Shown here piece after piece: positions 1 to 64,000 of a stretch of DNA of 64,000 nucleotides. A model generated the notes under the pieces. That model was given only the letters and a program-made list of their open reading frames with translations. It had not been told where the DNA came from and made no database searches. This DNA comes from Candidatus Margulisiibacteriota bacterium. GTDB lineage: Bacteria > Margulisbacteria > Marinamargulisbacteria > JBFWNS01. How positions within the stretch are numbered: position 1 is the stretch's first letter; the number at the start of each line of letters is the position of its first letter. The DNA lies in contig JBFWNS010000002.1 of assembly GCA_050250935.1 (NCBI GenBank), positions 199,793 to 263,792 on the forward strand. Direction: 5' to 3'. Both the position numbers and the translations under genes were made by a program.

Positions 1-31
1 CAACACCGAACGCAAGCCGTCATCTTCCCCA

Positions 32-1060
32 TCAGCGCACTGTAACCCGAGTTTGTGTAACAGGGCCTTCCCAAAGCGCCAGGTCTTGGGTTTCGTTCGT
101 CGGCCATCCCTGCAGTTGAGCGGCTGCTAGGCCAATTTTTGAACTTAACGCCAGTTGAATTGAAACCTCCTTACACAGATTGTGGGGTGGCTTTTTGGCT
201 TCTTGCAACCCAAAGGCTTTGGCGGTTTCGGCAAGACCCATCAGGGTATTGGCTTGGCGACCAAAATCCCTAGATTGGTCGTAGAAGGTTGACCAGTTCG
301 GGGTCTGGCCGGGATAGGACACAGAAAAGGCTCGTTCTACAACAACCCGAAAGGTTTGACTGACTGGGCTGCTCTCGCTTTCAAAAAAAGAGCGGTCTTG
401 TCGAAAGTGTTGGGTTTCTTTGTCGAACCAGCCAAACAACCCTTCAATATCTGTTTTGGCCTGGGAAAACTCAAACTTAACCTGTGGCAAAAGGTCATAG
501 ATGACGGCCAGTTCGGCTTGTTTTTTTCCAGACAAATCCGCAAAAGTGCCCATTATTGGGGCCTTGTCCTCGGGCCAAACAACGGAAGCCAATCGCATTT
601 TGGGGTAATAACTATTCACATCGTCAGCCAATCCATGGAGATACCATCCCAAAAACACCAAATTCAATCGTCGTTTCCAAACCGCATCGATGGGGGCAGA
701 CGGAATGTAGTCGAGGGCACTGGCCAACAGGGCTTTTGAAAACCCAGGATCGTCGCTTTCTTTGTGGTCTGTTTTGCTAAAAAAAGCCGTCTTGGTATAG
801 CGATCGGTACCAAAAAAACCATGATCCATATCCGCCAGGTACACCTTCCCCCAGACAAACCAATCCACTTCGGACATTTCAATTTTTCGACCGCTGGGCA
901 GAAGAATCACTTCGGGTTTGTCAGACAAGCCCAATTTATTGGCAATATCGATGGCAACAACGCTATGCCCAAAAGGCCCCCAAGCCAAAGTGGGCCTGGA
1001 TGTCCCTAAAAAACACATCACAAGAGCGACCACCACCAGCATTTTTGCAGGAATTTTCAT
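32..1060 (-). CDS. Secreted S1/P1-nuclease / Zn-dependent phospholipase-C superfamily protein (signal peptide, mature N-terminus WGPFGHS)
   Basis: N-terminal hydrophobic signal followed by AWGPFGHSVVA. This matches the W-G-x-x-G-H zinc-ligand start of mature S1/P1 nucleases. Later H/D-rich segments (LADMDHG, HGLADD) fit the family. Confidence 0.45.
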   Translation of the reverse strand: MKIPAKMLVVVALVMCFLGTSRPTLAWGPFGHSVVAIDIANKLGLSDKPEVILLPSGRKIEMSEVDWFVWGKVYLADMDHGFFGTDRYTKTAFFSKTDHKESDDPGFSKALLASALDYIPSAPIDAVWKRRLNLVFLGWYLHGLADDVNSYYPKMRLASVVWPEDKAPIMGTFADLSGKKQAELAVIYDLLPQVKFEFSQAKTDIEGLFGWFDKETQHFRQDRSFFESESSPVSQTFRVVVERAFSVSYPGQTPNWSTFYDQSRDFGRQANTLMGLAETAKAFGLQEAKKPPHNLCKEVSIQLALSSKIGLAAAQLQGWPTNETQDLALWEGPVTQTRVTVR

Positions 1061-1165
1061 ATCGACTCTAGACTAGGAGGCTGGATTCAAAAACACAAGT
1101 CACGACTTACCATTTTGAAAAGTTCCCAGTATACTTTTAAGCTCAATCTACCTCAGGAGATCCCC

Positions 1166-2089
1166 ATGAAAGAAAGCAAGTTCATCTGGAAAAACGGCAC
1201 CCTCATTCCCTGGCAAGAAGCCACCACCCACGTTCTGACCCACGGCCTTCACTATGGCACCGGGGTTTTTGAAGGCATTCGGGCCTATAAAACCGACCGT
1301 GGCGCTGCTGTTTTTCGTTCCGAAGACCACTATAAACGACTCTATGATTCCGGCAAAATTTATCAGATGAAGGTGCCTTATGATGCGGACACCCTGATGG
1401 CAGCCACCCGACAACTTTTGGCCGAAAATAACCTTGATTCTTGTTATATCCGACCCATTGCCTATTACGGCTATGGCGAAATGGGCTTGAATCCCGGCAA
1501 AAACAAGATCGATGTGGTGATTGCAGCCTGGGAATGGGGAACGTATTTGGGCGAAGAGGGCTTGGAAAAAGGCATCCGTTGCAAAATCAGCTCTTGGACA
1601 CGCATTGATGGCCGCATTATGCCAGCCCAAGCCAAAAGCACGGCCAATTACGCCAATTCGGCTCTGGCCAAAATGGAAGCCATTCACTGCGGGTTCGACG
1701 AGGCCATTATGCTGAATCTGAACGGTACCATTGCCGAAGGACCTGGCGAAAATATTTTTATGATTAAAAACGGCAAACTGTACACCACACCGGTTGTGGA
1801 CAGCGCGCTTTGGGGCATCACCTGCCAATCGGTCATGACTTTGGCCAAAGACATGGGCTTGGAAGTTGGCATCGAAAGCATGCCCCGAGACGATTTATTC
1901 CTGGCCAACGAACTTTTCTTTACCGGAACAGCTGCCGAAATCACCCCCATTCGCGAAATCGATGGGCGGGTTATTGGGTCTGGCAAACGTGGTCCGATCA
2001 CCGAAAAAATTCAACGGGCTTTCTTTGACATTGTTCAAGGCAAAAACGACCGCTACAGCCACTGGCTGGATTATGTAAAACCTGTATGA
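1166..2089 (+). CDS. ilvE: Branched-chain amino acid aminotransferase (class IV)
   Basis: Translation MKESKFIWKNGTLIPWQEATTHVLTHGLHYGTGVFEGIRAY... is typical BCAT. AGGAGA RBS 6 nt upstream of the ATG at 1166; the ORF-track start at 1115 is probably too long. Confidence 0.9.
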   Translation: MKESKFIWKNGTLIPWQEATTHVLTHGLHYGTGVFEGIRAYKTDRGAAVFRSEDHYKRLYDSGKIYQMKVPYDADTLMAATRQLLAENNLDSCYIRPIAYYGYGEMGLNPGKNKIDVVIAAWEWGTYLGEEGLEKGIRCKISSWTRIDGRIMPAQAKSTANYANSALAKMEAIHCGFDEAIMLNLNGTIAEGPGENIFMIKNGKLYTTPVVDSALWGITCQSVMTLAKDMGLEVGIESMPRDDLFLANELFFTGTAAEITPIREIDGRVIGSGKRGPITEKIQRAFFDIVQGKNDRYSHWLDYVKPV

Positions 2090-3012
2090 ACACCCATTCA
2101 ACGTTACTCTGGGTAGGGTTTAATGCCTTTATTTTAATCCTGTTGCTGCTGGATATGGGTGTTTTTCACCGCAATTCTACACAGGTCTCTTTAAAAAGCG
2201 CCCTTAAGCTATCCGCTTTTTGGATAGCTCTGGCCCTGCTCTTTAACGTTGGGGTGTATGCGTGGTTGGGGCCTCAACCGGCCCTCGAATTTTTTACGGG
2301 TTACGTGATTGAAAAGTCCCTTTCTATCGACAATTTGTTTGTCTTTTTGCTGATTTTTTCCTATTTCAAAGTCCCAAAAGACTATCAACACAAAGTTTTG
2401 TTTTGGGGCATTTTGGGAGCCCTGGTTTTAAGGGGCGTGTTCATCTTTTTGGGGGTCGCCGTTTTAGACCGCTTTCATTGGGTGATGTACATTTTTGGAG
2501 CACTGTTGATTGTGAGTGGTCTTAAAATGGGCCTGGAAAAAGAGAAAGAAATTCACCCCGAAAACAACCCCATGCTGCGTTTGTTTAAACGACTATTTCG
2601 CACCACATCCCAGTATGATGGGGATCGGTTTTTAACCAAAGTGAACGGTCTTTGGGCCGCCACCCCGTTGCTGATTGTATTGATTGTGGTGGAAACCACA
2701 GACCTGATTTTTGCCGTAGATTCCATCCCAGCTGTGCTGGCCATAACCCGGGATCCCTTTATTGTGTATTCGTCGAATGTATTTGCCATTTTGGGCTTGC
2801 GTGCCTTGTTTTTTGCCTTGTCGGGCATCATGCAACTGTTCGAGTACTTGCACTATGGTCTTTCGGCTATTTTGGTGTTTATTGGGGTTAAAATGGTCGT
2901 CGAGCCATTTTATCACCTCTCGATTGGGGTTTCGTTGTCGGTGATCGCCTCTTTTCTGGCCATTTCGGTTATGGCTTCGGTGATCGCTTCTAAACGCAAG
3001 CACCCTTCTTAA
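2086..3012 (+). CDS. TerC-family integral membrane protein
   Basis: Multi-TM protein with SIDNLFVFLLIF and AVDSIPAVLAIT motifs characteristic of TerC/Alx. ATGA overlap with the ilvE stop. Confidence 0.8.
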   Translation: MNTHSTLLWVGFNAFILILLLLDMGVFHRNSTQVSLKSALKLSAFWIALALLFNVGVYAWLGPQPALEFFTGYVIEKSLSIDNLFVFLLIFSYFKVPKDYQHKVLFWGILGALVLRGVFIFLGVAVLDRFHWVMYIFGALLIVSGLKMGLEKEKEIHPENNPMLRLFKRLFRTTSQYDGDRFLTKVNGLWAATPLLIVLIVVETTDLIFAVDSIPAVLAITRDPFIVYSSNVFAILGLRALFFALSGIMQLFEYLHYGLSAILVFIGVKMVVEPFYHLSIGVSLSVIASFLAISVMASVIASKRKHPS

Positions 3013-3014
3013 AA

Positions 3015-3245
3015 ATGAGCCCCAAAAAACCCACCTTTCGGAAAGGGAGCCTCTTTTTTCACAAAGACACCCACGACAAGGTGATGTTTGGCACATGGAT
3101 GGATGGAGACAGTGCCGTTCAATGTTTGCGCCTTAAAGACAAGTCGTTTATCACCGTCCCCATCGACGATTTTTTGGCCAACTATGTTTCTTATGCGGCC
3201 ATCGAAAAAGCCGCCAAAGACAAACGCCGAGGACAAGGGTGGTAG
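3015..3245 (+). CDS. Small hypothetical protein (76 aa)
   Basis: ORF starts 3 nt after the TerC stop and has no recognisable motif. Confidence 0.3.
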   Translation: MSPKKPTFRKGSLFFHKDTHDKVMFGTWMDGDSAVQCLRLKDKSFITVPIDDFLANYVSYAAIEKAAKDKRRGQGW

Positions 3246-3883
3246 GGTTTCGACTTGGGCTTGGGATCGGGATGTTGCTCTTAGCCTGCCTACCCGTGAT
3301 GGCCCAATCCCGAACCGAAATCGACTTTCAAATTCCGGTCTCGCCTTCCCAAGACCTTAAAACCCTCTGGCATCGCCTTCGTCAAACAGCGCTCGATGCC
3401 AAAGCTTCGGGCATTGGTGCCCAAAGGTCCGAGACCTTGTCTTACAGCCTGGCCACCTATTGCCTATCGCCAACCGGCACAATGAGTCTGAGTCTGCCCT
3501 TGCGACTAAATCGCCCAACCAGCTTGGCGTTTCTGACATTCGAAACCCCCGTTTCAGACACCACTGCCCTGCCCAAAGGCATTCAACACTATGCCTGCGA
3601 CGATGGTCTTCGGGTCCACCTCTCCCAAATTGTGGGGCCAGGCATGTTTTTGCAATGGCCTGCCATTTGTCCTTCGCCTTCGGTGGTCCAATATTCCGAA
3701 ATCAAACTGGGCGATGTGGCTTTCGATCCCGTGTTGTACATCTCGGTTTCATACAAAAAAATGGATTCTGAAACCTTCCTGCATTTCTATTACCGCCAAA
3801 AAGACGAACTTGCCCCAAGCCTTGCTGCTTTGGAAAAATGCCGCCAGTGGCGCCTGCTTCTGTCGAAAAAAGCCCCTTTTTAA
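3239..3883 (+). CDS. Secreted hypothetical protein
   Basis: N-terminal signal peptide (LLLACLPVMAQS); no recognisable domain. Confidence 0.4.
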   Translation: MVGFRLGLGIGMLLLACLPVMAQSRTEIDFQIPVSPSQDLKTLWHRLRQTALDAKASGIGAQRSETLSYSLATYCLSPTGTMSLSLPLRLNRPTSLAFLTFETPVSDTTALPKGIQHYACDDGLRVHLSQIVGPGMFLQWPAICPSPSVVQYSEIKLGDVAFDPVLYISVSYKKMDSETFLHFYYRQKDELAPSLAALEKCRQWRLLLSKKAPF

Positions 3884-3940
3884 TCGCCCAAAGCCAGGGT
3901 ATGATGGAAAAAAAACATCGCCCTCAAAAAGGACCTTCCC

Positions 3941-4303
3941 ATGTACAACCTCACAGTCACCAACGGCCAAGTCAGTTCTGAATCTGGATTCTATTTTATT
4001 GCAGCGCCTTTTACCCTCGAAGCCAATGGCCATCGCTATTCTGTCGATTTTAAGCGTGGCGCCAAAGACAAAGTGGCCTATATCCTTTCTGAAAATGGCA
4101 GCCCCATTACCGAGCTTTTTCATAACGACTATACCTTCGAAACGAGCCCAGAAGCAGTTCGTCCAGAGCTTCTTGCCGTGGCCTGTGCCTTTGTTAAATT
4201 GGGCATTACCACCGAAAAAAACCATGGCAAATACTTCAGCGACTCGGATCGCTTGGCTGGGGTTTCCTATACCATCACTCAACCCGACTTAATTTTGGCC
4301 TAA
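3941..4303 (+). CDS. Hypothetical protein (120 aa)
   Basis: Clean ORF with coding-like composition; no motif recognised. Confidence 0.4.
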   Translation: MYNLTVTNGQVSSESGFYFIAAPFTLEANGHRYSVDFKRGAKDKVAYILSENGSPITELFHNDYTFETSPEAVRPELLAVACAFVKLGITTEKNHGKYFSDSDRLAGVSYTITQPDLILA

Positions 4304-4401
4304 ATTTCAGCCTGAAATGAGCCCCGTTTCGGGTTTTACCTTGATGGATCGGGCTAGATTTAGCATAATGCCTCTATCCCCATTACAATCGAGGTGAGCC
4401 G

Positions 4402-5562
4402 ATGAATATCGCCATTTTTACAGATACGTATCATCCTCAGATCAACGGCGTCGTAACCAGCGTGGACACCTTTACACACGAATTCGAAAAAAATGGGCAT
4501 TCGGTTTTAATTGCCGGACCCAAAATGCCAGGCGGCAAGCGGTCTACTGCCAAAATCTGGCGGTTCAATTCCATGGTGTTTCCCTTTCAAAGAGAACACC
4601 GCGTCATTTGGCCCTATTCGCGAAAACTTTGCAAATTCAAAGACCTTAAAATCGATGTGATTCATGCGCAAACCCCCTTTTCTATGGGCTATTTGGCTTT
4701 GCATTTGGGCGCCAAATACAACATTCCGGTTGTGCATACCTATCACACTTTTTTTGCAGAATACCTTCACTATTTGCCCTTGCCCAATGTCCTGACCAAG
4801 GCCTATGCGGTGATGCAATCCCGCCGATTTTGCAACCGCTGCGACCAAGTGGTGGTACCGTCTCAGGCCATGAAAAACACCTTGAATAGCTATGGCATCA
4901 CCACGCCCATCGATGTGATTCCAACCGGTGTTGAAATCGACACCATCCCCTACAGCTCCCAGGCTTCGGCTTTTCGGGAAGCCCATCAGATTCCAGCCGA
5001 TAGACCCTTGTGTATTTTTGTGGGTCGGTTGGGCAAAGAAAAAAATGTTTATTTCCTGCTCGACGCTTTTCGCCAAGTGCTTAAAACCGTGCCCAATGCC
5101 CTGTTGTTGGTGGTGGGTGATGGCCCCGAATTAAAGGGGATGCGGCTTTGGGCCCACGAGCTGAAGCTGGACCAGTCCGTACGGTTTGTTGGCTATTTGC
5201 CCCGCAACGAGGTGTTTACAGCCTATGCCGCCAGTGATCTGATTTTGTTTCCCTCTAAAACCGAAACCCAAGGCTTAAGTTTGCTCGAAGGCCTCGCCAT
5301 GGGCAAACCCGCTGTTTGCCTGAACGCCATGGGAGTTAAAGATATTTTGGAAGGCAATGTGGGTGGCTTTTTGACCGAAGACCATTTGCCCGAATTTGTT
5401 GAAAAAGCCAGCGCTCTGCTTACAGATTCGGCCCTTTATACCCAAAAATCCCAAGAAGCCCGAACCCGGGCAGCCCAGTTTTCAGCAGCCTCGATGGCCG
5501 AAAAAATGATTGGGGTCTACGAATCCGCGATTGCTGCCCATAAAAAAGGAGAAAAACGATGA
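4402..5562 (+). CDS. Glycosyltransferase family 4 (GT1 fold)
   Basis: MNIAIFTDTYHPQINGV N-terminus and a C-terminal ExxxxxE-type GT4 region (FPSKTETQGLSLLEGLAMGKP). GAGGTGA RBS. Confidence 0.85.
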   Translation: MNIAIFTDTYHPQINGVVTSVDTFTHEFEKNGHSVLIAGPKMPGGKRSTAKIWRFNSMVFPFQREHRVIWPYSRKLCKFKDLKIDVIHAQTPFSMGYLALHLGAKYNIPVVHTYHTFFAEYLHYLPLPNVLTKAYAVMQSRRFCNRCDQVVVPSQAMKNTLNSYGITTPIDVIPTGVEIDTIPYSSQASAFREAHQIPADRPLCIFVGRLGKEKNVYFLLDAFRQVLKTVPNALLLVVGDGPELKGMRLWAHELKLDQSVRFVGYLPRNEVFTAYAASDLILFPSKTETQGLSLLEGLAMGKPAVCLNAMGVKDILEGNVGGFLTEDHLPEFVEKASALLTDSALYTQKSQEARTRAAQFSAASMAEKMIGVYESAIAAHKKGEKR

Positions 5563-7055
5563 ATTTACGTTGTACCACTGGCGATGCAGCCAGCAAAAAA
5601 ACCGATGTTTTAATTTTGCCATTTTTTGAGTCTGAAAAACCCAAAACCGGGGTCAAAAAAACCTTGGATCAAACACTCAAAAATCACCTGACCCAACTTA
5701 TCCAAACCAGGATTTTTGCAGGCAAACTGGGTCAAATTTGTGTGGTCCCAACTTTGGGACTGGCCCGGGCAAAGCAAGTGCTCTTGTTGGGCCTTGGCAA
5801 ACAAGGAGACCTCAGCCTCAACACCTTTCGCAATGCCGGTGGCGATTTGGCCCGAGCGTTGGAAAAACAAAAAGCCAAAACCGGGGTGCTAAGTCTGGAT
5901 GAAACCTCCCTTAAAAAATTCCCCCTTCCCGACATTGGTCAAGCCCTTGCAGAAGGATTGTTTTTGGGCCAATACCGCTTTAATACTTATTTAACCAACA
6001 GCAAAGACAGCCTATCCATCGACCTGCAATGGATGAGCCCTTCTAAAAAAACCACCACAGCCTTGTCCGAAAACTTGGATGTTGCCTTGGCCTTGGCCAG
6101 TGCCACCAACACGGCCAGAGATTTGGCCAACACCCCGCCCAACGACATGACACCCCGTATTTTTGTGGATTCTGTTCGCAATGTGTTTGCCGACTATCCC
6201 CACCTTAAACTCGAGGTTATCGACCGCAAAAAAGCCAAAGAATTGGGTATGGGTGCTTTCTTGGGCGTGGCCCAAGGCAGTGTGGAAGAGCCGTTTATGG
6301 CCATTTTGCGCTACATGCCCATTAAAAAACAGGCGCCAATTGCCCTCTTGGGCAAGGGCATTACCTTCGACACCGGTGGTATTTCCATTAAACCCGCCGC
6401 CAAAATGAGCGAAATGAAAGGCGACATGAGCGGGGCTGCTGCTGTGTTTGGCGCCATGAAGGCCATTGCCGAACTTCAACCTCAAGTCAACGTGATGGGG
6501 ATGATGGTTCTGGCCGAAAACATGCCTTCGGGTTCGGCCCAACGACCTGGGGATATCGTCAAAGCCATGAACGGCAAAACCATCGAAATTTTGAACACCG
6601 ACGCCGAAGGGCGATTGGTGCTGGCCGATGCCCTGTGTTACGCCGTCCAAGAAGGGGCCAAAACCCTGATCGACATCGCCACTTTAACCGGTGCGGCCTG
6701 TGTGGCCTTGGGCGAAATGGCCTCTGGGGTATTGGGCAACAACCAAGCCCTGATCAACCACCTAATTAAAATTGGAAACGCCAACGGCGACCGGCTGTGG
6801 CAACTACCTTTGTTCGACGAGTATTTGGATTATTTAAAATCTGAGGCCGCCGATTTGGCCAACTGCAGCGAAGGCCGCTATGGGGGTACTTGCTCGGCTG
6901 CCAAGTTTTTGGAGCAGTTTGTGGGCAAAACCCCTTGGGCCCATTTGGACATTGCCCCGATGATGCACTTTTCCAAAGCCACTGGCTATACCAGTAAAGG
7001 CATGTCTGGGGTCGGTGCCAGAACCTTGGCCACCTACGTTCTCGACCAGGCCTAG
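5559..7055 (+). CDS. pepA: Leucyl aminopeptidase (M17)
   Basis: NTDAEGRLVLADAL M17 signature and GKGITFDTGGISIKP motif; ATGA overlap with the upstream glycosyltransferase gene. Confidence 0.9.
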   Translation: MNLRCTTGDAASKKTDVLILPFFESEKPKTGVKKTLDQTLKNHLTQLIQTRIFAGKLGQICVVPTLGLARAKQVLLLGLGKQGDLSLNTFRNAGGDLARALEKQKAKTGVLSLDETSLKKFPLPDIGQALAEGLFLGQYRFNTYLTNSKDSLSIDLQWMSPSKKTTTALSENLDVALALASATNTARDLANTPPNDMTPRIFVDSVRNVFADYPHLKLEVIDRKKAKELGMGAFLGVAQGSVEEPFMAILRYMPIKKQAPIALLGKGITFDTGGISIKPAAKMSEMKGDMSGAAAVFGAMKAIAELQPQVNVMGMMVLAENMPSGSAQRPGDIVKAMNGKTIEILNTDAEGRLVLADALCYAVQEGAKTLIDIATLTGAACVALGEMASGVLGNNQALINHLIKIGNANGDRLWQLPLFDEYLDYLKSEAADLANCSEGRYGGTCSAAKFLEQFVGKTPWAHLDIAPMMHFSKATGYTSKGMSGVGARTLATYVLDQA

Positions 7056-7056
7056 G

Positions 7057-8157
7057 ATGTCGTGGGCGGAAGACCTTTCCCGGATTGATTCGGAGGGTTG
7101 CCGCCGTCGGCTGGGGTCGTTGAAGGGCGCTGTTGGGGCAGACTTTACCACCAACGATAGTTTGGGGCTGAGTACGCATCCGGCATTGCTCGAATCGGTG
7201 AAGGCCTCGTTTTCGAAAATGGGGGCAACAGGGTCTCGGTTGTTGGGTGGCGATAGCCCGACCCTTCGGGAACTCGAAGCAGCCCTGGCCCAGTGGTTGA
7301 GCATCGAATCGGCCCTGGTTTTTAATTCGGGCTATCATGCCAACACCGGCATTTTGCCGGCTTTGTATGGGCCAGGGGATGTCGTGTTTGCCGACCGCTT
7401 GTGTCATGCCAGTTTGTGGGATGGCATTGCCCTTTCCAAGGCCAGTTTACACCGGTTTGCCCACAACGATCTTACCCATTTGGAAACCTTGCTTAAAAAA
7501 CACCGTCCAAACGCCAAACGCGCCGTGATTGTGGCCGAAGCCTTGTTCAGCATGGACGGGGATTTTGCGCCTTTATCGGATTTGGTTCGGCTTAAACACC
7601 AGTTTGGGGCCGAACTCTATGTGGACGAAGCCCACAGCATTGGCGCCTATGGCCCCACCGGAAACGGCCTTGTAGGCCTTTTGGGATTGGAAAAAGACAT
7701 CGATTTTTGGGTGGGGACATTTGGAAAAGCCTTTGGTAGTTACGGGGCTTTTGTGGGCTGTGCGGACATCCTCAAACACCTGCTGATTAACAAAGCCCGG
7801 CCCTTTATTTTTTCGACAGCCCTACCCCAACCCGTCGTGGCTTGGAACCTGGCTGCAATCCACTTAATGCCCCATCTGCACAGCGAACGCCAGACCTTGC
7901 ACCGGCATAGTGCTCAGTTTCGGGATCATCTGCCGGGCACCCCAAGCACCTCGCACATTGTGCCGGTGATTACCGGGTCTGCAGCCAGCGCCCTGGCTTT
8001 GGCCGACCGTTTGCACACCGAGGGTTTTGCTGTAACGGCCATTCGTCACCCCACGGTTCCCAAGGGAACAGAACGGATTCGGCTATCGTTAACGGCGACC
8101 CACAGCCCAGACACCCTTCACCACCTGTTACACATCCTCTCGGAGACCCTAGCATGA
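7057..8157 (+). CDS. bioF: 8-amino-7-oxononanoate synthase (class II aminotransferase)
   Basis: Starts at ATG 7057, one nt after the pepA TAG. GYHANTGIL and SMDGD motifs and the PLP-lysine region TFGKAFG are typical BioF/KBL. Confidence 0.8.
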   Translation: MSWAEDLSRIDSEGCRRRLGSLKGAVGADFTTNDSLGLSTHPALLESVKASFSKMGATGSRLLGGDSPTLRELEAALAQWLSIESALVFNSGYHANTGILPALYGPGDVVFADRLCHASLWDGIALSKASLHRFAHNDLTHLETLLKKHRPNAKRAVIVAEALFSMDGDFAPLSDLVRLKHQFGAELYVDEAHSIGAYGPTGNGLVGLLGLEKDIDFWVGTFGKAFGSYGAFVGCADILKHLLINKARPFIFSTALPQPVVAWNLAAIHLMPHLHSERQTLHRHSAQFRDHLPGTPSTSHIVPVITGSAASALALADRLHTEGFAVTAIRHPTVPKGTERIRLSLTATHSPDTLHHLLHILSETLA

Positions 8158-8753
8158 CCACCCTGTATCTGCCCGGTTGGGCCACCTTGCCTACTTTGTT
8201 CCCTAACTATCACGACGCAAACACCGTTCACCTTCCCGGCCCGATGATGTCGTATTATCCCGAATTTTTCGACGCCATTGCCGAACCCCTGCATGTGGTG
8301 GGATTTTCGCTGGGCTGCTATTTGGCCCAGGATTTTTTTAGGGCTCACCCCAGCAAAGTTTTGTCGATGACCTTTCATGGGGCCCGCCCCCAGTATCCCG
8401 ATAGCGATGTTCAAGGTGTTCGCAAAGCGGTTTCCCAAACCCCATCCCGAACCCGAGCCTATCTGACCCAATTTTACAAAGCCTGTTTCACCAATCCCAT
8501 CGAGCACGCCCTGTTCAAAACAACCCTGGAAGCTTCGTTTTTAGACACCTTTACCCAACCCTTGCTAGAAGAAGGCCTGGACTATATTGCCACCTCTAAA
8601 TTGGACGGGGGTTTGCTTCAACAGGTTCCAAATTTAAGCATTTGTCACGGTCAAGAAGACGCCATTGCCCCGTTTTTTGAAACGGAAAACTTCTGCACGG
8701 AATTTTCCCTTCCCTTCTTCCCTCACCCTGGGGGGCATTCGATTCCAACTTAA
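8154..8753 (+). CDS. Alpha/beta-hydrolase esterase, putative pimeloyl-ACP methyl ester esterase (BioG/BioH-like)
   Basis: ATGA overlap with bioF; about 200 aa; nucleophile elbow GFSLG. Position and size are as for the DUF452/BioG class. Confidence 0.5.
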   Translation: MTTLYLPGWATLPTLFPNYHDANTVHLPGPMMSYYPEFFDAIAEPLHVVGFSLGCYLAQDFFRAHPSKVLSMTFHGARPQYPDSDVQGVRKAVSQTPSRTRAYLTQFYKACFTNPIEHALFKTTLEASFLDTFTQPLLEEGLDYIATSKLDGGLLQQVPNLSICHGQEDAIAPFFETENFCTEFSLPFFPHPGGHSIPT

Positions 8754-8815
8754 CCCAAGCCGCTGAAATTTTTGATGTGTTTTTTCGATAATTTTTTAAA
8801 ACACAAGGACTCAGG

Positions 8816-9838
8816 ATGTTATTTCAAAAATTTGTTTCACTGGCACACACTGAAGAAGACAGCGAAATAGGCTCCCCTGCCAAACGGGTACACCTAGACA
8901 CCCGGAAGCCCTCAGCGGAAATACAAACGGTTTGGATTCATACTGCTTTAGCCAACCATTTTGGCCTGGTTGAAAGGGCCCAAGACTGCCTTCGGAATCA
9001 GGACACTATTCGTGCCCGTATCGAGCAGTTTTACATTGATCCCGCCCGTTATGCCAATGAAACAATGCAAAAATTTTTGTCCTGTTGCCAATTTATCGTC
9101 GATTCTGGGCGGTTGCCGGTCTCCTCGAATCAACCTACAAAAACCCACTCCCCCGAAGATCAGGCTGCGAGTTGGCTCGGCCATTGTCTCTCAAATGCTC
9201 GCACTAACGCTAGCAACACAGCCACTGATGCGGTCAGTCGGTATTTGGTGGCGCAGCTCTTTGGAACCCATCAACCCTTTTTTATTCAAAACAGACTCCA
9301 AGACCTTCAATTTCTTTCAACCTTAAAATACGTGGACGATTGTATCCGACAACACAACCGGCTTCCCAACACAACAGAAGATTCTCCCGTCTACAAGGCC
9401 TATCAAAACATTTTTAACCACTACCCCAGAGGATTCCCACAAGACCTGCAACGCTTTGTTGACCATCTTTTTCCACCAGAACGCCTATTGCCCTATGTGC
9501 GCCCCACTGGCGATATGGCGCTTAATAAACTCTTTTCTGCCTTGATTGAGCATTTTCGATCCCATGGAAATGCGAACCCCTATTCTCACACCAAAAGTGA
9601 TAGCGAGCTTGTCCGTTGGTGGGAAGAGAAGTTCAGATCTGAGGGGAAAACAAGAAAACATTCTATTACCTCTCAGGCAGAAGCAAAAGTTAACCGTATT
9701 CTAGAGCTTAGAAAAGCCATTGCGACCCTTAAAGAAGGGGATTGGAATGACCAAGCCCTACACCTTGCCCAGCATATTGGGCTAATTGCCCCTCCAGCAC
9801 CTGCTCCAGCCGCCGCAGCACCAGCTGCCCAGGCTTAG
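8816..9838 (+). CDS. Hypothetical protein with Ala/Pro-rich C-terminal tail
   Basis: 340-aa ORF with AAGGAC RBS, ending APPAPAPAAAAPAAQA; no domain recognised. Confidence 0.5.
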   Translation: MLFQKFVSLAHTEEDSEIGSPAKRVHLDTRKPSAEIQTVWIHTALANHFGLVERAQDCLRNQDTIRARIEQFYIDPARYANETMQKFLSCCQFIVDSGRLPVSSNQPTKTHSPEDQAASWLGHCLSNARTNASNTATDAVSRYLVAQLFGTHQPFFIQNRLQDLQFLSTLKYVDDCIRQHNRLPNTTEDSPVYKAYQNIFNHYPRGFPQDLQRFVDHLFPPERLLPYVRPTGDMALNKLFSALIEHFRSHGNANPYSHTKSDSELVRWWEEKFRSEGKTRKHSITSQAEAKVNRILELRKAIATLKEGDWNDQALHLAQHIGLIAPPAPAPAAAAPAAQA

Positions 9839-9952
9839 CATCACACCCCTTATTAACATGAAAAAACCCTAGTGGGCTGTCCCACAAAACTTCAAGCTAT
9901 TAAAGAAGAGAAGATTGCAAAACAAGCACCCCATCGCTTAAACTAGGCTATT

Positions 9953-10243
9953 ATGCTTGGTTTTTTGAAACGATTTAAACCCTTTTTGGGCTTTGTTTTG
10001 GTTGGGCTTTGGGCTGTTTCCCTGCTTTTTGGGGCCTTACACACCCATGCCAAACCCCACAACGAAGCCACCTGTACCCTGTGTATTGTTCAGCACTTGT
10101 CCAAGGGCATTGCGCTGGCGGTTTCGATTGGGTTGGTCGTACTGTGTATCCGTGTTTTTTCTGCGTTTGATGCCTCAACTGCTGTTGCCTCTGTCTTCCA
10201 CTTTACCCTCTTTCACCGACGGGGACCCCCTGTTTCTTTGTAA
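9953..10243 (+). CDS. Small membrane protein with His/Cys-rich motif (DUF2946-like), partner of the TonB-dependent receptor
   Basis: Two hydrophobic segments flank HTHAKPHNEATCTLCIVQH. It lies 37 bp upstream of the TonB-dependent receptor, as DUF2946 genes usually do. Confidence 0.4.
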   Translation: MLGFLKRFKPFLGFVLVGLWAVSLLFGALHTHAKPHNEATCTLCIVQHLSKGIALAVSIGLVVLCIRVFSAFDASTAVASVFHFTLFHRRGPPVSL

Positions 10244-10279
10244 TTAATCGCCCCATTTTATTACAAAGGAATTGTTATC

Positions 10280-12319
10280 ATGACACGTTTTCGTTTAACC
10301 GTGTTGATACTCGGCTTTTTGGCCGGGGGTCAGCCGCTTTTGTTTGCCGATATCCCCCTACCCGAAATTACGGTTCGCAGCTCTGCTTTAACCCAAGAAC
10401 TTACACCCAGCGCTTCGCATACCCACCAACGCATTACCGATACCCAAATCCAAACCCTGCCTGGGGGTAGCATCCAACCCTTGTCCAAGGTGATGATTGG
10501 CACCCAACCCGGTGTTGTGGCCGGCAGCTTGGGCCAAGTTTTTATTCGGGGCAACCACGGTGGGGTTTTGTATACCCTAGACGGTGTCCCCTTGCCCGAT
10601 TCCATGGCAACGGCCATGGGCTCGATGGTGTCCTTGGATGCCATTGAGGACATGGATATTATCACCGGCGGACTGCCTGCCGAATATGGCAACCGTTTAT
10701 CGGCGGCAGTGAATCTAACCTCTAAAACCGGAAGGCTTGCCCCAGAAGGCAGCTTTTCTTTGGGATATGGGTCTTACAACACCTTTTTTCCCAGCTTTAG
10801 TTATGGCGGAACCAATTCGACGGGTTCGCTTCGGTATTTTATGGCAGCCAATTTCAAAACCACAGACCGAGGTTTGGACACCCCTACCCCAAAAAATGCC
10901 TCGGACCCTTATGCGGGTGGCAGCTCGGATAGCTTGCACAATACCAGCCGAAGCACCAACTCCTTTGCCAAAGTGGACTGGGACGCCGATGCCAGCACCC
11001 AGTGGAGCTTGACCGCTTTGCATGGCCAAAACTATTTTGAACTGCCCATTGATCCGGCCATCTCCCAATCTCAAAACACCCAAAAAGAACAGAACACCAC
11101 CCTCCAACTCAACTGGAAAAAACAACTTTCAGACACAACGGTGGTGACGTTGGCCCCCTATTGGAAATACGCCGACGTGGTCTATACCGGAGACCCCACC
11201 CACGATTTAGCCATCAGCCAAGACGATGTGATTCCAACCTCGTTTTTCCAAAGCCGTCACACCAACACCTTCGGTCTTAAAGGGGATGCCACTTTAACAG
11301 CGAACCCCCTACACAAACTCAAAGTGGGGTTTTTAACCACCTATTCACAGTCCGAGGGGGATATCACCATCATCACCACCGACACCACCGTTCGGGATGG
11401 AAATCCCAGCAAGGCCACGGCCCAAAGTGTGTATATTCAAGACGACATAACCCTGGCGCCAAATTTTGTGGTGAATGCCGGGCTGCGCTTGGATGCCACC
11501 CAAGTCGCCTTTGCCGATACCACCGCTGTCGATAGCGCACTTAGCCCTCGTTTGGGCGCCAGCTATATGCTGACACCCGACACCAAAGTCCACGCCTTTT
11601 ATGGCAAATTGTTCCAGCCTGCACCGGCAGAGAATTTACGGTCTAGCTTTAGCAGTGTAGGCGGCGGAACGTTGTCGCCCTACGACATCAAAGCCGAAAA
11701 AAGCGATTTTTATGAGGTGGGCATAGAGCAAAAATGGGGCAGTCAATGGGTTAATCTGACTTCTTTTTATAAATCCGCCATCAACATTATCGATGAAACC
11801 CAGTTGCTCAATACCCCGATGACCCAACCGTTTAACCTGGCCACCGGCTATGCCTATGGGGTGGAACTTGGCCTTCACGGTAAGCTCACTCACCAGCTCA
11901 GCCATTACCTAAATTATGCCTACACCATCGCCAAAGGCCGTGGAATCAGCGGGGGTATTTTTGCTTTTTCACCCGACGATTTGCCCAGCGATCAGGAACA
12001 ATATTTGGACCATCTTCAAATTCACACCTTCAACGCTGGCCTTACGTATCGCCACGATCAGTTTTGGTCCACCTTGCAGGCCACCTATGGCAGCGGTCTT
12101 CGAACAGGCCCAGACAACAACGACGCCCTGCCAGCCCACCTGACCTTCGACACCACCATCGGGCAAGGTTTTGACACAGACTTTGGAACGTTTAAAGTGG
12201 CCTTGGATGTTCTGAATATCCTGGATAACGCCCACCCCATTACCCTGTCGAACGGGTTTAACGGCACCCATTACGCCGCCGGAAGAACCTGGATGCTTCG
12301 GGTAACCAAAACCTTCTAG
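10280..12319 (+). CDS. TonB-dependent outer-membrane receptor
   Basis: Signal peptide, TonB-box-like EITVRSS and plug motif IRGNHGGVLYTLDGVPL. Beta-barrel body ends in the terminal aromatic ...LRVTKTF. Confidence 0.85.
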   Translation: MTRFRLTVLILGFLAGGQPLLFADIPLPEITVRSSALTQELTPSASHTHQRITDTQIQTLPGGSIQPLSKVMIGTQPGVVAGSLGQVFIRGNHGGVLYTLDGVPLPDSMATAMGSMVSLDAIEDMDIITGGLPAEYGNRLSAAVNLTSKTGRLAPEGSFSLGYGSYNTFFPSFSYGGTNSTGSLRYFMAANFKTTDRGLDTPTPKNASDPYAGGSSDSLHNTSRSTNSFAKVDWDADASTQWSLTALHGQNYFELPIDPAISQSQNTQKEQNTTLQLNWKKQLSDTTVVTLAPYWKYADVVYTGDPTHDLAISQDDVIPTSFFQSRHTNTFGLKGDATLTANPLHKLKVGFLTTYSQSEGDITIITTDTTVRDGNPSKATAQSVYIQDDITLAPNFVVNAGLRLDATQVAFADTTAVDSALSPRLGASYMLTPDTKVHAFYGKLFQPAPAENLRSSFSSVGGGTLSPYDIKAEKSDFYEVGIEQKWGSQWVNLTSFYKSAINIIDETQLLNTPMTQPFNLATGYAYGVELGLHGKLTHQLSHYLNYAYTIAKGRGISGGIFAFSPDDLPSDQEQYLDHLQIHTFNAGLTYRHDQFWSTLQATYGSGLRTGPDNNDALPAHLTFDTTIGQGFDTDFGTFKVALDVLNILDNAHPITLSNGFNGTHYAAGRTWMLRVTKTF

Positions 12320-12335
12320 TTCCGCCTGGATCGCT

Positions 12336-12362
12336 TCCCTCCCCAGATGTTTTGGGGAGGGA
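12336..12362. terminator. Perfect 9-bp stem hairpin between convergent TonB-receptor and P450 genes
   Basis: tccctcccc-agatgtttt-ggggaggga. A T-run (tctttttt) follows about 20 nt later on the plus strand. Confidence 0.35.
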
Positions 12363-12388
12363 GGTCTCCGCGCAAGCTAAGGTCTTTT

Positions 12389-14038
12389 TTAAGAGACGGG
12401 GCCAACCATCACGCTTTGCATACACGCATACAAGGTTCCGATAAAGTTCCGTGGACATGTGTCTGGATGCGGTGAACCGGGCACAGTCGTCACCGTGGAT
12501 CGTCTGAACAAAGCCTCAATCACACGATAAAGCGTTTTGGGCGCATGTCCCACGGCAGGACATGTGACATTTCCACCACCAAATGCCGTGGTTTTTGGCA
12601 AAGATTCATCTGCCCAACGTTCGGGTTTAAACGCTGTTGGATCGACAAACACGTCTGGGTCTTGCCCCATCCACAACGAATTTAATACCACAAAACTCCC
12701 TTTAGGGATGACTTTTCCAGAAGCCAAAGTGATAGACTCTTGCGGAATAATCGGGACCAACGGGGATGGCGGGTCCAGCCGCAGCACTTCTTGGATAACC
12801 TGTCTTAATAAGGGAGAATCTCCAGATTCCAACTCACGTCTAATTTGTGCTGTCCACTCAGAACTGCTCTGGTGAGCCAACCGGTATAGGGTCCACGACA
12901 AAGCGGTGGCCAGTGCATCTGAACCCACATGTAAAATGGCCGTGACTTGGCGGACATAAGCCTCACTTTTTAAAAGGGCATGAAGCTGATCGGGGTTATC
13001 TCTTAATGCGTGTAACTTTGCTTCGTATTTGGCTGTACCCAAAGCACCGTACTTGCCTTGGGCTTGTTCATCCATCATTTTACAAACCATCTGCAGGGCA
13101 AAAGGAAGCTTTGCATAACAAACTGGCTTTTCTGAATCTGAAAGAACAAGGTCAGACGTTAACTGAGCTTGCATCGTGTCAAACAAGAGGGTATCCAGAA
13201 GTTCTCCGGCCATTTCAAATTCACTATCAATCGCACTTGGACGCATCCACAAATCGGTTATTTTTTGATAAACACCCAAAAAGGCATCGGCCAGCACCAA
13301 TGCCAACCTCGGATCCGGATTTGGAATCCCAAAAGCCTGCCTTAACATCACCCCCATGCTAAACGTATGGGCCAATGCAGAAAGATCCATCGATTGCTTA
13401 GGATCCACATACAACAGGGCCGCTTCCATGCTGTTGACCACATCCGCTTCAGAAGGCACTTTGGTTGCCTGTTTGTAGAACAGGGTCATCATCTGATGAT
13501 CTTTTGGAAGCGCAGAAAACGGGGATTCTCCAAAAAACCGATTTCGAACAAAGGCCATGGGTTGCCGCAAATGGGCAACTGTTGAATACCCCGTCTCTGG
13601 GTTCAGTTTGACACGGTCTAGAAACTCTTTTTGTTCCGCATTGGTGGACAAGTACACCGAATGACCGTCGCCTAGTTTTGTAGGTAAAGACGTTGGCGTC
13701 CTTCCAGCTTGTTTGGCCGCTTGATCAGCCTGATATTGTTCTGCTCCACGTTGCTTCAAAAAGGCTCCAAGTTCTGTTCCATAGGTTCGCCCAGCTGCAT
13801 TGGTTGGGTCTTTTGCAAGACGATTAGACAGAAAACCGGGGGTTGGCGCATCTTTGGGATGGTGCACACGAATGTCTTGTAAGGATGTAGCCGGGTCTAT
13901 GTCGGACTTACCAGTTTTTCTATTCACCCCATAGTGAATGGTGGGGTCCCCAAACAAATAATCCCCCACCCTTCTCACAAAATCCCGCTTAGCCGGGGAC
14001 GGTAAATGATAGGTTCGAACACTGATAAATTTGTACAT
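12389..14038 (-). CDS. Cytochrome P450-like protein, extended (549 aa) with non-canonical heme loop
   Basis: ExxR motif (EVLRLDPP), PERW motif (FKPERW) and Cys-ligand loop FGGGNVTCPAVG (FxxGxxxCxA). Roughly 150 extra N-terminal residues. Confidence 0.7.
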   Translation of the reverse strand: MYKFISVRTYHLPSPAKRDFVRRVGDYLFGDPTIHYGVNRKTGKSDIDPATSLQDIRVHHPKDAPTPGFLSNRLAKDPTNAAGRTYGTELGAFLKQRGAEQYQADQAAKQAGRTPTSLPTKLGDGHSVYLSTNAEQKEFLDRVKLNPETGYSTVAHLRQPMAFVRNRFFGESPFSALPKDHQMMTLFYKQATKVPSEADVVNSMEAALLYVDPKQSMDLSALAHTFSMGVMLRQAFGIPNPDPRLALVLADAFLGVYQKITDLWMRPSAIDSEFEMAGELLDTLLFDTMQAQLTSDLVLSDSEKPVCYAKLPFALQMVCKMMDEQAQGKYGALGTAKYEAKLHALRDNPDQLHALLKSEAYVRQVTAILHVGSDALATALSWTLYRLAHQSSSEWTAQIRRELESGDSPLLRQVIQEVLRLDPPSPLVPIIPQESITLASGKVIPKGSFVVLNSLWMGQDPDVFVDPTAFKPERWADESLPKTTAFGGGNVTCPAVGHAPKTLYRVIEALFRRSTVTTVPGSPHPDTCPRNFIGTLYACMQSVMVGPVS

Positions 14039-14505
14039 ACTTAGTTTCCTGTCCTTATGAGGGTGTTTTGACGGTGTTCATTCGCACTTCTGCTTTTCTT
14101 AAATAACCTTGAAGTCACCGCAGTCAGACAATTCGCACTATTTCCAGCTCTTAAAGCCGCAAAAACCGGCTCTACCCCTTCGGGGGATGATCCGTATTCC
14201 CGACCAGAGCTTTACCCGGATTTTAGCGTATGCTTCATCGTTGAAGGGCTTCAAAATAAGGATGAGGGGATATTGAATCGATGCGATAGCAATAGAGGAA
14301 AGCCAATGACTCGTCGTAGATATAGGCCCTATCAGAAAGGGCTATCTGTTTAAACATTTTTACAGAACTATAGCGATGATTCCAAACCCTGTAAATATAC
14401 TTACAAAAATTATCCTAGCTTGGATGCATTTTTTTAATTTTTGTTAACTTAATTTCTCTTTAAGAAATTCGCCAAGAATCGCTTCCCACTGTATGATAAA
14501 TTTCT

Positions 14506-15741
14506 ATGAACCACACCTCCTTTTTTAAGCTTCTCTCCTCTCGTTTTTTGTATTCCATGGCGGTTCAAATTCAGGCTCTGGTCTTGGGCTGGCAGATGTA
14601 TACCTTGACCCACAGCCCGGTCTATTTGGGGTTGATTGGATTGGCCGAGGCGGTTCCAGCCCTTAGCTTGGCCTTGTTTTCGGGATACCTGATCGACCGC
14701 TCTAATCCCATGAAAATGTTAACCTTTTCCATTGTGGTGGGTCTGGTTTCAGCTTCGTTTTTGTGGGCACCCCATTTGCCCGGTATCCATCTGGGGTTGA
14801 AACTGCAAATCATCTGCCTGTTTTTGTCTTCTTTTTTGACTGGCATTTCCAGATCGTTTTTACACCCCAGCGTCTTTGCCATCGTGCCCCGCATTGTCGA
14901 GCGCAGCTATTTGCCAAAATCCTCGGCGTGGATGACGATGGCCTATCAAACCGCCAGTGTGTCTGGCCCAGCCATTGGGGGGCTATTGTTTGGATTTTTT
15001 GGCATTTTTACAGCTGCCTCGGTGGTGGTGGGACTAACCACCTTGTCTTTGCTGGGATTAAGTTTGACCCATTTTGCTTGGACCCCTGCCCCGCAACAAC
15101 CGGTTCGGGGGCGGTTTAAAGTCGAGTTGATGTCTGGGCTTCGATTTGTGTTTAAACACCCGCTCTTATTGCCTGCCCTATCCTTGGACATGATTTCGGT
15201 GTTGTTTGGGGGCATTACGGCTTTGCTTCCTATTTATGCAGCCGAAATCTTGTTTGTGGGGCCCATTGGACTGGGCTGGCTTCGGGCAGCAACAGCCATT
15301 GGTGCCGGCGGCGTCAGTCTTGCGCTCACCCAAATTGAAATCAAAAAGAAAGCCGGTCGCTTGCTATTGGGCTCTGTAACAGGGTTTGGGGTTTGCATTT
15401 TGGTGTTTGCCATCAGCAAAAACTATGTCTTGTCTTTCGGAGCCTTGCTGCTGAGTGGCATGTTCGATTCCGTCAGTGCGGTGATCCGCTCGGCCTTGGT
15501 TCAATTGTCCTCGCCCGACGAGCTTCGGGGCCGCATTTCTGCAGTGAACATGGTTTTTATCAGCTCTTCGAACGAGCTTGGGGAATTTGAATCGGGCATG
15601 GCGGCTAAGTTGTTGGGCACTGTTCCTGCTGCCGTCTTTGGCGGCATTGTTTGCTTGCTAACGGTGGGTACCGTAACCCTGTTTTCAAAACCCCTGCGGG
15701 AATTGGATTTGTCTAGGCTTAGGCCGGAAGAGACGTTGTAA
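14506..15741 (+). CDS. MFS transporter
   Basis: 12-TM profile with MFS-like loop motifs. Confidence 0.85.
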   Translation: MNHTSFFKLLSSRFLYSMAVQIQALVLGWQMYTLTHSPVYLGLIGLAEAVPALSLALFSGYLIDRSNPMKMLTFSIVVGLVSASFLWAPHLPGIHLGLKLQIICLFLSSFLTGISRSFLHPSVFAIVPRIVERSYLPKSSAWMTMAYQTASVSGPAIGGLLFGFFGIFTAASVVVGLTTLSLLGLSLTHFAWTPAPQQPVRGRFKVELMSGLRFVFKHPLLLPALSLDMISVLFGGITALLPIYAAEILFVGPIGLGWLRAATAIGAGGVSLALTQIEIKKKAGRLLLGSVTGFGVCILVFAISKNYVLSFGALLLSGMFDSVSAVIRSALVQLSSPDELRGRISAVNMVFISSSNELGEFESGMAAKLLGTVPAAVFGGIVCLLTVGTVTLFSKPLRELDLSRLRPEETL

Positions 15742-16864
15742 AAAAAGTCTCTGCAGCGTTTCGATCGATGATCATCGGCACTGCATTTGGGTAGATCTTT
15801 AAAAACTTCTCTAACCCGCGATGCCGGCTGGCTTTATGGTCAGATTTAACTTCGATCGCGTACAATTTTTCATTGGTTTGAAACACAAAATCCACCTCAT
15901 CATTACCGTCTCGATAATAGGAAAGTTGGCCTTTTTGAAGCGATAAATGGGCACCAACAGCCGCCTCTAGAAGTCGCCCTTTCCAAATTGAGTCTTCTTT
16001 TTTGGAGCCATGAAGGGCCTGAGGCAAGGCGTTGTTTAAGGGAAGTAACTTTGGTGCGGACGATCGTCGTCGGAGTTCAGACCCGCCATATTTTTGAAGA
16101 GCTTTAACTAAAAATGCCCCTTCAAACAAGGTCAAATAATGCTGAATGGTGGTGATGTTACCCTTATCTTGTAATTGCCCCAACAACTTGGTCAGGGAAA
16201 TTTCCTGGGCCGGATAGGCCATTGCAAGTTCAAAACACTGTCGAAAAAGGGCTGGCTTGTGCACCGTTGCTACTTGCAAGATATCTTTGGACAAAACCGG
16301 TTCGATAATGCCGTATTTAACATAGTCTTCCCAACGCTCTTGATTCGAAACCAATTCTGCGGCGCCCGGATAGCCGCCATAGGTTAAATAGGTCTCCAAG
16401 TTCCAACCAAAAGCTTCTTTACAATGGGTATAGCTCCAATGTGGGGCAAAAATCAATTCAAATCGGCCCGCCAAGCTTTCCGAAAGTCCTTGCTGAATAC
16501 TTAAGCTCGCCGAACCCAAGAGCACCACTTTCATGGAACGAGAGGCCCGTTCTTGATCAAACATGACTTTAATCACCCGACTCCAATCCCGTACCTTTTG
16601 AATTTCATCAAAAACCAGCAACACATTGTTACCCATGCTTTTGGCCAATTTCCATTGAACTTCGATCCAGCTTTCGGTGGGTGCAGCCACTTCGTCTGCC
16701 GTCACCATCAAAGTAGGCCCTTTCCACCGAGAAACGATACTTTTTAGCGCTGTGGTTTTACCCACCTGCCTAGGCCCCAAGACAACCTGAATAAAATTCA
16801 AATCAGATTGAAGGCGTTGTTCTAAAAAATGTTCAAATTCCGGCTTCATTAAGTTCATATTCAA
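15719..16864 (-). CDS. AAA+ ATPase (COG1373 / DUF4143 family)
   Basis: Walker A GPRQVGKTT near the N-terminus, Walker B LLVFDEIQ, and a C-terminal DUF4143-like region. Confidence 0.8.
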   Translation of the reverse strand: MNMNLMKPEFEHFLEQRLQSDLNFIQVVLGPRQVGKTTALKSIVSRWKGPTLMVTADEVAAPTESWIEVQWKLAKSMGNNVLLVFDEIQKVRDWSRVIKVMFDQERASRSMKVVLLGSASLSIQQGLSESLAGRFELIFAPHWSYTHCKEAFGWNLETYLTYGGYPGAAELVSNQERWEDYVKYGIIEPVLSKDILQVATVHKPALFRQCFELAMAYPAQEISLTKLLGQLQDKGNITTIQHYLTLFEGAFLVKALQKYGGSELRRRSSAPKLLPLNNALPQALHGSKKEDSIWKGRLLEAAVGAHLSLQKGQLSYYRDGNDEVDFVFQTNEKLYAIEVKSDHKASRHRGLEKFLKIYPNAVPMIIDRNAAETFFTTSLPA

Positions 16865-16878
16865 CAGAATATCAAACT

Positions 16879-16920
16879 TTACTAGATATAACTAGTAATT
16901 TTACTAGATATAACTAGTAA
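16879..16920. promoter_or_regulatory. Tandem pair of identical 20-bp palindromes (TTACTAG-ATATAA-CTAGTAA) spaced 22 bp apart in a divergent promoter
   Basis: ttactagatataactagtaa occurs at 16879-16898 and again at 16901-16920. The arms are 7-bp inverted repeats. It lies between the minus-strand ATPase start (16864) and the plus-strand gene start (16972). Confidence 0.45.
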
Positions 16921-16971
16921 ATTAAGATTCTTCCCCATTTTTATGCGTGGTGCTATGTTTGTTTTTATCCC

Positions 16972-18099
16972 ATGTCAGACAAATTTTCTTTAAAAGACCA
17001 TCTGTTTAATGCCACAACCGTTGAAAAACTGGCTGCCGAACTATTGGTTGCCTATCCTGCTTTTAACTCAAAAAGCTTTACCCAAACCGTTTTGGCCAAG
17101 TTCCCTGAACTGGAGCTTAAAGCTCGGATTGCTTGGATTTCCGAAACCCTCAAACAACACCTTCCCCCCAACTATCCCGATGCCTTGGCCATTGTACTGG
17201 CCGCTTTGCCAGCGCCCTGTGACCCCAGCAAAACCGACAACGATTTTGGAAGCTTCACCTATGCCGCCTATGGCGATTTTGTGGCTAAAAATGGCTGCAC
17301 AAAACCCCATTTAACCCAAAGTTTAGAAGCCCTAAAAGCCATTACCACCCGATTTTCGGCAGAAGATGCCATTCGCCCTTTTTTGAATGCCTTTCCCAAC
17401 GAAACTTTGGCTGTTCTTAAACATTGGACCCAAGACAAGCACTATCACGTTCGTCGGCTGGTCAGCGAAGGCACCCGCCCCAAACTGCCTTGGGCACCTA
17501 AAATTTTTTTGGATCCTCGCCAAGCACTTCCGCTTTTGGACGCTCTTTTTGCAGATTCCACCCGCTATGTCACCCGCTCGGTGGCCAACCATTTAAACGA
17601 CATTGCCAAGCTGGACCCTGGCTTGGTGCTGAAAACCCTGGATCGCTGGCAAACCAGCAAACGCCAAACCCCAGCCGAAATGGCCTATCTATGCCGCCAT
17701 GCGTTGCGGGGCCTCATCAAAGCGGGGCACGCCGATACCCTGCGCTTTTTAAACTATTCGCCTGAAGCTCAGGTGAGTTTATCCCACTTCTCTCTTGAAA
17801 AATCAGTTGTCAAAATCGGGGAAGCCCTGGTTTTTTCGCTTGAATTAAGGGCTCAAAAAGCCGAACGGGTGGTGGTGGACTATGTACTTCATTTTCAAAA
17901 CAAAGCCGGCGAAATGGCCAGCAAAAAAGTGTATAAACTGACTGAATGCACCCTCCAAAAAGGCGAACCCCAGTGCTTTTCCAAACGCCACCCCCTTCGC
18001 GCCAACATGACCACCCGCCCCCTATTTCCCGGCGCTCATCGCGTGGATATTCAGATTAACGGGCAGTGTTTGGGGTCTTTGGATTTTGAATTAATTTAG
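16972..18099 (+). CDS. DNA alkylation repair protein (AlkC/AlkD-like HEAT-like repeats with C-terminal extra domain)
   Basis: About 370 aa, helical-repeat composition, with HYHVRRLVSEGTRPKLPW-type basic repeat loops. A C-terminal beta-rich ~100 aa is as in long AlkC. Confidence 0.45.
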   Translation: MSDKFSLKDHLFNATTVEKLAAELLVAYPAFNSKSFTQTVLAKFPELELKARIAWISETLKQHLPPNYPDALAIVLAALPAPCDPSKTDNDFGSFTYAAYGDFVAKNGCTKPHLTQSLEALKAITTRFSAEDAIRPFLNAFPNETLAVLKHWTQDKHYHVRRLVSEGTRPKLPWAPKIFLDPRQALPLLDALFADSTRYVTRSVANHLNDIAKLDPGLVLKTLDRWQTSKRQTPAEMAYLCRHALRGLIKAGHADTLRFLNYSPEAQVSLSHFSLEKSVVKIGEALVFSLELRAQKAERVVVDYVLHFQNKAGEMASKKVYKLTECTLQKGEPQCFSKRHPLRANMTTRPLFPGAHRVDIQINGQCLGSLDFELI

Positions 18100-18117
18100 C
18101 TGGTTGATTTCGCCCAA

Positions 18118-19419
18118 CTACGCGTTGGGAAACCACAGCTTAAGTTGCGTTCCCGGCCGATGCTCTGGGTCGCTTTCTAGGGTGATTTTCCCCTTAAAGT
18201 CGTTGACCAACCCCTGAACAATGGCTAGACCAAACCGGTGTTGCTCGCCGTTGTCTTTGAGGGCGACTTCCTGGTTAAAAAAGGTCGCTTGCTGCTCTTT
18301 GGAAAGACCAGGGCCGGTATCTCGAACACAGACACAAACCCCTTCGATGCCATCCCGACTTTCGGTTTCAGTGGACAAATACAATTCGCCACCGTCTGGC
18401 ATCACCGCCAAAGCATTGCTGATGAGGTTGGTGAAAATTTGAAACATCCCGCGCTGTGTCCCCATCACCCCTGGGGTTTCGTGCAAATAGTCCACCATTT
18501 TGATGTTCTGCTGCACACATTTGGCCTTGCTTAATTTAATGATTTTTTCCAAGGTACTTTGAACCTGAAGTTTTTCCAGCACCGTGCCCCCACCCGCCGC
18601 ACTTAGCATGCCACTGAGCACCGATTGCATGTCTTTGACCGTTTGATCCACAACCCCAATGGCACTTTTTAAACGATCCGGCTGATCGATGACAAACTGC
18701 AGCCCATAGGTGGTCATGCCCAACAAATGCAGGGGATTTTTAAGCTCGTGGGCAATCTGCTCGGTCAAAAGGGCATAGGCCCGATACCGCTCGGCCTCGG
18801 CCAGCCGCTCGGATTGGGATTTTAGAACTCGGTTTGCGGATTCGAGTTGGGCATTGGAAAGGTTTAAATCTGAAACAGCTTGTTCCAAATCCAGCAAAGC
18901 AATTTTCGAGCTATTATAATAAAAATAGATCGCAAAAATAATCATCGAAAATGTCATCAACATAATGGTGATATACACAAATTGAAGCTGAGATTTCGGC
19001 AAAATAACGGTTGGAAATAACGCATAGTTGGTTATCTCGAGCAAAATCAGACCCCCTATCGACAAAGCAATACCAAATACAGCCCCCTGCCATTCTTTTT
19101 CGCCAAAAACCACAAAAGAAACAGCCGACAAGCCATAAAACACCCACTGGATACCGCTATCTCGACCCAAAGACGACGCATAGAACAAGACAGCTGCCCA
19201 AGTACAAATTACAAGCCCCAAACGTGATATAGTGGGGAACCGTTGATTTAAATAAAGGCAAAGGGATAAAACCAGAACAACAGGCCAACAAATAAAGCTT
19301 AGAAGACTTTGCCCAATAATTTGAAAAATAATGCCCCAAGGAACCGCAATGCCAATCAGCAAAAGGGCAACATTTCGGGTCAACGTTTTCCGATTCTGAT
19401 ACCGATCTAGCTGTTGCAT
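18118..19419 (-). CDS. Membrane sensor histidine kinase (paralog of 21438-22757)
   Basis: Multi-TM N-terminal half, H-box IAHELKNPLHLL and HATPase_c G-boxes (DTGPGL, GLGLAIV). Only a 10-bp gap after the upstream gene. Confidence 0.85.
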   Translation of the reverse strand: MQQLDRYQNRKTLTRNVALLLIGIAVPWGIIFQIIGQSLLSFICWPVVLVLSLCLYLNQRFPTISRLGLVICTWAAVLFYASSLGRDSGIQWVFYGLSAVSFVVFGEKEWQGAVFGIALSIGGLILLEITNYALFPTVILPKSQLQFVYITIMLMTFSMIIFAIYFYYNSSKIALLDLEQAVSDLNLSNAQLESANRVLKSQSERLAEAERYRAYALLTEQIAHELKNPLHLLGMTTYGLQFVIDQPDRLKSAIGVVDQTVKDMQSVLSGMLSAAGGGTVLEKLQVQSTLEKIIKLSKAKCVQQNIKMVDYLHETPGVMGTQRGMFQIFTNLISNALAVMPDGGELYLSTETESRDGIEGVCVCVRDTGPGLSKEQQATFFNQEVALKDNGEQHRFGLAIVQGLVNDFKGKITLESDPEHRPGTQLKLWFPNA

Positions 19420-19428
19420 TAAAGGGTC

Positions 19429-21336
19429 TTAATCGGCAATAACAACAGGGCTTCGAAGCCGATACCGACTACTTTCCTCAGTAAACAACACGTTCGAACC
19501 TTGCCAGCACTGCCATTGTTCAAATTTAGCTTGAAGGGCATCTATAGCTCTACGCTTCTCTGATTCAAGTTCATCAGGCCGAATCTCAAAGTCGTCATCC
19601 CAAAGATGTCCAACGTCCCCAAAAAGCTCCGTATAACTTCGATGAAATTCAGCCATATGTTTATCGTGGGAATCTGCTAAATAATGCACAGCCTCTAGAA
19701 AACGTCTACCATAGGAAGTCACACCTGACGAATTCATTCTGATTTTTAAAAGATTGGGCTCATCGCTATCCCATTCTTTAGCCCCCCCCAAATCATTTAC
19801 CAAACAAATGGCTGTATTGATATTTGTATCCATAATTCCATATAAATGGGACTGTCTGAGTTTATCAGGAATCTGAATATTTAATAAAAATTCACCCAAA
19901 ACAAAAACGGTTGGAACTGCCCCGCTGGTTCTGCGATGATTCAAATACTGCTCAACCGGCGGTGCTTTTTCACGAATTTGCATTTCAGCAACAGCCGATT
20001 GAAAATATTGATTTGCTTTATCATAAAAAGCATTTAATAAATCCGAATCTACTTTTGTTGACTGTTGGTGCTGTCGTAAACGGCACCCAAAATCATAGAT
20101 GGCTCGGCCTAAAACTTTTGCCTGTTGCAGTTCCGATGAGGTTAAAACAGTTGACCAGTCATATTGGCGCTCATCTGCGCTATGAGCATCCGATCGGTCT
20201 AGTTCTTGTTCAAAATCTTCAAAGGTGTACTTTTCGTTTTTCAATAAACTCATTAACAGTCGGTTAAATGCTTGTAACAAGGGCTTATTCTCAAGCTTTC
20301 CAAATGTTGCGTCTTTTCTGTCGATCAAATCATCAAACAAAAATAAAATTAATACCCACATGGTATTAATTTTGTGTTTTTCAATATCTTTGGTTTGTAA
20401 AAGGGCATTAACCGCAAGCTCAATGAACTTACTGTTCTCAAAAGATCGAATAACATGATCACGATCTTGTTCATCACAGGCTTTTAACACGTCCCGGTAC
20501 CACACAAACATGTCTTCAATCACTTGTTGGATCAAGCCCGATTCATGCCGAGTTGGCTTTCTCCCAACCTGTAATTCAACAACCAAGGGCCTTCTGTTAA
20601 TCTCAAAGGACACATGAAACTTCTGGGTCACGCCCTGCTCAACGGTGGTGCTTGAAGCAACACATTCAACCCTCTCAGATGTTGGCTCAGGTAAAGTTTG
20701 GGCAGCAGCAGCAGCAGCAGACGCTCTTGCTCCATTTAAATCGGGAAAATTCGGGGGTACAGGTAGTCTTTGATCACCAAAAAAGGATGGGGGTCTTTTA
20801 ACGGGCACAAAATCTGGCTCTGAACCAATCTGAAAAGAATCATTGGAAACGGGTTTGATGGGTGGGGTTTCCGAACTATTAGGTCGGAAATTTGGACTTC
20901 GGCCTGGGGGTTCTTCGGATCCTGATGTTGGGGTTATGCTTCTGGGAAGTACCGTAATCACCTGTGTTGCAACTATTTTTATACTGACTCTTACTTCTTC
21001 AATTTTAAGAGGCTGACCGTCTACTGGTTTTGCGCCAGCAATCATGGCTTTAATCATGGCGCCTTTTTCTGTAGGCCCACTCTCTTTAGCCAAATGCAGA
21101 CCAATATCGTGTATAAGATCAAAAATTTGTACAGCGTTTGCTTCTGAAACCCCATCCCGTGTACTCTGCAAATATGGCAAAATATCTCTAACCGAGACTA
21201 CCGGCGTCCGATCCCCAAAAATTTCTGTAAACCTTGCCAATAGCGGTACTTCTGGTGCAACAGGCCTAGGCGGCTCGATTTGCCAAGCCATAGGTACTGC
21301 AATTTGTTTATGATGAAGTGGACAATATTTTTTCAT
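19429..21336 (-). CDS. Two-domain protein: N-terminal unknown/Pro-rich region plus C-terminal class-I terpene-synthase-like domain
   Basis: The sites that support the call are: LILFLFDDLID (DDxxD at aa 335-339); RR at 468-469, 46 aa before an NSE-like NDLGGAKE (514-521); and an RY pair 11 aa from the C-terminus. GAGG RBS upstream. Confidence 0.5.
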   Translation of the reverse strand: MKKYCPLHHKQIAVPMAWQIEPPRPVAPEVPLLARFTEIFGDRTPVVSVRDILPYLQSTRDGVSEANAVQIFDLIHDIGLHLAKESGPTEKGAMIKAMIAGAKPVDGQPLKIEEVRVSIKIVATQVITVLPRSITPTSGSEEPPGRSPNFRPNSSETPPIKPVSNDSFQIGSEPDFVPVKRPPSFFGDQRLPVPPNFPDLNGARASAAAAAAQTLPEPTSERVECVASSTTVEQGVTQKFHVSFEINRRPLVVELQVGRKPTRHESGLIQQVIEDMFVWYRDVLKACDEQDRDHVIRSFENSKFIELAVNALLQTKDIEKHKINTMWVLILFLFDDLIDRKDATFGKLENKPLLQAFNRLLMSLLKNEKYTFEDFEQELDRSDAHSADERQYDWSTVLTSSELQQAKVLGRAIYDFGCRLRQHQQSTKVDSDLLNAFYDKANQYFQSAVAEMQIREKAPPVEQYLNHRRTSGAVPTVFVLGEFLLNIQIPDKLRQSHLYGIMDTNINTAICLVNDLGGAKEWDSDEPNLLKIRMNSSGVTSYGRRFLEAVHYLADSHDKHMAEFHRSYTELFGDVGHLWDDDFEIRPDELESEKRRAIDALQAKFEQWQCWQGSNVLFTEESSRYRLRSPVVIAD

Positions 21337-21400
21337 AGAAAATGGGGACCTCTGACAGAGGTAAAAGGGTTAGAAAAATGGGGTAGAAACGCTATGAAAT

Positions 21401-21441
21401 AATTCTAAACCCATTCCCCCAAAAGTAAAAGATTTTTTTAT
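21401..21441. repeat. 41-bp conserved element, copy A (upstream of the terpene-synthase-like gene)
   Basis: aattctaaacccattcccccaaaagtaaaagatttttttat is identical to 22837-22877. Partial similarity extends about 20 bp further. Confidence 0.6.
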
Positions 21442-22757
21442 GTCAACTTCTGGTTGATTTGAAAAGTGACTTGAAAAGTTGTTCCAAGTCCCTGCTCTGT
21501 AGTAATGTGGAGTTTTCCTCCCTGCGCCGCCACAACCTCCTTAACAAACGTCAGTCCAAACCCCGAATTCCCAACCTTGGTACTAAACCCTTCCTCAAAA
21601 ATTTGATCCATAATCTCTGGGGCAATCCCTCCGGCATTATCCCGAAGTCCAAACAAAACCCCACCTTCCGTTCTTTTTGCCGAAAATTCTAGCTTGGTAG
21701 CCCCCGCTTGAATGGCGTTGACCATAAGATTGATGATGACGTTTTGAATTGCCCCTTCATGGCCATAAATAAGGGGAAGGTTCGATTCAAAATCCAACGT
21801 GGCTTGAACATTTTTTAGACAAAGATCTCCCTTTGACATGGTTAGCAAGGCTCGAACCATGGATTCCAATTCAAAAGTACTCGTTGCAGAAATGCTGAGG
21901 GAATTTTGGTGCAGAAGGGTTTCGACCAAATTATAGAGATTGGCGATAGTCCCTCTTAAGATGTTGGCTATTTTTTCGATATCATCTGGGCTTTTGGCGT
22001 ATTGAGACATAAGGTCGGGGACATTGGTCATCAAGCTGAGTGGATTTTTGATTTCGTGGGCAATGTGCTGGGTCATGGTGGCGAATTGGGCTTTTTGGGT
22101 TAAGGACTTATTGGTTTCCCAAAGTGTGGCGTGGGCAGATTGAAGTTGGGTGAGGGTCGTTTCAACTTGCTGTAAAGCTATTTGGAGGTTTTCTTCGTGA
22201 TATTCATTGAGTGCAATATAATAACGGAGGGTTAAGAATACCATGCTAAAAGCAACTGCTAGGCTTAAAAAAGACAGTGAAAAAGAAGCTGTTGTTGAGA
22301 TCTGGACCGATGAAATTTTATGGGAATACAAAGGCCACAATTGTAATAAAACCATGGTTGAGAAAGGAATAGTAAAAGCTACAATTTGAAGTATTTTTTC
22401 TCTGGGGCTAAACAAAGCCAAAGAAACGGCTGCAATAACAACAGCAACAATTTGAATACCTGCCTTTGGACCTAAAATAAATGCAAAGGTAAGAATAGCC
22501 AGGCAAGTTGAAAAAACAATTGCGAGCTTTCCTAGCTTGATAAAGCCTTTGGAAATAAAAGTATAGGAACTTAGAAATAAAAGGACAAAAGGAATCACCA
22601 AAAGCGCTAATCTAGGGAACCCTAAAAACAAAAATAAGAGACTATAAGGAACCCCAGCGGCGGAACCCACTAAAATTAATGTATTGGCCAAATACAGGCG
22701 CCTTTTTTCGGGTTGCTGAATAAAACTAGAGCCCGTTTCTAGTATTTTTGTAAGCAA
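21438..22757 (-). CDS. Membrane sensor histidine kinase (paralog of 18118-19419)
   Basis: Same architecture as the downstream kinase: multi-TM N-terminus, H-box IAHEIKNPLSLM and HATPase_c motifs. Confidence 0.85.
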   Translation of the reverse strand: MLTKILETGSSFIQQPEKRRLYLANTLILVGSAAGVPYSLLFLFLGFPRLALLVIPFVLLFLSSYTFISKGFIKLGKLAIVFSTCLAILTFAFILGPKAGIQIVAVVIAAVSLALFSPREKILQIVAFTIPFSTMVLLQLWPLYSHKISSVQISTTASFSLSFLSLAVAFSMVFLTLRYYIALNEYHEENLQIALQQVETTLTQLQSAHATLWETNKSLTQKAQFATMTQHIAHEIKNPLSLMTNVPDLMSQYAKSPDDIEKIANILRGTIANLYNLVETLLHQNSLSISATSTFELESMVRALLTMSKGDLCLKNVQATLDFESNLPLIYGHEGAIQNVIINLMVNAIQAGATKLEFSAKRTEGGVLFGLRDNAGGIAPEIMDQIFEEGFSTKVGNSGFGLTFVKEVVAAQGGKLHITTEQGLGTTFQVTFQINQKLT

Positions 22758-22836
22758 TGATTTGGCCTTTTATTGTGGCATAGAGCTTTACAAATGGAAC
22801 TCTATTTACAAAAAATAAGGGGAAACTTATGTACAG

Positions 22837-22877
22837 CAATTCTAAACCCATTCCCCCAAAAGTAAAAGATTTTTTTA
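22837..22877. repeat. 41-bp conserved element, copy B (upstream of sensor kinase 21438-22757)
   Basis: Identical to 21401-21441. Lies 79-120 bp upstream of the minus-strand kinase start. Confidence 0.6.
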
Positions 22878-23018
22878 TACTCCTTTAGGGTTGACTTGAA
22901 AAGAAAATGGCTTCATGAACTATGCCAAGACACCATAACGACTTTTTAAAGAAATCCGTGAAAGACAGCCACTTTTTTTGACTTTTTCACGATTTTTATC
23001 TGAATTTCGTTATTCTGT

Positions 23019-24137
23019 TTACTTTAATAAGGCCAAAACCGCCGCTTCCAAGGTGGGGTATTTTACAAATTCTGGCCAGAGGTCTTCCATGCCCTGGGGT
23101 TTGGGGGCGGAAGGAAAAAAAGATTTAAATACCGAAGGGCGAATGGGCAGGTGTTTTTCTAGGGCTTCTTTGGCATAGTTGGCAAACAAGGCAAAGCGGT
23201 TTTGGAAGGGAAGATCGCCACTGGCGTTTTCAAGGTCATAACAGTGGACCAGATCGTGAATTTTTTGGTTGATGGTTTCGGGATGGGCCGATTTGTTTAG
23301 ATAGTCCCGAACCCCGCGTTCAAATCCGGTTTTGGCAACAGGGGTATCTTCGTAGGCGGTCAGCATCAGAATCATGGCTTTCGGGGCCAGTTTTTTGATT
23401 TCGGGGATTAAGTCGTGGCCTTTTTTACCTGGCAATTCCACATCCAAAACCACCACGGCAACGTCTTTGTTTTGGGCCAAAATTTCCAGGGCTTCGTCGG
23501 CCTCTTTGGCATCCAAAATGGTATAGATTTTTTCCAAAGACAACCGAAACGCTTCGGCGATAAAGGCTTGGTCGTCAATAACCAAGACCTTCTGTTTTTG
23601 GGGCCTAAAAAAAGCTTCGGGCAAACTTAAATGCACCCCAAATTCGACTTCGTTTCCTTTTAACTTCATCCATTCCGCTTCCAAATTCGCCTGCACCAAC
23701 AACCGGGTTTCTTCGAGGGGGCCATCGGGCTTAAACTGTTGGGCGGCATAGCGCTTTAACGATTCTGTGGCATAGTTGGCGAAGGTGGTTTTGCAAAATT
23801 CCAGCAAGGGTTTATCGAAGGCATCGAAGACAAAAACCCCGCCCAAACGCATCAGGCGGACGGTGGCGTTATGATGGGTAATGCCCACAATCATGACGGG
23901 GATGTGGGAATAGGTGATTTGGATGTCTTGAACGGCACTTTCGAGTTCGGACAAAGAGAATCCGCCACAATCAATGACAACCACAGAAAACGAGGTGTTT
24001 TCGAAGCTTAAATCAGAAATCAATTCCTCTTGGTTTGAAAACCATCGGGACGAGACTTGATCGGCAAAAAAAGCCTCGAAAAACGCAACCCGTGTCGGGT
24101 CTTCGGACAAAATATAAGCAATAAAATTAGAATCCAT
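23019..24137 (-). CDS. Response regulator with tandem receiver domains (first degenerate) and C-terminal domain of unknown function, no DNA-binding output
   Basis: Second REC is canonical: KVLVIDDQ...VVVLDVELPG...ILMLTA...K. The first is a pseudo-receiver. 14 bp downstream of the glyS stop. Confidence 0.7.
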   Translation of the reverse strand: MDSNFIAYILSEDPTRVAFFEAFFADQVSSRWFSNQEELISDLSFENTSFSVVVIDCGGFSLSELESAVQDIQITYSHIPVMIVGITHHNATVRLMRLGGVFVFDAFDKPLLEFCKTTFANYATESLKRYAAQQFKPDGPLEETRLLVQANLEAEWMKLKGNEVEFGVHLSLPEAFFRPQKQKVLVIDDQAFIAEAFRLSLEKIYTILDAKEADEALEILAQNKDVAVVVLDVELPGKKGHDLIPEIKKLAPKAMILMLTAYEDTPVAKTGFERGVRDYLNKSAHPETINQKIHDLVHCYDLENASGDLPFQNRFALFANYAKEALEKHLPIRPSVFKSFFPSAPKPQGMEDLWPEFVKYPTLEAAVLALLK

Positions 24138-24151
24138 CCCCGACTGCCCCC

Positions 24152-26179
24152 TTACACCACAATTTTTTCGAAATCTCCAATAGACTTAAACAACCCATTA
24201 ATTTGAGACAAAAACGCCAAGCGGTTGGCTCGAATTCCCTCGTCTGGGTCCATGACCATAACCTGATCAAAATAGGTGGTTAGGGTTGGGATGAGGGTTT
24301 GAACCATCGGCTTGTAGTGGTCGATGACGGTCTGCGGGGTAACCCCAGCTGGAAACAGGGCTTTGAAAGCATCCAAAGCCACCCCTTCTTGAGCGTCTTT
24401 AAACAAACGGGGCTCCACTGCCGATACCGCTTCCGATTTTACCAATCGGGCGACCCGAACCCCCAGATCCACCCAGGCTTTAAAATGGGGCTCTTGGCGG
24501 CGGGCTTTTAAGAAGGTCAAAGCAGCCAGTTGTTGGCTGGGTTTTCCAGCAAAATTAGCCATAACAGCATCGACCAAATCGTAGTCGAATCCGCGCAGCT
24601 CTTTAAAAAACAAACTGACCCGCTGTTTGAAAAAATCCAAACAGTCTTTTTTTCCTGTTTGGGTTTGGAGGCCCTCAAAGGCAGCATCCAGACCCTCGGT
24701 TAAAGAAAAGGAAGTCCAGTCGGGCAAGGTTAAATTCATTTCCAAAATCGCATTGGCCATCCGACGAATGCTCCAGGGATCTTGAGAGCCGGTTGGAATC
24801 AGTCCGTTTACAAAACAGGCTGCAATTGTGTCCAACCGATCGGCGATGCCAACCACAGACCCCGCAAGGGTTGTAGGCAAGCTATCCCCAGCAAATCGGG
24901 GCAGATAGTGCTCTTCGATGCCCAAGGAAACGGGCTCGGGCAGCCGGTGATACCGGGCATAAACCGCCCCCATTTTGCCTTGAAGCTCTGGCAATTCGTA
25001 GACCATTTGGGTGGTTAAATCAGACTTGGACAACCGGGCAATGATTTCGATATTGGGGTCTGTTTTTCCAATAAACGAAGCCAACTGGATCGACAGGCGC
25101 TGAATTCGCGCCACTTTGTCGGCCAAGGTTCCCAACCCTTTTTGGAAGACCACGGTTTTTAATTTTTCGGCGTGTTGGTCCAGGGTTTGTTTGATGTCTT
25201 CTTCGTAAAAAAACCGTACATCGTCCAAACGGGCCACCAAAACTTGGCGGTTGCCTTTTCGAATATTGGCCTCGCTTTTGGGGGTGACATTTTCGGCCAC
25301 CACGGCAAAGGAATGGGTTAATTGACCGTTGTTGAGAATGGGAAAGTATTTTTGATGCTTTTTCATACAGGCAATTAAAGCCTGTTGGGGCAGGCGTAAA
25401 AAGTCGTCGGGAAACGATTCGACCAGCACCGTTGGCCATTCGCACAAATAGGTGACTTCTTCGAGCAAGCCTTCGTCGGATTGGGCGCCATGGGTTTCCA
25501 GTGCTTTGCGAATCGCCTGCTTGCGTTTGGCGGGGTCTACTACCACATGGGCATTTTCCAGAATCGTTTCGAATTGGGTGGCTTCTGGGACTGGAATGGG
25601 CTGATGATCGGCTAAAAACCGGTGCCCCCAAGTCTCGGGTTTGCTTTGAATGCCATACAAATTCAGAGGAATAGCGGTGTTGCCATGCAAACAAAGCACC
25701 CAATGCACGGGCCGAATAAAGGCCTTGCTTTCGTGCCCCCATTTCATGGCAATGGGCAAGGGCAAATTGGCCACAACCGATTCCAACAGTTCGGGCAAGA
25801 CTTGAACAGCAGGCGCAACCGATTCGTCGCGATAGGCCACCACATAGGATTTCCCTTGCTCTTCTTCAACAACGAAAGCATCGGGATCGATTCCGGCTTT
25901 TTTGGCAAAGCCAATGGCCGGGGCAAGCCATTCGCCGTTGGTGCCTTTGGCTGCGGCCAATTGTGGGCCACGCAATCGGGTTTTTCCGCCGGTTTGCTCG
26001 GTGGCCAAGTTGGCCATCAGAACAAAACGTCTGTAGGTTCCCAAGGTTCGGACCTCGGTTGCAGCCAATCGGTGGCTGGCAAAGGCCGTCTCGGCTGCCG
26101 TTTTTAGTTGGTTTAAAAAGTCTGTCATAAAGCGGGCGGGAACCTCTTCCACACCCAGCTCGAATACAAATGGCCTCAT
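24152..26179 (-). CDS. glyS: Glycine--tRNA ligase beta subunit
   Basis: [19 protein letters not shown]-terminus and overall GlyS-beta length. The start was chosen at M13 of the track ORF, giving an ATGA overlap with the upstream ATPase stop. Confidence 0.9.
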   Translation of the reverse strand: MRPFVFELGVEEVPARFMTDFLNQLKTAAETAFASHRLAATEVRTLGTYRRFVLMANLATEQTGGKTRLRGPQLAAAKGTNGEWLAPAIGFAKKAGIDPDAFVVEEEQGKSYVVAYRDESVAPAVQVLPELLESVVANLPLPIAMKWGHESKAFIRPVHWVLCLHGNTAIPLNLYGIQSKPETWGHRFLADHQPIPVPEATQFETILENAHVVVDPAKRKQAIRKALETHGAQSDEGLLEEVTYLCEWPTVLVESFPDDFLRLPQQALIACMKKHQKYFPILNNGQLTHSFAVVAENVTPKSEANIRKGNRQVLVARLDDVRFFYEEDIKQTLDQHAEKLKTVVFQKGLGTLADKVARIQRLSIQLASFIGKTDPNIEIIARLSKSDLTTQMVYELPELQGKMGAVYARYHRLPEPVSLGIEEHYLPRFAGDSLPTTLAGSVVGIADRLDTIAACFVNGLIPTGSQDPWSIRRMANAILEMNLTLPDWTSFSLTEGLDAAFEGLQTQTGKKDCLDFFKQRVSLFFKELRGFDYDLVDAVMANFAGKPSQQLAALTFLKARRQEPHFKAWVDLGVRVARLVKSEAVSAVEPRLFKDAQEGVALDAFKALFPAGVTPQTVIDHYKPMVQTLIPTLTTYFDQVMVMDPDEGIRANRLAFLSQINGLFKSIGDFEKIVV

Positions 26180-27297
26180 GGTTTGGATCCTTCTTGCGCT
26201 TTGGCTTTCAAACACACCACCCCACCCTCTGTGCGTTTGAACAACACGAGATTTTCGAGTTCAAATTCCCCAATCAAAACGGGATTTTGGACATCCAAGA
26301 TCACCTGGGTCTGCTCGCTGGCAGCCAAAAACAGCCGATGCAACTGAGGCAAAAGACTGGCGTGAAGGCCAGCATCGGGAAACTTAATGCCCATGACGGT
26401 CGGTTTTTGGGGATGCAAACACAACACCACCCAGCACAAAAATCGGACCCAAGCATCGGACCATTCGTAGATGGGCAACTTCACCGAAACCTCTTGGACA
26501 GAGGCCAAAACCATGCACTCTCGACTTAGGCCTTTTTGATTGACGGTTAAGGACAGAATCGCAGGAAAAGCGGTTTTGAGTTCCGCTTCGATGGCCTGAA
26601 ACACGGTTGGGTTTTTGTGTTGTAATTCGTAAAGCAGGCTCGGCAAATTCGAGGCATCTTCGGCCAAAAAAGTGTCTTTTCCGGCGTCTCCCACATCCAT
26701 AAACCGTTTGGCAAAGAGGGTTTCTGCCTTGTACAAGCGCCATCCCGAAATAAAGTGCTTAACACTGGCAATCACACCCAAGCTGGGGTCTTTGATCTGG
26801 GCCAGCCCCAGGCTGTTGGGCTCTCGGGTTCGAAACGTGTGTTTAATTCCCCAATGACTGACCGTGCCTTGGGTATTTTTTCGCTCGGGATCGTCGGCAA
26901 TGCCCTCTTGGTTTTTCACTTGCATGAAGTCGAAACTGTGGTTTGGCGCCGTGCCTTTGATGCGTTCGGACACCACGGCCAACCGTTGCAAAGGACCTTT
27001 AAGCTCGCCTTGGTAAAACAAGTACGATTCGAGTTTGGCATCGGCCTCGATTTTAAGGCTCCATAACAGGGACGATTGGGCATTGAAAAACACCTTGGTC
27101 CCCACATGGGTTGCCCATAATTCGGGGGTCATTTGGCCTTCGTTTAGGCTGTCTCTGAGGGCGGACAAAAATCCAAACACCGACGACTTGCCCACCCCAT
27201 TTTCGCCCAAAAAAACCGAAAGTCGGTTCAAAGGAACGGTGATGTCGTCGAACAGGCGATAGCCCTGCAACCGAATGGATTTGATTATGGATTTCAC
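26176..27297 (-). CDS. SMC/ABC-like P-loop ATPase (AAA_21/RecF-like fold) inserted between glyQ and glyS
   Basis: [14 protein letters not shown]...GENGVGKSS Walker A at the N-terminus and a C-terminal [15 protein letters not shown]-loop-like region. ATGA overlaps at both ends. Confidence 0.65.
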
Positions 27298-28154
27298 TCG
27301 GGCTCCTTGATGTACAACTCGGCACAGCCTCGGGCCAGTTTTCGAATGCGCAGAATGGTAGCCGTTCTTTCGGAAACTGAAATGGCGCCTCGGGCATCCA
27401 ATAAATTAAAGGTATGCGAGCATTTTAAGCACCAATCATAGGCCGGAATGGCCAATCCAGCTGCCAAGACCCGCTGGGTTTCAGCCTCGTAAAGGGCAAA
27501 CAATTGAAAAAGCATCTCGGTGGATGCCTCTGTAAAATTATAATGACAATTTTCGATTTCAGACTGCTTGTAAATGTCCCCATAGGTGACGATCTTGTCT
27601 TTGTGGGTTTGCCACACCAAATCGTAGACCGTTGGTTTTTGTTGAATAAACATGGCCAAGCGTTCTAGCCCATAGGTAATTTCAACCGAAATGGGGTTCA
27701 CATCCACCCCGCCGCATTGTTGGAAATAGGTAAATTGGGTCACTTCCATGCCATTTAGCCAGACTTCCCAGCCCACACCCCAAGCACCAAGGGTTGGCGA
27801 TTCCCAGTTGTCTTCGACAAACCGAATGTCGTGTTCTTCGGGAATAATCCCCAACCCGCGCAAACTGTTTAAATAGAGTTCTTGGACGTTCAGCGGCGAA
27901 GGCTTCAAAATCACTTGAAATTGAAAATAGTGTTGAAGGCGATTGGGGTTTTCGGCATATCGACCATCGGTGGGACGGCGGCAGGGTTCGACATAGGCCA
28001 CGTTCCAATCGCTGGGACCCAAGACCCTTAAAAAAGTGTGGGGGCTCATCGTGCCAGCCCCTTTTTCAGTGTCATAGGGGTTTAAAATCAGACACCCTTG
28101 TTCGTCCCAATATCGCTGTAAATTAAAAATGATTTCTTGAAAAGTAAGTGCCAC
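27294..28154 (-). CDS. glyQ: Glycine--tRNA ligase alpha subunit
   Basis: [21 protein letters not shown]...[15 protein letters not shown] is canonical GlyQ. Confidence 0.95.
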
Positions 28155-28676
28155 TTATCGTCTCCGTTGGATGTTTCGAATCAGCGTCATTTCGATTTCT
28201 CGTTGGACGGCTTTGATAAAAGACAAGCGCTTGTCGATGGGATCGACCAAAACAGTATGAGCCCGAACCCAACGCCCCAAGATGACATCGGTTAGCAGTT
28301 GATCGCCGACGACCACCGATTTTTCCAAATCGATGCCCTTTTCCCCAGCCAATTCTTGAAGGGCATAGACAAAGGGCTTCCAGGCCCGGTAAACACCGGT
28401 CACTTCGGCTTGTTTGCAGAACCGCTCGATGCGGCGTTGACTGCGGTTATTGGACACAAAAAACACCTCGAAGCCCAGGGCTTTGGCCTTGGACAACCAG
28501 TTGAGTTTTTGCAGGGATAAATTGCGCTCTTTAAGGGAAACCAGGGTGTTGTCGATATCCAAAAACAACGCCCGATACCCTTTGGCAATCAGGGCCTCCA
28601 GTTGAATATCTTCCACCCGCTCCAAAATTTCGCTGGGGCTTAGCAACTCGTAAACCACGGTTTTAAGCGACTTCAT
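28155..28676 (-). CDS. HAD-superfamily phosphatase (YqeG / subfamily IIIA-like)
   Basis: DxDxT motif in LFLDIDNTLV; small HAD core of about 170 aa. Confidence 0.7.
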   Translation of the reverse strand: MKSLKTVVYELLSPSEILERVEDIQLEALIAKGYRALFLDIDNTLVSLKERNLSLQKLNWLSKAKALGFEVFFVSNNRSQRRIERFCKQAEVTGVYRAWKPFVYALQELAGEKGIDLEKSVVVGDQLLTDVILGRWVRAHTVLVDPIDKRLSFIKAVQREIEMTLIRNIQRRR

Positions 28677-38393: not shown

Positions 38394-39787
38394 CGGGGTT
38401 TTAGCATGTCCTCGGGCTTCACATAAGCCTCAAATTGCTCTGCGGTTAAATAGCCCAATGCCAAACAGGCTGCTTTTAAAGAGGTGTGTTCTTTGTAGGC
38501 TTTTTTGGCCACTTGAGCCGCTTTGTCATAGCCGATGTGGGGATTTAGGGCCGTAACCAACATCAGCGAATTTTCAACGTAGTGGCCGATTTGTTTGTGA
38601 TTCACTTCGATGCCCACCACGCAGTGCTCTACAAAATGGTGCATGGCGTCGCTCATCAGACGGATGGAATGCAAAACATTATGAATCATAACGGGTTTAA
38701 ACACGTTTAATTCGAAATTGCCTTGGGTCCCAGCAAAACCCACTGCTGCGTCGTTGCCGATGACCTGAACACAAACCATGGTCATGGCTTCGGATTGGGT
38801 GGGGTTCACTTTACCCGGCATAATGGACGAACCGGGCTCGTTTTCAGGCAAGGTAATTTCGGCCAACCCACAGCGAGGACCAGAGCCCAACCAGCGAATG
38901 TCGTTGGCGATTTTCATTAGAGCGCAGGCCAAGGTTTTTAAAGCCCCACTGGTAAACACCAAGGCTTCGTGGCTGGCCAAAGCAGCAAATTTATTGGGGG
39001 CTGTCACAAACGGCAAATTGGTCAATTCGGCGATGCGCTTGGCGCCTTTTTCGGCAAATTGTGGATGGGTGTTTAAACCGGTTCCAACCGCCGTTCCACC
39101 CAAGGCCAATTCGTACAAACCGGGCAAGGTTTTTTTAACCGCATCAATGGCAAAATCCAACTGAGCCACATAGCCAGAAAACTCTTGACCCAAAGTCAAA
39201 GGAACCGCGTCCATCAAATGGGTTCTGCCAATTTTAACGATGCTGGCAAATTCCTTTTCTTTGGCATGCAAGGCATCTCGAAGTTCTTTGGCGGCGGGTA
39301 GCAAGGCATGCACCACTTGTTCGGCGGCAGCAATGTGCATGGCGGTTGGGAAGGTGTCGTTGGAGGATTGAGACATGTTCACATCATCGTTGGGATGCAC
39401 GGGTTTTTTACTGCCCATTTCGCCGCCAGCAATTTCGATGGCGCGGTTGGAAATGACTTCGTTGCTGTTCATGTTGGTTTGGGTACCGCTTCCGGTCTGC
39501 CAAACCCGCAACGGAAAATGATCGTCGAGCTTACCGGCGATCACTTCGTCGGCGGCTTTAACAATCAGGTCTTTTTTTTCGGCGGGCATTTTGCCCAATT
39601 CTGAGTTTACTTCGGCTGCGGCTCTTTTCAGAATGCCTAGGGCGCGAATCATTTCTCGGGGCATCACATCGTGGCCGATGCCAAAATGGATCAAAGACCG
39701 GGCGGTTTGGGCCCCCCAGTACCGGTCGGTGGGCACTTCAATTTGCCCCATGGTGTCGGATTCAATGCGCACGGGTGTGGTTGTCAT
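38390..39787 (-). CDS. fumC: Fumarate hydratase class II
   Basis: [24 protein letters not shown]-terminus and [16 protein letters not shown] signature (GSSxMPxKxN). GAGGAA RBS before the MTTTP start. Confidence 0.9.
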
Positions 39788-40028
39788 GGTGTTTTCCTCG
39801 CTTTTGATTGGGGTAATAAGAAGTCGGATCTCGCGTGATCCGTAATAAGACCGAAAGCCCACCAATTCTCACAGAATCAGCGGGCTTTCGATGTTTTGAA
39901 TAGTACTCTGTTTGGAGCTTGGTTTCAACCCATCTGTTGACCTTTAAATGGGACTATATTAGTTTCTTGCAATCCCCGTTTTTGGCGATTGTTAATTTCG
40001 GGAGAAATTTTTTTGGGAGGATCTGTCT

Positions 40029-40397
40029 ATGAAAGGGTTGTCAACGGCTGGGCGTGTTTTATATGCCATTCCGATGGGCATTTTTGGGGTCGAGCATTTT
40101 ATGTATGCGAAGATGATGACAGGGATTGTGCCTTCTTATTTTCCTCATCCAACCGTTTGGATTTATCTGACCGGTGCTGGCTTAATTGCCGCTTGTATTA
40201 GTATTCTGATTAACAAACACACCAAGTTGGCTTGTTTGGCCTTGGCCGCCATGCTGGCTGTGTTTATTCTGACCTTGCATATTCCTGGGCTAAGTTCCCC
40301 AGAACACATGCAAATGTCCCTGATTAGCCTGCTTAAAGACGTGGCCTTAATTGGTGGTGCTTTAATTATTGCTGCTCAGAGCGAAAACGCCGCTTAA
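40029..40397 (+). CDS. DoxX-family membrane protein
   Basis: 122 aa, 4 TM, DoxX-like GIFGVEHFMYAKMM motif; GGGAGGA RBS. Confidence 0.7.
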   Translation: MKGLSTAGRVLYAIPMGIFGVEHFMYAKMMTGIVPSYFPHPTVWIYLTGAGLIAACISILINKHTKLACLALAAMLAVFILTLHIPGLSSPEHMQMSLISLLKDVALIGGALIIAAQSENAA

Positions 40398-40453
40398 TTT
40401 TTGATTCTCCAGTGGGGTTGCTGTTGAGGCAGCCCCACACGGTTTAACTGATT

Positions 40454-41695
40454 TTGATTATGAACACACCCAAACCCATCAACGAAAAATTACTGCTACT
40501 AACCCTTGCCGCCATTCAGTTTAACCACATTCTCGACTTTGTGATTATGATGCCTTTGGGGCCTCAGCTGATGCGGTATTTTGCCATTACGCCCCATCAA
40601 TTCGGGATGGCGGTCTCGGCTTACACCTTTAGTGCCAGTATTTTTGGGCTGATTGGCGCCTTTGTGATTGATCGATTCGACCGCAAAAAACTGCTTTTAA
40701 CCCTGTCACTCGGCTTTACCCTTGGGACGCTGCTGTGCGGATTTGCCACGCATTTTCATATTCTGCTTTTGGCTCGGATTTTAACAGGGGCTTTTGGCGG
40801 CGTCGCCAGTTCGGTGGTGTTGTCGATTATTGGGGATGTGATTCCCGAACAACGCCGAGCCGCCGCCACCGGGATTGTGATGGCCTCTTTTTCGTTGGCT
40901 TCGGTAACGGGAGTTCCTTTGGGCATTTATTTGGCAGCCCGGTTTAATTGGCATATCCCCTTCTTTTGCATTGCGGGTTCCAGTTTGTTGGGGTTTTTGT
41001 TGGGGCTAAGAAGCTTGCCTAGCATGACATCCCATAAAGACAGCGGACTTTCCCATCCCGCAGACTTGTTTAAAACCATTTTTACCCTCCCCTCTGCCCG
41101 CTGGGCCTTGGCCTTGGGCATGATGGTGATGTTTGCAGGATTTTCAGTGATTCCCTTTATTAGCCCGTATATGGTGGCCAATTTGGGGGTCAAAGAATCC
41201 CAGTTGTCGTACATGTATTTGGCTGGTGGGCTGTTAACCTTTTTTTCTTCCCAGTGGGTGGGTAAATTGGCAGATCGGTTTGGAAAACCCAAGGTTTTTG
41301 CCATTCTCTCGTCTGTGGCTTTAATTCCCATTTTGTGGATCACCCACATGACCTCGCATAATTTGGCCTTAATTTTATTTGTTTCGAGCTTCTTTTTTGT
41401 ATTTGTTTCGGGCCGGGCTGTGCCTGCTTTGGCCATGATTACCACCGCCATTCCGCCCAACAAACGCGGCGGATTTATGAGCATCAATTCCTGCCTTCAA
41501 CAATTGGCCTGTGGATTGGCCGCCTATTTGGCTGGGGTGATCATCCAAAAAGCCCCTAGTGGCGAATTGCTACAGTTTGGCCACGTGGGCGCCATTGCTG
41601 CTTTAAGTTCTTTGGTGGCCATGGCCATCGGGTTTATGATTAAACCCTTCCACCACTATTCCGAACCTGCCGCCCCAACCGATTCGGTAAACTAG
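40454..41695 (+). CDS. MFS transporter
   Basis: 12-TM profile with MFS motif A-like GxLxDRxGRK (IDRFDRKK). Confidence 0.85.
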   Translation: MIMNTPKPINEKLLLLTLAAIQFNHILDFVIMMPLGPQLMRYFAITPHQFGMAVSAYTFSASIFGLIGAFVIDRFDRKKLLLTLSLGFTLGTLLCGFATHFHILLLARILTGAFGGVASSVVLSIIGDVIPEQRRAAATGIVMASFSLASVTGVPLGIYLAARFNWHIPFFCIAGSSLLGFLLGLRSLPSMTSHKDSGLSHPADLFKTIFTLPSARWALALGMMVMFAGFSVIPFISPYMVANLGVKESQLSYMYLAGGLLTFFSSQWVGKLADRFGKPKVFAILSSVALIPILWITHMTSHNLALILFVSSFFFVFVSGRAVPALAMITTAIPPNKRGGFMSINSCLQQLACGLAAYLAGVIIQKAPSGELLQFGHVGAIAALSSLVAMAIGFMIKPFHHYSEPAAPTDSVN

Positions 41696-43644
41696 CGCGC
41701 CCGAAGCACAGCTCCAAGGCTTCGCCCAACCGATTCAGAACACGCCATTCGAGGCAAAGACAACGCCTGTGCCCCCGGCAAAATTCTGGAACTGAGCTGC
41801 CCAGACAAAGACCCCATGGTGTTGGCCAACCCCATCACTTGATTTTGAGCAGACGCATAGGATCTGGCCAAATTAGAGTTTTGAATTTTGCTAAGCAAGC
41901 CACTTCCAGATTCTTTGATCCACAGGTTTTTAACCATTTGGGCAAAGTCCGGCAAACTCATTACCGACAAAATATTCCACATCGTATTGAAGTAGTCGCT
42001 GATATGCCCCATTGCCTTGTCCATGGCCATCAGCTGAGGCGCCATCGATCCGGCACCAGCGCCTGCCAAAACGGACACCAATTCAGGATCATCTTGCAGT
42101 TGAAACGCCATGACACTTTCGTTGTAGAGCCGTTCAAATGCATCCAGGGTTGTGGGTGTAGGATGGGAGCCAGCGTTCATTACCCGCTGGATGGACGACC
42201 ATTGGTCAAACACGATTTTGATGCTGGTTTTGGCCGCATTGGCATAAAACAGGGCCGACTTAACCCGGACCATAAACTCTTGAACCATATCGGTTGAAAA
42301 AACAAGCTCCGTGTCCACGGATTGTTCTTGGTGAATGTCGGTGATGAGGTTCAAATCGGCTTCGATCATCTGCATCACTTCTGGGGTGATGGCCGCACCT
42401 TCGATACTGCCACCTGCCACAAGCTCGGGATCGAACATATGGATTTGATTTTTGGTGTGATAGACCATCCACATAAACAGAAAATCCAAGTCCGAAGAAA
42501 ACAAGGACGGATTGCCAAAGGGACAAGCTTCCAAAAAGGGATCATAGACCACTTCTTCTGACTCTGGGTTGAATTTTTGTGGGGCTTCCATTTGGAGGTT
42601 ATCCAGTAACAACCGGGTTCTGGACAAACCAAACCGAAGCACACGACCCGATTCGTCTTCACCCGCAAAAACCAAATTAAAACTGACCAATGGCGCAAAG
42701 GGTACCACCCCTTGTGGTGTGCACAGGGCCAAAGGCTGAACGGATTGGAACAAAGAGACCGAGACCCGTTTAAACGGAACCCCAGATTGGGCAGCGGTCA
42801 TCGTCATGGCGCTTGGGCCTGAAGGCGACATGAACAATTGTCGTCGCACATTGCCAGCTGCGGTTTCTGCGACATGTTGAAATTGCATAAACGCCGATAA
42901 TTCTGGGCTGTCTGGAGAAGGAGCAGCCGAGTTTCGTTCCGCCCGTGCTTGGTTGTAACGTCCTGCTTGGCGATTCCAACGGCTGGCTGCTGGCCCGGTG
43001 TCCGGATTCAAAATCGAAAACAGCCGGGAAGCCGACTGAACTTGTTGGGCGTGTTGTTGAAACGCCGGCAGAATTTCTAAAAAGGTTTGGCAAGCGTCCA
43101 TCATGCCGGCCAAGGTCGATTCGGTTTGTCCCAACCACGATTCCAAGCGCACCAATTGGCCTTCCCAAGCCGCTGGAACCGATTGCAATACCTGCTCGGC
43201 CTTGGATTTTAACGCTTCGAGCTGGGCATCCCGAACTTGGCTTGGGGAACGGGCCAACAATTCGGTGGCTTCTTCAAACAAATATTGAAACTGACTAAAA
43301 AACCGAAAAACTTGCTGGTGATCGGCTGGGGCTGCCCCATCCACCGACACCCCACACAAATCGGCCAAGGCACTGGGCAAGCTCCCACCCAGTGGTTCTG
43401 GCGCCATCGGATAGTCGGCACTGATGCGCTGCCAAAACACCCGAGACTCGTTTAAAAACAATTGCATGGACCCCGACAGGCGCTCGGACAAACTGGGCAT
43501 CAGCTGGGCGATGGGCATTTCAGTTAGGTTTTGTAAGGCACTTAGGGCCGTCATGGACAGCGGCATTCCCTGACCCAAAGCAGCCACGGGCACCAGGCGC
43601 GTGGCTTCGTCTAGCTGAATGGGAACAATAGGGGCGCTACTCAT
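41692..43644 (-). CDS. Large hypothetical protein (650 aa), effector-like, no recognisable domain
   Basis: Long ORF with low-complexity Ala/Ser/Gln-rich segments, 10 bp after a small upstream gene. Convergent 4-nt overlap with the MFS gene. Confidence 0.6.
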   Translation of the reverse strand: MSSAPIVPIQLDEATRLVPVAALGQGMPLSMTALSALQNLTEMPIAQLMPSLSERLSGSMQLFLNESRVFWQRISADYPMAPEPLGGSLPSALADLCGVSVDGAAPADHQQVFRFFSQFQYLFEEATELLARSPSQVRDAQLEALKSKAEQVLQSVPAAWEGQLVRLESWLGQTESTLAGMMDACQTFLEILPAFQQHAQQVQSASRLFSILNPDTGPAASRWNRQAGRYNQARAERNSAAPSPDSPELSAFMQFQHVAETAAGNVRRQLFMSPSGPSAMTMTAAQSGVPFKRVSVSLFQSVQPLALCTPQGVVPFAPLVSFNLVFAGEDESGRVLRFGLSRTRLLLDNLQMEAPQKFNPESEEVVYDPFLEACPFGNPSLFSSDLDFLFMWMVYHTKNQIHMFDPELVAGGSIEGAAITPEVMQMIEADLNLITDIHQEQSVDTELVFSTDMVQEFMVRVKSALFYANAAKTSIKIVFDQWSSIQRVMNAGSHPTPTTLDAFERLYNESVMAFQLQDDPELVSVLAGAGAGSMAPQLMAMDKAMGHISDYFNTMWNILSVMSLPDFAQMVKNLWIKESGSGLLSKIQNSNLARSYASAQNQVMGLANTMGSLSGQLSSRILPGAQALSLPRMACSESVGRSLGAVLRAR

Positions 43645-43653
43645 GGATGTCTC

Positions 43654-44031
43654 CTATTTTTTCTCATAAATCCGGGCCTTTTGGCAGTGTATGTCCGCAA
43701 TGATTTTTTGGATTCTGGGCATGACTTTTTGAAAAACGTTGATATCGACTTGCTTGTGGTTCAAGGTTAAAACGCCGGCTTCAAAATCGAGGCAAAAATG
43801 GACTTTTTTAACTTGATTTTTTTCGGCTAGAACCAGTTGTTGACGGTCTAAAACGAGGCAGTAATAGCGCTGTTTAAGCAAATTTTCTTCGGTGATATTG
43901 GTAATGAACACATTTTCCATTTCCTGGGTTAGCAACAGGTTAATGGTCTGACGAAGGGACAGAATAAAGTGATGAATTTTATCTGCAAGCGATGTTGAAG
44001 ACGACGGCGTTTTGTGGCGCTGTGTAGACAT
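43654..44031 (-). CDS. Small hypothetical protein (125 aa) co-oriented with and upstream of the 650-aa gene
   Basis: Clean ORF with a 10-bp gap to the downstream gene; no motif recognised. Confidence 0.5.
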   Translation of the reverse strand: MSTQRHKTPSSSTSLADKIHHFILSLRQTINLLLTQEMENVFITNITEENLLKQRYYCLVLDRQQLVLAEKNQVKKVHFCLDFEAGVLTLNHKQVDINVFQKVMPRIQKIIADIHCQKARIYEKK

Positions 44032-44158
44032 CGTTCCCCCCCTTTAAGCTCCCCAGCATGGTGCTGAATGTGCTTATACAAATACCCAAGCCAAACGGGT
44101 CCTAAACATCTAATTTCTTGAATGTCTGCATCACGGTATACTGGTGCGAATTGTTGTT

Positions 44159-44809
44159 ATGAAAACCAAAATTTCCCAAAACAAAGCCAGAGCCCAAACC
44201 ATTTTTTCTCGTCTTGCGTCCCACTATCCTGGGGTTTCGACGTTTTTAGATCACGACACGCCGTTTCAGTTGTTGATTGCGACCATTTTATCGGCCCAGT
44301 GCACGGATGCACGGGTTAATTTGGTCACACCCGCTTTATTCGAAGCGTATCCTGACGCCAAAACCATGGCCCAAGCCTCGGTGGACGAGATTCGCGAGAA
44401 AATCAAATCCATTAACTTTTGCAACAACAAAGCCATTAACTTGCTCAAAACCGCCACCCTTTTACAAGATCAGTATCAAGGCGAAGTCCCCCCGGACCTG
44501 TCGGTTTTGGTAACCTTGCCTGGTGTGGGCCGAAAAACAGCCAATGTCGTCTTGGGCCAAGCCTTTGGGCTACCCGGCATTACAGTGGACACCCATGTGA
44601 ACCGCCTGTCTCGCCGACTGGGATTTACCACCCACACCGAGGCTGTCCCCATCGAAAAAGACCTGATGCAGTTGTGGCCCAAAACCATTTGGAGCGATTT
44701 TTCGACGGTGTTGATTGTGCACGGTCGTCAGGTCTGTTTTGCCAGAAAACCCCAGTGCGAGGGGTGTTTTTTATCCGATCTTTGTCCTAGGGTTGGGGTT
44801 AACGCCTAG
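44159..44809 (+). CDS. nth: Endonuclease III
   Basis: HhH-GPD motif LPGVGRKTANVV and 4Fe-4S cluster loop CxxxxxxCxxCxxxxxC (CFARKPQCEGCFLSDLC). Confidence 0.9.
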   Translation: MKTKISQNKARAQTIFSRLASHYPGVSTFLDHDTPFQLLIATILSAQCTDARVNLVTPALFEAYPDAKTMAQASVDEIREKIKSINFCNNKAINLLKTATLLQDQYQGEVPPDLSVLVTLPGVGRKTANVVLGQAFGLPGITVDTHVNRLSRRLGFTTHTEAVPIEKDLMQLWPKTIWSDFSTVLIVHGRQVCFARKPQCEGCFLSDLCPRVGVNA

Positions 44810-45135
44810 TTTAAAAGGACGCCCAACTTGTCCAAAACTTCTTTTAAAATGGTAGGGGTTACCTTGTGCTTAAAGGTTGCTTTTCGGCTTCGCCAATCCA
44901 AGCTTTTCACCTGATCAGCCAAGACAACAGACACCGAGGCTTGCGCTTCAACATGGACCTCAAAAGGATAGCCTTTTATTTTAGACGTCATGGGACAAAC
45001 CAAACACAAGGATGTTTTTTGATTGTACGCTTTGGGCGATAAAACCAATGCGGGACGTTTTTTAGCCTGTTCATGACCTAGGGTTGGATCAAAGTCCATC
45101 CAAACCACATCCCCTCGATCTGGGACGTAGCTCAT
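44806..45135 (-). CDS. mazF: MazF/PemK-family endoribonuclease toxin
   Basis: RGDVVWMDFDPTLGHEQAKKRPALVLS is the canonical PemK/MazF N-terminal region. Confidence 0.85.
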   Translation of the reverse strand: MSYVPDRGDVVWMDFDPTLGHEQAKKRPALVLSPKAYNQKTSLCLVCPMTSKIKGYPFEVHVEAQASVSVVLADQVKSLDWRSRKATFKHKVTPTILKEVLDKLGVLLN

Positions 45136-45383
45136 TCGTCGATCACCTCGGCGCCAATGGCCTTGCTTGGACCTTGTTCGGCATGAAGGTTTTCGCGGGT
45201 AATGCCGGCCAACAACCCGTCTAGGGTAACCGATTGATCCCTAGGTCGAATCACCAAGGCATTGTTTTCGATCCACAGTTCTGCTGTGGTCCCTTCGGAC
45301 ACATGGAGAGATTCCACGGTCTTTTTAGGGACACGAATGGACAAACTATTTCCTATTTTTACAAATTTAATAATCCCTTGCAT
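45132..45383 (-). CDS. mazE: MazE/AbrB-fold antitoxin
   Basis: MQGIIKFVKIGNSLSIRVPKK swapped-hairpin AbrB/MazE motif. 4-nt overlap with mazF; start taken at the internal Met. Confidence 0.7.
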   Translation of the reverse strand: MQGIIKFVKIGNSLSIRVPKKTVESLHVSEGTTAELWIENNALVIRPRDQSVTLDGLLAGITRENLHAEQGPSKAIGAEVIDE

Positions 45384-45566
45384 ATGGACTCCTTCATCAA
45401 AAAACTCAGTTGCCGTATATACAAATATATACCAACAATCCGACTTCATCACAAGTCTTCCCTACTTGCTCTTGAGACCCGCCCCCAACCAATGGTATTT
45501 TAGAAGGTACTTATAGAGCCTACCTTTTTACTTTAACCCCATAGATCGACTTGAAGGAGAACGAGA

Positions 45567-46964
45567 ATGAGCCTAGGAAGTTCAGAGCGTCCGTTACGTG
45601 TTGCAATAATTGGGGCTGGTCCCAGTGGTTTTTATGTGGCCGATGCGTTGTTTCGCTCTGCTTTGACGGTGCACATTGATGCCTTTGACCGTTTGCCAAC
45701 ACCCTTTGGGTTGCTTCGGGGTGGGGTTGCACCAGACCATCAGCAAATGAAAACCGTTGGCAAATATTACGAGCGTGTAGCCGGCAGCAAGCCTGGTTGT
45801 TTTCAGTTTTTCGGCAACGTCAAAATTGGACAAGATCTTTCTGTATCCGAACTTCAACAATGTTACGATGCGATTGTGTTTACCTGTGGTGCCGAAACCG
45901 ACAAACGGTTGGGGATCCCTGGCGAAGACCTTTTGGGCAGCCACACCGCAACCGAATTTGTGGGCTGGTACAACGGACACCCTGACTATCAAACCCGCCA
46001 GTTCGACCTGAGCCAACCCTCAATTGCCATTATTGGACAAGGCAATGTGGCCATCGATGTGACCCGAATTTTGGCCAAAACCCCTGCAGAACTCAAAGAC
46101 TCGGACATTACCGAACACGCCTTGAAGAGCCTTGCCCAAAGTAGCATTAAAGAGATTCATTTGATCGGTCGGCGTGGCCCCGTTCAAGCCGCTTTTACCG
46201 AGCTTGAAATTAAAGAACTTGGGGAGCTGGAAGACTGCGATGTGGTGGTAAATCCTGCCGATGTGGTGTTAAGCGAAGCCGACCAAGCCGAGCTGGATGA
46301 TCCCGCCAACAACAAAGCCCGCAAAAACTACGCCATTCTTAAAGGATTTGCCGAGCGTCCCAGAAAAACCGGGGTGTCTAAAACCATTTTTGTGCGGTTT
46401 TTGGAAAGCCCTCTGGAAATCAAAGGCGAAGGCCATGTTCAACACCTGACCCTTGAAAAAAACAAATTAACCGGCGCTGCAGGTTCCCAAAAAGCATCGG
46501 GTACCGGCGAAAAAACCGACTTGCCTTGCGGGTTGGTATTTCGCAGTGTGGGCTACCGCGGTGTGGCCATCGCCGGTGTTCCTTTTGACGACAAACGGGG
46601 CATTTTCCCCAACGAAGGGGGCCGCATTGTTGAAAACGGTCTGCCGGTTCCTGGCTTTTATGTCTCGGGTTGGATTAAGCGTGGACCCAGCGGTGTACTG
46701 GGCAGCAACAAGCCCGATGGAACGGCCACAGTCGAAGCTCTATTGGCCGATGTTGCCAGCCTTAAACCCGCCCCCTCCCCCAGCACCGACACTATGACGG
46801 CCCTTCTGAGCGGCCGCAACGTGCGCACCGTTAGCTGGGAAGACTGGAAAAAAATCGATGCCGAAGAAGTTGCCCGTGGCCAAGCCTTGGGTAAACCCCG
46901 CGAAAAATTTGTCAGCGCCGAAGAGGTATTTGCCTTTTTGGATCGGGTACAAGTCGGGGCATGA
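45567..46964 (+). CDS. FAD/NADPH-dependent ferredoxin reductase of the adrenodoxin-reductase/FprA type
   Basis: Rossmann GxGxxG (RVAIIGAGPSGFY), a second NAD(P)-binding IAIIGQGNVAID, and GlS-small-subunit/AdR-like spacing. AAGGAGA RBS. Confidence 0.8.
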   Translation: MSLGSSERPLRVAIIGAGPSGFYVADALFRSALTVHIDAFDRLPTPFGLLRGGVAPDHQQMKTVGKYYERVAGSKPGCFQFFGNVKIGQDLSVSELQQCYDAIVFTCGAETDKRLGIPGEDLLGSHTATEFVGWYNGHPDYQTRQFDLSQPSIAIIGQGNVAIDVTRILAKTPAELKDSDITEHALKSLAQSSIKEIHLIGRRGPVQAAFTELEIKELGELEDCDVVVNPADVVLSEADQAELDDPANNKARKNYAILKGFAERPRKTGVSKTIFVRFLESPLEIKGEGHVQHLTLEKNKLTGAAGSQKASGTGEKTDLPCGLVFRSVGYRGVAIAGVPFDDKRGIFPNEGGRIVENGLPVPGFYVSGWIKRGPSGVLGSNKPDGTATVEALLADVASLKPAPSPSTDTMTALLSGRNVRTVSWEDWKKIDAEEVARGQALGKPREKFVSAEEVFAFLDRVQVGA

Positions 46965-47404
46965 GCCGGCACCTGAATTTTAAAAAATTTATTCCTCGGG
47001 TTGTACTGCCCCTTTTAAGTTTGGGGTTGGCGGCTTTAATTTTTAGTCTATTAAGTTCGAATACCGAAAAGCTTGACCTTCAGCCCCAACTCTCGACCGA
47101 AGATTTGGTTAAAATCGAAGCCACTCCCAAAACCTTTAACCCCGAAAAAGGGCTGGTGATTGAGTTGGACATCGAAACCTATGCCGATCCCGATTTTATG
47201 AAGGAAAATTTGCCCGACATTGTGCTGTTGGAAGACAACACGGGAAAACCCTATGTTCCCAAATGGGTTTGCACCAGCAGTTCGGCAACCCACAAACACG
47301 GAAGCCTTACCTTCCCAATTCAAGCCCGACCCAAAACCATTAAGCTCACCATTTATCGGCTTGAGCCCGTCATTTTCGAATGGAGACTGAAGCCCGTTTC
47401 TTAA
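46961..47404 (+). CDS. Membrane-anchored hypothetical protein
   Basis: N-terminal TM (VVLPLLSLGLAALIFSLL) then a soluble ~110 aa; ATGA overlap with the reductase. Confidence 0.5.
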   Translation: MSRHLNFKKFIPRVVLPLLSLGLAALIFSLLSSNTEKLDLQPQLSTEDLVKIEATPKTFNPEKGLVIELDIETYADPDFMKENLPDIVLLEDNTGKPYVPKWVCTSSSATHKHGSLTFPIQARPKTIKLTIYRLEPVIFEWRLKPVS

Positions 47405-47428
47405 CCCCTACCCTACAAGGAGATTCTG

Positions 47429-47608
47429 ATGCCCTACGTTAGTGTTCGTGTTGCCGGCCCTTTATCCAAAGATCAAAAAAATGCCATTGCCAAAGACATT
47501 ACAGACAGTTTGGAACGCGTCGCTGGCAAGCCCCCAGCAGCCACCTATGTGGTGTTTGATGAGGTGCCACGGGGGAATTGGGCTAAAGCGGGACAAACGC
47601 TAGAATAG
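47429..47608 (+). CDS. 4-oxalocrotonate-tautomerase-family protein (59 aa, N-terminal Pro1); below the ORF-track length cutoff
   Basis: Translation MPYVSVRVAGPLSKDQKNAIAKDITDSLERVAGKPPAATYVVFDEVPRGNWAKAGQTLE. AAGGAGA RBS 6 nt upstream. The Pro1 and beta-alpha-beta layout are typical of the tautomerase superfamily. Confidence 0.65.
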   Translation: MPYVSVRVAGPLSKDQKNAIAKDITDSLERVAGKPPAATYVVFDEVPRGNWAKAGQTLE

Positions 47609-47611
47609 TCC

Positions 47612-48862
47612 CTACCCTTCCAGCTTGGTAACACAAGCCCCGATGCAGGCATTGGTATACAGATCCACCGACACCCGAACCATGTCGAAAAACACAGAAG
47701 ACCCAATCAAAAACCCAACCCCTTGAACGGGTAATCCTACCAAATGCAGCACCATGGCCACGGCCACCAAGCCGGTTCCAGGAAGCCCTAAACAAACCAG
47801 AACCGACAGATAAGACGCCCCTAAAATTAAAATTTGTTTGAACAACGACACCTCGACCCCATAGAGTTGAATGATAAAAAACACAGACACAATGGTGTAA
47901 ATGAGGGTTCCTTGCAGGCAAAAAATGGATCCCAGGGACAGGGGAACCGCCGACAATCGCTGAGGCCCGCTGGTTTTTTTAATGACCCGGGTTAAAGCTG
48001 CAGGTAGGCCCAAGAACGGGTTTCGGGTCAAAGTTGCAATCAGGGTGGCTGGCAAAACCCTGGAAAAAAACCGCAGGGGTTTCAACTTGGCCAAAGCGGC
48101 AGACACAAACCCCAATACCACAAAGGTATGAACAAAATAGGCCAAAGCCAGGGTTCCCGCATAGACCAAAAAGGGGGCTGTCAGCTGGACATTGTTTTCG
48201 CCAATGGCTTGGGCCAACAAACATCCCAACCCCAGCGGTGATATCCACATTACCCCTTTTACCCAAACCAAAAAAATGGCGTGCAAACTCTCAAAAAACC
48301 GATGGGCGGCTTGGACCTTTGTACCCAAGGTCATTAAACTGAGGCCAAAAACCAAGGCAATGACCACCGATGCCCCCAAATAGCCTTCGCCAAAGGCTTT
48401 AATAATGTGCTCGGGAAAGAACCGCCGAAACACATCGATCAGCAAGGCTTTGTCCAAGGGGATTTCCAGATTGGCTGGCACTGCTTGCAGGGGCACAGTG
48501 GCGCCATGGCCGGGCATCAAGATCAAGGCAGCACACCAGGCCACAACGGCCGAAACCCCAGCGGTTGCAGCCACCAACATCAAAAATTTGAAAACCGCCC
48601 AGGAAAATCGCCGAAGCGTCCCCAATTGCGCGACCCCCAAAATGACGGCACAAAAAACAAAGGGAATCAGTACCAACGATAAAACCCGCACATAGGCTTC
48701 GGCCATCAAACCCACCACAGGCAAAGCAGATTGCCACCACAAGCCGGTTGCTATCCCCCAGAGGGCGCAAAACAATACCGTGATTTCAAAACGGTAAAAG
48801 GCAAACCGTGCTTTGGTTGGGCGATTCACGATGTTAACACCACAAGGGGCTACCTGTGGCAA
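47612..48862 (-). CDS. Dicarboxylate/amino-acid:cation symporter (DAACS) family transporter
   Basis: FFESLHAIFLVWVKGVMWISPLGLG matches the DAACS FFDSL...W.M...P.G motif. SLGSIFCLQGTLIY lies in the position of the NMDGTALY motif. Confidence 0.6.
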   Translation of the reverse strand: MPQVAPCGVNIVNRPTKARFAFYRFEITVLFCALWGIATGLWWQSALPVVGLMAEAYVRVLSLVLIPFVFCAVILGVAQLGTLRRFSWAVFKFLMLVAATAGVSAVVAWCAALILMPGHGATVPLQAVPANLEIPLDKALLIDVFRRFFPEHIIKAFGEGYLGASVVIALVFGLSLMTLGTKVQAAHRFFESLHAIFLVWVKGVMWISPLGLGCLLAQAIGENNVQLTAPFLVYAGTLALAYFVHTFVVLGFVSAALAKLKPLRFFSRVLPATLIATLTRNPFLGLPAALTRVIKKTSGPQRLSAVPLSLGSIFCLQGTLIYTIVSVFFIIQLYGVEVSLFKQILILGASYLSVLVCLGLPGTGLVAVAMVLHLVGLPVQGVGFLIGSSVFFDMVRVSVDLYTNACIGACVTKLEG

Positions 48863-48939
48863 CGTCCACCGGTTTTGACCCCATTTTGTCTCTCATTGGT
48901 GCTAGTGTATCGCTTTTCTTGGGGGTCCGACAAGCTCGT

Positions 48940-49752
48940 TTAGTCGGGAACTTCATAGCTGATGCCCCCACATTTTCCCGATCGCACATCGGTTAAAAAT
49001 TGGGTGGCGGTTTTTTCGAGGTTCACCTCTCCGCCAGGGATCAGGAGTCCACGTTTTTGGCCCAATTGCTGCAACAATTCGGCAGGGCTGTGGTCCAGAT
49101 TCAAAAACGGATAGCGGGCCAACAGCGCTTTGGGATAGTGCTGAACCAAATGTGTCATCACCCAGAGGGCCAGCTCTTGGGGATCAATTAAATCCGAGGA
49201 AATGGTGCCTGTGGCGGCCAACATGGCCCCTTGCTCTTCCGAAGCAATTTTGGGCCAGAGCAACCCCGGCGAATCCAACAACTTGATGTTTTTCAACGCA
49301 TCGATCCACCGCAATTGGCGGGTGACACCAGGTCTATTTTCGGCTTTGGCAGTTTTTTTGCCGACCAAGATATTAATTAAGGTGGATTTGCCCACGTTGG
49401 GAATGCCAATGACCATGACATTGACCGGACCCTTTTTAGCGTGTTTTTCGCAGGCTTTAACCAAGTCGAGCTTGCCTTGTCCTGTTTTTCCGTTGACTTG
49501 AACCACGGTTTCTTTTTGCAAAGCCAACGCTTTTTTCCACTGCTGGGTTTTGGCAGGATCGGCCAAATCGGATTTGGTAAAAACCACAATTCGGGGTTTA
49601 TGCGGAGCCAGTTCCAACAACACAGGATTTCGGCTGGCCAAAGGACAGCGGGCATCCACCACCTCGACCACCACATCGGTAAATTTGAGGTTGGATTTCA
49701 GTTCTGAAATTGCTTTGGCCATGTGGCCTGGAAACCATTGAACCCCCTTCAC
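48940..49752 (-). CDS. rbgA: Ribosome biogenesis GTPase A (YlqF/RbgA)
   Basis: Circularly permuted GTPase: MKGVQWFPGHMAKA N-terminus, then G4 (TKSD) before G1 (GIPNVGKST). Confidence 0.85.
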   Translation of the reverse strand: MKGVQWFPGHMAKAISELKSNLKFTDVVVEVVDARCPLASRNPVLLELAPHKPRIVVFTKSDLADPAKTQQWKKALALQKETVVQVNGKTGQGKLDLVKACEKHAKKGPVNVMVIGIPNVGKSTLINILVGKKTAKAENRPGVTRQLRWIDALKNIKLLDSPGLLWPKIASEEQGAMLAATGTISSDLIDPQELALWVMTHLVQHYPKALLARYPFLNLDHSPAELLQQLGQKRGLLIPGGEVNLEKTATQFLTDVRSGKCGGISYEVPD

Positions 49753-50834
49753 AACCGATACTCCGAGGCCAGGACCACTTTTCGGCGGTATTCCATTTCA
49801 TCGTAGACCTGTTTGATGACAACGTTGATGGTTCCAGCAACCGGCAGGGCAAACAACATGCCCCAAAAACCAAATAGGCTGCCACCGAGCATCACCGAAA
49901 ACAGAATCAACAAGGGATGTAGGTTAATGCTTCGGGAATGAATGACGGGTTGGATAAACACATTGTCGATCAGCTGAACCACGGCAAAGGCCACCACCAC
50001 CCAAATCATGCGCTCCCAAGAATGGGTATTCATGTACACCATCACCACAGCCGGCAAGGTGCCGCTGACAGGTCCCAAATAGGGCACCAAGTTACAAATA
50101 CCGGCAAAGGTGCCGATTAGCAAGGCATAGGGGACATCCAACATCAACAAGGCTGCAATGGACAAAACAGCCACCAGAACAGACTCCAAAAAAATCCCCC
50201 GCAAATAGTTGCCCAACTGGGTACCGATGCGGTGCATTAAATTCAAGGTGATTTCGAAATATTGATTCGGAATGGCGGCCAACACTTGTCGTTTCATGTC
50301 GTGACGCTGGAGTAAGAAAAAAAACAAAATAAAGGGCACCAACAACAGCGACGAAATGGTGGCGACCAAGGACAAAATAAAGGTTGGAATTTGCTTGATG
50401 GTCCCCAAAATCCAGGTTTGAAGGCGCTGCTGGGCTTCGTCGACCAAATGAAACCGATCCAACCAGCCATAGTGTTGATCGAAATTCTGTTGGACCATGG
50501 TGACCAAGGCCTCGGTTTTTGACACATCTTGGGGCATATTTTGAATTAACAATTGCACTTCTTTGGTGGCCAAAGGGGTCACCAGCATCACCACGCTGCC
50601 CACCAAAACGAGGGCGGTCACATACAAAATGATCACTGCCACCAAGCGGTTTTTAACCACAGATTCCAATCGGTTAACCAAGGGTGTCAGCAAATAGGCC
50701 AAGACAAAGGCCACCGCAAAAGGCATTAACACATCTTGAATGGCCCAAAGCCCCAAGACCAAAACCACCCCAACAATCCCCCAAATCAGCAAGCGCTGAA
50801 ACGGGGATAAGCCAAACACATTACTCATGCCCAA
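49749..50834 (-). CDS. AI-2E family transporter (UPF0118/PerM-like)
   Basis: 8-TM profile and characteristic C-terminal GxxG/VAG region (LFALPVAGTINV). Confidence 0.8.
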   Translation of the reverse strand: MGMSNVFGLSPFQRLLIWGIVGVVLVLGLWAIQDVLMPFAVAFVLAYLLTPLVNRLESVVKNRLVAVIILYVTALVLVGSVVMLVTPLATKEVQLLIQNMPQDVSKTEALVTMVQQNFDQHYGWLDRFHLVDEAQQRLQTWILGTIKQIPTFILSLVATISSLLLVPFILFFFLLQRHDMKRQVLAAIPNQYFEITLNLMHRIGTQLGNYLRGIFLESVLVAVLSIAALLMLDVPYALLIGTFAGICNLVPYLGPVSGTLPAVVMVYMNTHSWERMIWVVVAFAVVQLIDNVFIQPVIHSRSINLHPLLILFSVMLGGSLFGFWGMLFALPVAGTINVVIKQVYDEMEYRRKVVLASEYRL

Positions 50835-51300
50835 AAACCCTGTGTTTGGCCTGAAGGCGAAGGCTTAAAATACGAACCATGCCCCGAAGCAATTTTCTGG
50901 CCAGTGCCGGATCCCGTTCTTCGAGTCCAGACAAATCGGCTTGAAAAAAGCCCCAAACCACCGTGTCTTCCAAGGCCGTGGCTTGGGCCAAGCGTGGCAA
51001 GGGTTCGATTAAGGAGATTTCGCCAAAAACGGCACCGGGTTGTAATTCAACACTGCCCGACAAGGTGACGCCTTGGATGCGAACCCGCCCAGACAGCACA
51101 ATATAGAATCCCGTTCCCGGTTCTTTTTCATGAAAAATCGTCTCGAAAGCGTGGTAACGTCGTTCGTGCAAATAATCCAACAAGGCCGCCAATTCAAATC
51201 GAGAAAATTCTGCCAAAAGCGGGGCCTGAGCCAAAATAGCCAGTTTGTCCCCTTCGGTTAACTGTCGAACCACATTTCCCCACATCCAAGACGTCGCCAT
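50821..51300 (-). CDS. Cyclic-nucleotide-binding (CAP-family) domain protein
   Basis: FGEISLIE...RLA..T.A cNMP-binding signature; 14-nt overlap with the downstream transporter start. Confidence 0.75.
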   Translation of the reverse strand: MATSWMWGNVVRQLTEGDKLAILAQAPLLAEFSRFELAALLDYLHERRYHAFETIFHEKEPGTGFYIVLSGRVRIQGVTLSGSVELQPGAVFGEISLIEPLPRLAQATALEDTVVWGFFQADLSGLEERDPALARKLLRGMVRILSLRLQAKHRVFGHE

Positions 51301-51342
51301 GTTGATTATCCTTACTCAAAAATCTGTGAAGTAGCGTTTATT

Positions 51343-52110
51343 CTAGCCTTTTCGCAATAAAATCGCCATAAACAGCGGAAATTCTTGGCGGGCCCGGTTT
51401 TCGCGCTGGGCATGTCGGCCTTGGCTTTGTTTGTCCGAGGCCCATTCTTCGAGGGTTTCGATAAACAAATTGTTTTTGGCAAAAACAGAACAATAGTCCT
51501 GCAAAGACCGGTGAAAAGACCAGGTTAAAGTCGATTTGGTTTTGCCTGGCGTCATGTCGATGGGAATTTTTTGGGGGGATAAATAGGCGTCTACGCGGCG
51601 GAATTGGGTATCGGTTTGGTCGTCGATTTCCCAAGAAGTTGATTTGGGGATGCGAAAATAAGGGTGATTGAGCACAATCAAACACTGGCCATCTTTTTTG
51701 AGATGTTTGCGCACATTGGCCATGACAGTCCCCAAATCGGCCATGTTTTGCAGGCATAAAATCATGACGACATGGGTGAAATTGGTTTTGGTTAGGCCAA
51801 AAGGTTGGGCCACATTTTGAACCTTAAAAAACCGGGTAGAGGTTGCCGATGTTTTTAGGGTTTTGGCCGATTCAATTAAAGAGGGCGAAGCATCCAGTCC
51901 AAAATAGGTTACCGCATCGGGAATCACCCGAGACAGCACCCCTTGGCCACAGCCCAAATCCAAGACCGAACTCTTGGCATCGAGATTCAACAAGCGCAAC
52001 ACCCCAGGCAAAATAACGTTCTGGTGATAATAGCTGCCCAGCTCGCCAACTTGGTCTGAATAGGTTTTGGCAACCGGTTCCCAGGATGTTTTTCCTTTTG
52101 GCTTTGGCAT
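51343..52110 (-). CDS. Class I SAM-dependent methyltransferase
   Basis: Motif I VLDLGCGQGVLS; start codon overlaps the pdxH stop (TAATG). Confidence 0.8.
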   Translation of the reverse strand: MPKPKGKTSWEPVAKTYSDQVGELGSYYHQNVILPGVLRLLNLDAKSSVLDLGCGQGVLSRVIPDAVTYFGLDASPSLIESAKTLKTSATSTRFFKVQNVAQPFGLTKTNFTHVVMILCLQNMADLGTVMANVRKHLKKDGQCLIVLNHPYFRIPKSTSWEIDDQTDTQFRRVDAYLSPQKIPIDMTPGKTKSTLTWSFHRSLQDYCSVFAKNNLFIETLEEWASDKQSQGRHAQRENRARQEFPLFMAILLRKG

Positions 52111-52697
52111 TAGGGATACAACCGTTGGGACACCCATTGCCCCGATTCTAGGGTATAGCGAAACCGGTCGTGTAATCGAAAGGCCCCTTCGATCCAAAAT
52201 TCAAATTCGACGGGAACCACCCGGTAACCGTGCCAATGGTCTGGCCTTGGAATTTCCCGATTCAAAAAGTGTTGATTAAGCTCGGAAACGGCTTGTTCCA
52301 GGGTTTGTCGGCTATCCAAAACCCGGCTTTGTTGAGAGGCTACGGCCCCCAGCTGACTTTCTTTGGGTCTGGAATGAAAATAATCGTCGGCAGCTCTGCC
52401 CTCTACGGGTTCAACCCGACCCCGAATGCGCACTTGTTTTTTTAAAGACTCCCAAAAAAACAACAAGGCCACATTGGGATTGGCGTCCAGTTCATGGCCT
52501 TTAACCGATTGGGCATTGGTGTAGAACACAAACCCAGATTCATCCATGTCTTTAAGCAATAAGATTCTGCTATTGGGTCGACCTGCGGCATCAACCGTAG
52601 AAACCGTCATGGCATTGGGATAGGTTAATCCGGTTTGGGTGAGGGCTTCTTGGTACCAAATTTTGAATTGGTTGAAGGGGTTGGAATCCAGAATCAT
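52110..52697 (-). CDS. pdxH: Pyridoxamine 5-prime-phosphate oxidase
   Basis: Canonical PdxH motifs (RILLLKDMDESGFVFYTN, EFWIEGAFRLHDR). Confidence 0.9.
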   Translation of the reverse strand: MILDSNPFNQFKIWYQEALTQTGLTYPNAMTVSTVDAAGRPNSRILLLKDMDESGFVFYTNAQSVKGHELDANPNVALLFFWESLKKQVRIRGRVEPVEGRAADDYFHSRPKESQLGAVASQQSRVLDSRQTLEQAVSELNQHFLNREIPRPDHWHGYRVVPVEFEFWIEGAFRLHDRFRYTLESGQWVSQRLYP

Positions 52698-52757
52698 GGG
52701 GCTTCAGTATATCGAAAGGGTGCAATTTCCGGCAAATCCGCCCGATGACTTAATACC

Positions 52758-54179
52758 ATGATTAAGAAACTGGTTGCGGTTTCAAGCCGACTCCCTTGGC
52801 TATCGGGAGATGCCGACCTGATACCCCTGACCCAAACCGATGTCATTCGTGACTTTCCAAGGACGGTCGGACATTCTTTTCACTATATTCGCGACCTTGG
52901 GGTTGTCCGCCCGGACGGGGTCGCCCTGCTGCCTTTCCATTGTTTTGAGGAGCAATGCGTGTTTTTGGGTACCTATATGGACCATTTTTGCGAAGGCACC
53001 CCTTGGAACTACGAACTCGGAAAAGGGATTTATATGGACCAAAAACAACAAGCACGCTCAGCTTTTTTAAATTCTGGGCATCGGCTCTATCAAACCAACC
53101 TTTGCCTGGAGGGTGGAAACGTTCAGTACTTTTTAACTGCCAATGGTGAGCAGGGAGCTGTCGTTGGAATGAGCACCCTTTTAATGAGCTACGCCTACCT
53201 TAAATCCACAAAACATCTTAACAGGAAATCGACTTTTAGCCCATTTTCGGCCAAGCTTCCGGAAACCCTGACCCTTGATTTTCTCAAAAATCTGGCTCTT
53301 CGATTTAAAGTGTACGAATTATTTGAAAAATTGAAACAGAAAAACAAGGAATACCAGTTTTGTCTGGACTGGGGAACAAACCCAATAAAAGAGAGAAACA
53401 CCCTTTTAAACGTCATTGGAAAAATGATGGCCTTGCAAACAGCTTTTCGAGGTTCAGAGTCCCCATCCCCTACCCTTTTAGGATATTATAATCAGCTTAA
53501 TGCTCTGAAACTGACCTATCCTAATTACACCCAATGGGCGACCGCCACCCTCCAAAACGCCCCTCTTAGGTTGGCCTCGGGTTTAGAAAACACCTGTCAG
53601 GCCTTGGCACTCGCCTTGGGTGTTTCTGTTGGGAACTTGGGGATTCTTCTCCCCATCGAGTATCACTTGGACATGTTCATGGCGATTTCTCCTGAAGGAA
53701 AAGCGTTACTAAACGATCCCCAACGGGTTGAACAGGCACTTAAAAAAAGTCCCCACTATTCGGCCTATCCCACAGTGGAAGAAGGTAGACCCCATCATGA
53801 GAGCGAAATTTTAGAGATCCAGGAAGCGGTCAGGGTCAACGAAGCCGTCTTACAAGATTTGGGGCTCGAGGTTTTCAGGGTGGCTGGGACCTTTAAATTA
53901 AACCCGACGATGCCCCGTACTTTCCCTGAAGACACGGTTATGAATTTGATGAATGGGGTTTTTATCGATTATAGAGGTTCGAAGCTTTTTGTCACCGCAG
54001 GTCCTGCCCAGGGGTTCCAAGAATTGATGCCTTTTGCAGAGTCGTTTAAAACCCAACTCGAGTCGCTTGGCTACAGCCTCTTTTTGTTGCCACCCGAGCT
54101 ATCAACAGCCCTTCTGGCACAGAATGCGGGGTTTCATTGTGTGACCCAATCAAGAGACTTCAGCCCCTCGGATTTCTAA
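52758..54179 (+). CDS. Paralog 1 of a three-member family, putative guanidino-group-modifying (amidinotransferase/pentein-fold) enzyme
   Basis: Shares with 54201-55601 and 57841-59637 the motifs F.RDLG..DGVAL.P, LCLEGGNVQ, YHLDM and C-terminal GFHCVTQ (GxHC). This is the Asp / EGG / H-x-D / C-terminal Cys order of the ADI/AgDI/DDAH superfamily. Confidence 0.45.
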   Translation: MIKKLVAVSSRLPWLSGDADLIPLTQTDVIRDFPRTVGHSFHYIRDLGVVRPDGVALLPFHCFEEQCVFLGTYMDHFCEGTPWNYELGKGIYMDQKQQARSAFLNSGHRLYQTNLCLEGGNVQYFLTANGEQGAVVGMSTLLMSYAYLKSTKHLNRKSTFSPFSAKLPETLTLDFLKNLALRFKVYELFEKLKQKNKEYQFCLDWGTNPIKERNTLLNVIGKMMALQTAFRGSESPSPTLLGYYNQLNALKLTYPNYTQWATATLQNAPLRLASGLENTCQALALALGVSVGNLGILLPIEYHLDMFMAISPEGKALLNDPQRVEQALKKSPHYSAYPTVEEGRPHHESEILEIQEAVRVNEAVLQDLGLEVFRVAGTFKLNPTMPRTFPEDTVMNLMNGVFIDYRGSKLFVTAGPAQGFQELMPFAESFKTQLESLGYSLFLLPPELSTALLAQNAGFHCVTQSRDFSPSDF

Positions 54180-54200
54180 GGAAGGATTAGCTTAAAACCG

Positions 54201-55601
54201 ATGGGCCTCAATAAACAGATAGCATTTTGTACCCGTCCTACTTGGATATCTGACATTCCAGAAGTCACGACCCCCGACAAGCTTCCGATTCCTTTTTTGC
54301 TGCCCAGGATTTCTTGCGGCTCTTTCACTTTTATTCGAGATTTGGGGATTATTGGGTTTGATGGGGTTGCACTTATCCCCACCCGATTTGAAGAATCGTT
54401 CCACCCTTTTCTAGAAGGTTATCTTCGTTGCTTTTCCCATGAGACCCAGCAGTGTGCCTATTATGGGACATCCCTGGGGATTGAAAACACAGCACTGGCC
54501 TACTCGGTTTTCAAACAAATGGGGCTGGCTACACGACAAACCGACCTCTGCCTGGAAGGGGGAAATGTTCAGTGTTTTGTAACCCCCGATGGCCGCCGGG
54601 GCGCTGTGATTGGCATTGGATCACTTTTGATGAACTACGCTTATCACAAATCCAACAAAACCCTTAAACGAGATCTGCACTTCACCGGATTTTCAGCAAA
54701 GTTTCCGAAAACCATAACGCCGGATTTCCTTAGAACCTTGGCCCTTCGGTTTAAACTTCACGAATTATTTACACAAAAGATCGATCTTACACGTCGTCTT
54801 GACGAACAACGGCGACAGGTTCGCGTACCAACACCCGACTCAGAAACCATTTCAACGGTTGTTTCGAAGCTTTGGGCACTTCGTCTGGCCATTCTGAAGA
54901 CGCGATTTAGCAACGACATTTTGGATCCCTTTCGGGTTTTGTATTGCCAGATGCCTTTTGTAATAAAAGAAAGCCATGATTACACAACTTGGGCCGAGCT
55001 TTGCATCGAAAGATTACCCCAGAAATTGTCGAGGGGGTTGGAAGCCACCAGTCAGACCATGGCAACCGTCTTGGGCATCCCAGCAGATCGCATGGGCTTT
55101 GTTCTCCAAACCGCCTACCATATCGACATGGCCATGAACACGTCTCCCCATGGCGATGTGTTGCTCCACGATCCCCAAAAAGTTAGCCCCCAAGCTTCTC
55201 CCGTTTTTCAATCGAACCGGACCATCGTAGATGACATCGTCTTTAGCACCTTTGGCATGCCAACCCTGGCCGATGACACCACCATCAACGAATCGGTTTT
55301 ACACGCACTGGGATTGCGGGTCTTCAGAGTCGCTGGCGCTTTTACAAGAAACAAAGCGACCGTTCTGAACCTGATTAATGGGGTATTTATCGACCACGGG
55401 GAGCATCGCATTTTTTTAGCCGCTGGCTGCGCAGACGATTCCGACTTTAGCGAACAGATCGATGCGTTTCGTCGGGTTTTGCAAGACCACTTTGGGTATA
55501 CGCTCGCATTAATTCCTCAAGCTCCCTCGAAGTGGCTTTATGACCATTGGGCTGGGGTTCGTTGTATTACCCTCGAGACCTCGCCTGGGGACGTGGGTTA
55601 A
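54201..55601 (+). CDS. Paralog 2 of the putative pentein-fold family
   Basis: About 55% identity to paralog 1 over the core; motifs LCLEGGNVQCF, YHIDMAM, GVRCITL; 22-bp gap after paralog 1. Confidence 0.45.
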   Translation: MGLNKQIAFCTRPTWISDIPEVTTPDKLPIPFLLPRISCGSFTFIRDLGIIGFDGVALIPTRFEESFHPFLEGYLRCFSHETQQCAYYGTSLGIENTALAYSVFKQMGLATRQTDLCLEGGNVQCFVTPDGRRGAVIGIGSLLMNYAYHKSNKTLKRDLHFTGFSAKFPKTITPDFLRTLALRFKLHELFTQKIDLTRRLDEQRRQVRVPTPDSETISTVVSKLWALRLAILKTRFSNDILDPFRVLYCQMPFVIKESHDYTTWAELCIERLPQKLSRGLEATSQTMATVLGIPADRMGFVLQTAYHIDMAMNTSPHGDVLLHDPQKVSPQASPVFQSNRTIVDDIVFSTFGMPTLADDTTINESVLHALGLRVFRVAGAFTRNKATVLNLINGVFIDHGEHRIFLAAGCADDSDFSEQIDAFRRVLQDHFGYTLALIPQAPSKWLYDHWAGVRCITLETSPGDVG

Positions 55602-55651
55602 GGAAGACTAGGCATATCCCTCAAAGGTTGTTACCTTTGTGGGTTACCTTT

Positions 55652-56872
55652 ATGCCAAAGAAAAAAGCCCAGATCGTTATTCCAGAATCGCTGAAAAGCA
55701 CCTCGAATTGTGTGCATTTTCCCACTTGTGGCGGCTGCCAGATGATGGACGTACCCTACCCCAACCAACTGGTGTTTAAACAGGCCCAGCTTTCGGATCT
55801 TTTCGCCAAAACCTTGCCGGATTTATTGCCCACGTTAAAGCCCATTATTGGGGCCGAGGTCACCCAATTCCACCGCAACAAAATGGAATTTTCCTTTGGC
55901 CAAGGCCGAAAAGAAGGCGACATCATCGACCCTACCCAGCTGGTTTTGGGGCTTAAACAACGGGGCCGTTTTGACGAGGTTGTGCCCATTTCCGACTGCA
56001 AACTTCAAGACCCGCAAACCAATGCGATTTTAGCTTTTACCCAAACCTTTTTCCAAAACCGTGGGCTACCCGGTTGGAGTGCTTTAAAACGCGGCGGGGT
56101 GTTGCGCCAATTGCTGTTGCGCCATGCCAAAGCCAGCGATACCTGGCTGGTGGTGGTGACGGCCAGCGAGTTTCACGAGGCGATTTTTAACGACTACGCT
56201 CGAGAGCTTCAAGCCAAATTTCCCAATGTGGTCAGTGTTTCCCATGCCCTCAACACCGGCCTTGGCGATGGCATTTTGGGCCTGCACCCCCAAACATTGT
56301 TGGCCGGGACGACCCACATTGAAGAACAACTGGGCCCTTACCGCTTTCGCATTTCCCCAGCCTCTTTTTTCCAAACCCATTCCAAACAAGCCGAAGTACT
56401 CTATGCCACCATTGCCAACGCGGTGACCATCACCCCCAACGATGTGGTGTTCGATTTGTATTGCGGCACCGGCACCATCGGGCTGTTTGTGGCCGACAAA
56501 GCCAAACATGTGTACGGCATCGAAGAAAACCCTGCGGCCATTTTAAACGCCATCGAAAACGCCAAACAAAACGGCATTCACAACGTGACCTTCAAAACCG
56601 AAAATGTCAAAAATTTCCTCAAATTCACCGATCTTAAACCCGATGTCGTGATTGTAGACCCACCCCGAGACGGCCTGATTCCCAAAGCCCTGCGGCGTTT
56701 GGTGGCCGCCCAACCCCAGCAGTTGGTCTATGTCTCTTGCAACCCCAACACCCTGGTGCGGGATTTGCCCGAGATTTTGGCCGGGGGCTATCGGGTGTTA
56801 AGCATTCAACCCGTGGACATGTTCCCCCACTCCCTACACGTGGAAGTGGTGGTTGGGCTTGCTCGGGTTTAG
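55652..56872 (+). CDS. 23S rRNA (uracil-C5)-methyltransferase, RlmD/RumA family
   Basis: 4Fe-4S Cys cluster CVHFPTCGGCQ and SAM motif DLYCGTGTIG. Start taken at the internal MPKKKA because the track ORF overlaps the upstream gene. Confidence 0.8.
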   Translation: MPKKKAQIVIPESLKSTSNCVHFPTCGGCQMMDVPYPNQLVFKQAQLSDLFAKTLPDLLPTLKPIIGAEVTQFHRNKMEFSFGQGRKEGDIIDPTQLVLGLKQRGRFDEVVPISDCKLQDPQTNAILAFTQTFFQNRGLPGWSALKRGGVLRQLLLRHAKASDTWLVVVTASEFHEAIFNDYARELQAKFPNVVSVSHALNTGLGDGILGLHPQTLLAGTTHIEEQLGPYRFRISPASFFQTHSKQAEVLYATIANAVTITPNDVVFDLYCGTGTIGLFVADKAKHVYGIEENPAAILNAIENAKQNGIHNVTFKTENVKNFLKFTDLKPDVVIVDPPRDGLIPKALRRLVAAQPQQLVYVSCNPNTLVRDLPEILAGGYRVLSIQPVDMFPHSLHVEVVVGLARV

Positions 56873-57714
56873 TTCAAACTAACGTCTTGGCCGTTGTTGT
56901 CTTTAAAGGTCAATGAGCCATCTTGATGGAACGTAAGGGTTCCGATTTTGACGCCATTGCGGAGCAACGAGCCTGACATGTATTGGTCTGGAGGCGTACC
57001 GCCCTCTAAAATATTGCCTGAATCGTAGGCTATATTGAGCACCGCGGAATAACTTGCATTTGAGTATGTAAATTGCATATTCATCGAACCAGAAACCGTT
57101 TGACGATTGGAAATAGGATGATAATTTGTATCCATTACAAACGCCCCAGATCCTGATATATCAGCACTAACATTGAGTATAAAACTGTTGCTTTTGTAGG
57201 TGACGGTTCCAGACAACACTTGATTGTGAAATTGAGAGGCATAAACATGGGTGGTATCGTTTCCGGTCACCATAAAGGTTTGATCACACAACATGTTCAC
57301 GCTAACCGTATACAAAGGCAAATCACCAATCTGGGTCATTTCATAAACATCGTGGTTCCAATTCACCTGATTGGGGTCCAACACCGATTTTGTCACCGGA
57401 TCCAAATGCCGCATTTTGCCTGTGAAAACGCCTTGATCGGTCGTCCAAGTATACGGTTCCCAACCATCTGCATCCACGGTCAGCAATTGGCGTTTTCCTG
57501 TGCTGGCACTTTGTACATTTGAACTTGAAGGCGTACTCATCCCCGCCTGTGCAGCAGAGACACCTTGGGCCATTTGTTTAACGGCAGCAACATCCTGGGC
57601 TGTTATGGCTGAATCAGAGGCCGCCGCCGTTGCTTGACCGCACCCTTGCAAAAACAACACCAAGCACAATCCTACAACACCCAACACAGCTGATTTTATT
57701 TTAAAAGATGTCAT
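56869..57714 (-). CDS. Lipoprotein of unknown function
   Basis: Signal peptide ending in lipobox LQGC; Ser/Thr/Asn-rich beta-like body. Confidence 0.6.
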   Translation of the reverse strand: MTSFKIKSAVLGVVGLCLVLFLQGCGQATAAASDSAITAQDVAAVKQMAQGVSAAQAGMSTPSSSNVQSASTGKRQLLTVDADGWEPYTWTTDQGVFTGKMRHLDPVTKSVLDPNQVNWNHDVYEMTQIGDLPLYTVSVNMLCDQTFMVTGNDTTHVYASQFHNQVLSGTVTYKSNSFILNVSADISGSGAFVMDTNYHPISNRQTVSGSMNMQFTYSNASYSAVLNIAYDSGNILEGGTPPDQYMSGSLLRNGVKIGTLTFHQDGSLTFKDNNGQDVSLN

Positions 57715-57840
57715 CCCTTACTCCTTTTATAGATCCCTTTAATTAAGTTTCGATATAAGCTTCACTATTTCATTAACTATCAATTATCGATTTTTAGAAA
57801 AATAAATTGCAAAATTTTAAGGATCAATACTTTAAACTAA

Positions 57841-64000: not shown

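Follow-up and report, generated by a model that had tools for sequence, protein, structure and literature searches.

A gene for a protein with the class I terpene synthase fold and, directly downstream, a gene for a MASE7-type membrane sensor form a conserved pair in the window (the whole stretch of DNA that was analysed, 64 kb long) and in 13 distant uncultured bacteria. It suggests that these bacteria have a signalling system, as yet undescribed, that produces a terpene and also senses it. We propose that the pair is a signal-synthase/receptor cassette, in which the MASE7 membrane sensors would detect the terpene product, and from the sequence comparisons below we put the probability of this reading at about 45%. 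The first-pass annotation did not know of the arrangement as a described system, and we likewise found no published description in the literature searched.

The locus in the window

Four co-oriented minus-strand open reading frames were found at exactly the coordinates that the first-pass annotation had claimed for them. Together with the catalytic core of the synthase, they are as follows:

23019-24137, minus strand: response regulator (RR), 372 aa
21438-22757, minus strand: sensor histidine kinase HK1, 439 aa, TTG start
19429-21336, minus strand: terpene synthase (TS), 635 aa
19429-20619, minus strand: class I core of the TS, aa ~240-635
18118-19419, minus strand: MASE7 sensor histidine kinase HK2, 433 aa

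The "tight unit" that these genes were said to form is unevenly spaced, with 261 bp between RR and HK1, 101 bp between HK1 and TS, and 9 bp between the TS stop and the start of HK2, which does lie just downstream of TS as described. The gap between glyS and RR is 14 bp.

The C-terminal domain of the 635-aa protein had been called class I terpene-synthase-like, with an alpha-helical terpene-synthase fold named in advance as the point on which this could fail. The protein scores 75.9 bits against Pfam PF19086 (Terpene_syn_C_2; cut-off 23.7 bits, E=4.7e-21, aa 327-561), its core adopts the all-alpha fold of class I terpenoid synthases, and cyclases make up all of the top structural matches. By sequence, the best PDB match has E=0.1; in structural alignments, the identity to the N-domain of geosmin synthase and to T-muurolol, selinadiene and pentalenene synthases is 16-24%. 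Canonical bacterial class I cyclases have a core of 300-340 aa, whereas the core of the window protein is ~400 aa, with an N-terminal beta-hairpin ('PTGF'), a terminal beta-strand and two long extra C-terminal helices. Known cyclases lie in biosynthetic clusters, and MIB and geosmin synthases beside cyclic-nucleotide-binding regulators; the TS differs from the canonical enzymes in its clade signature (VND..(G/A)KEW...EPN), its conserved N-terminal tag and its obligate pairing with a membrane sensor.

The Asp-rich DDxxD motif is present (D335-D-L-I-D339). D335 and D339 are at least 90% conserved within the TS clade, and the middle Asp varies (D/N/S), with DNxxD or DSxxD replacing DDxxD in many relatives. 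The NSE-type motif is atypical: compared with the canonical NSE/DTE motif, (N/D)Dxx(S/T)xxxE, the window protein has N514-D515-L-G-G-A-K520-E521, with Gly for Ser/Thr and one residue short, while its relatives P0003 and P0004 carry a canonical NDGVSxGKE. N514 and D515 are invariant, and E521 is invariant in the core clade (alignment A3) and at least 90% conserved in alignment A1. The pyrophosphate-sensor Arg R468 (R468-x-x-S-G472) and Y625 are invariant in the clade, and R624 of R624-Y625 is at least 90% conserved. The fold and the conservation of the catalytic residues are shown; catalysis is what we infer. The N-terminus consists of a conserved tag (..HKQIAV..) and a ~220-aa insert ahead of the core, and the P/S-rich part of the insert is unique to the window protein. 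All 14 clade proteins start with a short peptide, hydrophobic-x-(K/N)-K-[IVLM]-[IVF]-[AS]; the linker between this tag and the core varies from ~20 to 230 aa across them and is P/S/T-rich in the window protein and at the relatives' loci L015 and L016.

HK1 and HK2 had been described as near-identical, paralogous multi-TM kinases. They are indeed paralogous and multi-TM, with an architecture in common (a MASE7-like TM domain, HisKA and HATPase_c in Pfam), but at only 23% identity over 420 aa (BLASTP, E=1e-27) they are old paralogues and far from near-identical. HK2 passes the MASE7 cut-off (Pfam PF20967, 26.2 bits) with 31.5 bits at full length and 34.6 bits for the TM domain only; HK1, with about six TM helices, is sub-threshold at 18-21 bits. 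Searched alone, the TM domains gave MASE7 as their single Pfam match and no meaningful one in NCBIfam. The kinase parts are recognised by Pfam (HK1: HATPase_c 7.9e-18, HisKA 2.4e-4; HK2: HATPase_c 1.8e-15), and the H, N, G1 and G2 boxes are present in both proteins: H234 (HIAHEIKNPL), NLMVNAI, DNAGGI and GFGLTF in HK1, and H224 (QIAHELKNPL), NLISNAL, DTGPGL and RFGLAI in HK2.

For the RR, a tandem-receiver architecture without a DNA-binding output had been claimed. One canonical receiver stands (Pfam Response_reg, aa 184-293, E=1.6e-20, with D188/D189, D232, T261 and K283), preceded by an N-terminal domain of ~130 aa and a linker and followed by a C-terminal tail of ~75 aa; a second receiver was not demonstrable. 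PDB receiver matches span aa ~174-318 only (e.g. HupR1, E=1.6e-12), the N-terminal 177 aa have no PDB sequence match, and the N-terminal domain gave only a sub-threshold FleQ-like match (E=0.03). The single-sequence AF2 model has a pLDDT of 43, too low for use. The other half of the claim agrees with our searches, Pfam among them, in which no DNA-binding domain, HTH or recognisable output domain was found. A homologous two-domain regulator, which gives two Response_reg stretches, adjoins the cassette in L002, and a receiver protein adjoins it in L004.

A direct repeat (family D1, 86% identity over 66 nt) accompanies the genes in two copies:

22838-22903, minus strand: repeat copy 1, 66 nt, with an exact 41-nt core at 22838-22878
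21401-21466, minus strand: repeat copy 2, 66 nt, with an exact 41-nt core at 21401-21441

By chance, 0 matches of the 41-nt exact core would be expected. Copy 1 lies 80 nt upstream of the HK1 start; copy 2 lies 64 nt ahead of the TS start and overlaps the end of HK1 (its last codons and stop). Both carry a promoter-like TTTACT-16 nt-TAGAAT, so HK1 and the TS-HK2 bicistron, each preceded by such an element, are probably co-expressed. No sigma-54 -24/-12 pattern was seen by eye in the 66-nt repeat. No convincing motif common to several loci was found upstream of the TS and sensor genes; the 10-mer TACTTTTGGG, common to the upstream regions of the window and L003, may be due to chance.

Synthase-sensor pairing across relatives

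The TS clade is very small. An exhaustive HMMER search, from which the relatives were taken, found 28 among 1.84 billion representative proteins, while word-indexed protein searches with the single protein and with alignments A1 and A3 gave 1, 3 and 4 proteins and were nearly useless for this clade. The genome scan for loci used alignment A2. P0013 and P0025 were rejected as relatives, being repeat proteins that match the low-complexity N-terminus. No plasmid relatives of the TS or of the MASE7 domain were found.

A MASE7-type six-helix sensor lies directly downstream of the TS gene, on the same strand, at every one of the 14 distinct clade loci with readable context (the window and the 13 other bacteria), with a gap of -29 to +65 bp; two Ca. 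Marinamargulisbacteria MAGs are among these 14. Conservation of the gene set in relatives, the second point on which the first-pass reading could fail, extends to TS and its downstream sensor, and the four-gene set of the first-pass annotation is not conserved as a whole: the core is two genes, not four. The order HK1-TS-HK2 does recur in L003, a Ca. Marinamargulisbacteria MAG, with positional orthology. The TM domain of HK1 is most similar to the kinase upstream of TS in L003 (35% identity) and HK2 to the kinase downstream of it (34% identity, E=7.6e-65), and HK2 is the counterpart of the conserved downstream partner. Most of the relatives' sensors score below the MASE7 threshold, at 14-21 bits, and two have no MASE7 match; by BLAST or a custom TM HMM, they and HK1 are all homologous to HK2. 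This HMM, built from six kinase TM domains, was applied to the 598 ORFs of 304 kb of sequence (the window and 23 loci) and matches only genes that flank clade TS genes.

The output domain of the sensor is exchangeable. It is a histidine kinase in the window, L002, L003, L004 and L016, and a PP2C phosphatase in L005, L007, L009, L015 and L021; even within one tight clade, L004 (kinase) and L015 (PP2C) differ in output at 56% TM and 50% TS identity. The constant partner of the TS is the TM domain of the sensor, not its output domain, and the identity matrices of TS and TM domain co-vary (Mantel r=0.76, p=1e-4). A sensor-TS-sensor form occurs in the window, L003 and L009. In L021, the cassette is duplicated as a unit (TS-sensor-TS-sensor), and a 60-nt element, 95% identical, precedes both TS genes. 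These comparative data point to a circuit that either governs an isoprenoid product or reacts to it, as had been suggested; its direction, sensing or controlling, is judged from the arguments that follow.

Possible roles of the pair

In the signal-synthase/receptor reading, the cytoplasmic TS would ionise a prenyl diphosphate via its DDxxD and N-D...E metal sites; every bacterium has FPP, from which undecaprenyl phosphate is made. The hydrophobic terpenoid released by the TS would partition into the membrane, where it would be bound by, or otherwise act on, the MASE7 helices of the neighbouring sensors, thus switching their cytoplasmic output. In the window, the outputs would be HK1 and HK2, presumably converging on the adjacent receiver protein, and in other lineages a PP2C (SpoIIE-type) phosphatase. 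The terpene could either be shared between cells, as in quorum sensing, or serve as a cell-autonomous feedback signal. The identity of the ligand, the phosphotransfer partners and the downstream response are what we infer.

Several points stand against this reading. Sensors that did no more than regulate the synthase would be just as likely to lie beside it, and presumably there are MASE7 domains with no terpene synthase nearby. The NSE motif of the window protein is atypical, relatives carry DNxxD or DSxxD, and no prenyl-diphosphate synthase or other isoprenoid gene was found in the 64-kb window. A P450 gene at 12389-14038 was considered as a tailoring enzyme of the cassette and rejected: opposite-strand genes separate it from the cassette, and no P450 lies beside the cassette among the annotated neighbours in relatives.

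It is possible, if doubtful, that the sensors regulate biosynthesis, the MASE7 domains reading another membrane or environmental cue and controlling TS expression or activity. The terpene would then not be the ligand but the output, serving as a volatile, protectant, antibiotic or membrane modifier. Tight adjacency and co-inheritance suit a receptor no better than a dedicated regulator, the P/S/T-rich TS linkers of the window, L015 and L016 could be targets of regulation, and RpfC offers the precedent of a sensor that contacts and directly inhibits its neighbouring synthase (PMC13220807). However, no HK-type locus offers a response regulator with a DNA-binding domain to drive TS transcription, and duplication as TS-sensor pairs resembles cognate signal/receptor pairs. 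Since kinase and PP2C outputs are exchanged freely while the TS-TM pairing is kept, a TM domain that recognises something specific to the TS is the easier explanation.

Less probable is an accessory role, in which the TS-fold protein would release no signal. Tethered to the sensor by its N-terminal tag, it would bind a prenyl diphosphate and thereby report isoprenoid or cell-wall precursor status. The conserved N-terminal peptide with its variable-length linker resembles a docking tag, the TS-sensor spacing of 9-26 bp suggests co-translation in fixed stoichiometry, and the metal motifs are partly degenerate, with DNxxD in many relatives and a shortened NSE in the window TS. But among sequences only 20-30% identical, the complete set of catalytic residues, with the pyrophosphate-sensor Arg and the C-terminal Arg-Tyr among them, is invariant or at least 90% conserved, and the metal ligands, the Asp residues at either end of the Asp-rich motif, are retained; a pure binding protein would need no such catalytic conservation.

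To our knowledge, ComQXPA is the sole established bacterial cell-cell signal that relies on isoprenoid chemistry. In this Bacillus system of isoprenylated-peptide quorum sensing, a single co-oriented cluster encodes an enzyme that uses an isoprenoid diphosphate, together with a multi-TM kinase and a regulator (PMC4008528). A similar scheme here, with the TS-fold enzyme prenylating a small peptide or metabolite that the membrane kinase senses, is very improbable. ComQ is a prenyltransferase that acts on the ComX peptide, while one Asp-rich motif, an NSE-type motif and the RY pair make up the cyclase set in the window enzyme, whose fold and top structural matches are likewise those of cyclases; the ComQXPA regulator is of the ComA type with an HTH, which the window RR lacks. 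In ComQXPA, the small comX pre-peptide gene stands between those of the isoprenyl transferase and the kinase; TS-sensor gaps of 9-26 bp leave no space for such a gene, no comX-like ORF was found in the window, and no small ORF is conserved at the other loci. Mini-ORFs starting MGLEL in the 41-nt repeat (14 and 41 aa) were rejected as a source of a ComX-like peptide, since no ribosome-binding site lies at a sensible distance from them and the upstream regions of other loci contain nothing comparable. Finally, a terpene synthase of ordinary secondary metabolism could stand beside unrelated two-component genes, which are abundant, by chance alone. This might be argued from the RR, which 14 bp after glyS could belong to another unit, and from the lack of conservation of the four-gene set, but it is effectively refuted by sensor adjacency in 14 of 14 loci despite TS identities of only 17-62% and differing genomic contexts, and by a TM HMM without a match elsewhere in the 304 kb.

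Known systems and significance

The proposed logic has precedents: in Lqs (PMC5289986), and likewise for CqsS and RpfC/RpfF (PMC13220807), the gene of a hydrophobic-autoinducer synthase adjoins that of a multi-TM sensor kinase. The closest likeness is to the alpha-hydroxyketone quorum sensing of Vibrio (CqsA/CqsS) and Legionella (LqsA/LqsS/LqsT/LqsR), in which a cytoplasmic synthase of a hydrophobic small molecule stands beside a multi-TM kinase and the sensors, like the window kinases, have no large periplasmic domain. In Lqs, one response regulator receives input from two homologous sensor kinases, and this regulator is not known to have a classical DNA-binding output. CqsA/LqsA-type enzymes are PLP-dependent, whereas the window synthase has the class I terpene synthase fold; the window sensor TM domain has its match in Pfam (MASE7) and none among the NCBIfam families; the RR, unlike LqsR, has an extra N-terminal domain before its receiver; and half of the cassette relatives have a PP2C phosphatase output instead of a kinase. 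Because of the TS fold and the MASE7-only TM match, the cassette is only analogous to Cqs/Lqs and not a member of that family, and the synthase-sensor adjacency of the 14 loci is an architectural resemblance only.

DSF signalling in Xanthomonas (RpfF/RpfC/RpfG) is similar in that a multi-TM kinase sensing a lipid-like signal is encoded next to the synthase gene. The synthase RpfF belongs to the crotonase family, and the kinase RpfC is a hybrid that carries REC and HPt domains; no homology of the cassette proteins to either was found, and the window cassette has no HD-GYP regulator. The N-terminal tag of the TS makes an RpfC-like coupling of sensor and synthase conceivable.

Bacterial terpenes are abundant, and their physiological roles and receptors are largely unknown; we know of no defined bacterial receptor for any of them. 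A 2026 review of quorum sensing mentions neither terpenes nor isoprenoids (PMC13220807). The invariable pairing of TS and MASE7 with interchangeable outputs provides a concrete candidate ligand for the orphan MASE7 domain. More tentatively than the cassette itself, we propose that MASE7 may be a dedicated terpene receptor, and that the cassette, in Ca. Marinamargulisbacteria and other uncultured lineages, may be the first case of bacterial communication through a terpene autoinducer that a cognate class I terpene synthase makes, with lineage-specific pairs that co-diversify and outputs of the two-component or partner-switching (PP2C) type. If true, the signals known from bacteria would gain a new chemical class, from uncultured phyla of which little is known, and such compact, naturally diversified two-gene pairs would be attractive as orthogonal signal/receptor modules.

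Terpene synthase, sensors and regulator

Four co-oriented genes lie at exactly the positions claimed for them in the first-pass annotation:

Cassette genes in the window
23019-24137, minus strand, response regulator (RR), 372 aa
21438-22757, minus strand, sensor histidine kinase HK1, 439 aa, TTG start
19429-21336, minus strand, 635-aa terpene synthase (TS)
18118-19419, minus strand, sensor histidine kinase HK2, 433 aa

They had been called a tight unit, which is true of the 9-bp TS-HK2 gap, while the other three gaps (glyS-RR 14 bp, RR-HK1 261 bp, HK1-TS 101 bp) are not really tight. The setting is one of housekeeping genes, with glyQ, glyS, hisG and hisZ upstream; downstream are genes for a HEAT-like protein, an AAA_14/DUF4143 ATPase, an MFS transporter, a cytochrome P450 and a TonB-dependent receptor. 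No isoprenoid precursor gene was found within the 64-kb window.

The terpene-synthase-like C-terminal domain seen at first pass is borne out by Pfam, as TS aa 327-561 match Terpene_syn_C_2 (PF19086; E=4.7e-21, 75.9 bits against a cut-off of 23.7). The core, aa 240-635, was modelled confidently from a 13-sequence family alignment (pLDDT 89.2, pTM 0.90), and each of its top 50 Foldseek matches is a class I terpene cyclase, the fold that had been anticipated. The sequence is far from solved structures (best PDB match E=0.1). The catalytic landmarks are found: D335-D-L-I-D339, R468 in R-x-x-S-G, N514-D515...K520-E521 and R624-Y625. Family alignments show Y464, R468, G472, N514, D515 and Y625 to be invariant, and D335, D339 and R624 to be at least 90% conserved; E521 is invariant in the core-clade alignment (A3) and conserved to at least 90% in the other (A1). 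The NSE-type motif is atypical, NDLGGAKE, with Gly replacing Ser/Thr and one residue shorter; the related proteins P0003 and P0004 have the canonical NDGVSxGKE, and many relatives have N or S in place of the middle DDxxD Asp. From these residues, TS reads as a presumably active yet unusual cyclase.

This clade is rare. Among 1.84 billion representative proteins searched exhaustively with HMMER, only 28 matched at E<=1e-3, with 13 of them reaching E<=1e-10; two of the 28, both repeat proteins, were rejected as spurious. The clade has a core of ~400 aa, a "PTGF" beta-hairpin preceding the helical core and the signature VND..(G/A)KEW...EPN. All 14 clade proteins carry a conserved short N-terminal tag, hydrophobic-x-(K/N)-K-[IVLM]-[IVF]-[AS], for example MIFCLKKIVAVS and MCIRHNKIIASQ (..HHKQIAVP in the window TS, aa 1-15), joined to the core by a linker of ~20 to 230 aa. 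In the window TS, ~220 residues, partly P/S-rich and with no homologues found, stand between tag and core (aa 16-239); in P0007 and P0009 this position is occupied by insertions unrelated to it. Thus, the apparent N-terminal domain of the window TS is an insertion between tag and core. The tag may serve for docking or tethering.

HK1 and HK2 each consist of a MASE7-type region (PF20967, a six-helix membrane sensor domain), HisKA and HATPase_c. Both have N, G1 and G2 boxes as well as a phospho-acceptor histidine, H234 in HK1 and H224 in HK2. Their description as near-identical was mistaken; they are only 23% identical. MASE7 is the only Pfam match of the sensor transmembrane (TM) domain, with HK2 over the threshold and most other sensors under it, and an NCBIfam search of these domains gave no meaningful match. 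When 19 sensors are aligned, about six helices can be made out, along with a conserved A..Y...LG...GI motif. RR, proposed to be a tandem receiver, has one Response_reg domain (aa 184-293, E=1.6e-20) with the receiver residues D188/D189, D232, T261 and K283; a second is not demonstrable, as aa 1-177 have no PDB sequence match, and the single-sequence AF2 model of RR has a pLDDT of 43. No DNA-binding or enzymatic output domain was found in RR, in agreement with its reading as a regulator without DNA-binding output.

A conserved synthase-sensor pair

Neighbourhoods of relatives were collected from GTDB genomes, JGI metagenomes and exact-protein look-ups. The sample of 14 loci is for the most part metagenomic; from GTDB genomes come L002 and L003 (Ca. 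Marinamargulisbacteria MAGs) and L004 (a groundwater MAG). Each of the 14 distinct clade TS genes is immediately followed by a co-directional sensor gene, the two being spaced by -29 to +65 bp; of the four-gene synteny suggested at first pass, this pair is the constant part. A sensor HMM made from six kinase TM regions was run over 598 ORFs (at least 80 aa) in 304 kb and matched only genes flanking clade TS genes. A downstream sensor is missing only from the outgroup P0029, a 314-aa TS of ordinary type in another gene context. The TS-sensor pairing is real, conserved and apparently undescribed; a literature search found no paper on such a cassette, nor on MASE7 in this context.

The cytoplasmic sensor output is HisKA/HATPase in the window, L002, L003, L004 and L016, and a SpoIIE-type PP2C phosphatase in L005, L007, L009, L015 and L021. 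The swap occurs even inside a tight clade, between L004 (kinase) and L015 (phosphatase), whose TM domains are 56% and TS 50% identical. The identity matrices of TS and TM domain vary together (Mantel r=0.76, p=1e-4), which shows co-inheritance and is not by itself proof of co-adaptation.

Multi-sensor forms recur: HK-TS-HK in L003, sensor-TS-sensor in L009, which has an additional, probably disrupted third sensor copy, and tandem TS-sensor-TS-sensor in L021. The upstream kinase of L003 is closest in the window to HK1 (35%) and the downstream one to HK2 (34%, E=7.6e-65). The upstream one is without an ATPase domain, and 4 kb off, past a PD-(D/E)XK transposase gene, there is a 103-aa HATPase-like fragment (L003 8461-9518, 12266-14043), which suggests that this second sensor is rearranged or decaying. 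A receiver protein adjoins the cassette in L002 and L004; that of L002 has two domains and is homologous to the window RR. In L021 (2400-9300; also L022), the two PP2C sensor genes share a 300-nt stretch of 100% identity, suggesting recent gene conversion.

Two further associations were observed. Three of the 14 loci have an AAA_14/DUF4143 ATPase gene only a few genes from the cassette (window 15719-16864, minus strand; L003 6939-8144 and 5162-6334; L005 8618-9751), and in L005 it directly follows the sensor; these genomes may just carry several copies of it. Beside P0029 (L011-L013, three metagenome contigs), a cytoplasmic PAS_3-SpoIIE phosphatase gene ends 11 bp upstream of this outgroup TS gene, among MerR, thioredoxin and MDMPI genes, and this may be an independent TS-PP2C association.

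Upstream repeats and genomic setting

The strongest repeat of the region is a 66-nt direct repeat whose two copies are 86% identical and share an exact core of 41 nt (0 expected by chance). They are located 80 nt upstream of HK1 and 64 nt upstream of TS, the latter copy taking in the final HK1 codons. Within the repeat is a promoter-like TTTACT-16-TAGAAT, a hexamer match not significant by itself. Likewise, in L021 each of the two TS genes is preceded by a 60-nt element, 95% identical, and a 24-nt segment from the sensor 3' end is present three times. These repeats indicate that the units bring their own upstream region, evolving concertedly. We infer that HK1 and TS-HK2 are probably commonly regulated; minus-strand terminator-like sites were found in neither the RR-HK1 nor the HK1-TS spacer. 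Mini-ORFs begin at an ATG within each 41-nt copy (22726-22851 and 21373-21417, minus strand), encoding MGLELLYISFPLFF... (41 aa) and MGLELFHSVSTPFF (14 aa), similar over the first 14 residues; they are absent from the other loci and have no well-spaced Shine-Dalgarno sequence.

GC3 is 0.34 in TS and 0.40 in HK1, against 0.52 in HK2, 0.54 in RR and 0.52-0.60 in the surrounding housekeeping genes. This may reflect replacement by transfer or differing expression constraints. The low-GC3 pair is exactly the two genes preceded by the 41-nt identical element.

Other features of the window
12389-14038, minus strand, cytochrome P450, 549 aa (Pfam E=1.8e-20)
26176-27297, minus strand, AAA_21/AAA_15 (AbiEii-like) ATPase gene between glyQ and glyS
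49749-52197, minus strand, co-oriented AI-2E family transporter, small cyclic-nucleotide-binding protein and class I SAM methyltransferase
59753-60132, tmRNA gene, tag GKVHTFPGAAVYGHASAQAA
60121-61695, minus strand, large serine recombinase gene, abutting and slightly overlapping the tmRNA gene

The P450, weakly similar to pentalenene oxygenase (NCBIfam) and ~4 kb beyond HK2, could tailor a terpene; opposite-strand genes stand between it and the cassette, and no P450 was seen among annotated cassette neighbours in related loci. The AbiEii-like ATPase gene overlaps both glyQ (27294-28154) and glyS (24152-26215), an unusual break in the glyQS pair. The transporter trio lies ~30 kb from the cassette, and no established link to it was found. 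Past the serine recombinase gene, GC falls to 0.40-0.45, and the stretch 59753-64000 has the look of an ssrA-integrated island or prophage.

A candidate signalling cassette

The pair of enzyme and TM sensor is constant, the output is interchangeable and the unit is duplicated; thus, the simplest account, to which we tentatively assign a probability of about 0.45, is that the MASE7 sensor perceives the terpenoid from TS. In this process, TS would make a hydrophobic terpenoid residing in the membrane, where the MASE7 domain would perceive it. The main rival, to which we give a somewhat lower probability, is that the sensors control the synthase in answer to another cue; the free exchange of sensor output and the finding of no DNA-binding regulator beside the cassette argue mildly against it. 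It is also conceivable, at much longer odds, that the TS-fold protein is a non-releasing accessory docked to the sensor, as the conserved tag and variable linker would fit, but the catalytic residues are kept. A prenylated-peptide system like ComQXPA is very improbable, since a comX-like ORF is absent and the motifs and fold of TS are of the cyclase type. Chance adjacency of TS and sensor is excluded for practical purposes.

With perception of the TS product as the preferred reading, the cassette is alike in logic to CqsA/CqsS, LqsA/LqsS/LqsT/LqsR (PMC5289986) and RpfF/RpfC (PMC13220807). In Lqs, two homologous kinases converge on a single regulator (PMC5289986). The cassette is not a member of these systems, as it combines a terpene cyclase as synthase with a MASE7 sensor; a 2026 quorum-sensing review (PMC13220807) mentions neither terpenes nor isoprenoids. 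In its predicted chemistry and ligand-receptor relation, the cassette would be a variation on the synthase/receptor signalling theme.

What the first reader, a model, noticed from the sequence alone, without database searches (positions are those of the whole stretch)
19429..21336. Terpene-synthase catalytic motifs at canonical spacing in a 635-aa two-domain protein
Read directly from the translation: LILFLFDDLIDRKD (DDxxD, aa 335-339) closely matches the bacterial sesquiterpene-cyclase Asp-rich motif (pentalenene synthase FFLFDDLFD). A basic pair RR sits at 468-469, exactly 46 residues upstream of an NSE/DTE-like NDLGGAKE (514-521). An RY dimer lies at 624-625, 11 residues from the C-terminus. 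These are the four hallmarks of bacterial class-I terpene cyclases in the correct order. The NSE motif is one residue short (NDxxGxKE), so activity is uncertain. The N-terminal ~280 aa, with a Pro-rich linker and an Ala6 run encoded by a GCA repeat, is of unknown function.
Basis: seen in the sequence. Interest (0 to 1): 0.7.

Follow-up and report, generated by a model that had tools for sequence, protein, structure and literature searches.

The report
Terpene synthase paired with membrane sensor
The gene really does encode a divergent bacterial terpene synthase, and in every relative examined it sits directly upstream of a gene for a membrane-embedded (MASE7) signalling protein, which suggests a terpene-linked signalling module that the literature searched here does not describe.

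Summary
ORF 19429-21336 (minus strand, 635 aa) carries DDLID (335-339), R468, NDLGGAKE (514-521) and RY (624-625) exactly as stated.

- Pfam Terpene_syn_C_2 scores 75.9 bits (cutoff 23.7).
- A clade profile hits T-muurolol synthase at E=1.7e-20.

The "one-short" NSE motif is not a lesion. It is conserved across a rare clade (28 hits in 1.84 billion representative proteins). About 200 N-terminal residues are mostly disordered and lineage-specific.

New finding: in 13 of 13 clade members with readable context, the synthase gene is followed, usually within 2-23 nt, by a gene with a homologous six-helix MASE7 membrane domain. That domain is fused to either a histidine kinase or a PP2C/SpoIIE phosphatase. 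Synthase and sensor co-diverge (r=0.81, Mantel p=2e-4), output domains swap within subclades, other flanking genes differ, and two outgroups lack the pairing.

The most likely reading is an active synthase whose hydrophobic product, or the synthase itself, feeds the intramembrane sensor. That step is inferred, not shown.

The parts
19429..21336 (-). Terpene synthase gene, 635 aa including the stop codon at 19429-19431. An alternative start at M16 (nt 21291) was used by a public gene call.
20677..21336 (-). N-terminal extension, aa 1-220. It is Pro/Ala/Ser-rich and mostly predicted disordered (aa 1-61 and 124-218 have pLDDT below 50), with low-confidence helices at aa ~62-123. It has no homologue in other clade members.
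20701..20718 (-). Ala6 run, aa 207-212. It reads (GCA)6 on the + strand and lies inside the disordered linker.
20566..20667 (-). Clade-specific beta-hairpin/three-strand element, aa 224-257, preceding the helical core. pLDDT is 86-93. It corresponds to the 'PTGF...' block of relatives.
19432..20565 (-). Class I terpene synthase alpha-helical catalytic domain, aa ~258-635.
20320..20334 (-). Asp-rich metal-binding motif DDLID, aa 335-339. D335 and D339 are invariant in the clade. The second Asp varies (D/N/S) in relatives.
19921..19935 (-). R468-R-T-S471-G472: the diphosphate-sensor Arg, 46 residues before N514, with the linker and effector positions. R, S and G are invariant. It aligns to ARLFSGAV of T-muurolol synthase.
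19774..19797 (-). NSE-type motif NDLGGAKE, aa 514-521. Glu is at i+7 instead of i+8 and Gly takes the Ser/Thr position. N, D, K and E are conserved across the clade, followed by the clade signature W-x3-EPN-x-LK.
19462..19467 (-). C-terminal RY pair, aa 624-625. Y is invariant in the clade.
18118..19419 (-). Partner histidine kinase HK1, 433 aa. It has a six-helix MASE7 membrane domain (aa ~1-175), then DHp and HATPase_c. Its start codon lies 9 nt after the synthase stop codon.
21438..22757 (-). Upstream paralogous kinase HK2, 439 aa, with the same type of six-helix membrane domain. It is orthologous to the upstream kinase-like gene of the P0007 locus (L037).
23019..24137 (-). Response regulator, 372 aa. 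It has a REC domain at aa 184-293, preceded by sequence that reads by eye like a degenerate receiver (no profile or comparison here confirms this), and no DNA-binding output domain detected. It is the first gene of the same-strand four-gene block.

Best explanation
The gene encodes a cytoplasmic, divergent bacterial class I terpene synthase. Its layout is a ~220-aa largely disordered N-terminal tail, a small clade-specific beta element, and a complete alpha-helical cyclase domain. That domain has an Asp-rich motif, a diphosphate-sensor Arg with an S-G effector, an ND..KE motif and a C-terminal RY. It most likely binds a housekeeping prenyl diphosphate through Mg2+, ionises it and releases a hydrophobic terpene. 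FPP is the best guess for the substrate, because no dedicated prenyl-chain synthase lies next to any clade member. The enzyme belongs to a rare clade whose members are always encoded immediately upstream of a signalling protein. The input domain of that protein is a six-helix, loop-poor MASE7 membrane domain, and its output is either a histidine kinase (as here) or a PP2C/SpoIIE phosphatase. The proposed mechanism is a synthase-receptor pair. The terpene partitions into the membrane and is detected by the MASE7 domain. In this window, the MASE7 domain then controls kinase activity towards a receiver-only response regulator. Shown: family membership, fold, conservation of catalytic residues, and the conserved, co-diverging gene pair. 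Inferred: catalytic competence, the substrate, and above all that the product is the sensor's ligand.
Against: No product, substrate or ligand has been demonstrated. The ND..KE motif places Glu one residue early and has Gly where Ser/Thr normally binds Mg2+(B), so activity could be impaired or altered. Many clade members have DNxxD or DSxxD instead of DDxxD, which fits a binding role as well as a catalytic one. Gene adjacency cannot say which way information flows: product to sensor, sensor to enzyme, or protein-protein contact. The sensor model is low confidence (pLDDT 52), so no binding cavity could be examined. No prenyl diphosphate synthase or tailoring gene is linked, so the substrate is a guess. 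The sample of contexts is small (13) and comes entirely from metagenomes.
Confidence: 0.45

Rival explanations
1. It is an ordinary secondary-metabolite terpene synthase that happens to be regulated by the neighbouring two-component or phosphatase system. The MASE7 sensor responds to some unrelated membrane stimulus and merely switches terpene production on or off. The terpene would then be an end product (defence, membrane modifier or volatile), not the sensor's ligand.
For: Pathway-specific regulators commonly sit beside biosynthetic genes (general knowledge). The synthase looks catalytically complete. The window block also contains a second kinase and a response regulator.
Against: The associated response regulators have no DNA-binding output: they are REC-only or multi-REC in the window, L031, L033 and L040. 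About half the partners are PP2C phosphatases. Neither is a typical transcriptional switch for a one-gene pathway. The sensor gene lies downstream of the synthase in the same transcription unit, so it cannot easily pre-regulate it. Conservation follows the membrane input domain rather than the output. No tailoring or export genes are conserved alongside.
Confidence: 0.25
2. The protein is a terpene-synthase-fold co-sensor rather than an enzyme. It binds a prenyl diphosphate, reporting on the isoprenoid or cell-envelope precursor pool, or another anionic ligand. It then modulates the MASE7 kinase or phosphatase by direct protein-protein contact, perhaps through the clade-specific beta element or the disordered N-terminal tail.
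For: The ND..KE motif is shortened and here lacks the Ser/Thr ligand. The second Asp of DDxxD is N or S in many members. Accessory proteins co-transcribed with intramembrane-sensing kinases are a known theme (general knowledge). The clade has an extra conserved N-terminal beta element that was not seen in the sequence alignments to solved cyclases.
Against: The residues that stay invariant are the catalytic and ionisation set, including the R-x-x-S-G effector and the RY pair. A pure binding protein would not obviously need to keep these. The window protein itself has a canonical DDxxD. Gly is accepted at the middle NSE position in the published consensus (own knowledge).
Confidence: 0.15
3. 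The terpene-synthase fold is used here as a prenyltransferase, as in DabA/KabA. It would attach a prenyl group to a small-molecule or protein acceptor, and that prenylated product would be what matters for the sensor.
Confidence: 0.05

Closest known systems
Bacterial class I sesquiterpene cyclases, such as (+)-T-muurolol synthase of Roseiflexus castenholzii (PDB 9hqd/9hr0), the geosmin synthase N-domain (5dz2), selinadiene synthase (4okm) and pentalenene synthase (1ps1)
   Different: Structure-based identity is only 15-23%. Glu of the NSE triad sits one residue early and Gly replaces Ser/Thr. The protein has an extra N-terminal beta element plus a ~220-aa disordered tail, and a longer stretch between NSE and RY. 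The genomic context is a signalling module, not a biosynthetic cluster.
2-Methylisoborneol synthase of Streptomyces coelicolor (PDB 3v1x)
   Different: The tails share no sequence similarity. The MIB synthase is paired with a methyltransferase, not a sensor. The tail here is twice as long and is not conserved even within its own clade.
Autoinducer synthase and multi-pass membrane sensor kinase pairs, such as CqsA-CqsS (Vibrio) and LqsA-LqsS (Legionella) (own knowledge)
   Same: The logic is the same: a small-molecule synthase gene lies adjacent to a gene for a six-helix membrane kinase that lacks a periplasmic domain, and the hydrophobic product is sensed within the membrane domain.
   Different: There is no homology. 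The synthase here is a terpene synthase rather than a PLP-dependent acyl-CoA transferase. The sensor is MASE7 rather than the CqsS type. Half of the partners use a PP2C phosphatase output. Nothing about ligand or diffusion has been tested, so this is a 'works like' comparison only.
Classical bacterial terpene clusters (synthase + P450 / prenyl diphosphate synthase)
   Same: A P450 gene exists 5 kb away in the window (12389-14038). The outgroup P0020 shows the classical synthase-P450 pair.
   Different: The window's P450 is separated from the synthase by four genes in mixed orientation (the HK1 partner and three unrelated genes). It is absent from all 12 other clade contexts. The conserved neighbour is the MASE7 sensor.

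Membership tests
Bacterial class I terpene synthases (Pfam PF19086 Terpene_syn_C_2) | Profile HMM score above the curated gathering threshold | tested here: met
   75.9 bits against a cutoff of 23.7, E=4.7e-21, aa 327-561, covering 2-197 of 199 model positions. NCBIfam product-specific equivalogs score far below their cutoffs, so no product can be assigned.
Bacterial class I terpene synthases (Pfam PF19086 Terpene_syn_C_2) | All-alpha class I (isoprenoid synthase) fold | tested here: met
Bacterial class I terpene synthases (Pfam PF19086 Terpene_syn_C_2) | Asp-rich DDxxD/E metal-binding motif (definition: PMC10563020) | tested here: met
   DDLID at 335-339. It aligns with MDDQCD of T-muurolol synthase. 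D335 and D339 are invariant in the clade.
Bacterial class I terpene synthases (Pfam PF19086 Terpene_syn_C_2) | NSE/DTE triad with canonical spacing N-x3-(S/T/G)-x3-E (definition: PMC10563020; the consensus with Gly allowed is own knowledge) | tested here: inconclusive
   N514, D515, K520 and E521 align to the canonical columns but with a one-residue deletion, so Glu is at i+7, and Gly is at the middle position. The variant is conserved clade-wide. Metal binding cannot be judged from sequence. A solved class I synthase without the motif exists (8kih title).
Bacterial class I terpene synthases (Pfam PF19086 Terpene_syn_C_2) | Diphosphate-sensor Arg 46 residues upstream of the NSE Asn, with linker and effector residues (own knowledge of the bacterial cyclase literature; 'effector triad' in PMC10563020) | tested here: met
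   R468 is 46 residues before N514. R468, S471 and G472 are invariant and align to R-L-F-S-G of T-muurolol synthase.
Bacterial class I terpene synthases (Pfam PF19086 Terpene_syn_C_2) | C-terminal RY pair | tested here: met
   R624-Y625. Y is invariant and R nearly so. It aligns to TRY of T-muurolol synthase.
Bacterial class I terpene synthases (Pfam PF19086 Terpene_syn_C_2) | Mg2+-dependent ionisation of a prenyl diphosphate to a terpene | not testable with these tools
   This needs an enzyme assay or heterologous expression with GC-MS.
MASE7 membrane sensor domain (Pfam PF20967), for the partner gene 18118-19419 | Profile match above the curated cutoff, and a multi-pass membrane topology N-terminal to a signalling output domain | tested here: met
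   HK1 aa 9-169 score 34.4 bits against a cutoff of 26.2 (31.5 bits). It has six hydrophobic helices followed by HATPase_c. Nine of 14 partner domains hit MASE7 at E<=1.
Autoinducer synthase / membrane receptor-kinase pairs (CqsA-CqsS type) | A synthase gene adjacent to a multi-pass sensor gene, conserved across taxa | tested here: met
   13 of 13 contexts; co-divergence r=0.81.
Autoinducer synthase / membrane receptor-kinase pairs (CqsA-CqsS type) | The product is released and is the ligand of the adjacent sensor | not testable with these tools
   This requires product identification and kinase or phosphatase assays. There is no homology to CqsA or CqsS, so only an analogy is claimed, not membership.
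Classical terpene biosynthetic gene cluster | A conserved adjacent tailoring gene (P450, methyltransferase) or prenyl diphosphate synthase gene | tested here: not met
   No polyprenyl synthase was found in the 64-kb window. The P450 is 5 kb away behind four intervening genes (the HK1 partner and three unrelated genes) and is absent from all other clade loci.

The most novel reading that the evidence does not exclude
The clade defines a previously undescribed, self-contained bacterial signalling module. A dedicated terpene synthase makes a membrane-soluble terpene that is the cognate ligand of the co-transcribed MASE7 intramembrane sensor (kinase or PP2C phosphatase). This would be a terpene-based autocrine or quorum-type signal system in uncultivated bacteria, and it would give the first ligand class for the orphan MASE7 domain.
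Probability: 0.3. Interest if true: 0.85.

Novelty: new variant of a known kind. Interest (0 to 1): 0.6.

Why it matters
Bacterial terpene synthases are almost always discussed as secondary-metabolite enzymes, and what their products do for the producer is largely unknown. Here an entire, very rare synthase clade is genetically welded to a membrane sensor domain that has no known ligand. The clade gave 28 detectable relatives among 1.84 billion representative proteins, and none turned up in a signature-pattern scan of 185,579 species-representative genomes.

If the terpene is the sensor's signal, three things follow:
- It would be a new chemical class of bacterial self-signal.
- It would assign a function to MASE7.
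- It would provide a compact two-gene synthase/receptor cassette that could be tested directly and reused in synthetic biology.

Even on the conservative reading, the clade shows that an NSE motif with Glu at i+7 and Gly in the middle position is evolutionarily stable. That bears on motif-based genome mining rules.

Tried and rejected
- **Word-index searches.** The search with the full protein returned only the protein itself, apparently because the low-complexity N-terminus saturated the candidate list. Searching with the C-terminal domain gave two relatives. A profile search added only P0025.
- **Genome scans.** The scan of 185,579 species-representative genomes with clade signature peptides then found no relative. 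The second scan was therefore spent on GlyS for taxonomy. Its best hits were only 39-41% identical (Candidatus Marinamargulisbacteria/Margulisiibacteriota). GlyQ was 70-75% identical to the same MAGs and to UBP8. None of those loci carries the synthase next to glyQS. The organism remains only loosely placed.
- **P0014 hit.** This 1847-aa protein hit aa 40-99 at E=1e-12. The score is inflated by 12 near-identical repeats, each matching only marginally (28% over 60 aa, E~0.003), so I rejected it as homology for the N-terminus.
- **P450 as a cluster partner.** The P450 at 12389-14038 was rejected because it is not adjacent and not conserved in other contexts.
- **Promoter and terminator scan.** The scan of 17900-24400 gave counts no different from shuffles, so it gives no evidence on operon boundaries beyond the 9-nt gap.
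- **afdb50 fold search.** It was unavailable.
- **Sensor structure.** The fallback model from two window sequences had pLDDT 52 and pTM 0.29. I used it only for helix counting and did not use it for a fold search.
- **Response regulator comparisons.** They showed only generic REC similarity, so I do not claim orthology of the regulator.
- **Literature searches.** Searches for MASE7, terpene synthase with histidine kinase, SpoIIE or autoinducer, and Margulisbacteria with terpene found no description of this pairing. The held library is incomplete, so this is absence of evidence only.
Full report
**1. The observation**

The ORF listing finds a 635-aa ORF at 19429..21336 on the minus strand.
- LILFLFDDLIDRKD at 329-342, with DDLID at 335-339
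- RR at 468-469
- NDLGGAKE at 514-521
- RY at 624-625
- Ala6 at 207-212

R468 lies 46 residues before N514. The Ala run reads (GCA)6 on the + strand. RR occurs four times in the protein, so the dimers alone prove nothing. The ensemble is significant, as shown below. An identical protein is on record from a Logan assembly of SRR27751816, called from M16 and 620 aa long.

**2. Is it a terpene synthase?**

Yes.
- Pfam Terpene_syn_C_2 (PF19086) matches aa 327-561 with 75.9 bits against a curated cutoff of 23.7, E=4.7e-21.
- NCBIfam product-specific models score far below their cutoffs, so no product can be assigned.
- The single sequence barely detects solved structures (E~0.1). A profile of the clade hits T-muurolol synthase at E=1.7e-20 and pentalenene synthase at about 1e-6. 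In those alignments the Asp-rich motif, R-x-x-S-G-A-V, ND..KE and RY fall on the canonical positions.
- An AlphaFold2 model built on 27 family sequences has pLDDT of about 90 or higher for aa 220-635.
- Foldseek gives TM 0.80 to T-muurolol synthase, and its top 50 matches are class I terpene synthases apart from one TS-fold N-prenyltransferase, KabA, at rank 26.

**3. The 'defective' NSE motif**

The exhaustive HMMER search found only 28 proteins at E<=1e-3 among 1.84 billion representatives, and 13 at E<=1e-10. Within this small clade the 8-residue form is the norm:
- NDLGGAKE also occurs in P0006, P0009 and P0010.
- Other variants are NDIGGAKE, NDLAGAKE, NDIGSAKE, NDLGSSKE and NDGVGAKE.
- One branch has the 9-residue NDGVSxGKE.

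The form with Glu at i+7 and Gly in the middle recurs in proteins only 22-26% identical to the window protein. It is therefore maintained by selection rather than being a recent lesion. In the 18-sequence alignment D335, D339, R468, S471, G472, N514, D515 and Y625 are invariant, and E521 is at least 90% conserved. In the 27-sequence alignment R468, G472, N514 and D515 stay invariant, and D335, K520, E521 and Y625 are at least 90% conserved.

The published definition of class I enzymes rests on the DDxxD/E and NSE/DTE motifs plus basic residues and an effector triad (PMC10563020). From my own knowledge, the usual consensus already admits Gly at the middle position. A solved class I diterpene synthase is titled as lacking the motif entirely (8kih). 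I therefore rate catalytic competence as likely (about 0.65) but unproven. The second Asp of DDxxD is N or S in many relatives but D in the window protein.

**4. Architecture**

The model shows these regions:
- aa 1-61 and 124-218: disordered
- aa ~62-123: helices of low confidence
- aa 224-257: a well-predicted three-strand beta element, corresponding to a conserved 'PTGF...' block in relatives
- the rest: the helical core

The N-terminal 220 residues are Pro/Ala/Val/Ser-rich and have no counterpart in other clade members. Codon-position GC (0.58/0.48/0.29) and frame scores indicate real coding sequence. Three other members (P0008, P0010, P0028) have unrelated low-complexity extensions of similar length. 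The protein is thus one catalytic domain with a variable disordered tail, not two folded domains. By my own reading of the sequence, it contains no signal peptide or hydrophobic segment.

**5. Genomic context in the window**

Four same-strand genes form a block: a response regulator (23019-24137), kinase HK2 (21438-22757), the synthase, and kinase HK1 (18118-19419).
- The HK1 start codon lies 9 nt after the synthase stop codon.
- HK1 carries a MASE7 domain scoring above the Pfam cutoff.
- Both kinases have six hydrophobic helices with very short loops, and the last helix runs directly into the kinase core.
- The block is lower in GC (synthase 0.42, HK2 0.41) than the rest of the window (0.49).
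- No prenyl diphosphate synthase is present in the window.
- A P450 lies 5 kb away behind four genes in mixed orientation: the HK1 partner and three unrelated genes.

**6. The pairing is conserved**

I recovered the DNA or gene tables around every clade member I could reach.
- P0025 (marine, three contigs): synthase, then a kinase 2 nt later, then a single-domain receiver.
- P0003 and P0002: synthase, then a multi-pass membrane protein, fused to SpoIIE/PP2C in P0003.
- P0006: synthase, then a MASE7 kinase, then a double-REC regulator.
- L035: synthase, then a membrane domain plus SpoIIE.
- P0010 and P0005: synthase, then SpoIIE.
- P0007: kinase-like gene, synthase, kinase. This is the same sandwich as in the window, with reciprocal orthology (HK1 vs L037_HK E=1e-66; HK2 vs L037_up E=3e-33).
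- L039: two tandem synthase-SpoIIE pairs.
- P0028: synthase, then a kinase, then a multi-REC regulator.
- P0016: the contig tail after the synthase encodes the same membrane domain.

That makes 13 of 13 pairs, and 12 partners were verified by alignment, sharing the motif N-x-A-V-F-F-Y-A-x-x-L-G-x-x-S-G-I (A6). Pairwise sensor-domain BLAST gives E=1e-10 and 2e-11, and 9 of 14 domains hit Pfam MASE7. Gaps are 2-23 nt in most pairs. Everything else around the pairs differs from locus to locus, including flagellar genes, alternative complex III, RlmN, a P-type ATPase and pyruvate dehydrogenase E1. Host contig GC spans 0.33-0.50. Two outgroup synthases lack the partner: P0019 is followed by a 902-aa soluble protein, and P0020 by a P450.

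**7. What is coupled to what**

Pairwise identities of synthases and of sensor domains correlate at r=0.81, Mantel p=2e-4 over 12 pairs. The two genes have therefore been inherited and have diverged together. Output domains switch inside tight subclades:
- L033 has a kinase, while L035 and L036 have PP2C, with synthase identity of 43-50% among them.
- L039b has PP2C, while L040 has a kinase, with sensor identity of 46%.

The conserved partner is thus the MASE7 input domain, not the output. The associated receivers are REC-only or multi-REC, with no DNA-binding domain detected.

**8. Mechanism**

Shown:
- a class I synthase fold with a conserved catalytic constellation
- an obligate, co-diverging, probably co-transcribed pairing with an intramembrane sensor that has no extracytoplasmic domain

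Inferred: the enzyme turns a housekeeping prenyl diphosphate, probably FPP, into a hydrophobic terpene. The terpene enters the membrane and is read by the MASE7 helices, which set kinase or phosphatase activity. The logic resembles CqsA-CqsS or LqsA-LqsS synthase/receptor pairs (own knowledge), with no homology to them.

Rivals:
- The sensor merely regulates an ordinary metabolite enzyme.
- The synthase-fold protein is a non-catalytic prenyl-diphosphate-binding co-sensor.
- It is a DabA-like prenyltransferase.

Adjacency cannot discriminate among these. The assays listed under next steps can.

**9. Taxonomy and rarity**

GlyS of the window is at best 39-41% identical to genome representatives. 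The top hits are Candidatus Marinamargulisbacteria/Margulisiibacteriota MAGs. GlyQ is 70-75% identical to the same MAGs and to a UBP8 MAG that NCBI leaves unclassified. The organism is therefore an uncultivated, poorly sampled lineage, loosely near Margulisbacteria. A pattern scan for the clade in 185,579 representative genomes found nothing.

**10. Verdict**

On its own the gene is a new, divergent member of a known enzyme family. The added value is the invariant synthase-MASE7 module, for which I found no description in the held literature. I classify it as a new variant of a known kind, with interest 0.6.

Noticed in passing
window 59753-64000: The tmRNA gene (59753-60132, +) is overlapped at its 3' end by a large serine recombinase gene (60121-61695, -). 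A MerR/HEPN protein (61692-62402, -) follows. GC drops to 0.40-0.45 and GC skew flips over this stretch. It looks like a mobile element integrated at the tmRNA gene.
   Followed up: partly
window 26176-27297 (-): An AAA_15/AAA_21 (AbiEii/OLD-like) ATPase ORF sits between glyQ (27294-28154) and glyS (24152-26215), overlapping both. In the Margulisbacteria-like loci fetched here, glyQ abuts glyS directly. This may be an insertion of a defence-type ATPase into the glyQS operon.
   Followed up: no
window 12389-14038 (-): A 549-aa cytochrome P450 in which only aa 351-494 match PF00067, leaving a long unmatched N-terminal part. It is flanked by a TonB-dependent receptor (10280-12319) and an MFS transporter (14506-15741). 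It is not conserved near synthase relatives.
   Followed up: partly
window 41692-43644 (-), 52758-54179 (+), 54201-55601 (+), 57841-59637 (+), 36088-37038 (-), 37086-38393 (+): Six sizeable ORFs (316-650 aa) have no Pfam match at E<=1e-3 or 1e-4. This fits a poorly sampled lineage.
   Followed up: no
window 34229-36001 (-): A 590-aa protein whose only Pfam hit is HATPase_c near the N-terminus (aa 133-241). This is a GHKL ATPase layout unlike a classical histidine kinase.
   Followed up: no
window 15719-16864 (-); L037 3628-4800 and 5405-6559: AAA_14/DUF4143 ATPase genes lie within a few kb of the synthase module, both in the window and (two copies) in the distantly related P0007 locus. This could be coincidence or a shared mobile context.
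   Followed up: no
L039 3202-9116: The synthase-SpoIIE pair is duplicated in tandem. The first copy (452 aa) is highly divergent: 13-18% identical to the others, with SDDWAD and NSVVSSPKE motifs.
   Followed up: partly
window 18118-24137: The four-gene signalling/synthase block has lower GC than the rest of the window (synthase 0.42, HK2 0.41, against 0.49), and the synthase has weaker codon bias than housekeeping genes. This hints at horizontal acquisition.
   Followed up: partly
window TS aa 40-99 vs P0014: A 1847-aa repeat protein (P0014) hits the N-terminal region at E=1e-12, but only through 12 near-identical repeats that each match marginally. I judge it spurious, though the origin of the aa 62-123 helical segment remains unexplained.
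   Followed up: partly

Follow-up and report, generated by a model that had tools for sequence, protein, structure and literature searches.

A 41-bp exact repeat bracketing a sensor kinase gene of a Margulisiibacteriota bacterium: a candidate locally duplicated promoter

Introduction

Promoters of E. coli that are read by sigma-70 consist of a -35 element (TTGACA) and a -10 element (TATAAT) set 17 ± 1 nt apart, with the A-rich tract of the proximal UP element at about -46 to -38. Operons can also carry internal or tandem promoters, which yield nested transcripts and boost the distal genes; such internal promoters normally have a sequence of their own, unrelated to that of the leading promoter. 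Short exact intergenic repeats that break short-k assemblies are found among REP/BIME elements, MITEs and the cyanobacterial short repeats. Complete genes flanked by direct repeats are a mark of gene cassettes, such as those of integrons with their attC sites, and of loci subject to repeat-mediated deletion or amplification; the minimum for RecA-dependent exchange in E. coli is roughly 25-30 bp. To our knowledge, no promoter has been characterised in the Margulisiibacteriota, nor have the sigma factors of this phylum, and our literature search on Margulisbacteria terpene synthases and on MASE7 found nothing relevant.

Here we analyse a repeat found in 64 kb of DNA from a Margulisiibacteriota MAG, a stretch hereafter called the window. 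It lies on a contig of 289,672 bp, the MAG itself being larger. The locus resembles the E. coli sigma-70 promoter with proximal UP element in layout and spacing, and its identical block covers exactly the DNA that the holoenzyme contacts. It differs by its modest match to the consensus and by an unusually G-rich spacer (GGGGGAATGGG) that is identical between the copies, which ordinary promoters do not require, and we regard it as a candidate promoter only. It is also similar to operons with internal promoters, since what would be a second copy of the operon's promoter is embedded in the 3' end of the first gene, and no terminator intervenes. However, the putative internal and leading promoters here agree in every letter of 41 nt, and the final codons of the kinase form part of the unit, which points to a copy-and-paste origin.

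Results

The 41-bp sequence AATTCTAAACCCATTCCCCCAAAAGTAAAAGATTTTTTTAT occurs exactly twice on the plus strand of the window, at 21401-21441 (copy A) and 22838-22878 (copy B). This bears out the initial annotation, which had reported an exact element present twice on the same strand, except that its coordinates for the second copy (22837-22877) were off by one base. Exact pairs of 41-mers are expected about 8e-16 times in 64 kb, none of 100 shuffles contained a match, and no third copy with up to three mismatches is present in the window. The two copies have the same orientation and a period of 1,437 bp, and bracket exactly the gene of the sensor kinase HK2. Moreover, the repeat is not an assembly artefact, because in an independent Logan assembly (SRR27751816) built with k=31, three contigs run exactly k-1 (30) nt into the copies before they break off, at window positions 21430 and 22849; the Logan contig with the kinase measures 1,456 bp, that is 1,396 + 30 + 30.

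The cluster around the repeat contains glyQS, an ATPase, a response-regulator protein (REC), kinases, a terpene synthase, an MFS protein and a P450, and the genes around both copies are all on the minus strand (Table 1). Both copies had been described as lying upstream of minus-strand gene starts, of the terpene synthase and of the kinase, and this holds: the end of copy A is 64-65 nt from the ATG of the terpene-synthase gene (21336), and the end of copy B 80-81 nt from the TTG start of HK2 (22757). The reported overlap of copy A with the kinase stop codon was equally found, the TAA at 21438-21440 being inside the copy.

Table 1. Coordinates of the repeat units and of the neighbouring features in the window.
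Feature	Position	Strand	Remarks
Copy A, 41-nt identical core	21401..21441	-	ATAAAAAAATCT A-tract 21441-21430; TTTACT (-35-like) 21429-21424; TTTGGGGGAATGGGTT 16-nt spacer 21423-21408; TAGAAT (-10-like) 21407-21402; then T; holds HK2 stop TAA 21440-21438
Copy A, variable 10-mer AGAAGTTGAC	21442..21451	-	shares 2 of 10 positions with copy B; codes for the C-terminal residues ..QKLT of HK2
Copy A, 15-nt upstream box CTTTTCAAATCAACC	21452..21466	-	encodes ..TFQIN, where the final beta-strand of the HATPase_c domain of HK2 ends
Copy A-only tandem 12-mer CTTTTCAAGTCA	21467..21478	-	in-frame 12-nt duplication, TFQV-TFQI in HK2; read from sequence
Copy B, 41-nt identical core	22838..22878	-	TTTACT (-35-like) 22866-22861; TAGAAT (-10-like) 22844-22839
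Copy B, variable 10-mer CTAAAGGAGT	22879..22888	-	sequence comparison
Copy B, 15-nt box CTTTTCAAGTCAACC	22889..22903	-	non-coding; the frame matching copy A reads ..SFQVNPKGV and ends at the TAA common to both cores
HK1	18118..19419	-	433-aa MASE7 sensor kinase; starts 9 nt past the terpene synthase stop; 23% identical to HK2
Terpene-synthase family protein	19429..21336	-	635 aa; PF19086 at residues 327-561; ~330-aa N-terminal extension; first gene downstream of copy A
HK2	21438..22757	-	439-aa MASE7-like membrane sensor histidine kinase; TTG start; bracketed by the copies; first gene downstream of copy B
Hairpin	22930..23018	-	directly past the REC stop; -25.3 kcal/mol, z = -2.9; then U-rich tract; upstream of copy B
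Response-regulator protein (REC)	23019..24137	-	372 aa; one clear REC domain (residues 184-293), degenerate N-terminal half; starts 14 nt past the glyS end

The true repeat unit is 66 nt long (21401-21466 and 22838-22903), because a 15-nt box (CTTTTCAARTCAACC) adds homology at a fixed 10-nt offset on the far side of the core; in minus-strand order, the unit is made of box, 10-mer and core. The box is identical at 14 of 15 positions between the copies, and the distance that separates it from the core is exactly 10 nt in each (P ~4e-8 at fixed offset). Eight of the nine mismatches between the units fall inside one 10-nt window (corrected P ~4e-6), a block-spacer-block pattern and not a uniform decay. 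Homology stops abruptly at the 5' edge of the unit (4/30), and on neither side is it significant beyond the 66 nt. Indeed, the ~20 bp of partial similarity (ggg.aaac..atg.a) initially annotated in the gene-proximal flanks is at chance level, with 835 of 2000 shuffles scoring as well when gaps are allowed and an ungapped identity of 13/30.

The HK2 gene ends within copy A, where its 3' end takes up the box, the 10-mer and the initial 4 nt of the core; contrary to what had been assumed, the element is thus not wholly non-coding DNA. The conservation of the copy A box therefore has another explanation, the coding sequence that is there. Copy B, which is non-coding, keeps the reading frame and the stop codon of the kinase; because of this, the 66-nt unit probably arose by local duplication, and the copy B box may be what is left of the 3' end of a kinase gene. 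Upstream of copy B, translation gives a G2-box-like GSGGFGL (E = 0.06 in a tiny search space) and a tail SFQVNPK (E = 0.8), collinear and in different frames, which is suggestive of a kinase pseudogene.

On the gene strand, the core of both copies is composed of an A-tract, TTTACT, a 16-nt G-rich spacer and TAGAAT, pointing at the genes, and spans about -46 to -6 of a sigma-70-type layout. Identity opens with an 11-nt A-rich tract just upstream of the -35-like hexamer and stops one base past the -10-like one. The hexamers score 9/12 (TTTACT 4/6; TAGAAT 5/6, with the A at position 2 and the T at position 6) against the consensus of E. coli. Judging from the tmRNA gene, which is preceded by TTGCGG-17-TATACT, sigma-70-type promoters are present in this organism. 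The candidate sites are located upstream of start codons and past the end of the preceding transcription unit, and the start codons of the terpene synthase and of HK2 are each preceded by a purine-rich Shine-Dalgarno-like motif (GAGG and AAAGG). Across the 64 kb, the pairing TTTAC..TANAAT has just one further, unrelated occurrence besides these two. Hexamer pairs of such quality are no commoner than chance (10 in 6.5 kb, against 9.4 ± 2.8 in shuffles), and the motif alone carries no weight.

Other promoter classes were also considered. Judged by eye, none of four other readings suits both copies: a sigma-54 promoter (GG-N10-GC), an extended -10, an ECF-type promoter (GGAAT..CATA), whose spacing is 2 nt longer in one copy than in the other, and leaderless initiation from the core ATG, whose -35 would lie within the variable 10-mer.

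The shared operator or promoter proposed in the initial annotation is retained in part. The promoter layout fits the anatomy of the repeat, but the argument that had been drawn from exact conservation fails, as the relatives found are too distant to reveal conservation over evolutionary time, the copies are paralogous within one genome, the hexamers are at shuffle level, and recent local duplication or gene conversion explains the identity of paralogues equally well. Since promoters do not need a letter-perfect 16-nt spacer, the identity more likely reflects a recent copy or gene conversion than selection.

These observations bring in a first alternative, in which a ~66-nt piece made of the kinase 3' end and intergenic DNA was recently copied 1.4 kb away, by local duplication or as a gene-conversion tract, and left a neutral scar whose promoter-like hexamers are coincidental in AT-rich DNA. 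The kinase frame and stop retained in copy B have the look of a copied junction, the homology has an abrupt 5' edge, shuffles contain equally good hexamers just as often, conservation across genomes is not there to be invoked, and a single multi-nucleotide replacement could give the scrambled 10-mer. However, much coincidence would be needed, as the edges of the repeat fit promoter parts and both copies are correctly oriented towards a start codon 65-81 nt away; HK2, past a hairpin and a 260-nt gap, needs some promoter there; and the clustering of the mismatches is not what simple decay would give. We hold this alternative to be unlikely, while granting it real weight.

The putative layout of the transcripts bears on this point. 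A glyQ..glyS-REC transcript has a candidate terminator in the hairpin downstream of the REC gene, and because so stable a hairpin follows the REC stop, HK2 plausibly needs a promoter of its own. From HK2 to the terpene synthase, the scan detected no terminator-like site, and a common transcript is probable for the terpene synthase and HK1. The REC protein, put forward earlier as a tandem-REC candidate binder of the element, has only receiver matches in Pfam and NCBIfam; neither an HTH nor another output domain was detected, and a cognate DNA-binding regulator was accordingly not recognised nearby.

The element had also been proposed to be a structured RNA, which our data do not support. For the two copies, folding z-scores come to -1.7 and +0.1 (minus strand) and to -2.6 and +0.9 (plus strand); the structures differ, and no stable fold common to both copies was obtained on either strand. 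No Rfam family reached its gathering score, and a permissive scan returned noise only (a plant miRNA at 28 bits for a cut-off of 115, and a greA leader at E = 3.9). Intrinsic terminators, defined as a short GC-rich hairpin with a loop of 3-8 nt and a U-run immediately after, were not found at either copy in the scan.

An RNA-level role could nevertheless take several forms, namely a structured 5' leader or riboswitch, an attenuator with a leader peptide, or a terminator acting on read-through transcripts. The ATG of the core opens an ORF (MGLEL...) of 14 codons in copy A and 41 codons in copy B, with FF at codons 13-14 in both, and in both copies the G-run of the core can pair with a C-run ~30 nt downstream that is followed by a T-run. 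However, this ATG abuts the G-run and leaves no usable Shine-Dalgarno spacing, and the peptides diverge right past the core; the putative stems are of 6 bp, with loops of 26-27 nt and shifted registers, their downstream partner is not significantly conserved, and folding energies are ordinary. Such a role thus appears highly improbable.

Further copies were searched for beyond the window. The genome-wide search suggested with the initial annotation was run over ~96 kb of this genome and gave no third copy, and none with up to eight mismatches in 41 is present in 32 sequences (602 kb) that include the window and an 8-kb extension. Queries with sub-motifs of the unit likewise gave no third copy in the window. 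Two Logan contigs of 46 kb and 33 kb run unbroken, which means that they hold no other copy of any 31-mer of the core. A 23-mer of the core is absent from 185,579 GTDB species genomes and, like a degenerate 28-mer, from JGI metagenomes.

These results, together with the structure of the unit, argue against the small mobile element that had been considered. No terminal inverted repeats were reported at the ends of the 66-nt unit, no target-site duplication was found, the flanks of the two copies being different, and no dispersed copies exist in the sequence covered. The locus does share with REP/BIME elements, MITEs and the cyanobacterial repeats a short exact intergenic repeat on which short-k assemblies break, and short exact intergenic repeats are often of such a kind; with ~96 kb of the genome inspected, two members of a dispersed family could have come to lie here by chance. 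Contrary to such families, however, the sequence covered contains just two copies, which lie 1.4 kb from each other, are oriented alike and each precede a start codon, and this points to a local origin; the unit has no dyad symmetry, and further copies are lacking from the window, its extension, the other fetched loci and the genomic and metagenomic collections above. We consider membership of a dispersed family very unlikely.

Relatives of the cluster are few. The only homologue found for the terpene synthase is itself, HK2 has itself and one relative with 24% identity, the protein clusters are without strain variants, and GlyS of the nearest sequenced relatives is ~41% identical. The terpene synthase/kinase cluster is absent from the glyS loci of Margulisbacteria. 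In a distant relative, L028, a terpene synthase directly precedes a full-length homologue of these kinases (with no MASE7 hit on record) and a multi-REC protein is alongside; a second upstream kinase is lacking. L028 is the only locus with the same module, and it has neither a recognisable counterpart of the element upstream of its terpene synthase nor an analogous repeat.

Finally, the direct repeats could be recombination substrates or cassette boundaries, through which the 1,437-bp HK2 unit would be deleted, circularised or amplified, changing the sensor that controls the terpene synthase operon. Like a cassette gene, HK2 is complete and exactly bracketed by exact repeats of the same orientation; the 41 bp exceed the minimum for RecA-dependent exchange, L028 has the terpene synthase/kinase/REC module without the second upstream kinase, and a k=31 graph cannot tell the linear arrangement from a deletion plus a circle. 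However, the linear order is resolved in the MAG contig, where the reading frame of HK2 continues correctly into copy A, and HK2 is too distant from HK1 (Table 1) to be the product of a recent amplification. Unlike attC cassettes, the locus has no integrase and no imperfect palindrome or other dyad symmetry, and the repeat overlaps the stop codon of the cassette gene itself. No integrase or recombinase is encoded near the cluster, the only recombinase of the window (60121-61695) being beside tmRNA, 37 kb away. The chances of this explanation are accordingly slim. Its boldest form, a built-in switch in which exchange between the 41-bp repeats deletes the HK2 unit, or amplifies it by unequal exchange, so that a single intact promoter remains and REC is joined directly to the unit of terpene synthase and HK1, is more doubtful still; if it did operate, cells of one population would differ in the membrane sensor that feeds a conserved terpene synthase/kinase/REC module of the phylum.

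Discussion

The explanation that we favour, with a probability of roughly 0.55, is that the repeat is a locally duplicated sigma-70-type promoter module that co-drives HK2 on the one hand, and the terpene synthase and HK1 on the other. The repeat, with its extent, mosaic conservation, orientation, distance to the genes and motif content, is observed, and promoter activity, transcription starts, co-regulation and the direction of the duplication are inferred. Each 41-nt core would hold all the holoenzyme contacts from about -46 to -6, namely an UP-like A-tract, a -35-like hexamer, the spacer and a -10-like hexamer, and the 15-nt box would be located at about -71 to -57. Copy B, past the hairpin 3' of the REC gene, would start the transcription of HK2, with a predicted start at ~22832. 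Copy A, built into the last codons and the stop of HK2, would be an internal promoter for a second transcript, comprising the terpene synthase and HK1, with a predicted start at ~21395. Because no terminator was found between HK2 and the terpene synthase, read-through from copy B would add to initiation at copy A.

As both putative promoters have the same sequence, they would be expected to answer alike to one sigma factor, and likewise to whatever regulator may bind the box or the G-rich spacer. As a result, the terpene synthase would be expressed in step with both MASE7 kinases. By analogy, the pairing of similar genes in L028 supports the view that the genes served may form a functional set. 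As to its origin, the module would come from the duplication of a junction made of a kinase 3' end plus a promoter. Altogether, the phenomenon is most likely an ordinary local promoter duplication, and opens no long-standing question.

If the promoter reading is true, this locus provides a candidate promoter with exact coordinates and predicted starts for the Margulisiibacteriota, an uncultivated phylum. Joint expression of two MASE7-type kinases with a highly divergent terpene synthase would be suggested as well, and this gene pairing recurs in a distant relative. The repeat explains, moreover, why short-k assemblies of this organism fragment exactly there. The kinase that it brackets, HK2, is truncated in the public annotation.

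The repeated unit and its genomic context

The 41-mer AATTCTAAACCCATTCCCCCAAAAGTAAAAGATTTTTTTAT occurs in two exact copies on the plus strand of the window, at 21401-21441 (copy A, before the terpene synthase gene) and 22838-22878 (copy B, before the gene of the kinase HK2), and such an exact pair is expected by chance in 64 kb only ~8e-16 times. The initial annotation had correctly reported the two identical copies, placing the second one base too low. No third copy with up to three mismatches was found in the window, nor any match in shuffled sequence. The repeat is genuine and no artefact of this assembly, since a separate k=31 Logan assembly (run SRR27751816), where the same organism is spread over three contigs, has contig ends inside both copies, exactly 30 nt (k-1) in.

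Table. Features of the window and contigs of the check assembly
Feature	Window position	Strand	Remarks
glyQ	27294-28154	minus	
AAA_15/AAA_21 ATPase gene	26176-27297	minus	AbiEii/OLD-like
glyS	24152-26215	minus	
Response-regulator (REC) protein	23019-24137	minus	372 aa; copy B is next downstream
Copy B, unit	22838-22903		
HK2, membrane histidine kinase	21438-22757	minus	439 aa; TTG start; between copies B and A
Copy A, unit	21401-21466		
Terpene-synthase family protein	19429-21336	minus	635 aa; after copy A
HK1, second kinase	18118-19419	minus	9 nt after terpene synthase gene
375-aa gene	16972-18099	plus	
22-nt tandem pair	16875-16918		
AAA_14/DUF4143 ATPase gene	15719-16864	minus	
Cytochrome P450, divergent	12389-14038		
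tmRNA gene	59753-60132		
Large serine recombinase	60121-61695		Resolvase, Recombinase, Zn_ribbon_recom
MerR/HTH_17 protein	61692-62402		
Logan contig, 46,026 bp	ends at 21430		
Logan contig, 7,396 bp	ends at 22849		
Logan contig, 1,456 bp			carries HK2; 1,456 = 1,396 + 30 + 30

The genes surrounding the repeat all lie on the minus strand, and the 289,672-bp contig carries the deposited proteins MGE4169806-810. glyQ and glyS are adjacent as a rule; here the AAA_15/AAA_21 ATPase gene is inserted between them, with a few-base overlap with each. HK1 and HK2 have a MASE7-like membrane domain in common, with 23% full-length identity. In the public annotation HK2 (MGE4169808.1) has 268 aa and lacks this entire domain. 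The 439-aa ORF is alignable to HK1 from residue 27, and the same version is called in the Logan assembly; the deposited 268-aa call probably has the wrong start codon.

Anatomy and origin of the two copies

Aligned on the gene strand, the copies form a 66-nt unit of three parts: a 15-nt box CTTTTCAARTCAACC, lying on the gene-distal side and previously overlooked, a 10-nt segment, and the core, ATAAAAAAATCT-TTTACT-TTTGGGGGAATGGGTT-TAGAAT-T. The box stands at equal offset in both copies and is identical at 14 of 15 positions (P ~4e-8), the 10-nt segment at 2 of 10. Eight of the nine mismatches across the unit fall in one 10-nt window (corrected P ~4e-6), which indicates a pattern of block, spacer and block, not uniform decay. 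Homology drops sharply at the 5' edge (4/30 identical). The 3' flank is borderline at most: 13/30 positions match without gaps, and with gaps the similarity is not significant, 835 of 2000 shuffles scoring equally, so that the partial similarity earlier described on the gene-proximal side is not established.

HK2 ends inside copy A, where its final codons and stop (...TFQV-TFQINQKLT-TAA) are supplied by the box, the 10-mer and the core's first four bases. Judging from the Pfam match to residue 434 and the alignment with HK1, the box codes for the final part of the last beta-strand in the ATPase domain. The corresponding stretch of copy B is non-coding; the same frame gives ...SFQVNPKGV and the same TAA, which suggests that a junction "kinase 3' end plus promoter" has been duplicated. 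A G2-box-like GSGGFGL upstream of copy B (E = 0.06), in a different frame, is only suggestive of additional kinase-gene traces. At the 3' end of HK2 in copy A (21455-21478), 12 nt are duplicated in tandem and in frame, CTTTTCAAGTCA then CTTTTCAAATCA, which yields TFQV-TFQI. This 12-nt unit is single in copy B, and may have been either gained in copy A by slippage or lost from copy B.

A predicted promoter and its alternatives

We favour the prediction, at a probability of roughly 0.55, that the repeat is a locally duplicated sigma-70-type promoter. A consensus scan of the gene strand detected TTTACT, 16 nt, TAGAAT in both copies. Read as a promoter, the mismatch-free block covers roughly -46 to -6, stopping one base past the -10, and takes in an A-rich tract, the -35, the entire spacer and the -10; in E. 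coli promoters, the position of this tract is that of the proximal UP element. From the end of the -10-like hexamer it is 65 nt to the ATG of the terpene synthase and 81 nt to the TTG of HK2, and a purine-rich Shine-Dalgarno-like motif stands ahead of both start codons. TTGCGG-17-TATACT upstream of the tmRNA gene indicates that the organism uses sigma-70-type promoters, and elsewhere in the window the TTTAC..TANAAT pairing occurs at one unrelated site only, near 62.4 kb. The main rival, possible though rather unlikely, is a recent duplication or conversion tract that is neutral in function. In its favour, recent copying accounts for the letter-perfect spacer better than selection does, and the hexamers taken alone match no more closely than chance would give.

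As a duplicated promoter, copy B would head HK2, and copy A, embedded in the HK2 stop region, would head the terpene synthase and HK1; both units would be co-driven, the terpene synthase and HK1 receiving read-through in addition to their own initiation. A scan found no terminator-like site between HK2 and the terpene synthase. The REC stop codon is followed by a stable hairpin (-25.3 kcal/mol, z = -2.9) and a U-rich tract, and thus the glyQ-to-REC transcript plausibly ends before copy B. The REC protein had been put forward as a binder of the repeat, a role left unsupported, no DNA-binding domain being detectable in it. The type of feature is already known; this is a new instance, in an uncultivated phylum.

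A mobile element or dispersed repeat is improbable, as terminal inverted repeats and target duplications are absent, no further core copy, even allowing 8 mismatches over the 41 nt, was found in 602 kb of fetched sequence, which extends the window by 8 kb, nor the core in GTDB species genomes or JGI metagenomes, and the 46-kb and 33-kb Logan contigs are unbroken along their length. The exact flanking of HK2 by the two copies, with a period of 1,437 bp, would fit a cassette or recombination site, but there is no recombinase close by and the HK2 frame continues correctly into copy A, which makes this reading improbable. An RNA element is very improbable: folding energies are ordinary, the folds are unlike between copies, and Rfam gave no match at its gathering thresholds, a permissive scan yielding only noise. 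An ATG in the core opens short ORFs of 14 and 41 codons; a leader peptide is likewise very improbable, the ribosome-binding spacing being unusable and the peptides differing straight after the core.

Comparison with relatives

Among 185,579 species genomes, the closest GlyS proteins belong to Marinamargulisbacteria and Margulisiibacteriota, at only ~41% identity, and no strain variants were found. In a search of 5.8 billion proteins the terpene synthase retrieved itself alone. For HK2 the only hits were itself and one full-length relative, 24% identical. This relative lies on a JGI contig (L028, 7764-13040; metagenome 3300033182) with the same module as window 18118-24137: a terpene synthase (PF19086), found solely by direct pairwise comparison (38% over 106 aa), directly followed by a membrane histidine kinase, and an adjoining multi-REC protein. 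Over its full length the L028 kinase (P0003) shares 27% identity with HK1 (E = 1e-40), with no MASE7 hit on record. This recurrence supports the terpene synthase, kinase and REC genes functioning together, and the module, seen again in so distant a relative, may be a conserved one. No counterpart of the 66-nt element or analogous repeat was found in the L028 upstream DNA, and a literature search returned no description of a terpene synthase/two-component module.

Other features of the window

The terpene synthase has an N-terminal extension of ~330 aa with a Pro/Ser-rich linker. The P450 and a TonB-dependent receptor (9112-11151 of L001, another fetched sequence), ~5-9 kb from it, may be part of a terpenoid-modifying cluster. 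The serine recombinase and MerR/HTH_17 genes abut the tmRNA gene at its 3' end, and the region 59753-63581, in which the 33-kb Logan contig stops at ~63581, looks like a mobile element integrated at ssrA. Lastly, the AAA_14/DUF4143 ATPase gene and the 375-aa gene are divergent, and the intergenic region separating them holds two 22-nt units AACTTTACTAGATATAACTAGT in tandem and in perfect register, at 95% identity, each with a palindrome ACTAG..CTAGT; the pair looks like a candidate operator.

Follow-up and report, generated by a model that had tools for sequence, protein, structure and literature searches.

An ABC ATPase of a defence-associated family, apparently orphaned and probably unable to hydrolyse ATP, lies between glyQ and glyS in a Candidatus Margulisiibacteriota genome

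The subunit genes of the bacterial alpha2beta2 glycyl-tRNA synthetase (GlyRS) form a glyQS operon, but in one Candidatus Margulisiibacteriota metagenome-assembled genome (MAG) they are split by a foreign open reading frame of 1.1 kb that overlaps its neighbour by 4 nt on each side. What does this gene encode, how did it come to lie there, and does its product still have a role? We studied the locus within a window of 64 kb, by which we mean the whole stretch of DNA that was analysed (64,000 nt), and its features are collected in Table 1. A preliminary description had read the interruption as a P-loop ATPase gene between glyQ and glyS, and this reading holds, with a minus-strand ORF of 1122 nt and Pfam matches for all three genes. 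Both GlyRS subunit genes are complete, on the same strand and in canonical order. The glyQ product matches tRNA-synt_2e (E 1.2e-144; residues 5-284 span profile positions 1-276 of 278) and is 70-75% identical to GlyQ of Margulisiibacteria-type relatives, and the glyS product covers the whole tRNA_synt_2f profile (1-536 of 536, E 3.8e-166). The minus-strand run upstream of glyQ spans 28155..30171.

Table 1. Genes, protein motifs and translation signals at the locus (positions in the window).
Feature	Position	Strand	Remarks
hisZ	29293..30171	minus	Pfam tRNA-synt_His; upstream in the same tightly packed run
hisG	28673..29353	minus	Pfam HisG; upstream in the same tightly packed run
HAD/PGP-phosphatase-like gene	28155..28676	minus	Pfam Hydrolase_like/PGP_phosphatase; abuts glyQ
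glyQ, GlyRS alpha subunit	27294..28154	minus	286 aa; GTG start; stop TGA 27296..27294 overlaps ATPase start
Shine-Dalgarno AAGGAG	27303..27308	minus	in glyQ 3' end, 5 nt upstream of ATPase GTG; reads ATCAAGGAGCCCGAGTGAAATCC
ATPase ORF	26176..27297	minus	373 aa; GTG start 27297..27295; TGA stop 26178..26176
Walker A / P-loop GENGVGKSS	27181..27207	minus	residues 31-39; intact
Degenerate ABC signature WSDA	26452..26463	minus	residues 279-282; family LSDG; from alignment
Walker B VMGIKFPD, predicted dead	26374..26397	minus	residues 301-308; family hhhhDEPE; from alignment
H-loop region DVQN	26284..26295	minus	residues 335-338; family [AST]T[HQ]S; from alignment
Shine-Dalgarno AAGGA	26188..26192	minus	in ATPase 3' end, 8 nt upstream of glyS ATG; reads CAAGAAGGATCCAAACCATGAGG
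glyS, GlyRS beta subunit	24152..26179	minus	675 aa; ATG 26179..26177
Response-regulator gene	23019..24137	minus	Pfam Response_reg, E 1.6e-20; 14 nt downstream of glyS; last of the run

The sequence comes from a MAG and the ATPase gene has no close relatives, and either circumstance might point to a misassembly or binning error that joined the gene to glyQ and glyS. The probability of such an artefact is, however, very low. The independent Logan assembly of SRR27751816 contains the same 7396 bases at 100% identity, from hisZ to the response-regulator gene, so the insertion is not a chimera specific to the MAG assembly; moreover, each junction is an exact 4-nt overlap, in frame and accompanied by a Shine-Dalgarno sequence, and the GC content and codon usage of the ATPase gene agree with those of the genes that flank it. 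The ATPase gene is real.

By its sequence, the encoded protein is a P-loop ABC ATPase of the SMC/RecF/AAA_21 type, HEC-01A/MAD3-like and belonging to the OLD-like AAA_15/21 group. The affinity to AAA_21 proposed in the preliminary description was borne out by profile search, in which both AAA_21 (PF13304, 37.7 bits against a curated cut-off of 27) and AAA_15 (PF13175, 34.6 bits against 32.1) were matched, and because intact homologues score 90-127 bits, the window ATPase is a weak match for its family. The best match overall is PADLOC HEC-01A (PDLC04175, E 1e-35, residues 3-362), and nine HEC-01A models match at E < 1e-13. The NCBIfam equivalog model for MAD3 (antiphage_MADS3, NF047739) aligns to residues 205-361 at E 3.5e-20, with a score of 72.6 bits against a cut-off of 420, so the protein is not a MAD3 equivalog. 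PADLOC matches to AriA and GajA (E 1e-6 to 1e-10) are confined to residues 3-49 around the P-loop or to short segments in the C-terminal part. N217-L218 and S280, positions specific to the family, are present, and a profile built from family alignment A2 finds the OLD, GajA and AriA proteins of known structure by sequence, with E from 1e-13 to 1e-22. An AF2 model of the ATPase has a pTM of 0.91 and a pLDDT of 91.5, the latter driven by the family alignment and no proof that this particular sequence folds. Foldseek with this model gave PtuA, Rad50 and SMC heads as top matches (E 1e-10 to 1e-13), the closest solved structures being those of PtuA (9nnb, 9e90 and 8eea; E about 1e-12, probability 1.0).

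Searches of 5.8 billion clusters and of 1.84 billion representatives found no homologue more than 34% identical; the best is 33-34% identical, and the sole other copy is the one in the Logan assembly, at 100% identity. The scan of metagenomes for homologues was run with alignment A3. In a NJ tree the ATPase forms a deep solitary branch with a root-to-tip distance of 0.461 against a median of 0.397, and since this is only modestly longer, accelerated evolution, which we had considered, is not demonstrated. With regard to a phage origin, no relatives of the ATPase were found in IMG/VR. Homologues on plasmids proved uninformative: they are only 25% identical and annotated merely as 'AAA family ATPase', one examined case being cut downstream by IS26.

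To judge the catalytic motifs we compared 152 sequences, the window ATPase and its homologues. Alignments A1 and A2 show no variation at the Walker A residues G31, N33, G36 and K37, and six of the eight conserved positions of this motif are kept, against 6.9 expected. The ATPase had been said to have no recognisable ABC signature; a motif of the family type is in fact present but degenerate, with S280 kept (as in 148/152 sequences) and Ala at position 282, where 147/152 have Gly. The segment VILDV, previously taken for Walker B, is instead the strand running into the H-loop (QVxxTTHS in the family), and the true Walker B aligns further upstream (Table 1). There, position 305 is D or E in 146/152 sequences and K in the window ATPase alone, and the catalytic Glu at position 306 (E in 146/152) is F. 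In the H-loop region, Val replaces the T found at position 336 in 146/152 sequences, and Q at position 337 is not exceptional, the family having H in 87 cases and Q in 60. The conserved C-terminal tail of about 35 residues (the LHRSDELE tail) is missing. The replacement of the Walker B Asp by Lys, of the catalytic Glu by Phe and of the signature Gly by Ala makes it very probable, as the preliminary description had suggested, that the protein does not hydrolyse ATP, and with Lys where the Walker B Asp should be, even Mg-ATP might no longer be bound at all. Other family members with an altered Walker B include P0152, which has a DUF4276 gene, and P0038, which does not; with such mixed contexts there is no pattern that would mark altered members as a recurrent orphan class.

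The ATPase gene is tied to its neighbours by overlapping start and stop codons. These had been given as ATGA at both ends, which is correct for the junction with glyS, whereas the junction with glyQ is GTGA. When N-termini are aligned, those of relatives support a glyS start at ATG 26179 (a relative's N-terminus is MSTYLLEIGCEEIPA), and the in-frame alternative upstream, a GTG at 26215, would enlarge the overlap, not abolish it. Overlaps of 4 nt are the most frequent same-strand junction in the window (6-7 of 30 pairs), so those at the ends of the ATPase gene are not unusual by themselves. They suggest translational coupling of glyQ, ATPase and glyS, but the obligate co-translation with GlyRS claimed earlier is an overstatement: ATPase and glyS have Shine-Dalgarno sequences of their own, and because glyS has its AAGGA, its coupling to the ATPase may not be essential. 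No minus-strand promoter-like site was found near the ATPase gene, terminator-like hits within the ORF were weak and did not meaningfully exceed expectation, and a search around the gene for target-site duplications or terminal repeats yielded only short repeats at chance level.

When related glyQS loci were compared, all relatives examined had glyQ followed directly by glyS, usually with a 4-nt overlap (4 nt in L006, L007, L013, L087 and L088, 8 nt in L005). The ancestral state of the junction is a 4-nt ATGA overlap. The ATPase is absent from all eight of the closest glyQS loci, which are from Margulisiibacteria-type relatives, and neither the ATPase nor DUF4276 occurs in any of the 83 glyS loci fetched, the nearest glyS to that of the host being 42% identical. 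The contiguity of glyQ and glyS in the relatives shows that the insertion is specific to one lineage, and the earlier judgement that a position inside the glyQS operon is unusual was thus sound. The tail of the window glyQ is 5-9 aa shorter than in relatives. We considered whether the last residues of the ATPase are a remnant of the original glyQ tail, and dropped the idea because the junction sequences with AAGGA, although similar, are read in different frames.

The preliminary description had also compared the protein with stand-alone ATPases of phage defence. The family is indeed used in defence modules, but it normally acts as one half of a pair: in 68 of the 76 homologue loci that could be judged, the next gene downstream, on the same strand, is a DUF4276/Toprim gene (HEC-01B), and this is likewise the arrangement in the closest homologues (P0004, P0006 and P0003). 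These downstream partners match HEC-01B and Pfam DUF4276, a member of the Toprim superfamily whose homologues have been named Mad4 (PMC12065111). For the window ATPase, tblastn and HMM searches found no DUF4276 partner in the 64 kb, and there is no space for one at the locus because both ends of the ATPase gene overlap glyQ and glyS. A partner could be encoded elsewhere in the genome, beyond the window. The loss of partner and C-terminal tail marks this copy as an orphan remnant and not a working defence system, and we hold both its identity and its orphan status with high confidence.

For the present state of the gene we favour, at even chances, the reading that its product is a retained, orphaned and catalytically disabled pseudo-ATPase from a two-gene module of the HEC-01 type. 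The gene would have originated as the ATPase half of an 'ABC ATPase + DUF4276/Toprim nuclease' module (HEC-01, related to MAD3-MAD4 of MADS) and, in one Margulisiibacteriota lineage, would have come to sit between glyQ and glyS. There it would be co-transcribed with GlyRS and translated from its own Shine-Dalgarno sequence within a chain of 4-nt overlaps leading from glyQ through ATPase to glyS. The protein would presumably still adopt the ABC ATPase fold, its P-loop intact, would bind nucleotide at most without hydrolysing it, and would no longer function in an ATPase-gated nuclease defence module, so that what is retained is a putative nucleotide-binding or scaffold protein.

A functionless ORF might also stay open between two coupled essential genes, because nonsense and frameshift mutations and imprecise deletions would have polar effects on glyS and be purged while missense mutations drift. 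Such a passenger is in keeping with the loss of catalytic residues, C-terminal tail and partner together, with the preservation at both junctions of a 4-nt overlap like the one that joins glyQ to glyS in relatives, and with the status of the gene as a singleton without orthologue. We nevertheless consider it rather unlikely, because free missense drift should decay motif and non-motif positions alike. Instead, 45 of 75 conserved non-motif columns are kept against 49.1 expected (P = 0.19), and only 11 of 26 catalytic-motif columns of the C-lobe against 20.7 (P about 5e-6), a comparison of one sequence with a family set picked by similarity to that sequence and hence subject to ascertainment bias. 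The gene is also normal for its host in composition, with a GC of 0.504, codon-position GC of 0.54/0.38/0.60 (GC3 0.60) like the neighbouring genes and a codon-usage distance that ranks 15th among 47 genes, and the coupling on which a passenger would depend may be dispensable given the Shine-Dalgarno sequence of glyS. Normal non-motif conservation and native codon usage favour a retained pseudo-ATPase over a purely decaying relic, and from the alignment we think it slightly more probable than otherwise that the fold is still under selection. It is unlikely that the ATPase serves as a defence component that works with an effector encoded elsewhere and uses ATP binding without hydrolysis as a switch. 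The family is defence-associated (HEC-01A, with MAD3, AriA, PtuA and GajA as relatives), AriA of PARIS must bind ATP through its Walker A lysine to recognise the trigger (PMC11464382), Walker A is intact in the window ATPase, and P0152 still has its DUF4276 partner despite an altered catalytic Glu. Against this stand the partner's place immediately downstream in the great majority of loci and its absence from the window, the lack here of a tail that is conserved in partner-bearing homologues, the fact that in no other member is K at the Walker B Asp followed by a non-acidic residue, and the failure of the reference HEC-01 to give phage protection (bioRxiv 10.1101/2024.01.29.577857).

The position of the gene raises the further thought that it was exapted to act on or with GlyRS or tRNA-Gly, a role that would account for a gene co-translated stoichiometrically between those of the alpha and beta subunits. 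The ATPase lies exactly between glyQ and glyS with overlaps of the coupling type, and by analogy PARIS, a related ABC ATPase/Toprim system, acts on tRNA (PMC11464382). In addition, on an unrelated metagenome contig (L098) an intact ATPase+DUF4276 module, whose ATPase matches PADLOC mad3 (E 6e-16), abuts recO and sits upstream of a fused glyQS, which it overlaps by 8 nt. Because the ATPase on L098 and the window ATPase are not sisters in the tree, the two placements arose independently, and that on L098 may be a coincidence. Such an accessory role is nonetheless very unlikely: the family occurs in none of the 83 other glyS loci, a GlyRS neighbour is present at only 1 of 84 homologue loci, the 114 flanking genes represent 107 different Pfam families without enrichment of aminoacyl-tRNA synthetases (aaRS; glyQS and a convergent pheT make two, where about one is expected), and the ATPase has no sequence feature for tRNA or GlyRS binding. 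By our estimate, 114 slots would include one GlyRS neighbour by chance with a probability of about 0.03-0.07. A tie of the module family to aaRS genes in general was not supported, with diverse neighbours and aaRS at 2/114, and the broader proposal, exaptation for GlyRS or tRNA-Gly as part of a recurrent functional link between the OLD-like module family and GlyRS, as on L098, is very doubtful indeed. If exaptation had occurred, the protein might act, without hydrolysis, as a decoy or guard against tRNA-targeting Toprim nucleases of the DUF4276 type, which it would neutralise, or alternatively as a sensor of translation status.

If the gene does encode a retained pseudo-ATPase, the locus would be a natural case in which the ATPase of a defence module has lost its nuclease and its catalytic residues, has kept its fold and has been locked into an essential, translationally coupled operon. 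Fragments of defence modules might become fixed in this way and perhaps take on new uses. The locus also shows that the ancestral coupling junction of glyQ and glyS tolerates an intervening ORF provided that the chain of overlaps is kept. The insertion is a curiosity of one genome, and a new system is not evidenced; its practical value is limited by a single uncultured genome, the lack of orthologues and the unvalidated state of the parent HEC-01.

Among known systems, HEC-01 (Hma-embedded candidate 01; PADLOC-DB) consists of the ABC ATPase HEC-01A and the Toprim-like DUF4276 protein HEC-01B, and is itself only a candidate, having shown no phage protection in the published assay (bioRxiv 10.1101/2024.01.29.577857). 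The window ATPase is predicted to share its ABC fold but has no HEC-01B, has KF in place of the DE of Walker B, has lost the signature Gly and the tail, and resides in a housekeeping aaRS operon instead of a defence system. In the methylation-associated defence system (MADS), the MAD3 ATPase is combined with MAD4 (DUF4276); the MAD3 profile matches the C-terminal half of the window ATPase, which unlike MAD3 has no methyltransferase, MAD4 or other MADS gene nearby. The ABC ATPase head is also common to PtuA of Septu and the PtuA effectors of type I-A retrons, although the TM-score to PtuA is only about 0.5 with 11-14% identity, and PtuA pairs with the HNH nuclease PtuB. For the family of the window ATPase itself there is no solved structure that is close. 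PARIS (AriA ABC ATPase and AriB Toprim nuclease), OLD and Gabija GajA belong with the window ATPase to the AAA_15/21 ABC ATPase superfamily. No cognate AriB, GajB or PtuB lies next door, the neighbours being glyQ and glyS, and the partner domain differs, with DUF4276 in the family of the window ATPase against DUF4435/Toprim_OLD, the window locus itself having no nuclease of any kind. The tree of AAA15/21 defence ATPases in the PARIS paper takes in DUF4276-associated proteins (PMC11464382), and the module from whose family the window ATPase comes pairs an ATPase with a Toprim nuclease, as PARIS does.

The ORF between glyQ and glyS encodes a 373-aa ATPase with the N-terminal P-loop GENGVGKSS. 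All genes of this region are carried on the minus strand, in the order hisZ, hisG, an HAD-phosphatase-like gene, glyQ, the ORF, glyS and a response regulator gene, neighbours overlapping or lying at most 14 nt apart, and no minus-strand promoter-like site was found near the ORF. The preliminary description reported ATGA overlaps at both ends of the ORF. This holds downstream, where the stop TGA (26178..26176) overlaps the glyS ATG (26179..26177), but the upstream junction reads GTGA and is formed by the GTG start of the ORF (27297..27295) and the glyQ TGA (27296..27294). A perfect Shine-Dalgarno sequence (AAGGAG) is located 5 nt upstream of the GTG, and AAGGA is found 8 nt upstream of the glyS ATG. 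The glyS start, a wrong choice of which had been named as a possible source of an artefactual overlap, is backed by N-terminal alignment with relatives (relatives' sequence MSTYLLEIGCEEIPA). Because the 4-nt overlap is the commonest same-strand junction in the window (6-7 of 30 pairs), the overlaps of the ORF represent normal operon architecture and are no special feature.

Locations of the features discussed, in the window and in the homologue loci
Sequence	Feature	Coordinates	Strand	Remarks
Window	ATPase ORF	26176..27297	-	ORF reading
Window	glyQ, upstream of ORF	27294..28154	-	Pfam tRNA-synt_2e, E 1e-144
Window	glyS, downstream of ORF	24152..26179	-	Pfam tRNA_synt_2f, E 4e-166, profile matched in full
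Window	terpene synthase-like gene	19429-21336	-	635 aa
Window	histidine kinase gene	21438-22757
Window	tRNA-Leu	30209-30294	+
Window	nucleotidyltransferase/NTase_sub_bind pair	30404-31134	-	103 and 140 aa
Window	tmRNA gene	59753-60132	+
Window	large serine recombinase gene	60121-61695	-
Window	HEPN/MerR-HTH gene	61692-62402
Window	tmRNA gene with probable integrated mobile element	59753-62402
L098 (Ga0315279_10001393)	recO, module and glyQS	3175-8821
L098	recO	3175-3966
L098	intact ATPase	3968-5167		Walker B VDEPD, C-terminal tail present
L098	DUF4276	5164-5808
L098	fused glyQS	5801-8821		1006 aa
L133 (Ga0315277_10000019)	ATPase + DUF4276 module and pheT	4001-8212
L117	locus of an ATPase without DUF4276	2760-4963
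L171	locus of an ATPase (P0038) without DUF4276	1418-4384
L172 (NZ_CP067268.1)	E. coli plasmid homologue	4707-5795

This arrangement is unlikely to be an assembly artefact or the product of very recent acquisition from a donor of different composition. A 7396-bp contig of a separate Logan assembly (SRR27751816) is 100% identical from hisZ to the response regulator gene, and a 100% identical protein is deposited, from a contig of 289,672 bp, as 'MAG: AAA family ATPase [Candidatus Margulisiibacteriota bacterium]'. The GC content of the ORF (0.504; GC3 0.60) is no different from that of neighbouring genes, and its codon-usage distance, ranking 15 of 47 genes, is also like theirs. When the glyQS loci of related genomes were compared, none carried the same insertion: glyS directly follows glyQ in all Margulisiibacteria-type relatives, with an overlap of 4 nt (ATGA-type) in loci L006, L007, L013, L087 and L088 and of 8 nt in L005, and neither the ATPase nor DUF4276 was present in any of 83 glyS loci, HMM search included. 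The insertion is thus lineage-specific, and it sits exactly in the ancestral coupling junction with a 4-nt overlap kept on each side. The host lineage is a singleton, and even the best glyS match anywhere shares only 42% identity with the window gene.

Elsewhere in the window, the genes with the most atypical codon usage among the 47 are those of a large serine recombinase, which abuts and slightly overlaps the 3' end of the tmRNA gene, and of the HEPN/MerR-HTH protein that follows it; together they probably mark a mobile element that has integrated at the tmRNA site. Two genes with a 4-nt overlap, located beside tRNA-Leu and just upstream of hisZ-hisG-glyQ, code for a nucleotidyltransferase (Polbeta/NTP_transf_2) and a HEPN-like NTase_sub_bind protein, a pair that looks like an MNT/HEPN-type toxin-antitoxin. 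A protein with a terpene synthase family 2 C-terminal metal-binding domain (E 5e-21), whose gene adjoins a histidine kinase gene, may merit attention in a Margulisiibacteriota MAG.

Searched exhaustively with HMMER, 1.84 billion representatives yielded 3768 relatives of the ORF product, none of them with more than 34% identity. The normal state of this family is a two-gene module, of which the window copy is an orphan. In P0004, P0006 and P0003, which are the closest homologues on contigs of sufficient length, a DUF4276 gene lies directly 3', often overlapping, and among 84 homologue loci DUF4276 is directly downstream on the same strand in 68 of the 76 that could be judged. The window locus has no room for a partner gene, and DUF4276 is not detectable anywhere within the 64 kb. 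Some family members in which Walker B or the H-loop is altered (examples are DDPS with a Gln H-loop in L117 and DA in P0038) have no DUF4276 and are followed by unrelated ORFs (a 307-aa ORF; a VWA-domain protein), which hints at partner swapping. On 102 plasmids, mostly conjugative enterobacterial ones (L172 is an example), there are homologues of 25% identity whose annotation says no more than 'AAA family ATPase', and in one inspected plasmid an IS26 copy occupies the expected place of the partner gene.

To assess the catalytic motifs, the ORF product was aligned with its homologues (152 sequences in total). Walker A is intact, and the H-loop position holds Gln, which is found in 60 of the 152. 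The preliminary description placed Walker B at VILDV, which in the alignment is the strand preceding the H-loop; the actual Walker B (hhhhDEPE in the family) corresponds to VMGIKFPD. Position 305, Asp or Glu in 146 of 152 members, is Lys here and in no other member, and position 306, the catalytic Glu in 146 of 152, is Phe. The ABC signature, earlier described as unrecognisable, is present but degenerate (WSDA against LSDG in the family), with Ala replacing the Gly found in 147 of 152 members. Also absent are the roughly 35 conserved residues of the C-terminal tail (...DFG...LHRSDELE), the ORF ending at the glyS start. ATP hydrolysis is therefore predicted to be very unlikely; the proposal of a non-hydrolysing ATPase stands, although on other residues than those first put forward.

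The same losses could reflect either decay or retention as a pseudo-enzyme. For columns with at least 50% conservation across 141 full-length homologues, we scored whether the ORF product keeps the consensus residue, a test that rests on one sequence and on a homologue set picked by similarity to that same sequence. In the catalytic motifs of the C-lobe 11 of 26 columns are kept (expected 20.7, P about 5e-6), against 45 of 75 outside the motifs (expected 49.1, P 0.19) and 6 of 8 in Walker A (expected 6.9, P 0.31). Only one truncated fragment keeps fewer motif positions, and in a neighbour-joining tree the protein is a deep solitary branch (root-to-tip distance 0.461 versus a median of 0.397). 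Uniform neutral drift of a strength to erase half of the motif positions would be expected to erode the remainder as well and to bring in stops, and neither is seen, which favours a fold still under constraint with catalysis released. Alternatively, the frame may be open solely because mutations that stop or shift it would have polar effects on glyS; this would account for the open frame, but it leaves the normal conservation outside the motifs unexplained. A role linked to GlyRS or tRNA is improbable on present evidence. One homologue locus, the metagenome contig L098, does carry an intact HEC-01-type module next to a fused glyQS, with recO, ATPase, DUF4276 and glyQS all abutting or overlapping (gaps or overlaps of 1, 4 and 8 nt). 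Its host is unrelated to that of the window, no member of the tight clade of its ATPase (65-71% identity within the clade) other than itself adjoins GlyRS, and it does not group as sister to the window protein, so that the two insertions beside GlyRS are independent. In metagenome contig L133, about 20 nt separate the end of a module (ATPase + DUF4276) from the 3' end of pheT, which is convergent to it and encodes the 800-aa PheRS beta subunit. Genes next to homologue modules, 114 in all, span 107 Pfam families (among them DNA methylases, BrxL, HEPN and numerous housekeeping genes), and the two aaRS genes they include, L098 glyQS and L133 pheT, are not above expectation, roughly one being expected. 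With an estimated chance of about 0.03-0.07 for one GlyRS neighbour in 114 slots, a link of the module family to GlyRS is suggestive at best.

The insertion noted in the preliminary description is real, with the corrections given, and its interpretation was right in part. The ORF product scores above the cut-offs of Pfam AAA_21 (37.7 bits) and AAA_15 (34.6 bits), yet weakly, whereas intact homologues reach 90-127 bits. The NCBIfam MAD3 model matches its C-terminal half only, far below the cut-off; DUF4276 is a Toprim-superfamily domain whose homologues have been named Mad4 (PMC12065111). A confident AF2 model (pLDDT 91.5, from 64 homologues) is nearest to the PtuA, Rad50 and SMC ATPase heads among solved folds (TM about 0.5), and profile comparison at the sequence level places OLD, PtuA, GajA and AriA closest among solved proteins. 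PADLOC HEC-01A matches the ORF product over its full length (best E 1e-35), and the DUF4276 partners of its homologues match HEC-01B. [quoted passage not shown] The best-supported account sees the ORF as an orphaned remnant of such an OLD-like ABC-ATPase/Toprim module that does not hydrolyse ATP, lies within the GlyRS operon of one uncultured lineage, is expressed along with that operon and probably keeps a fold under constraint.
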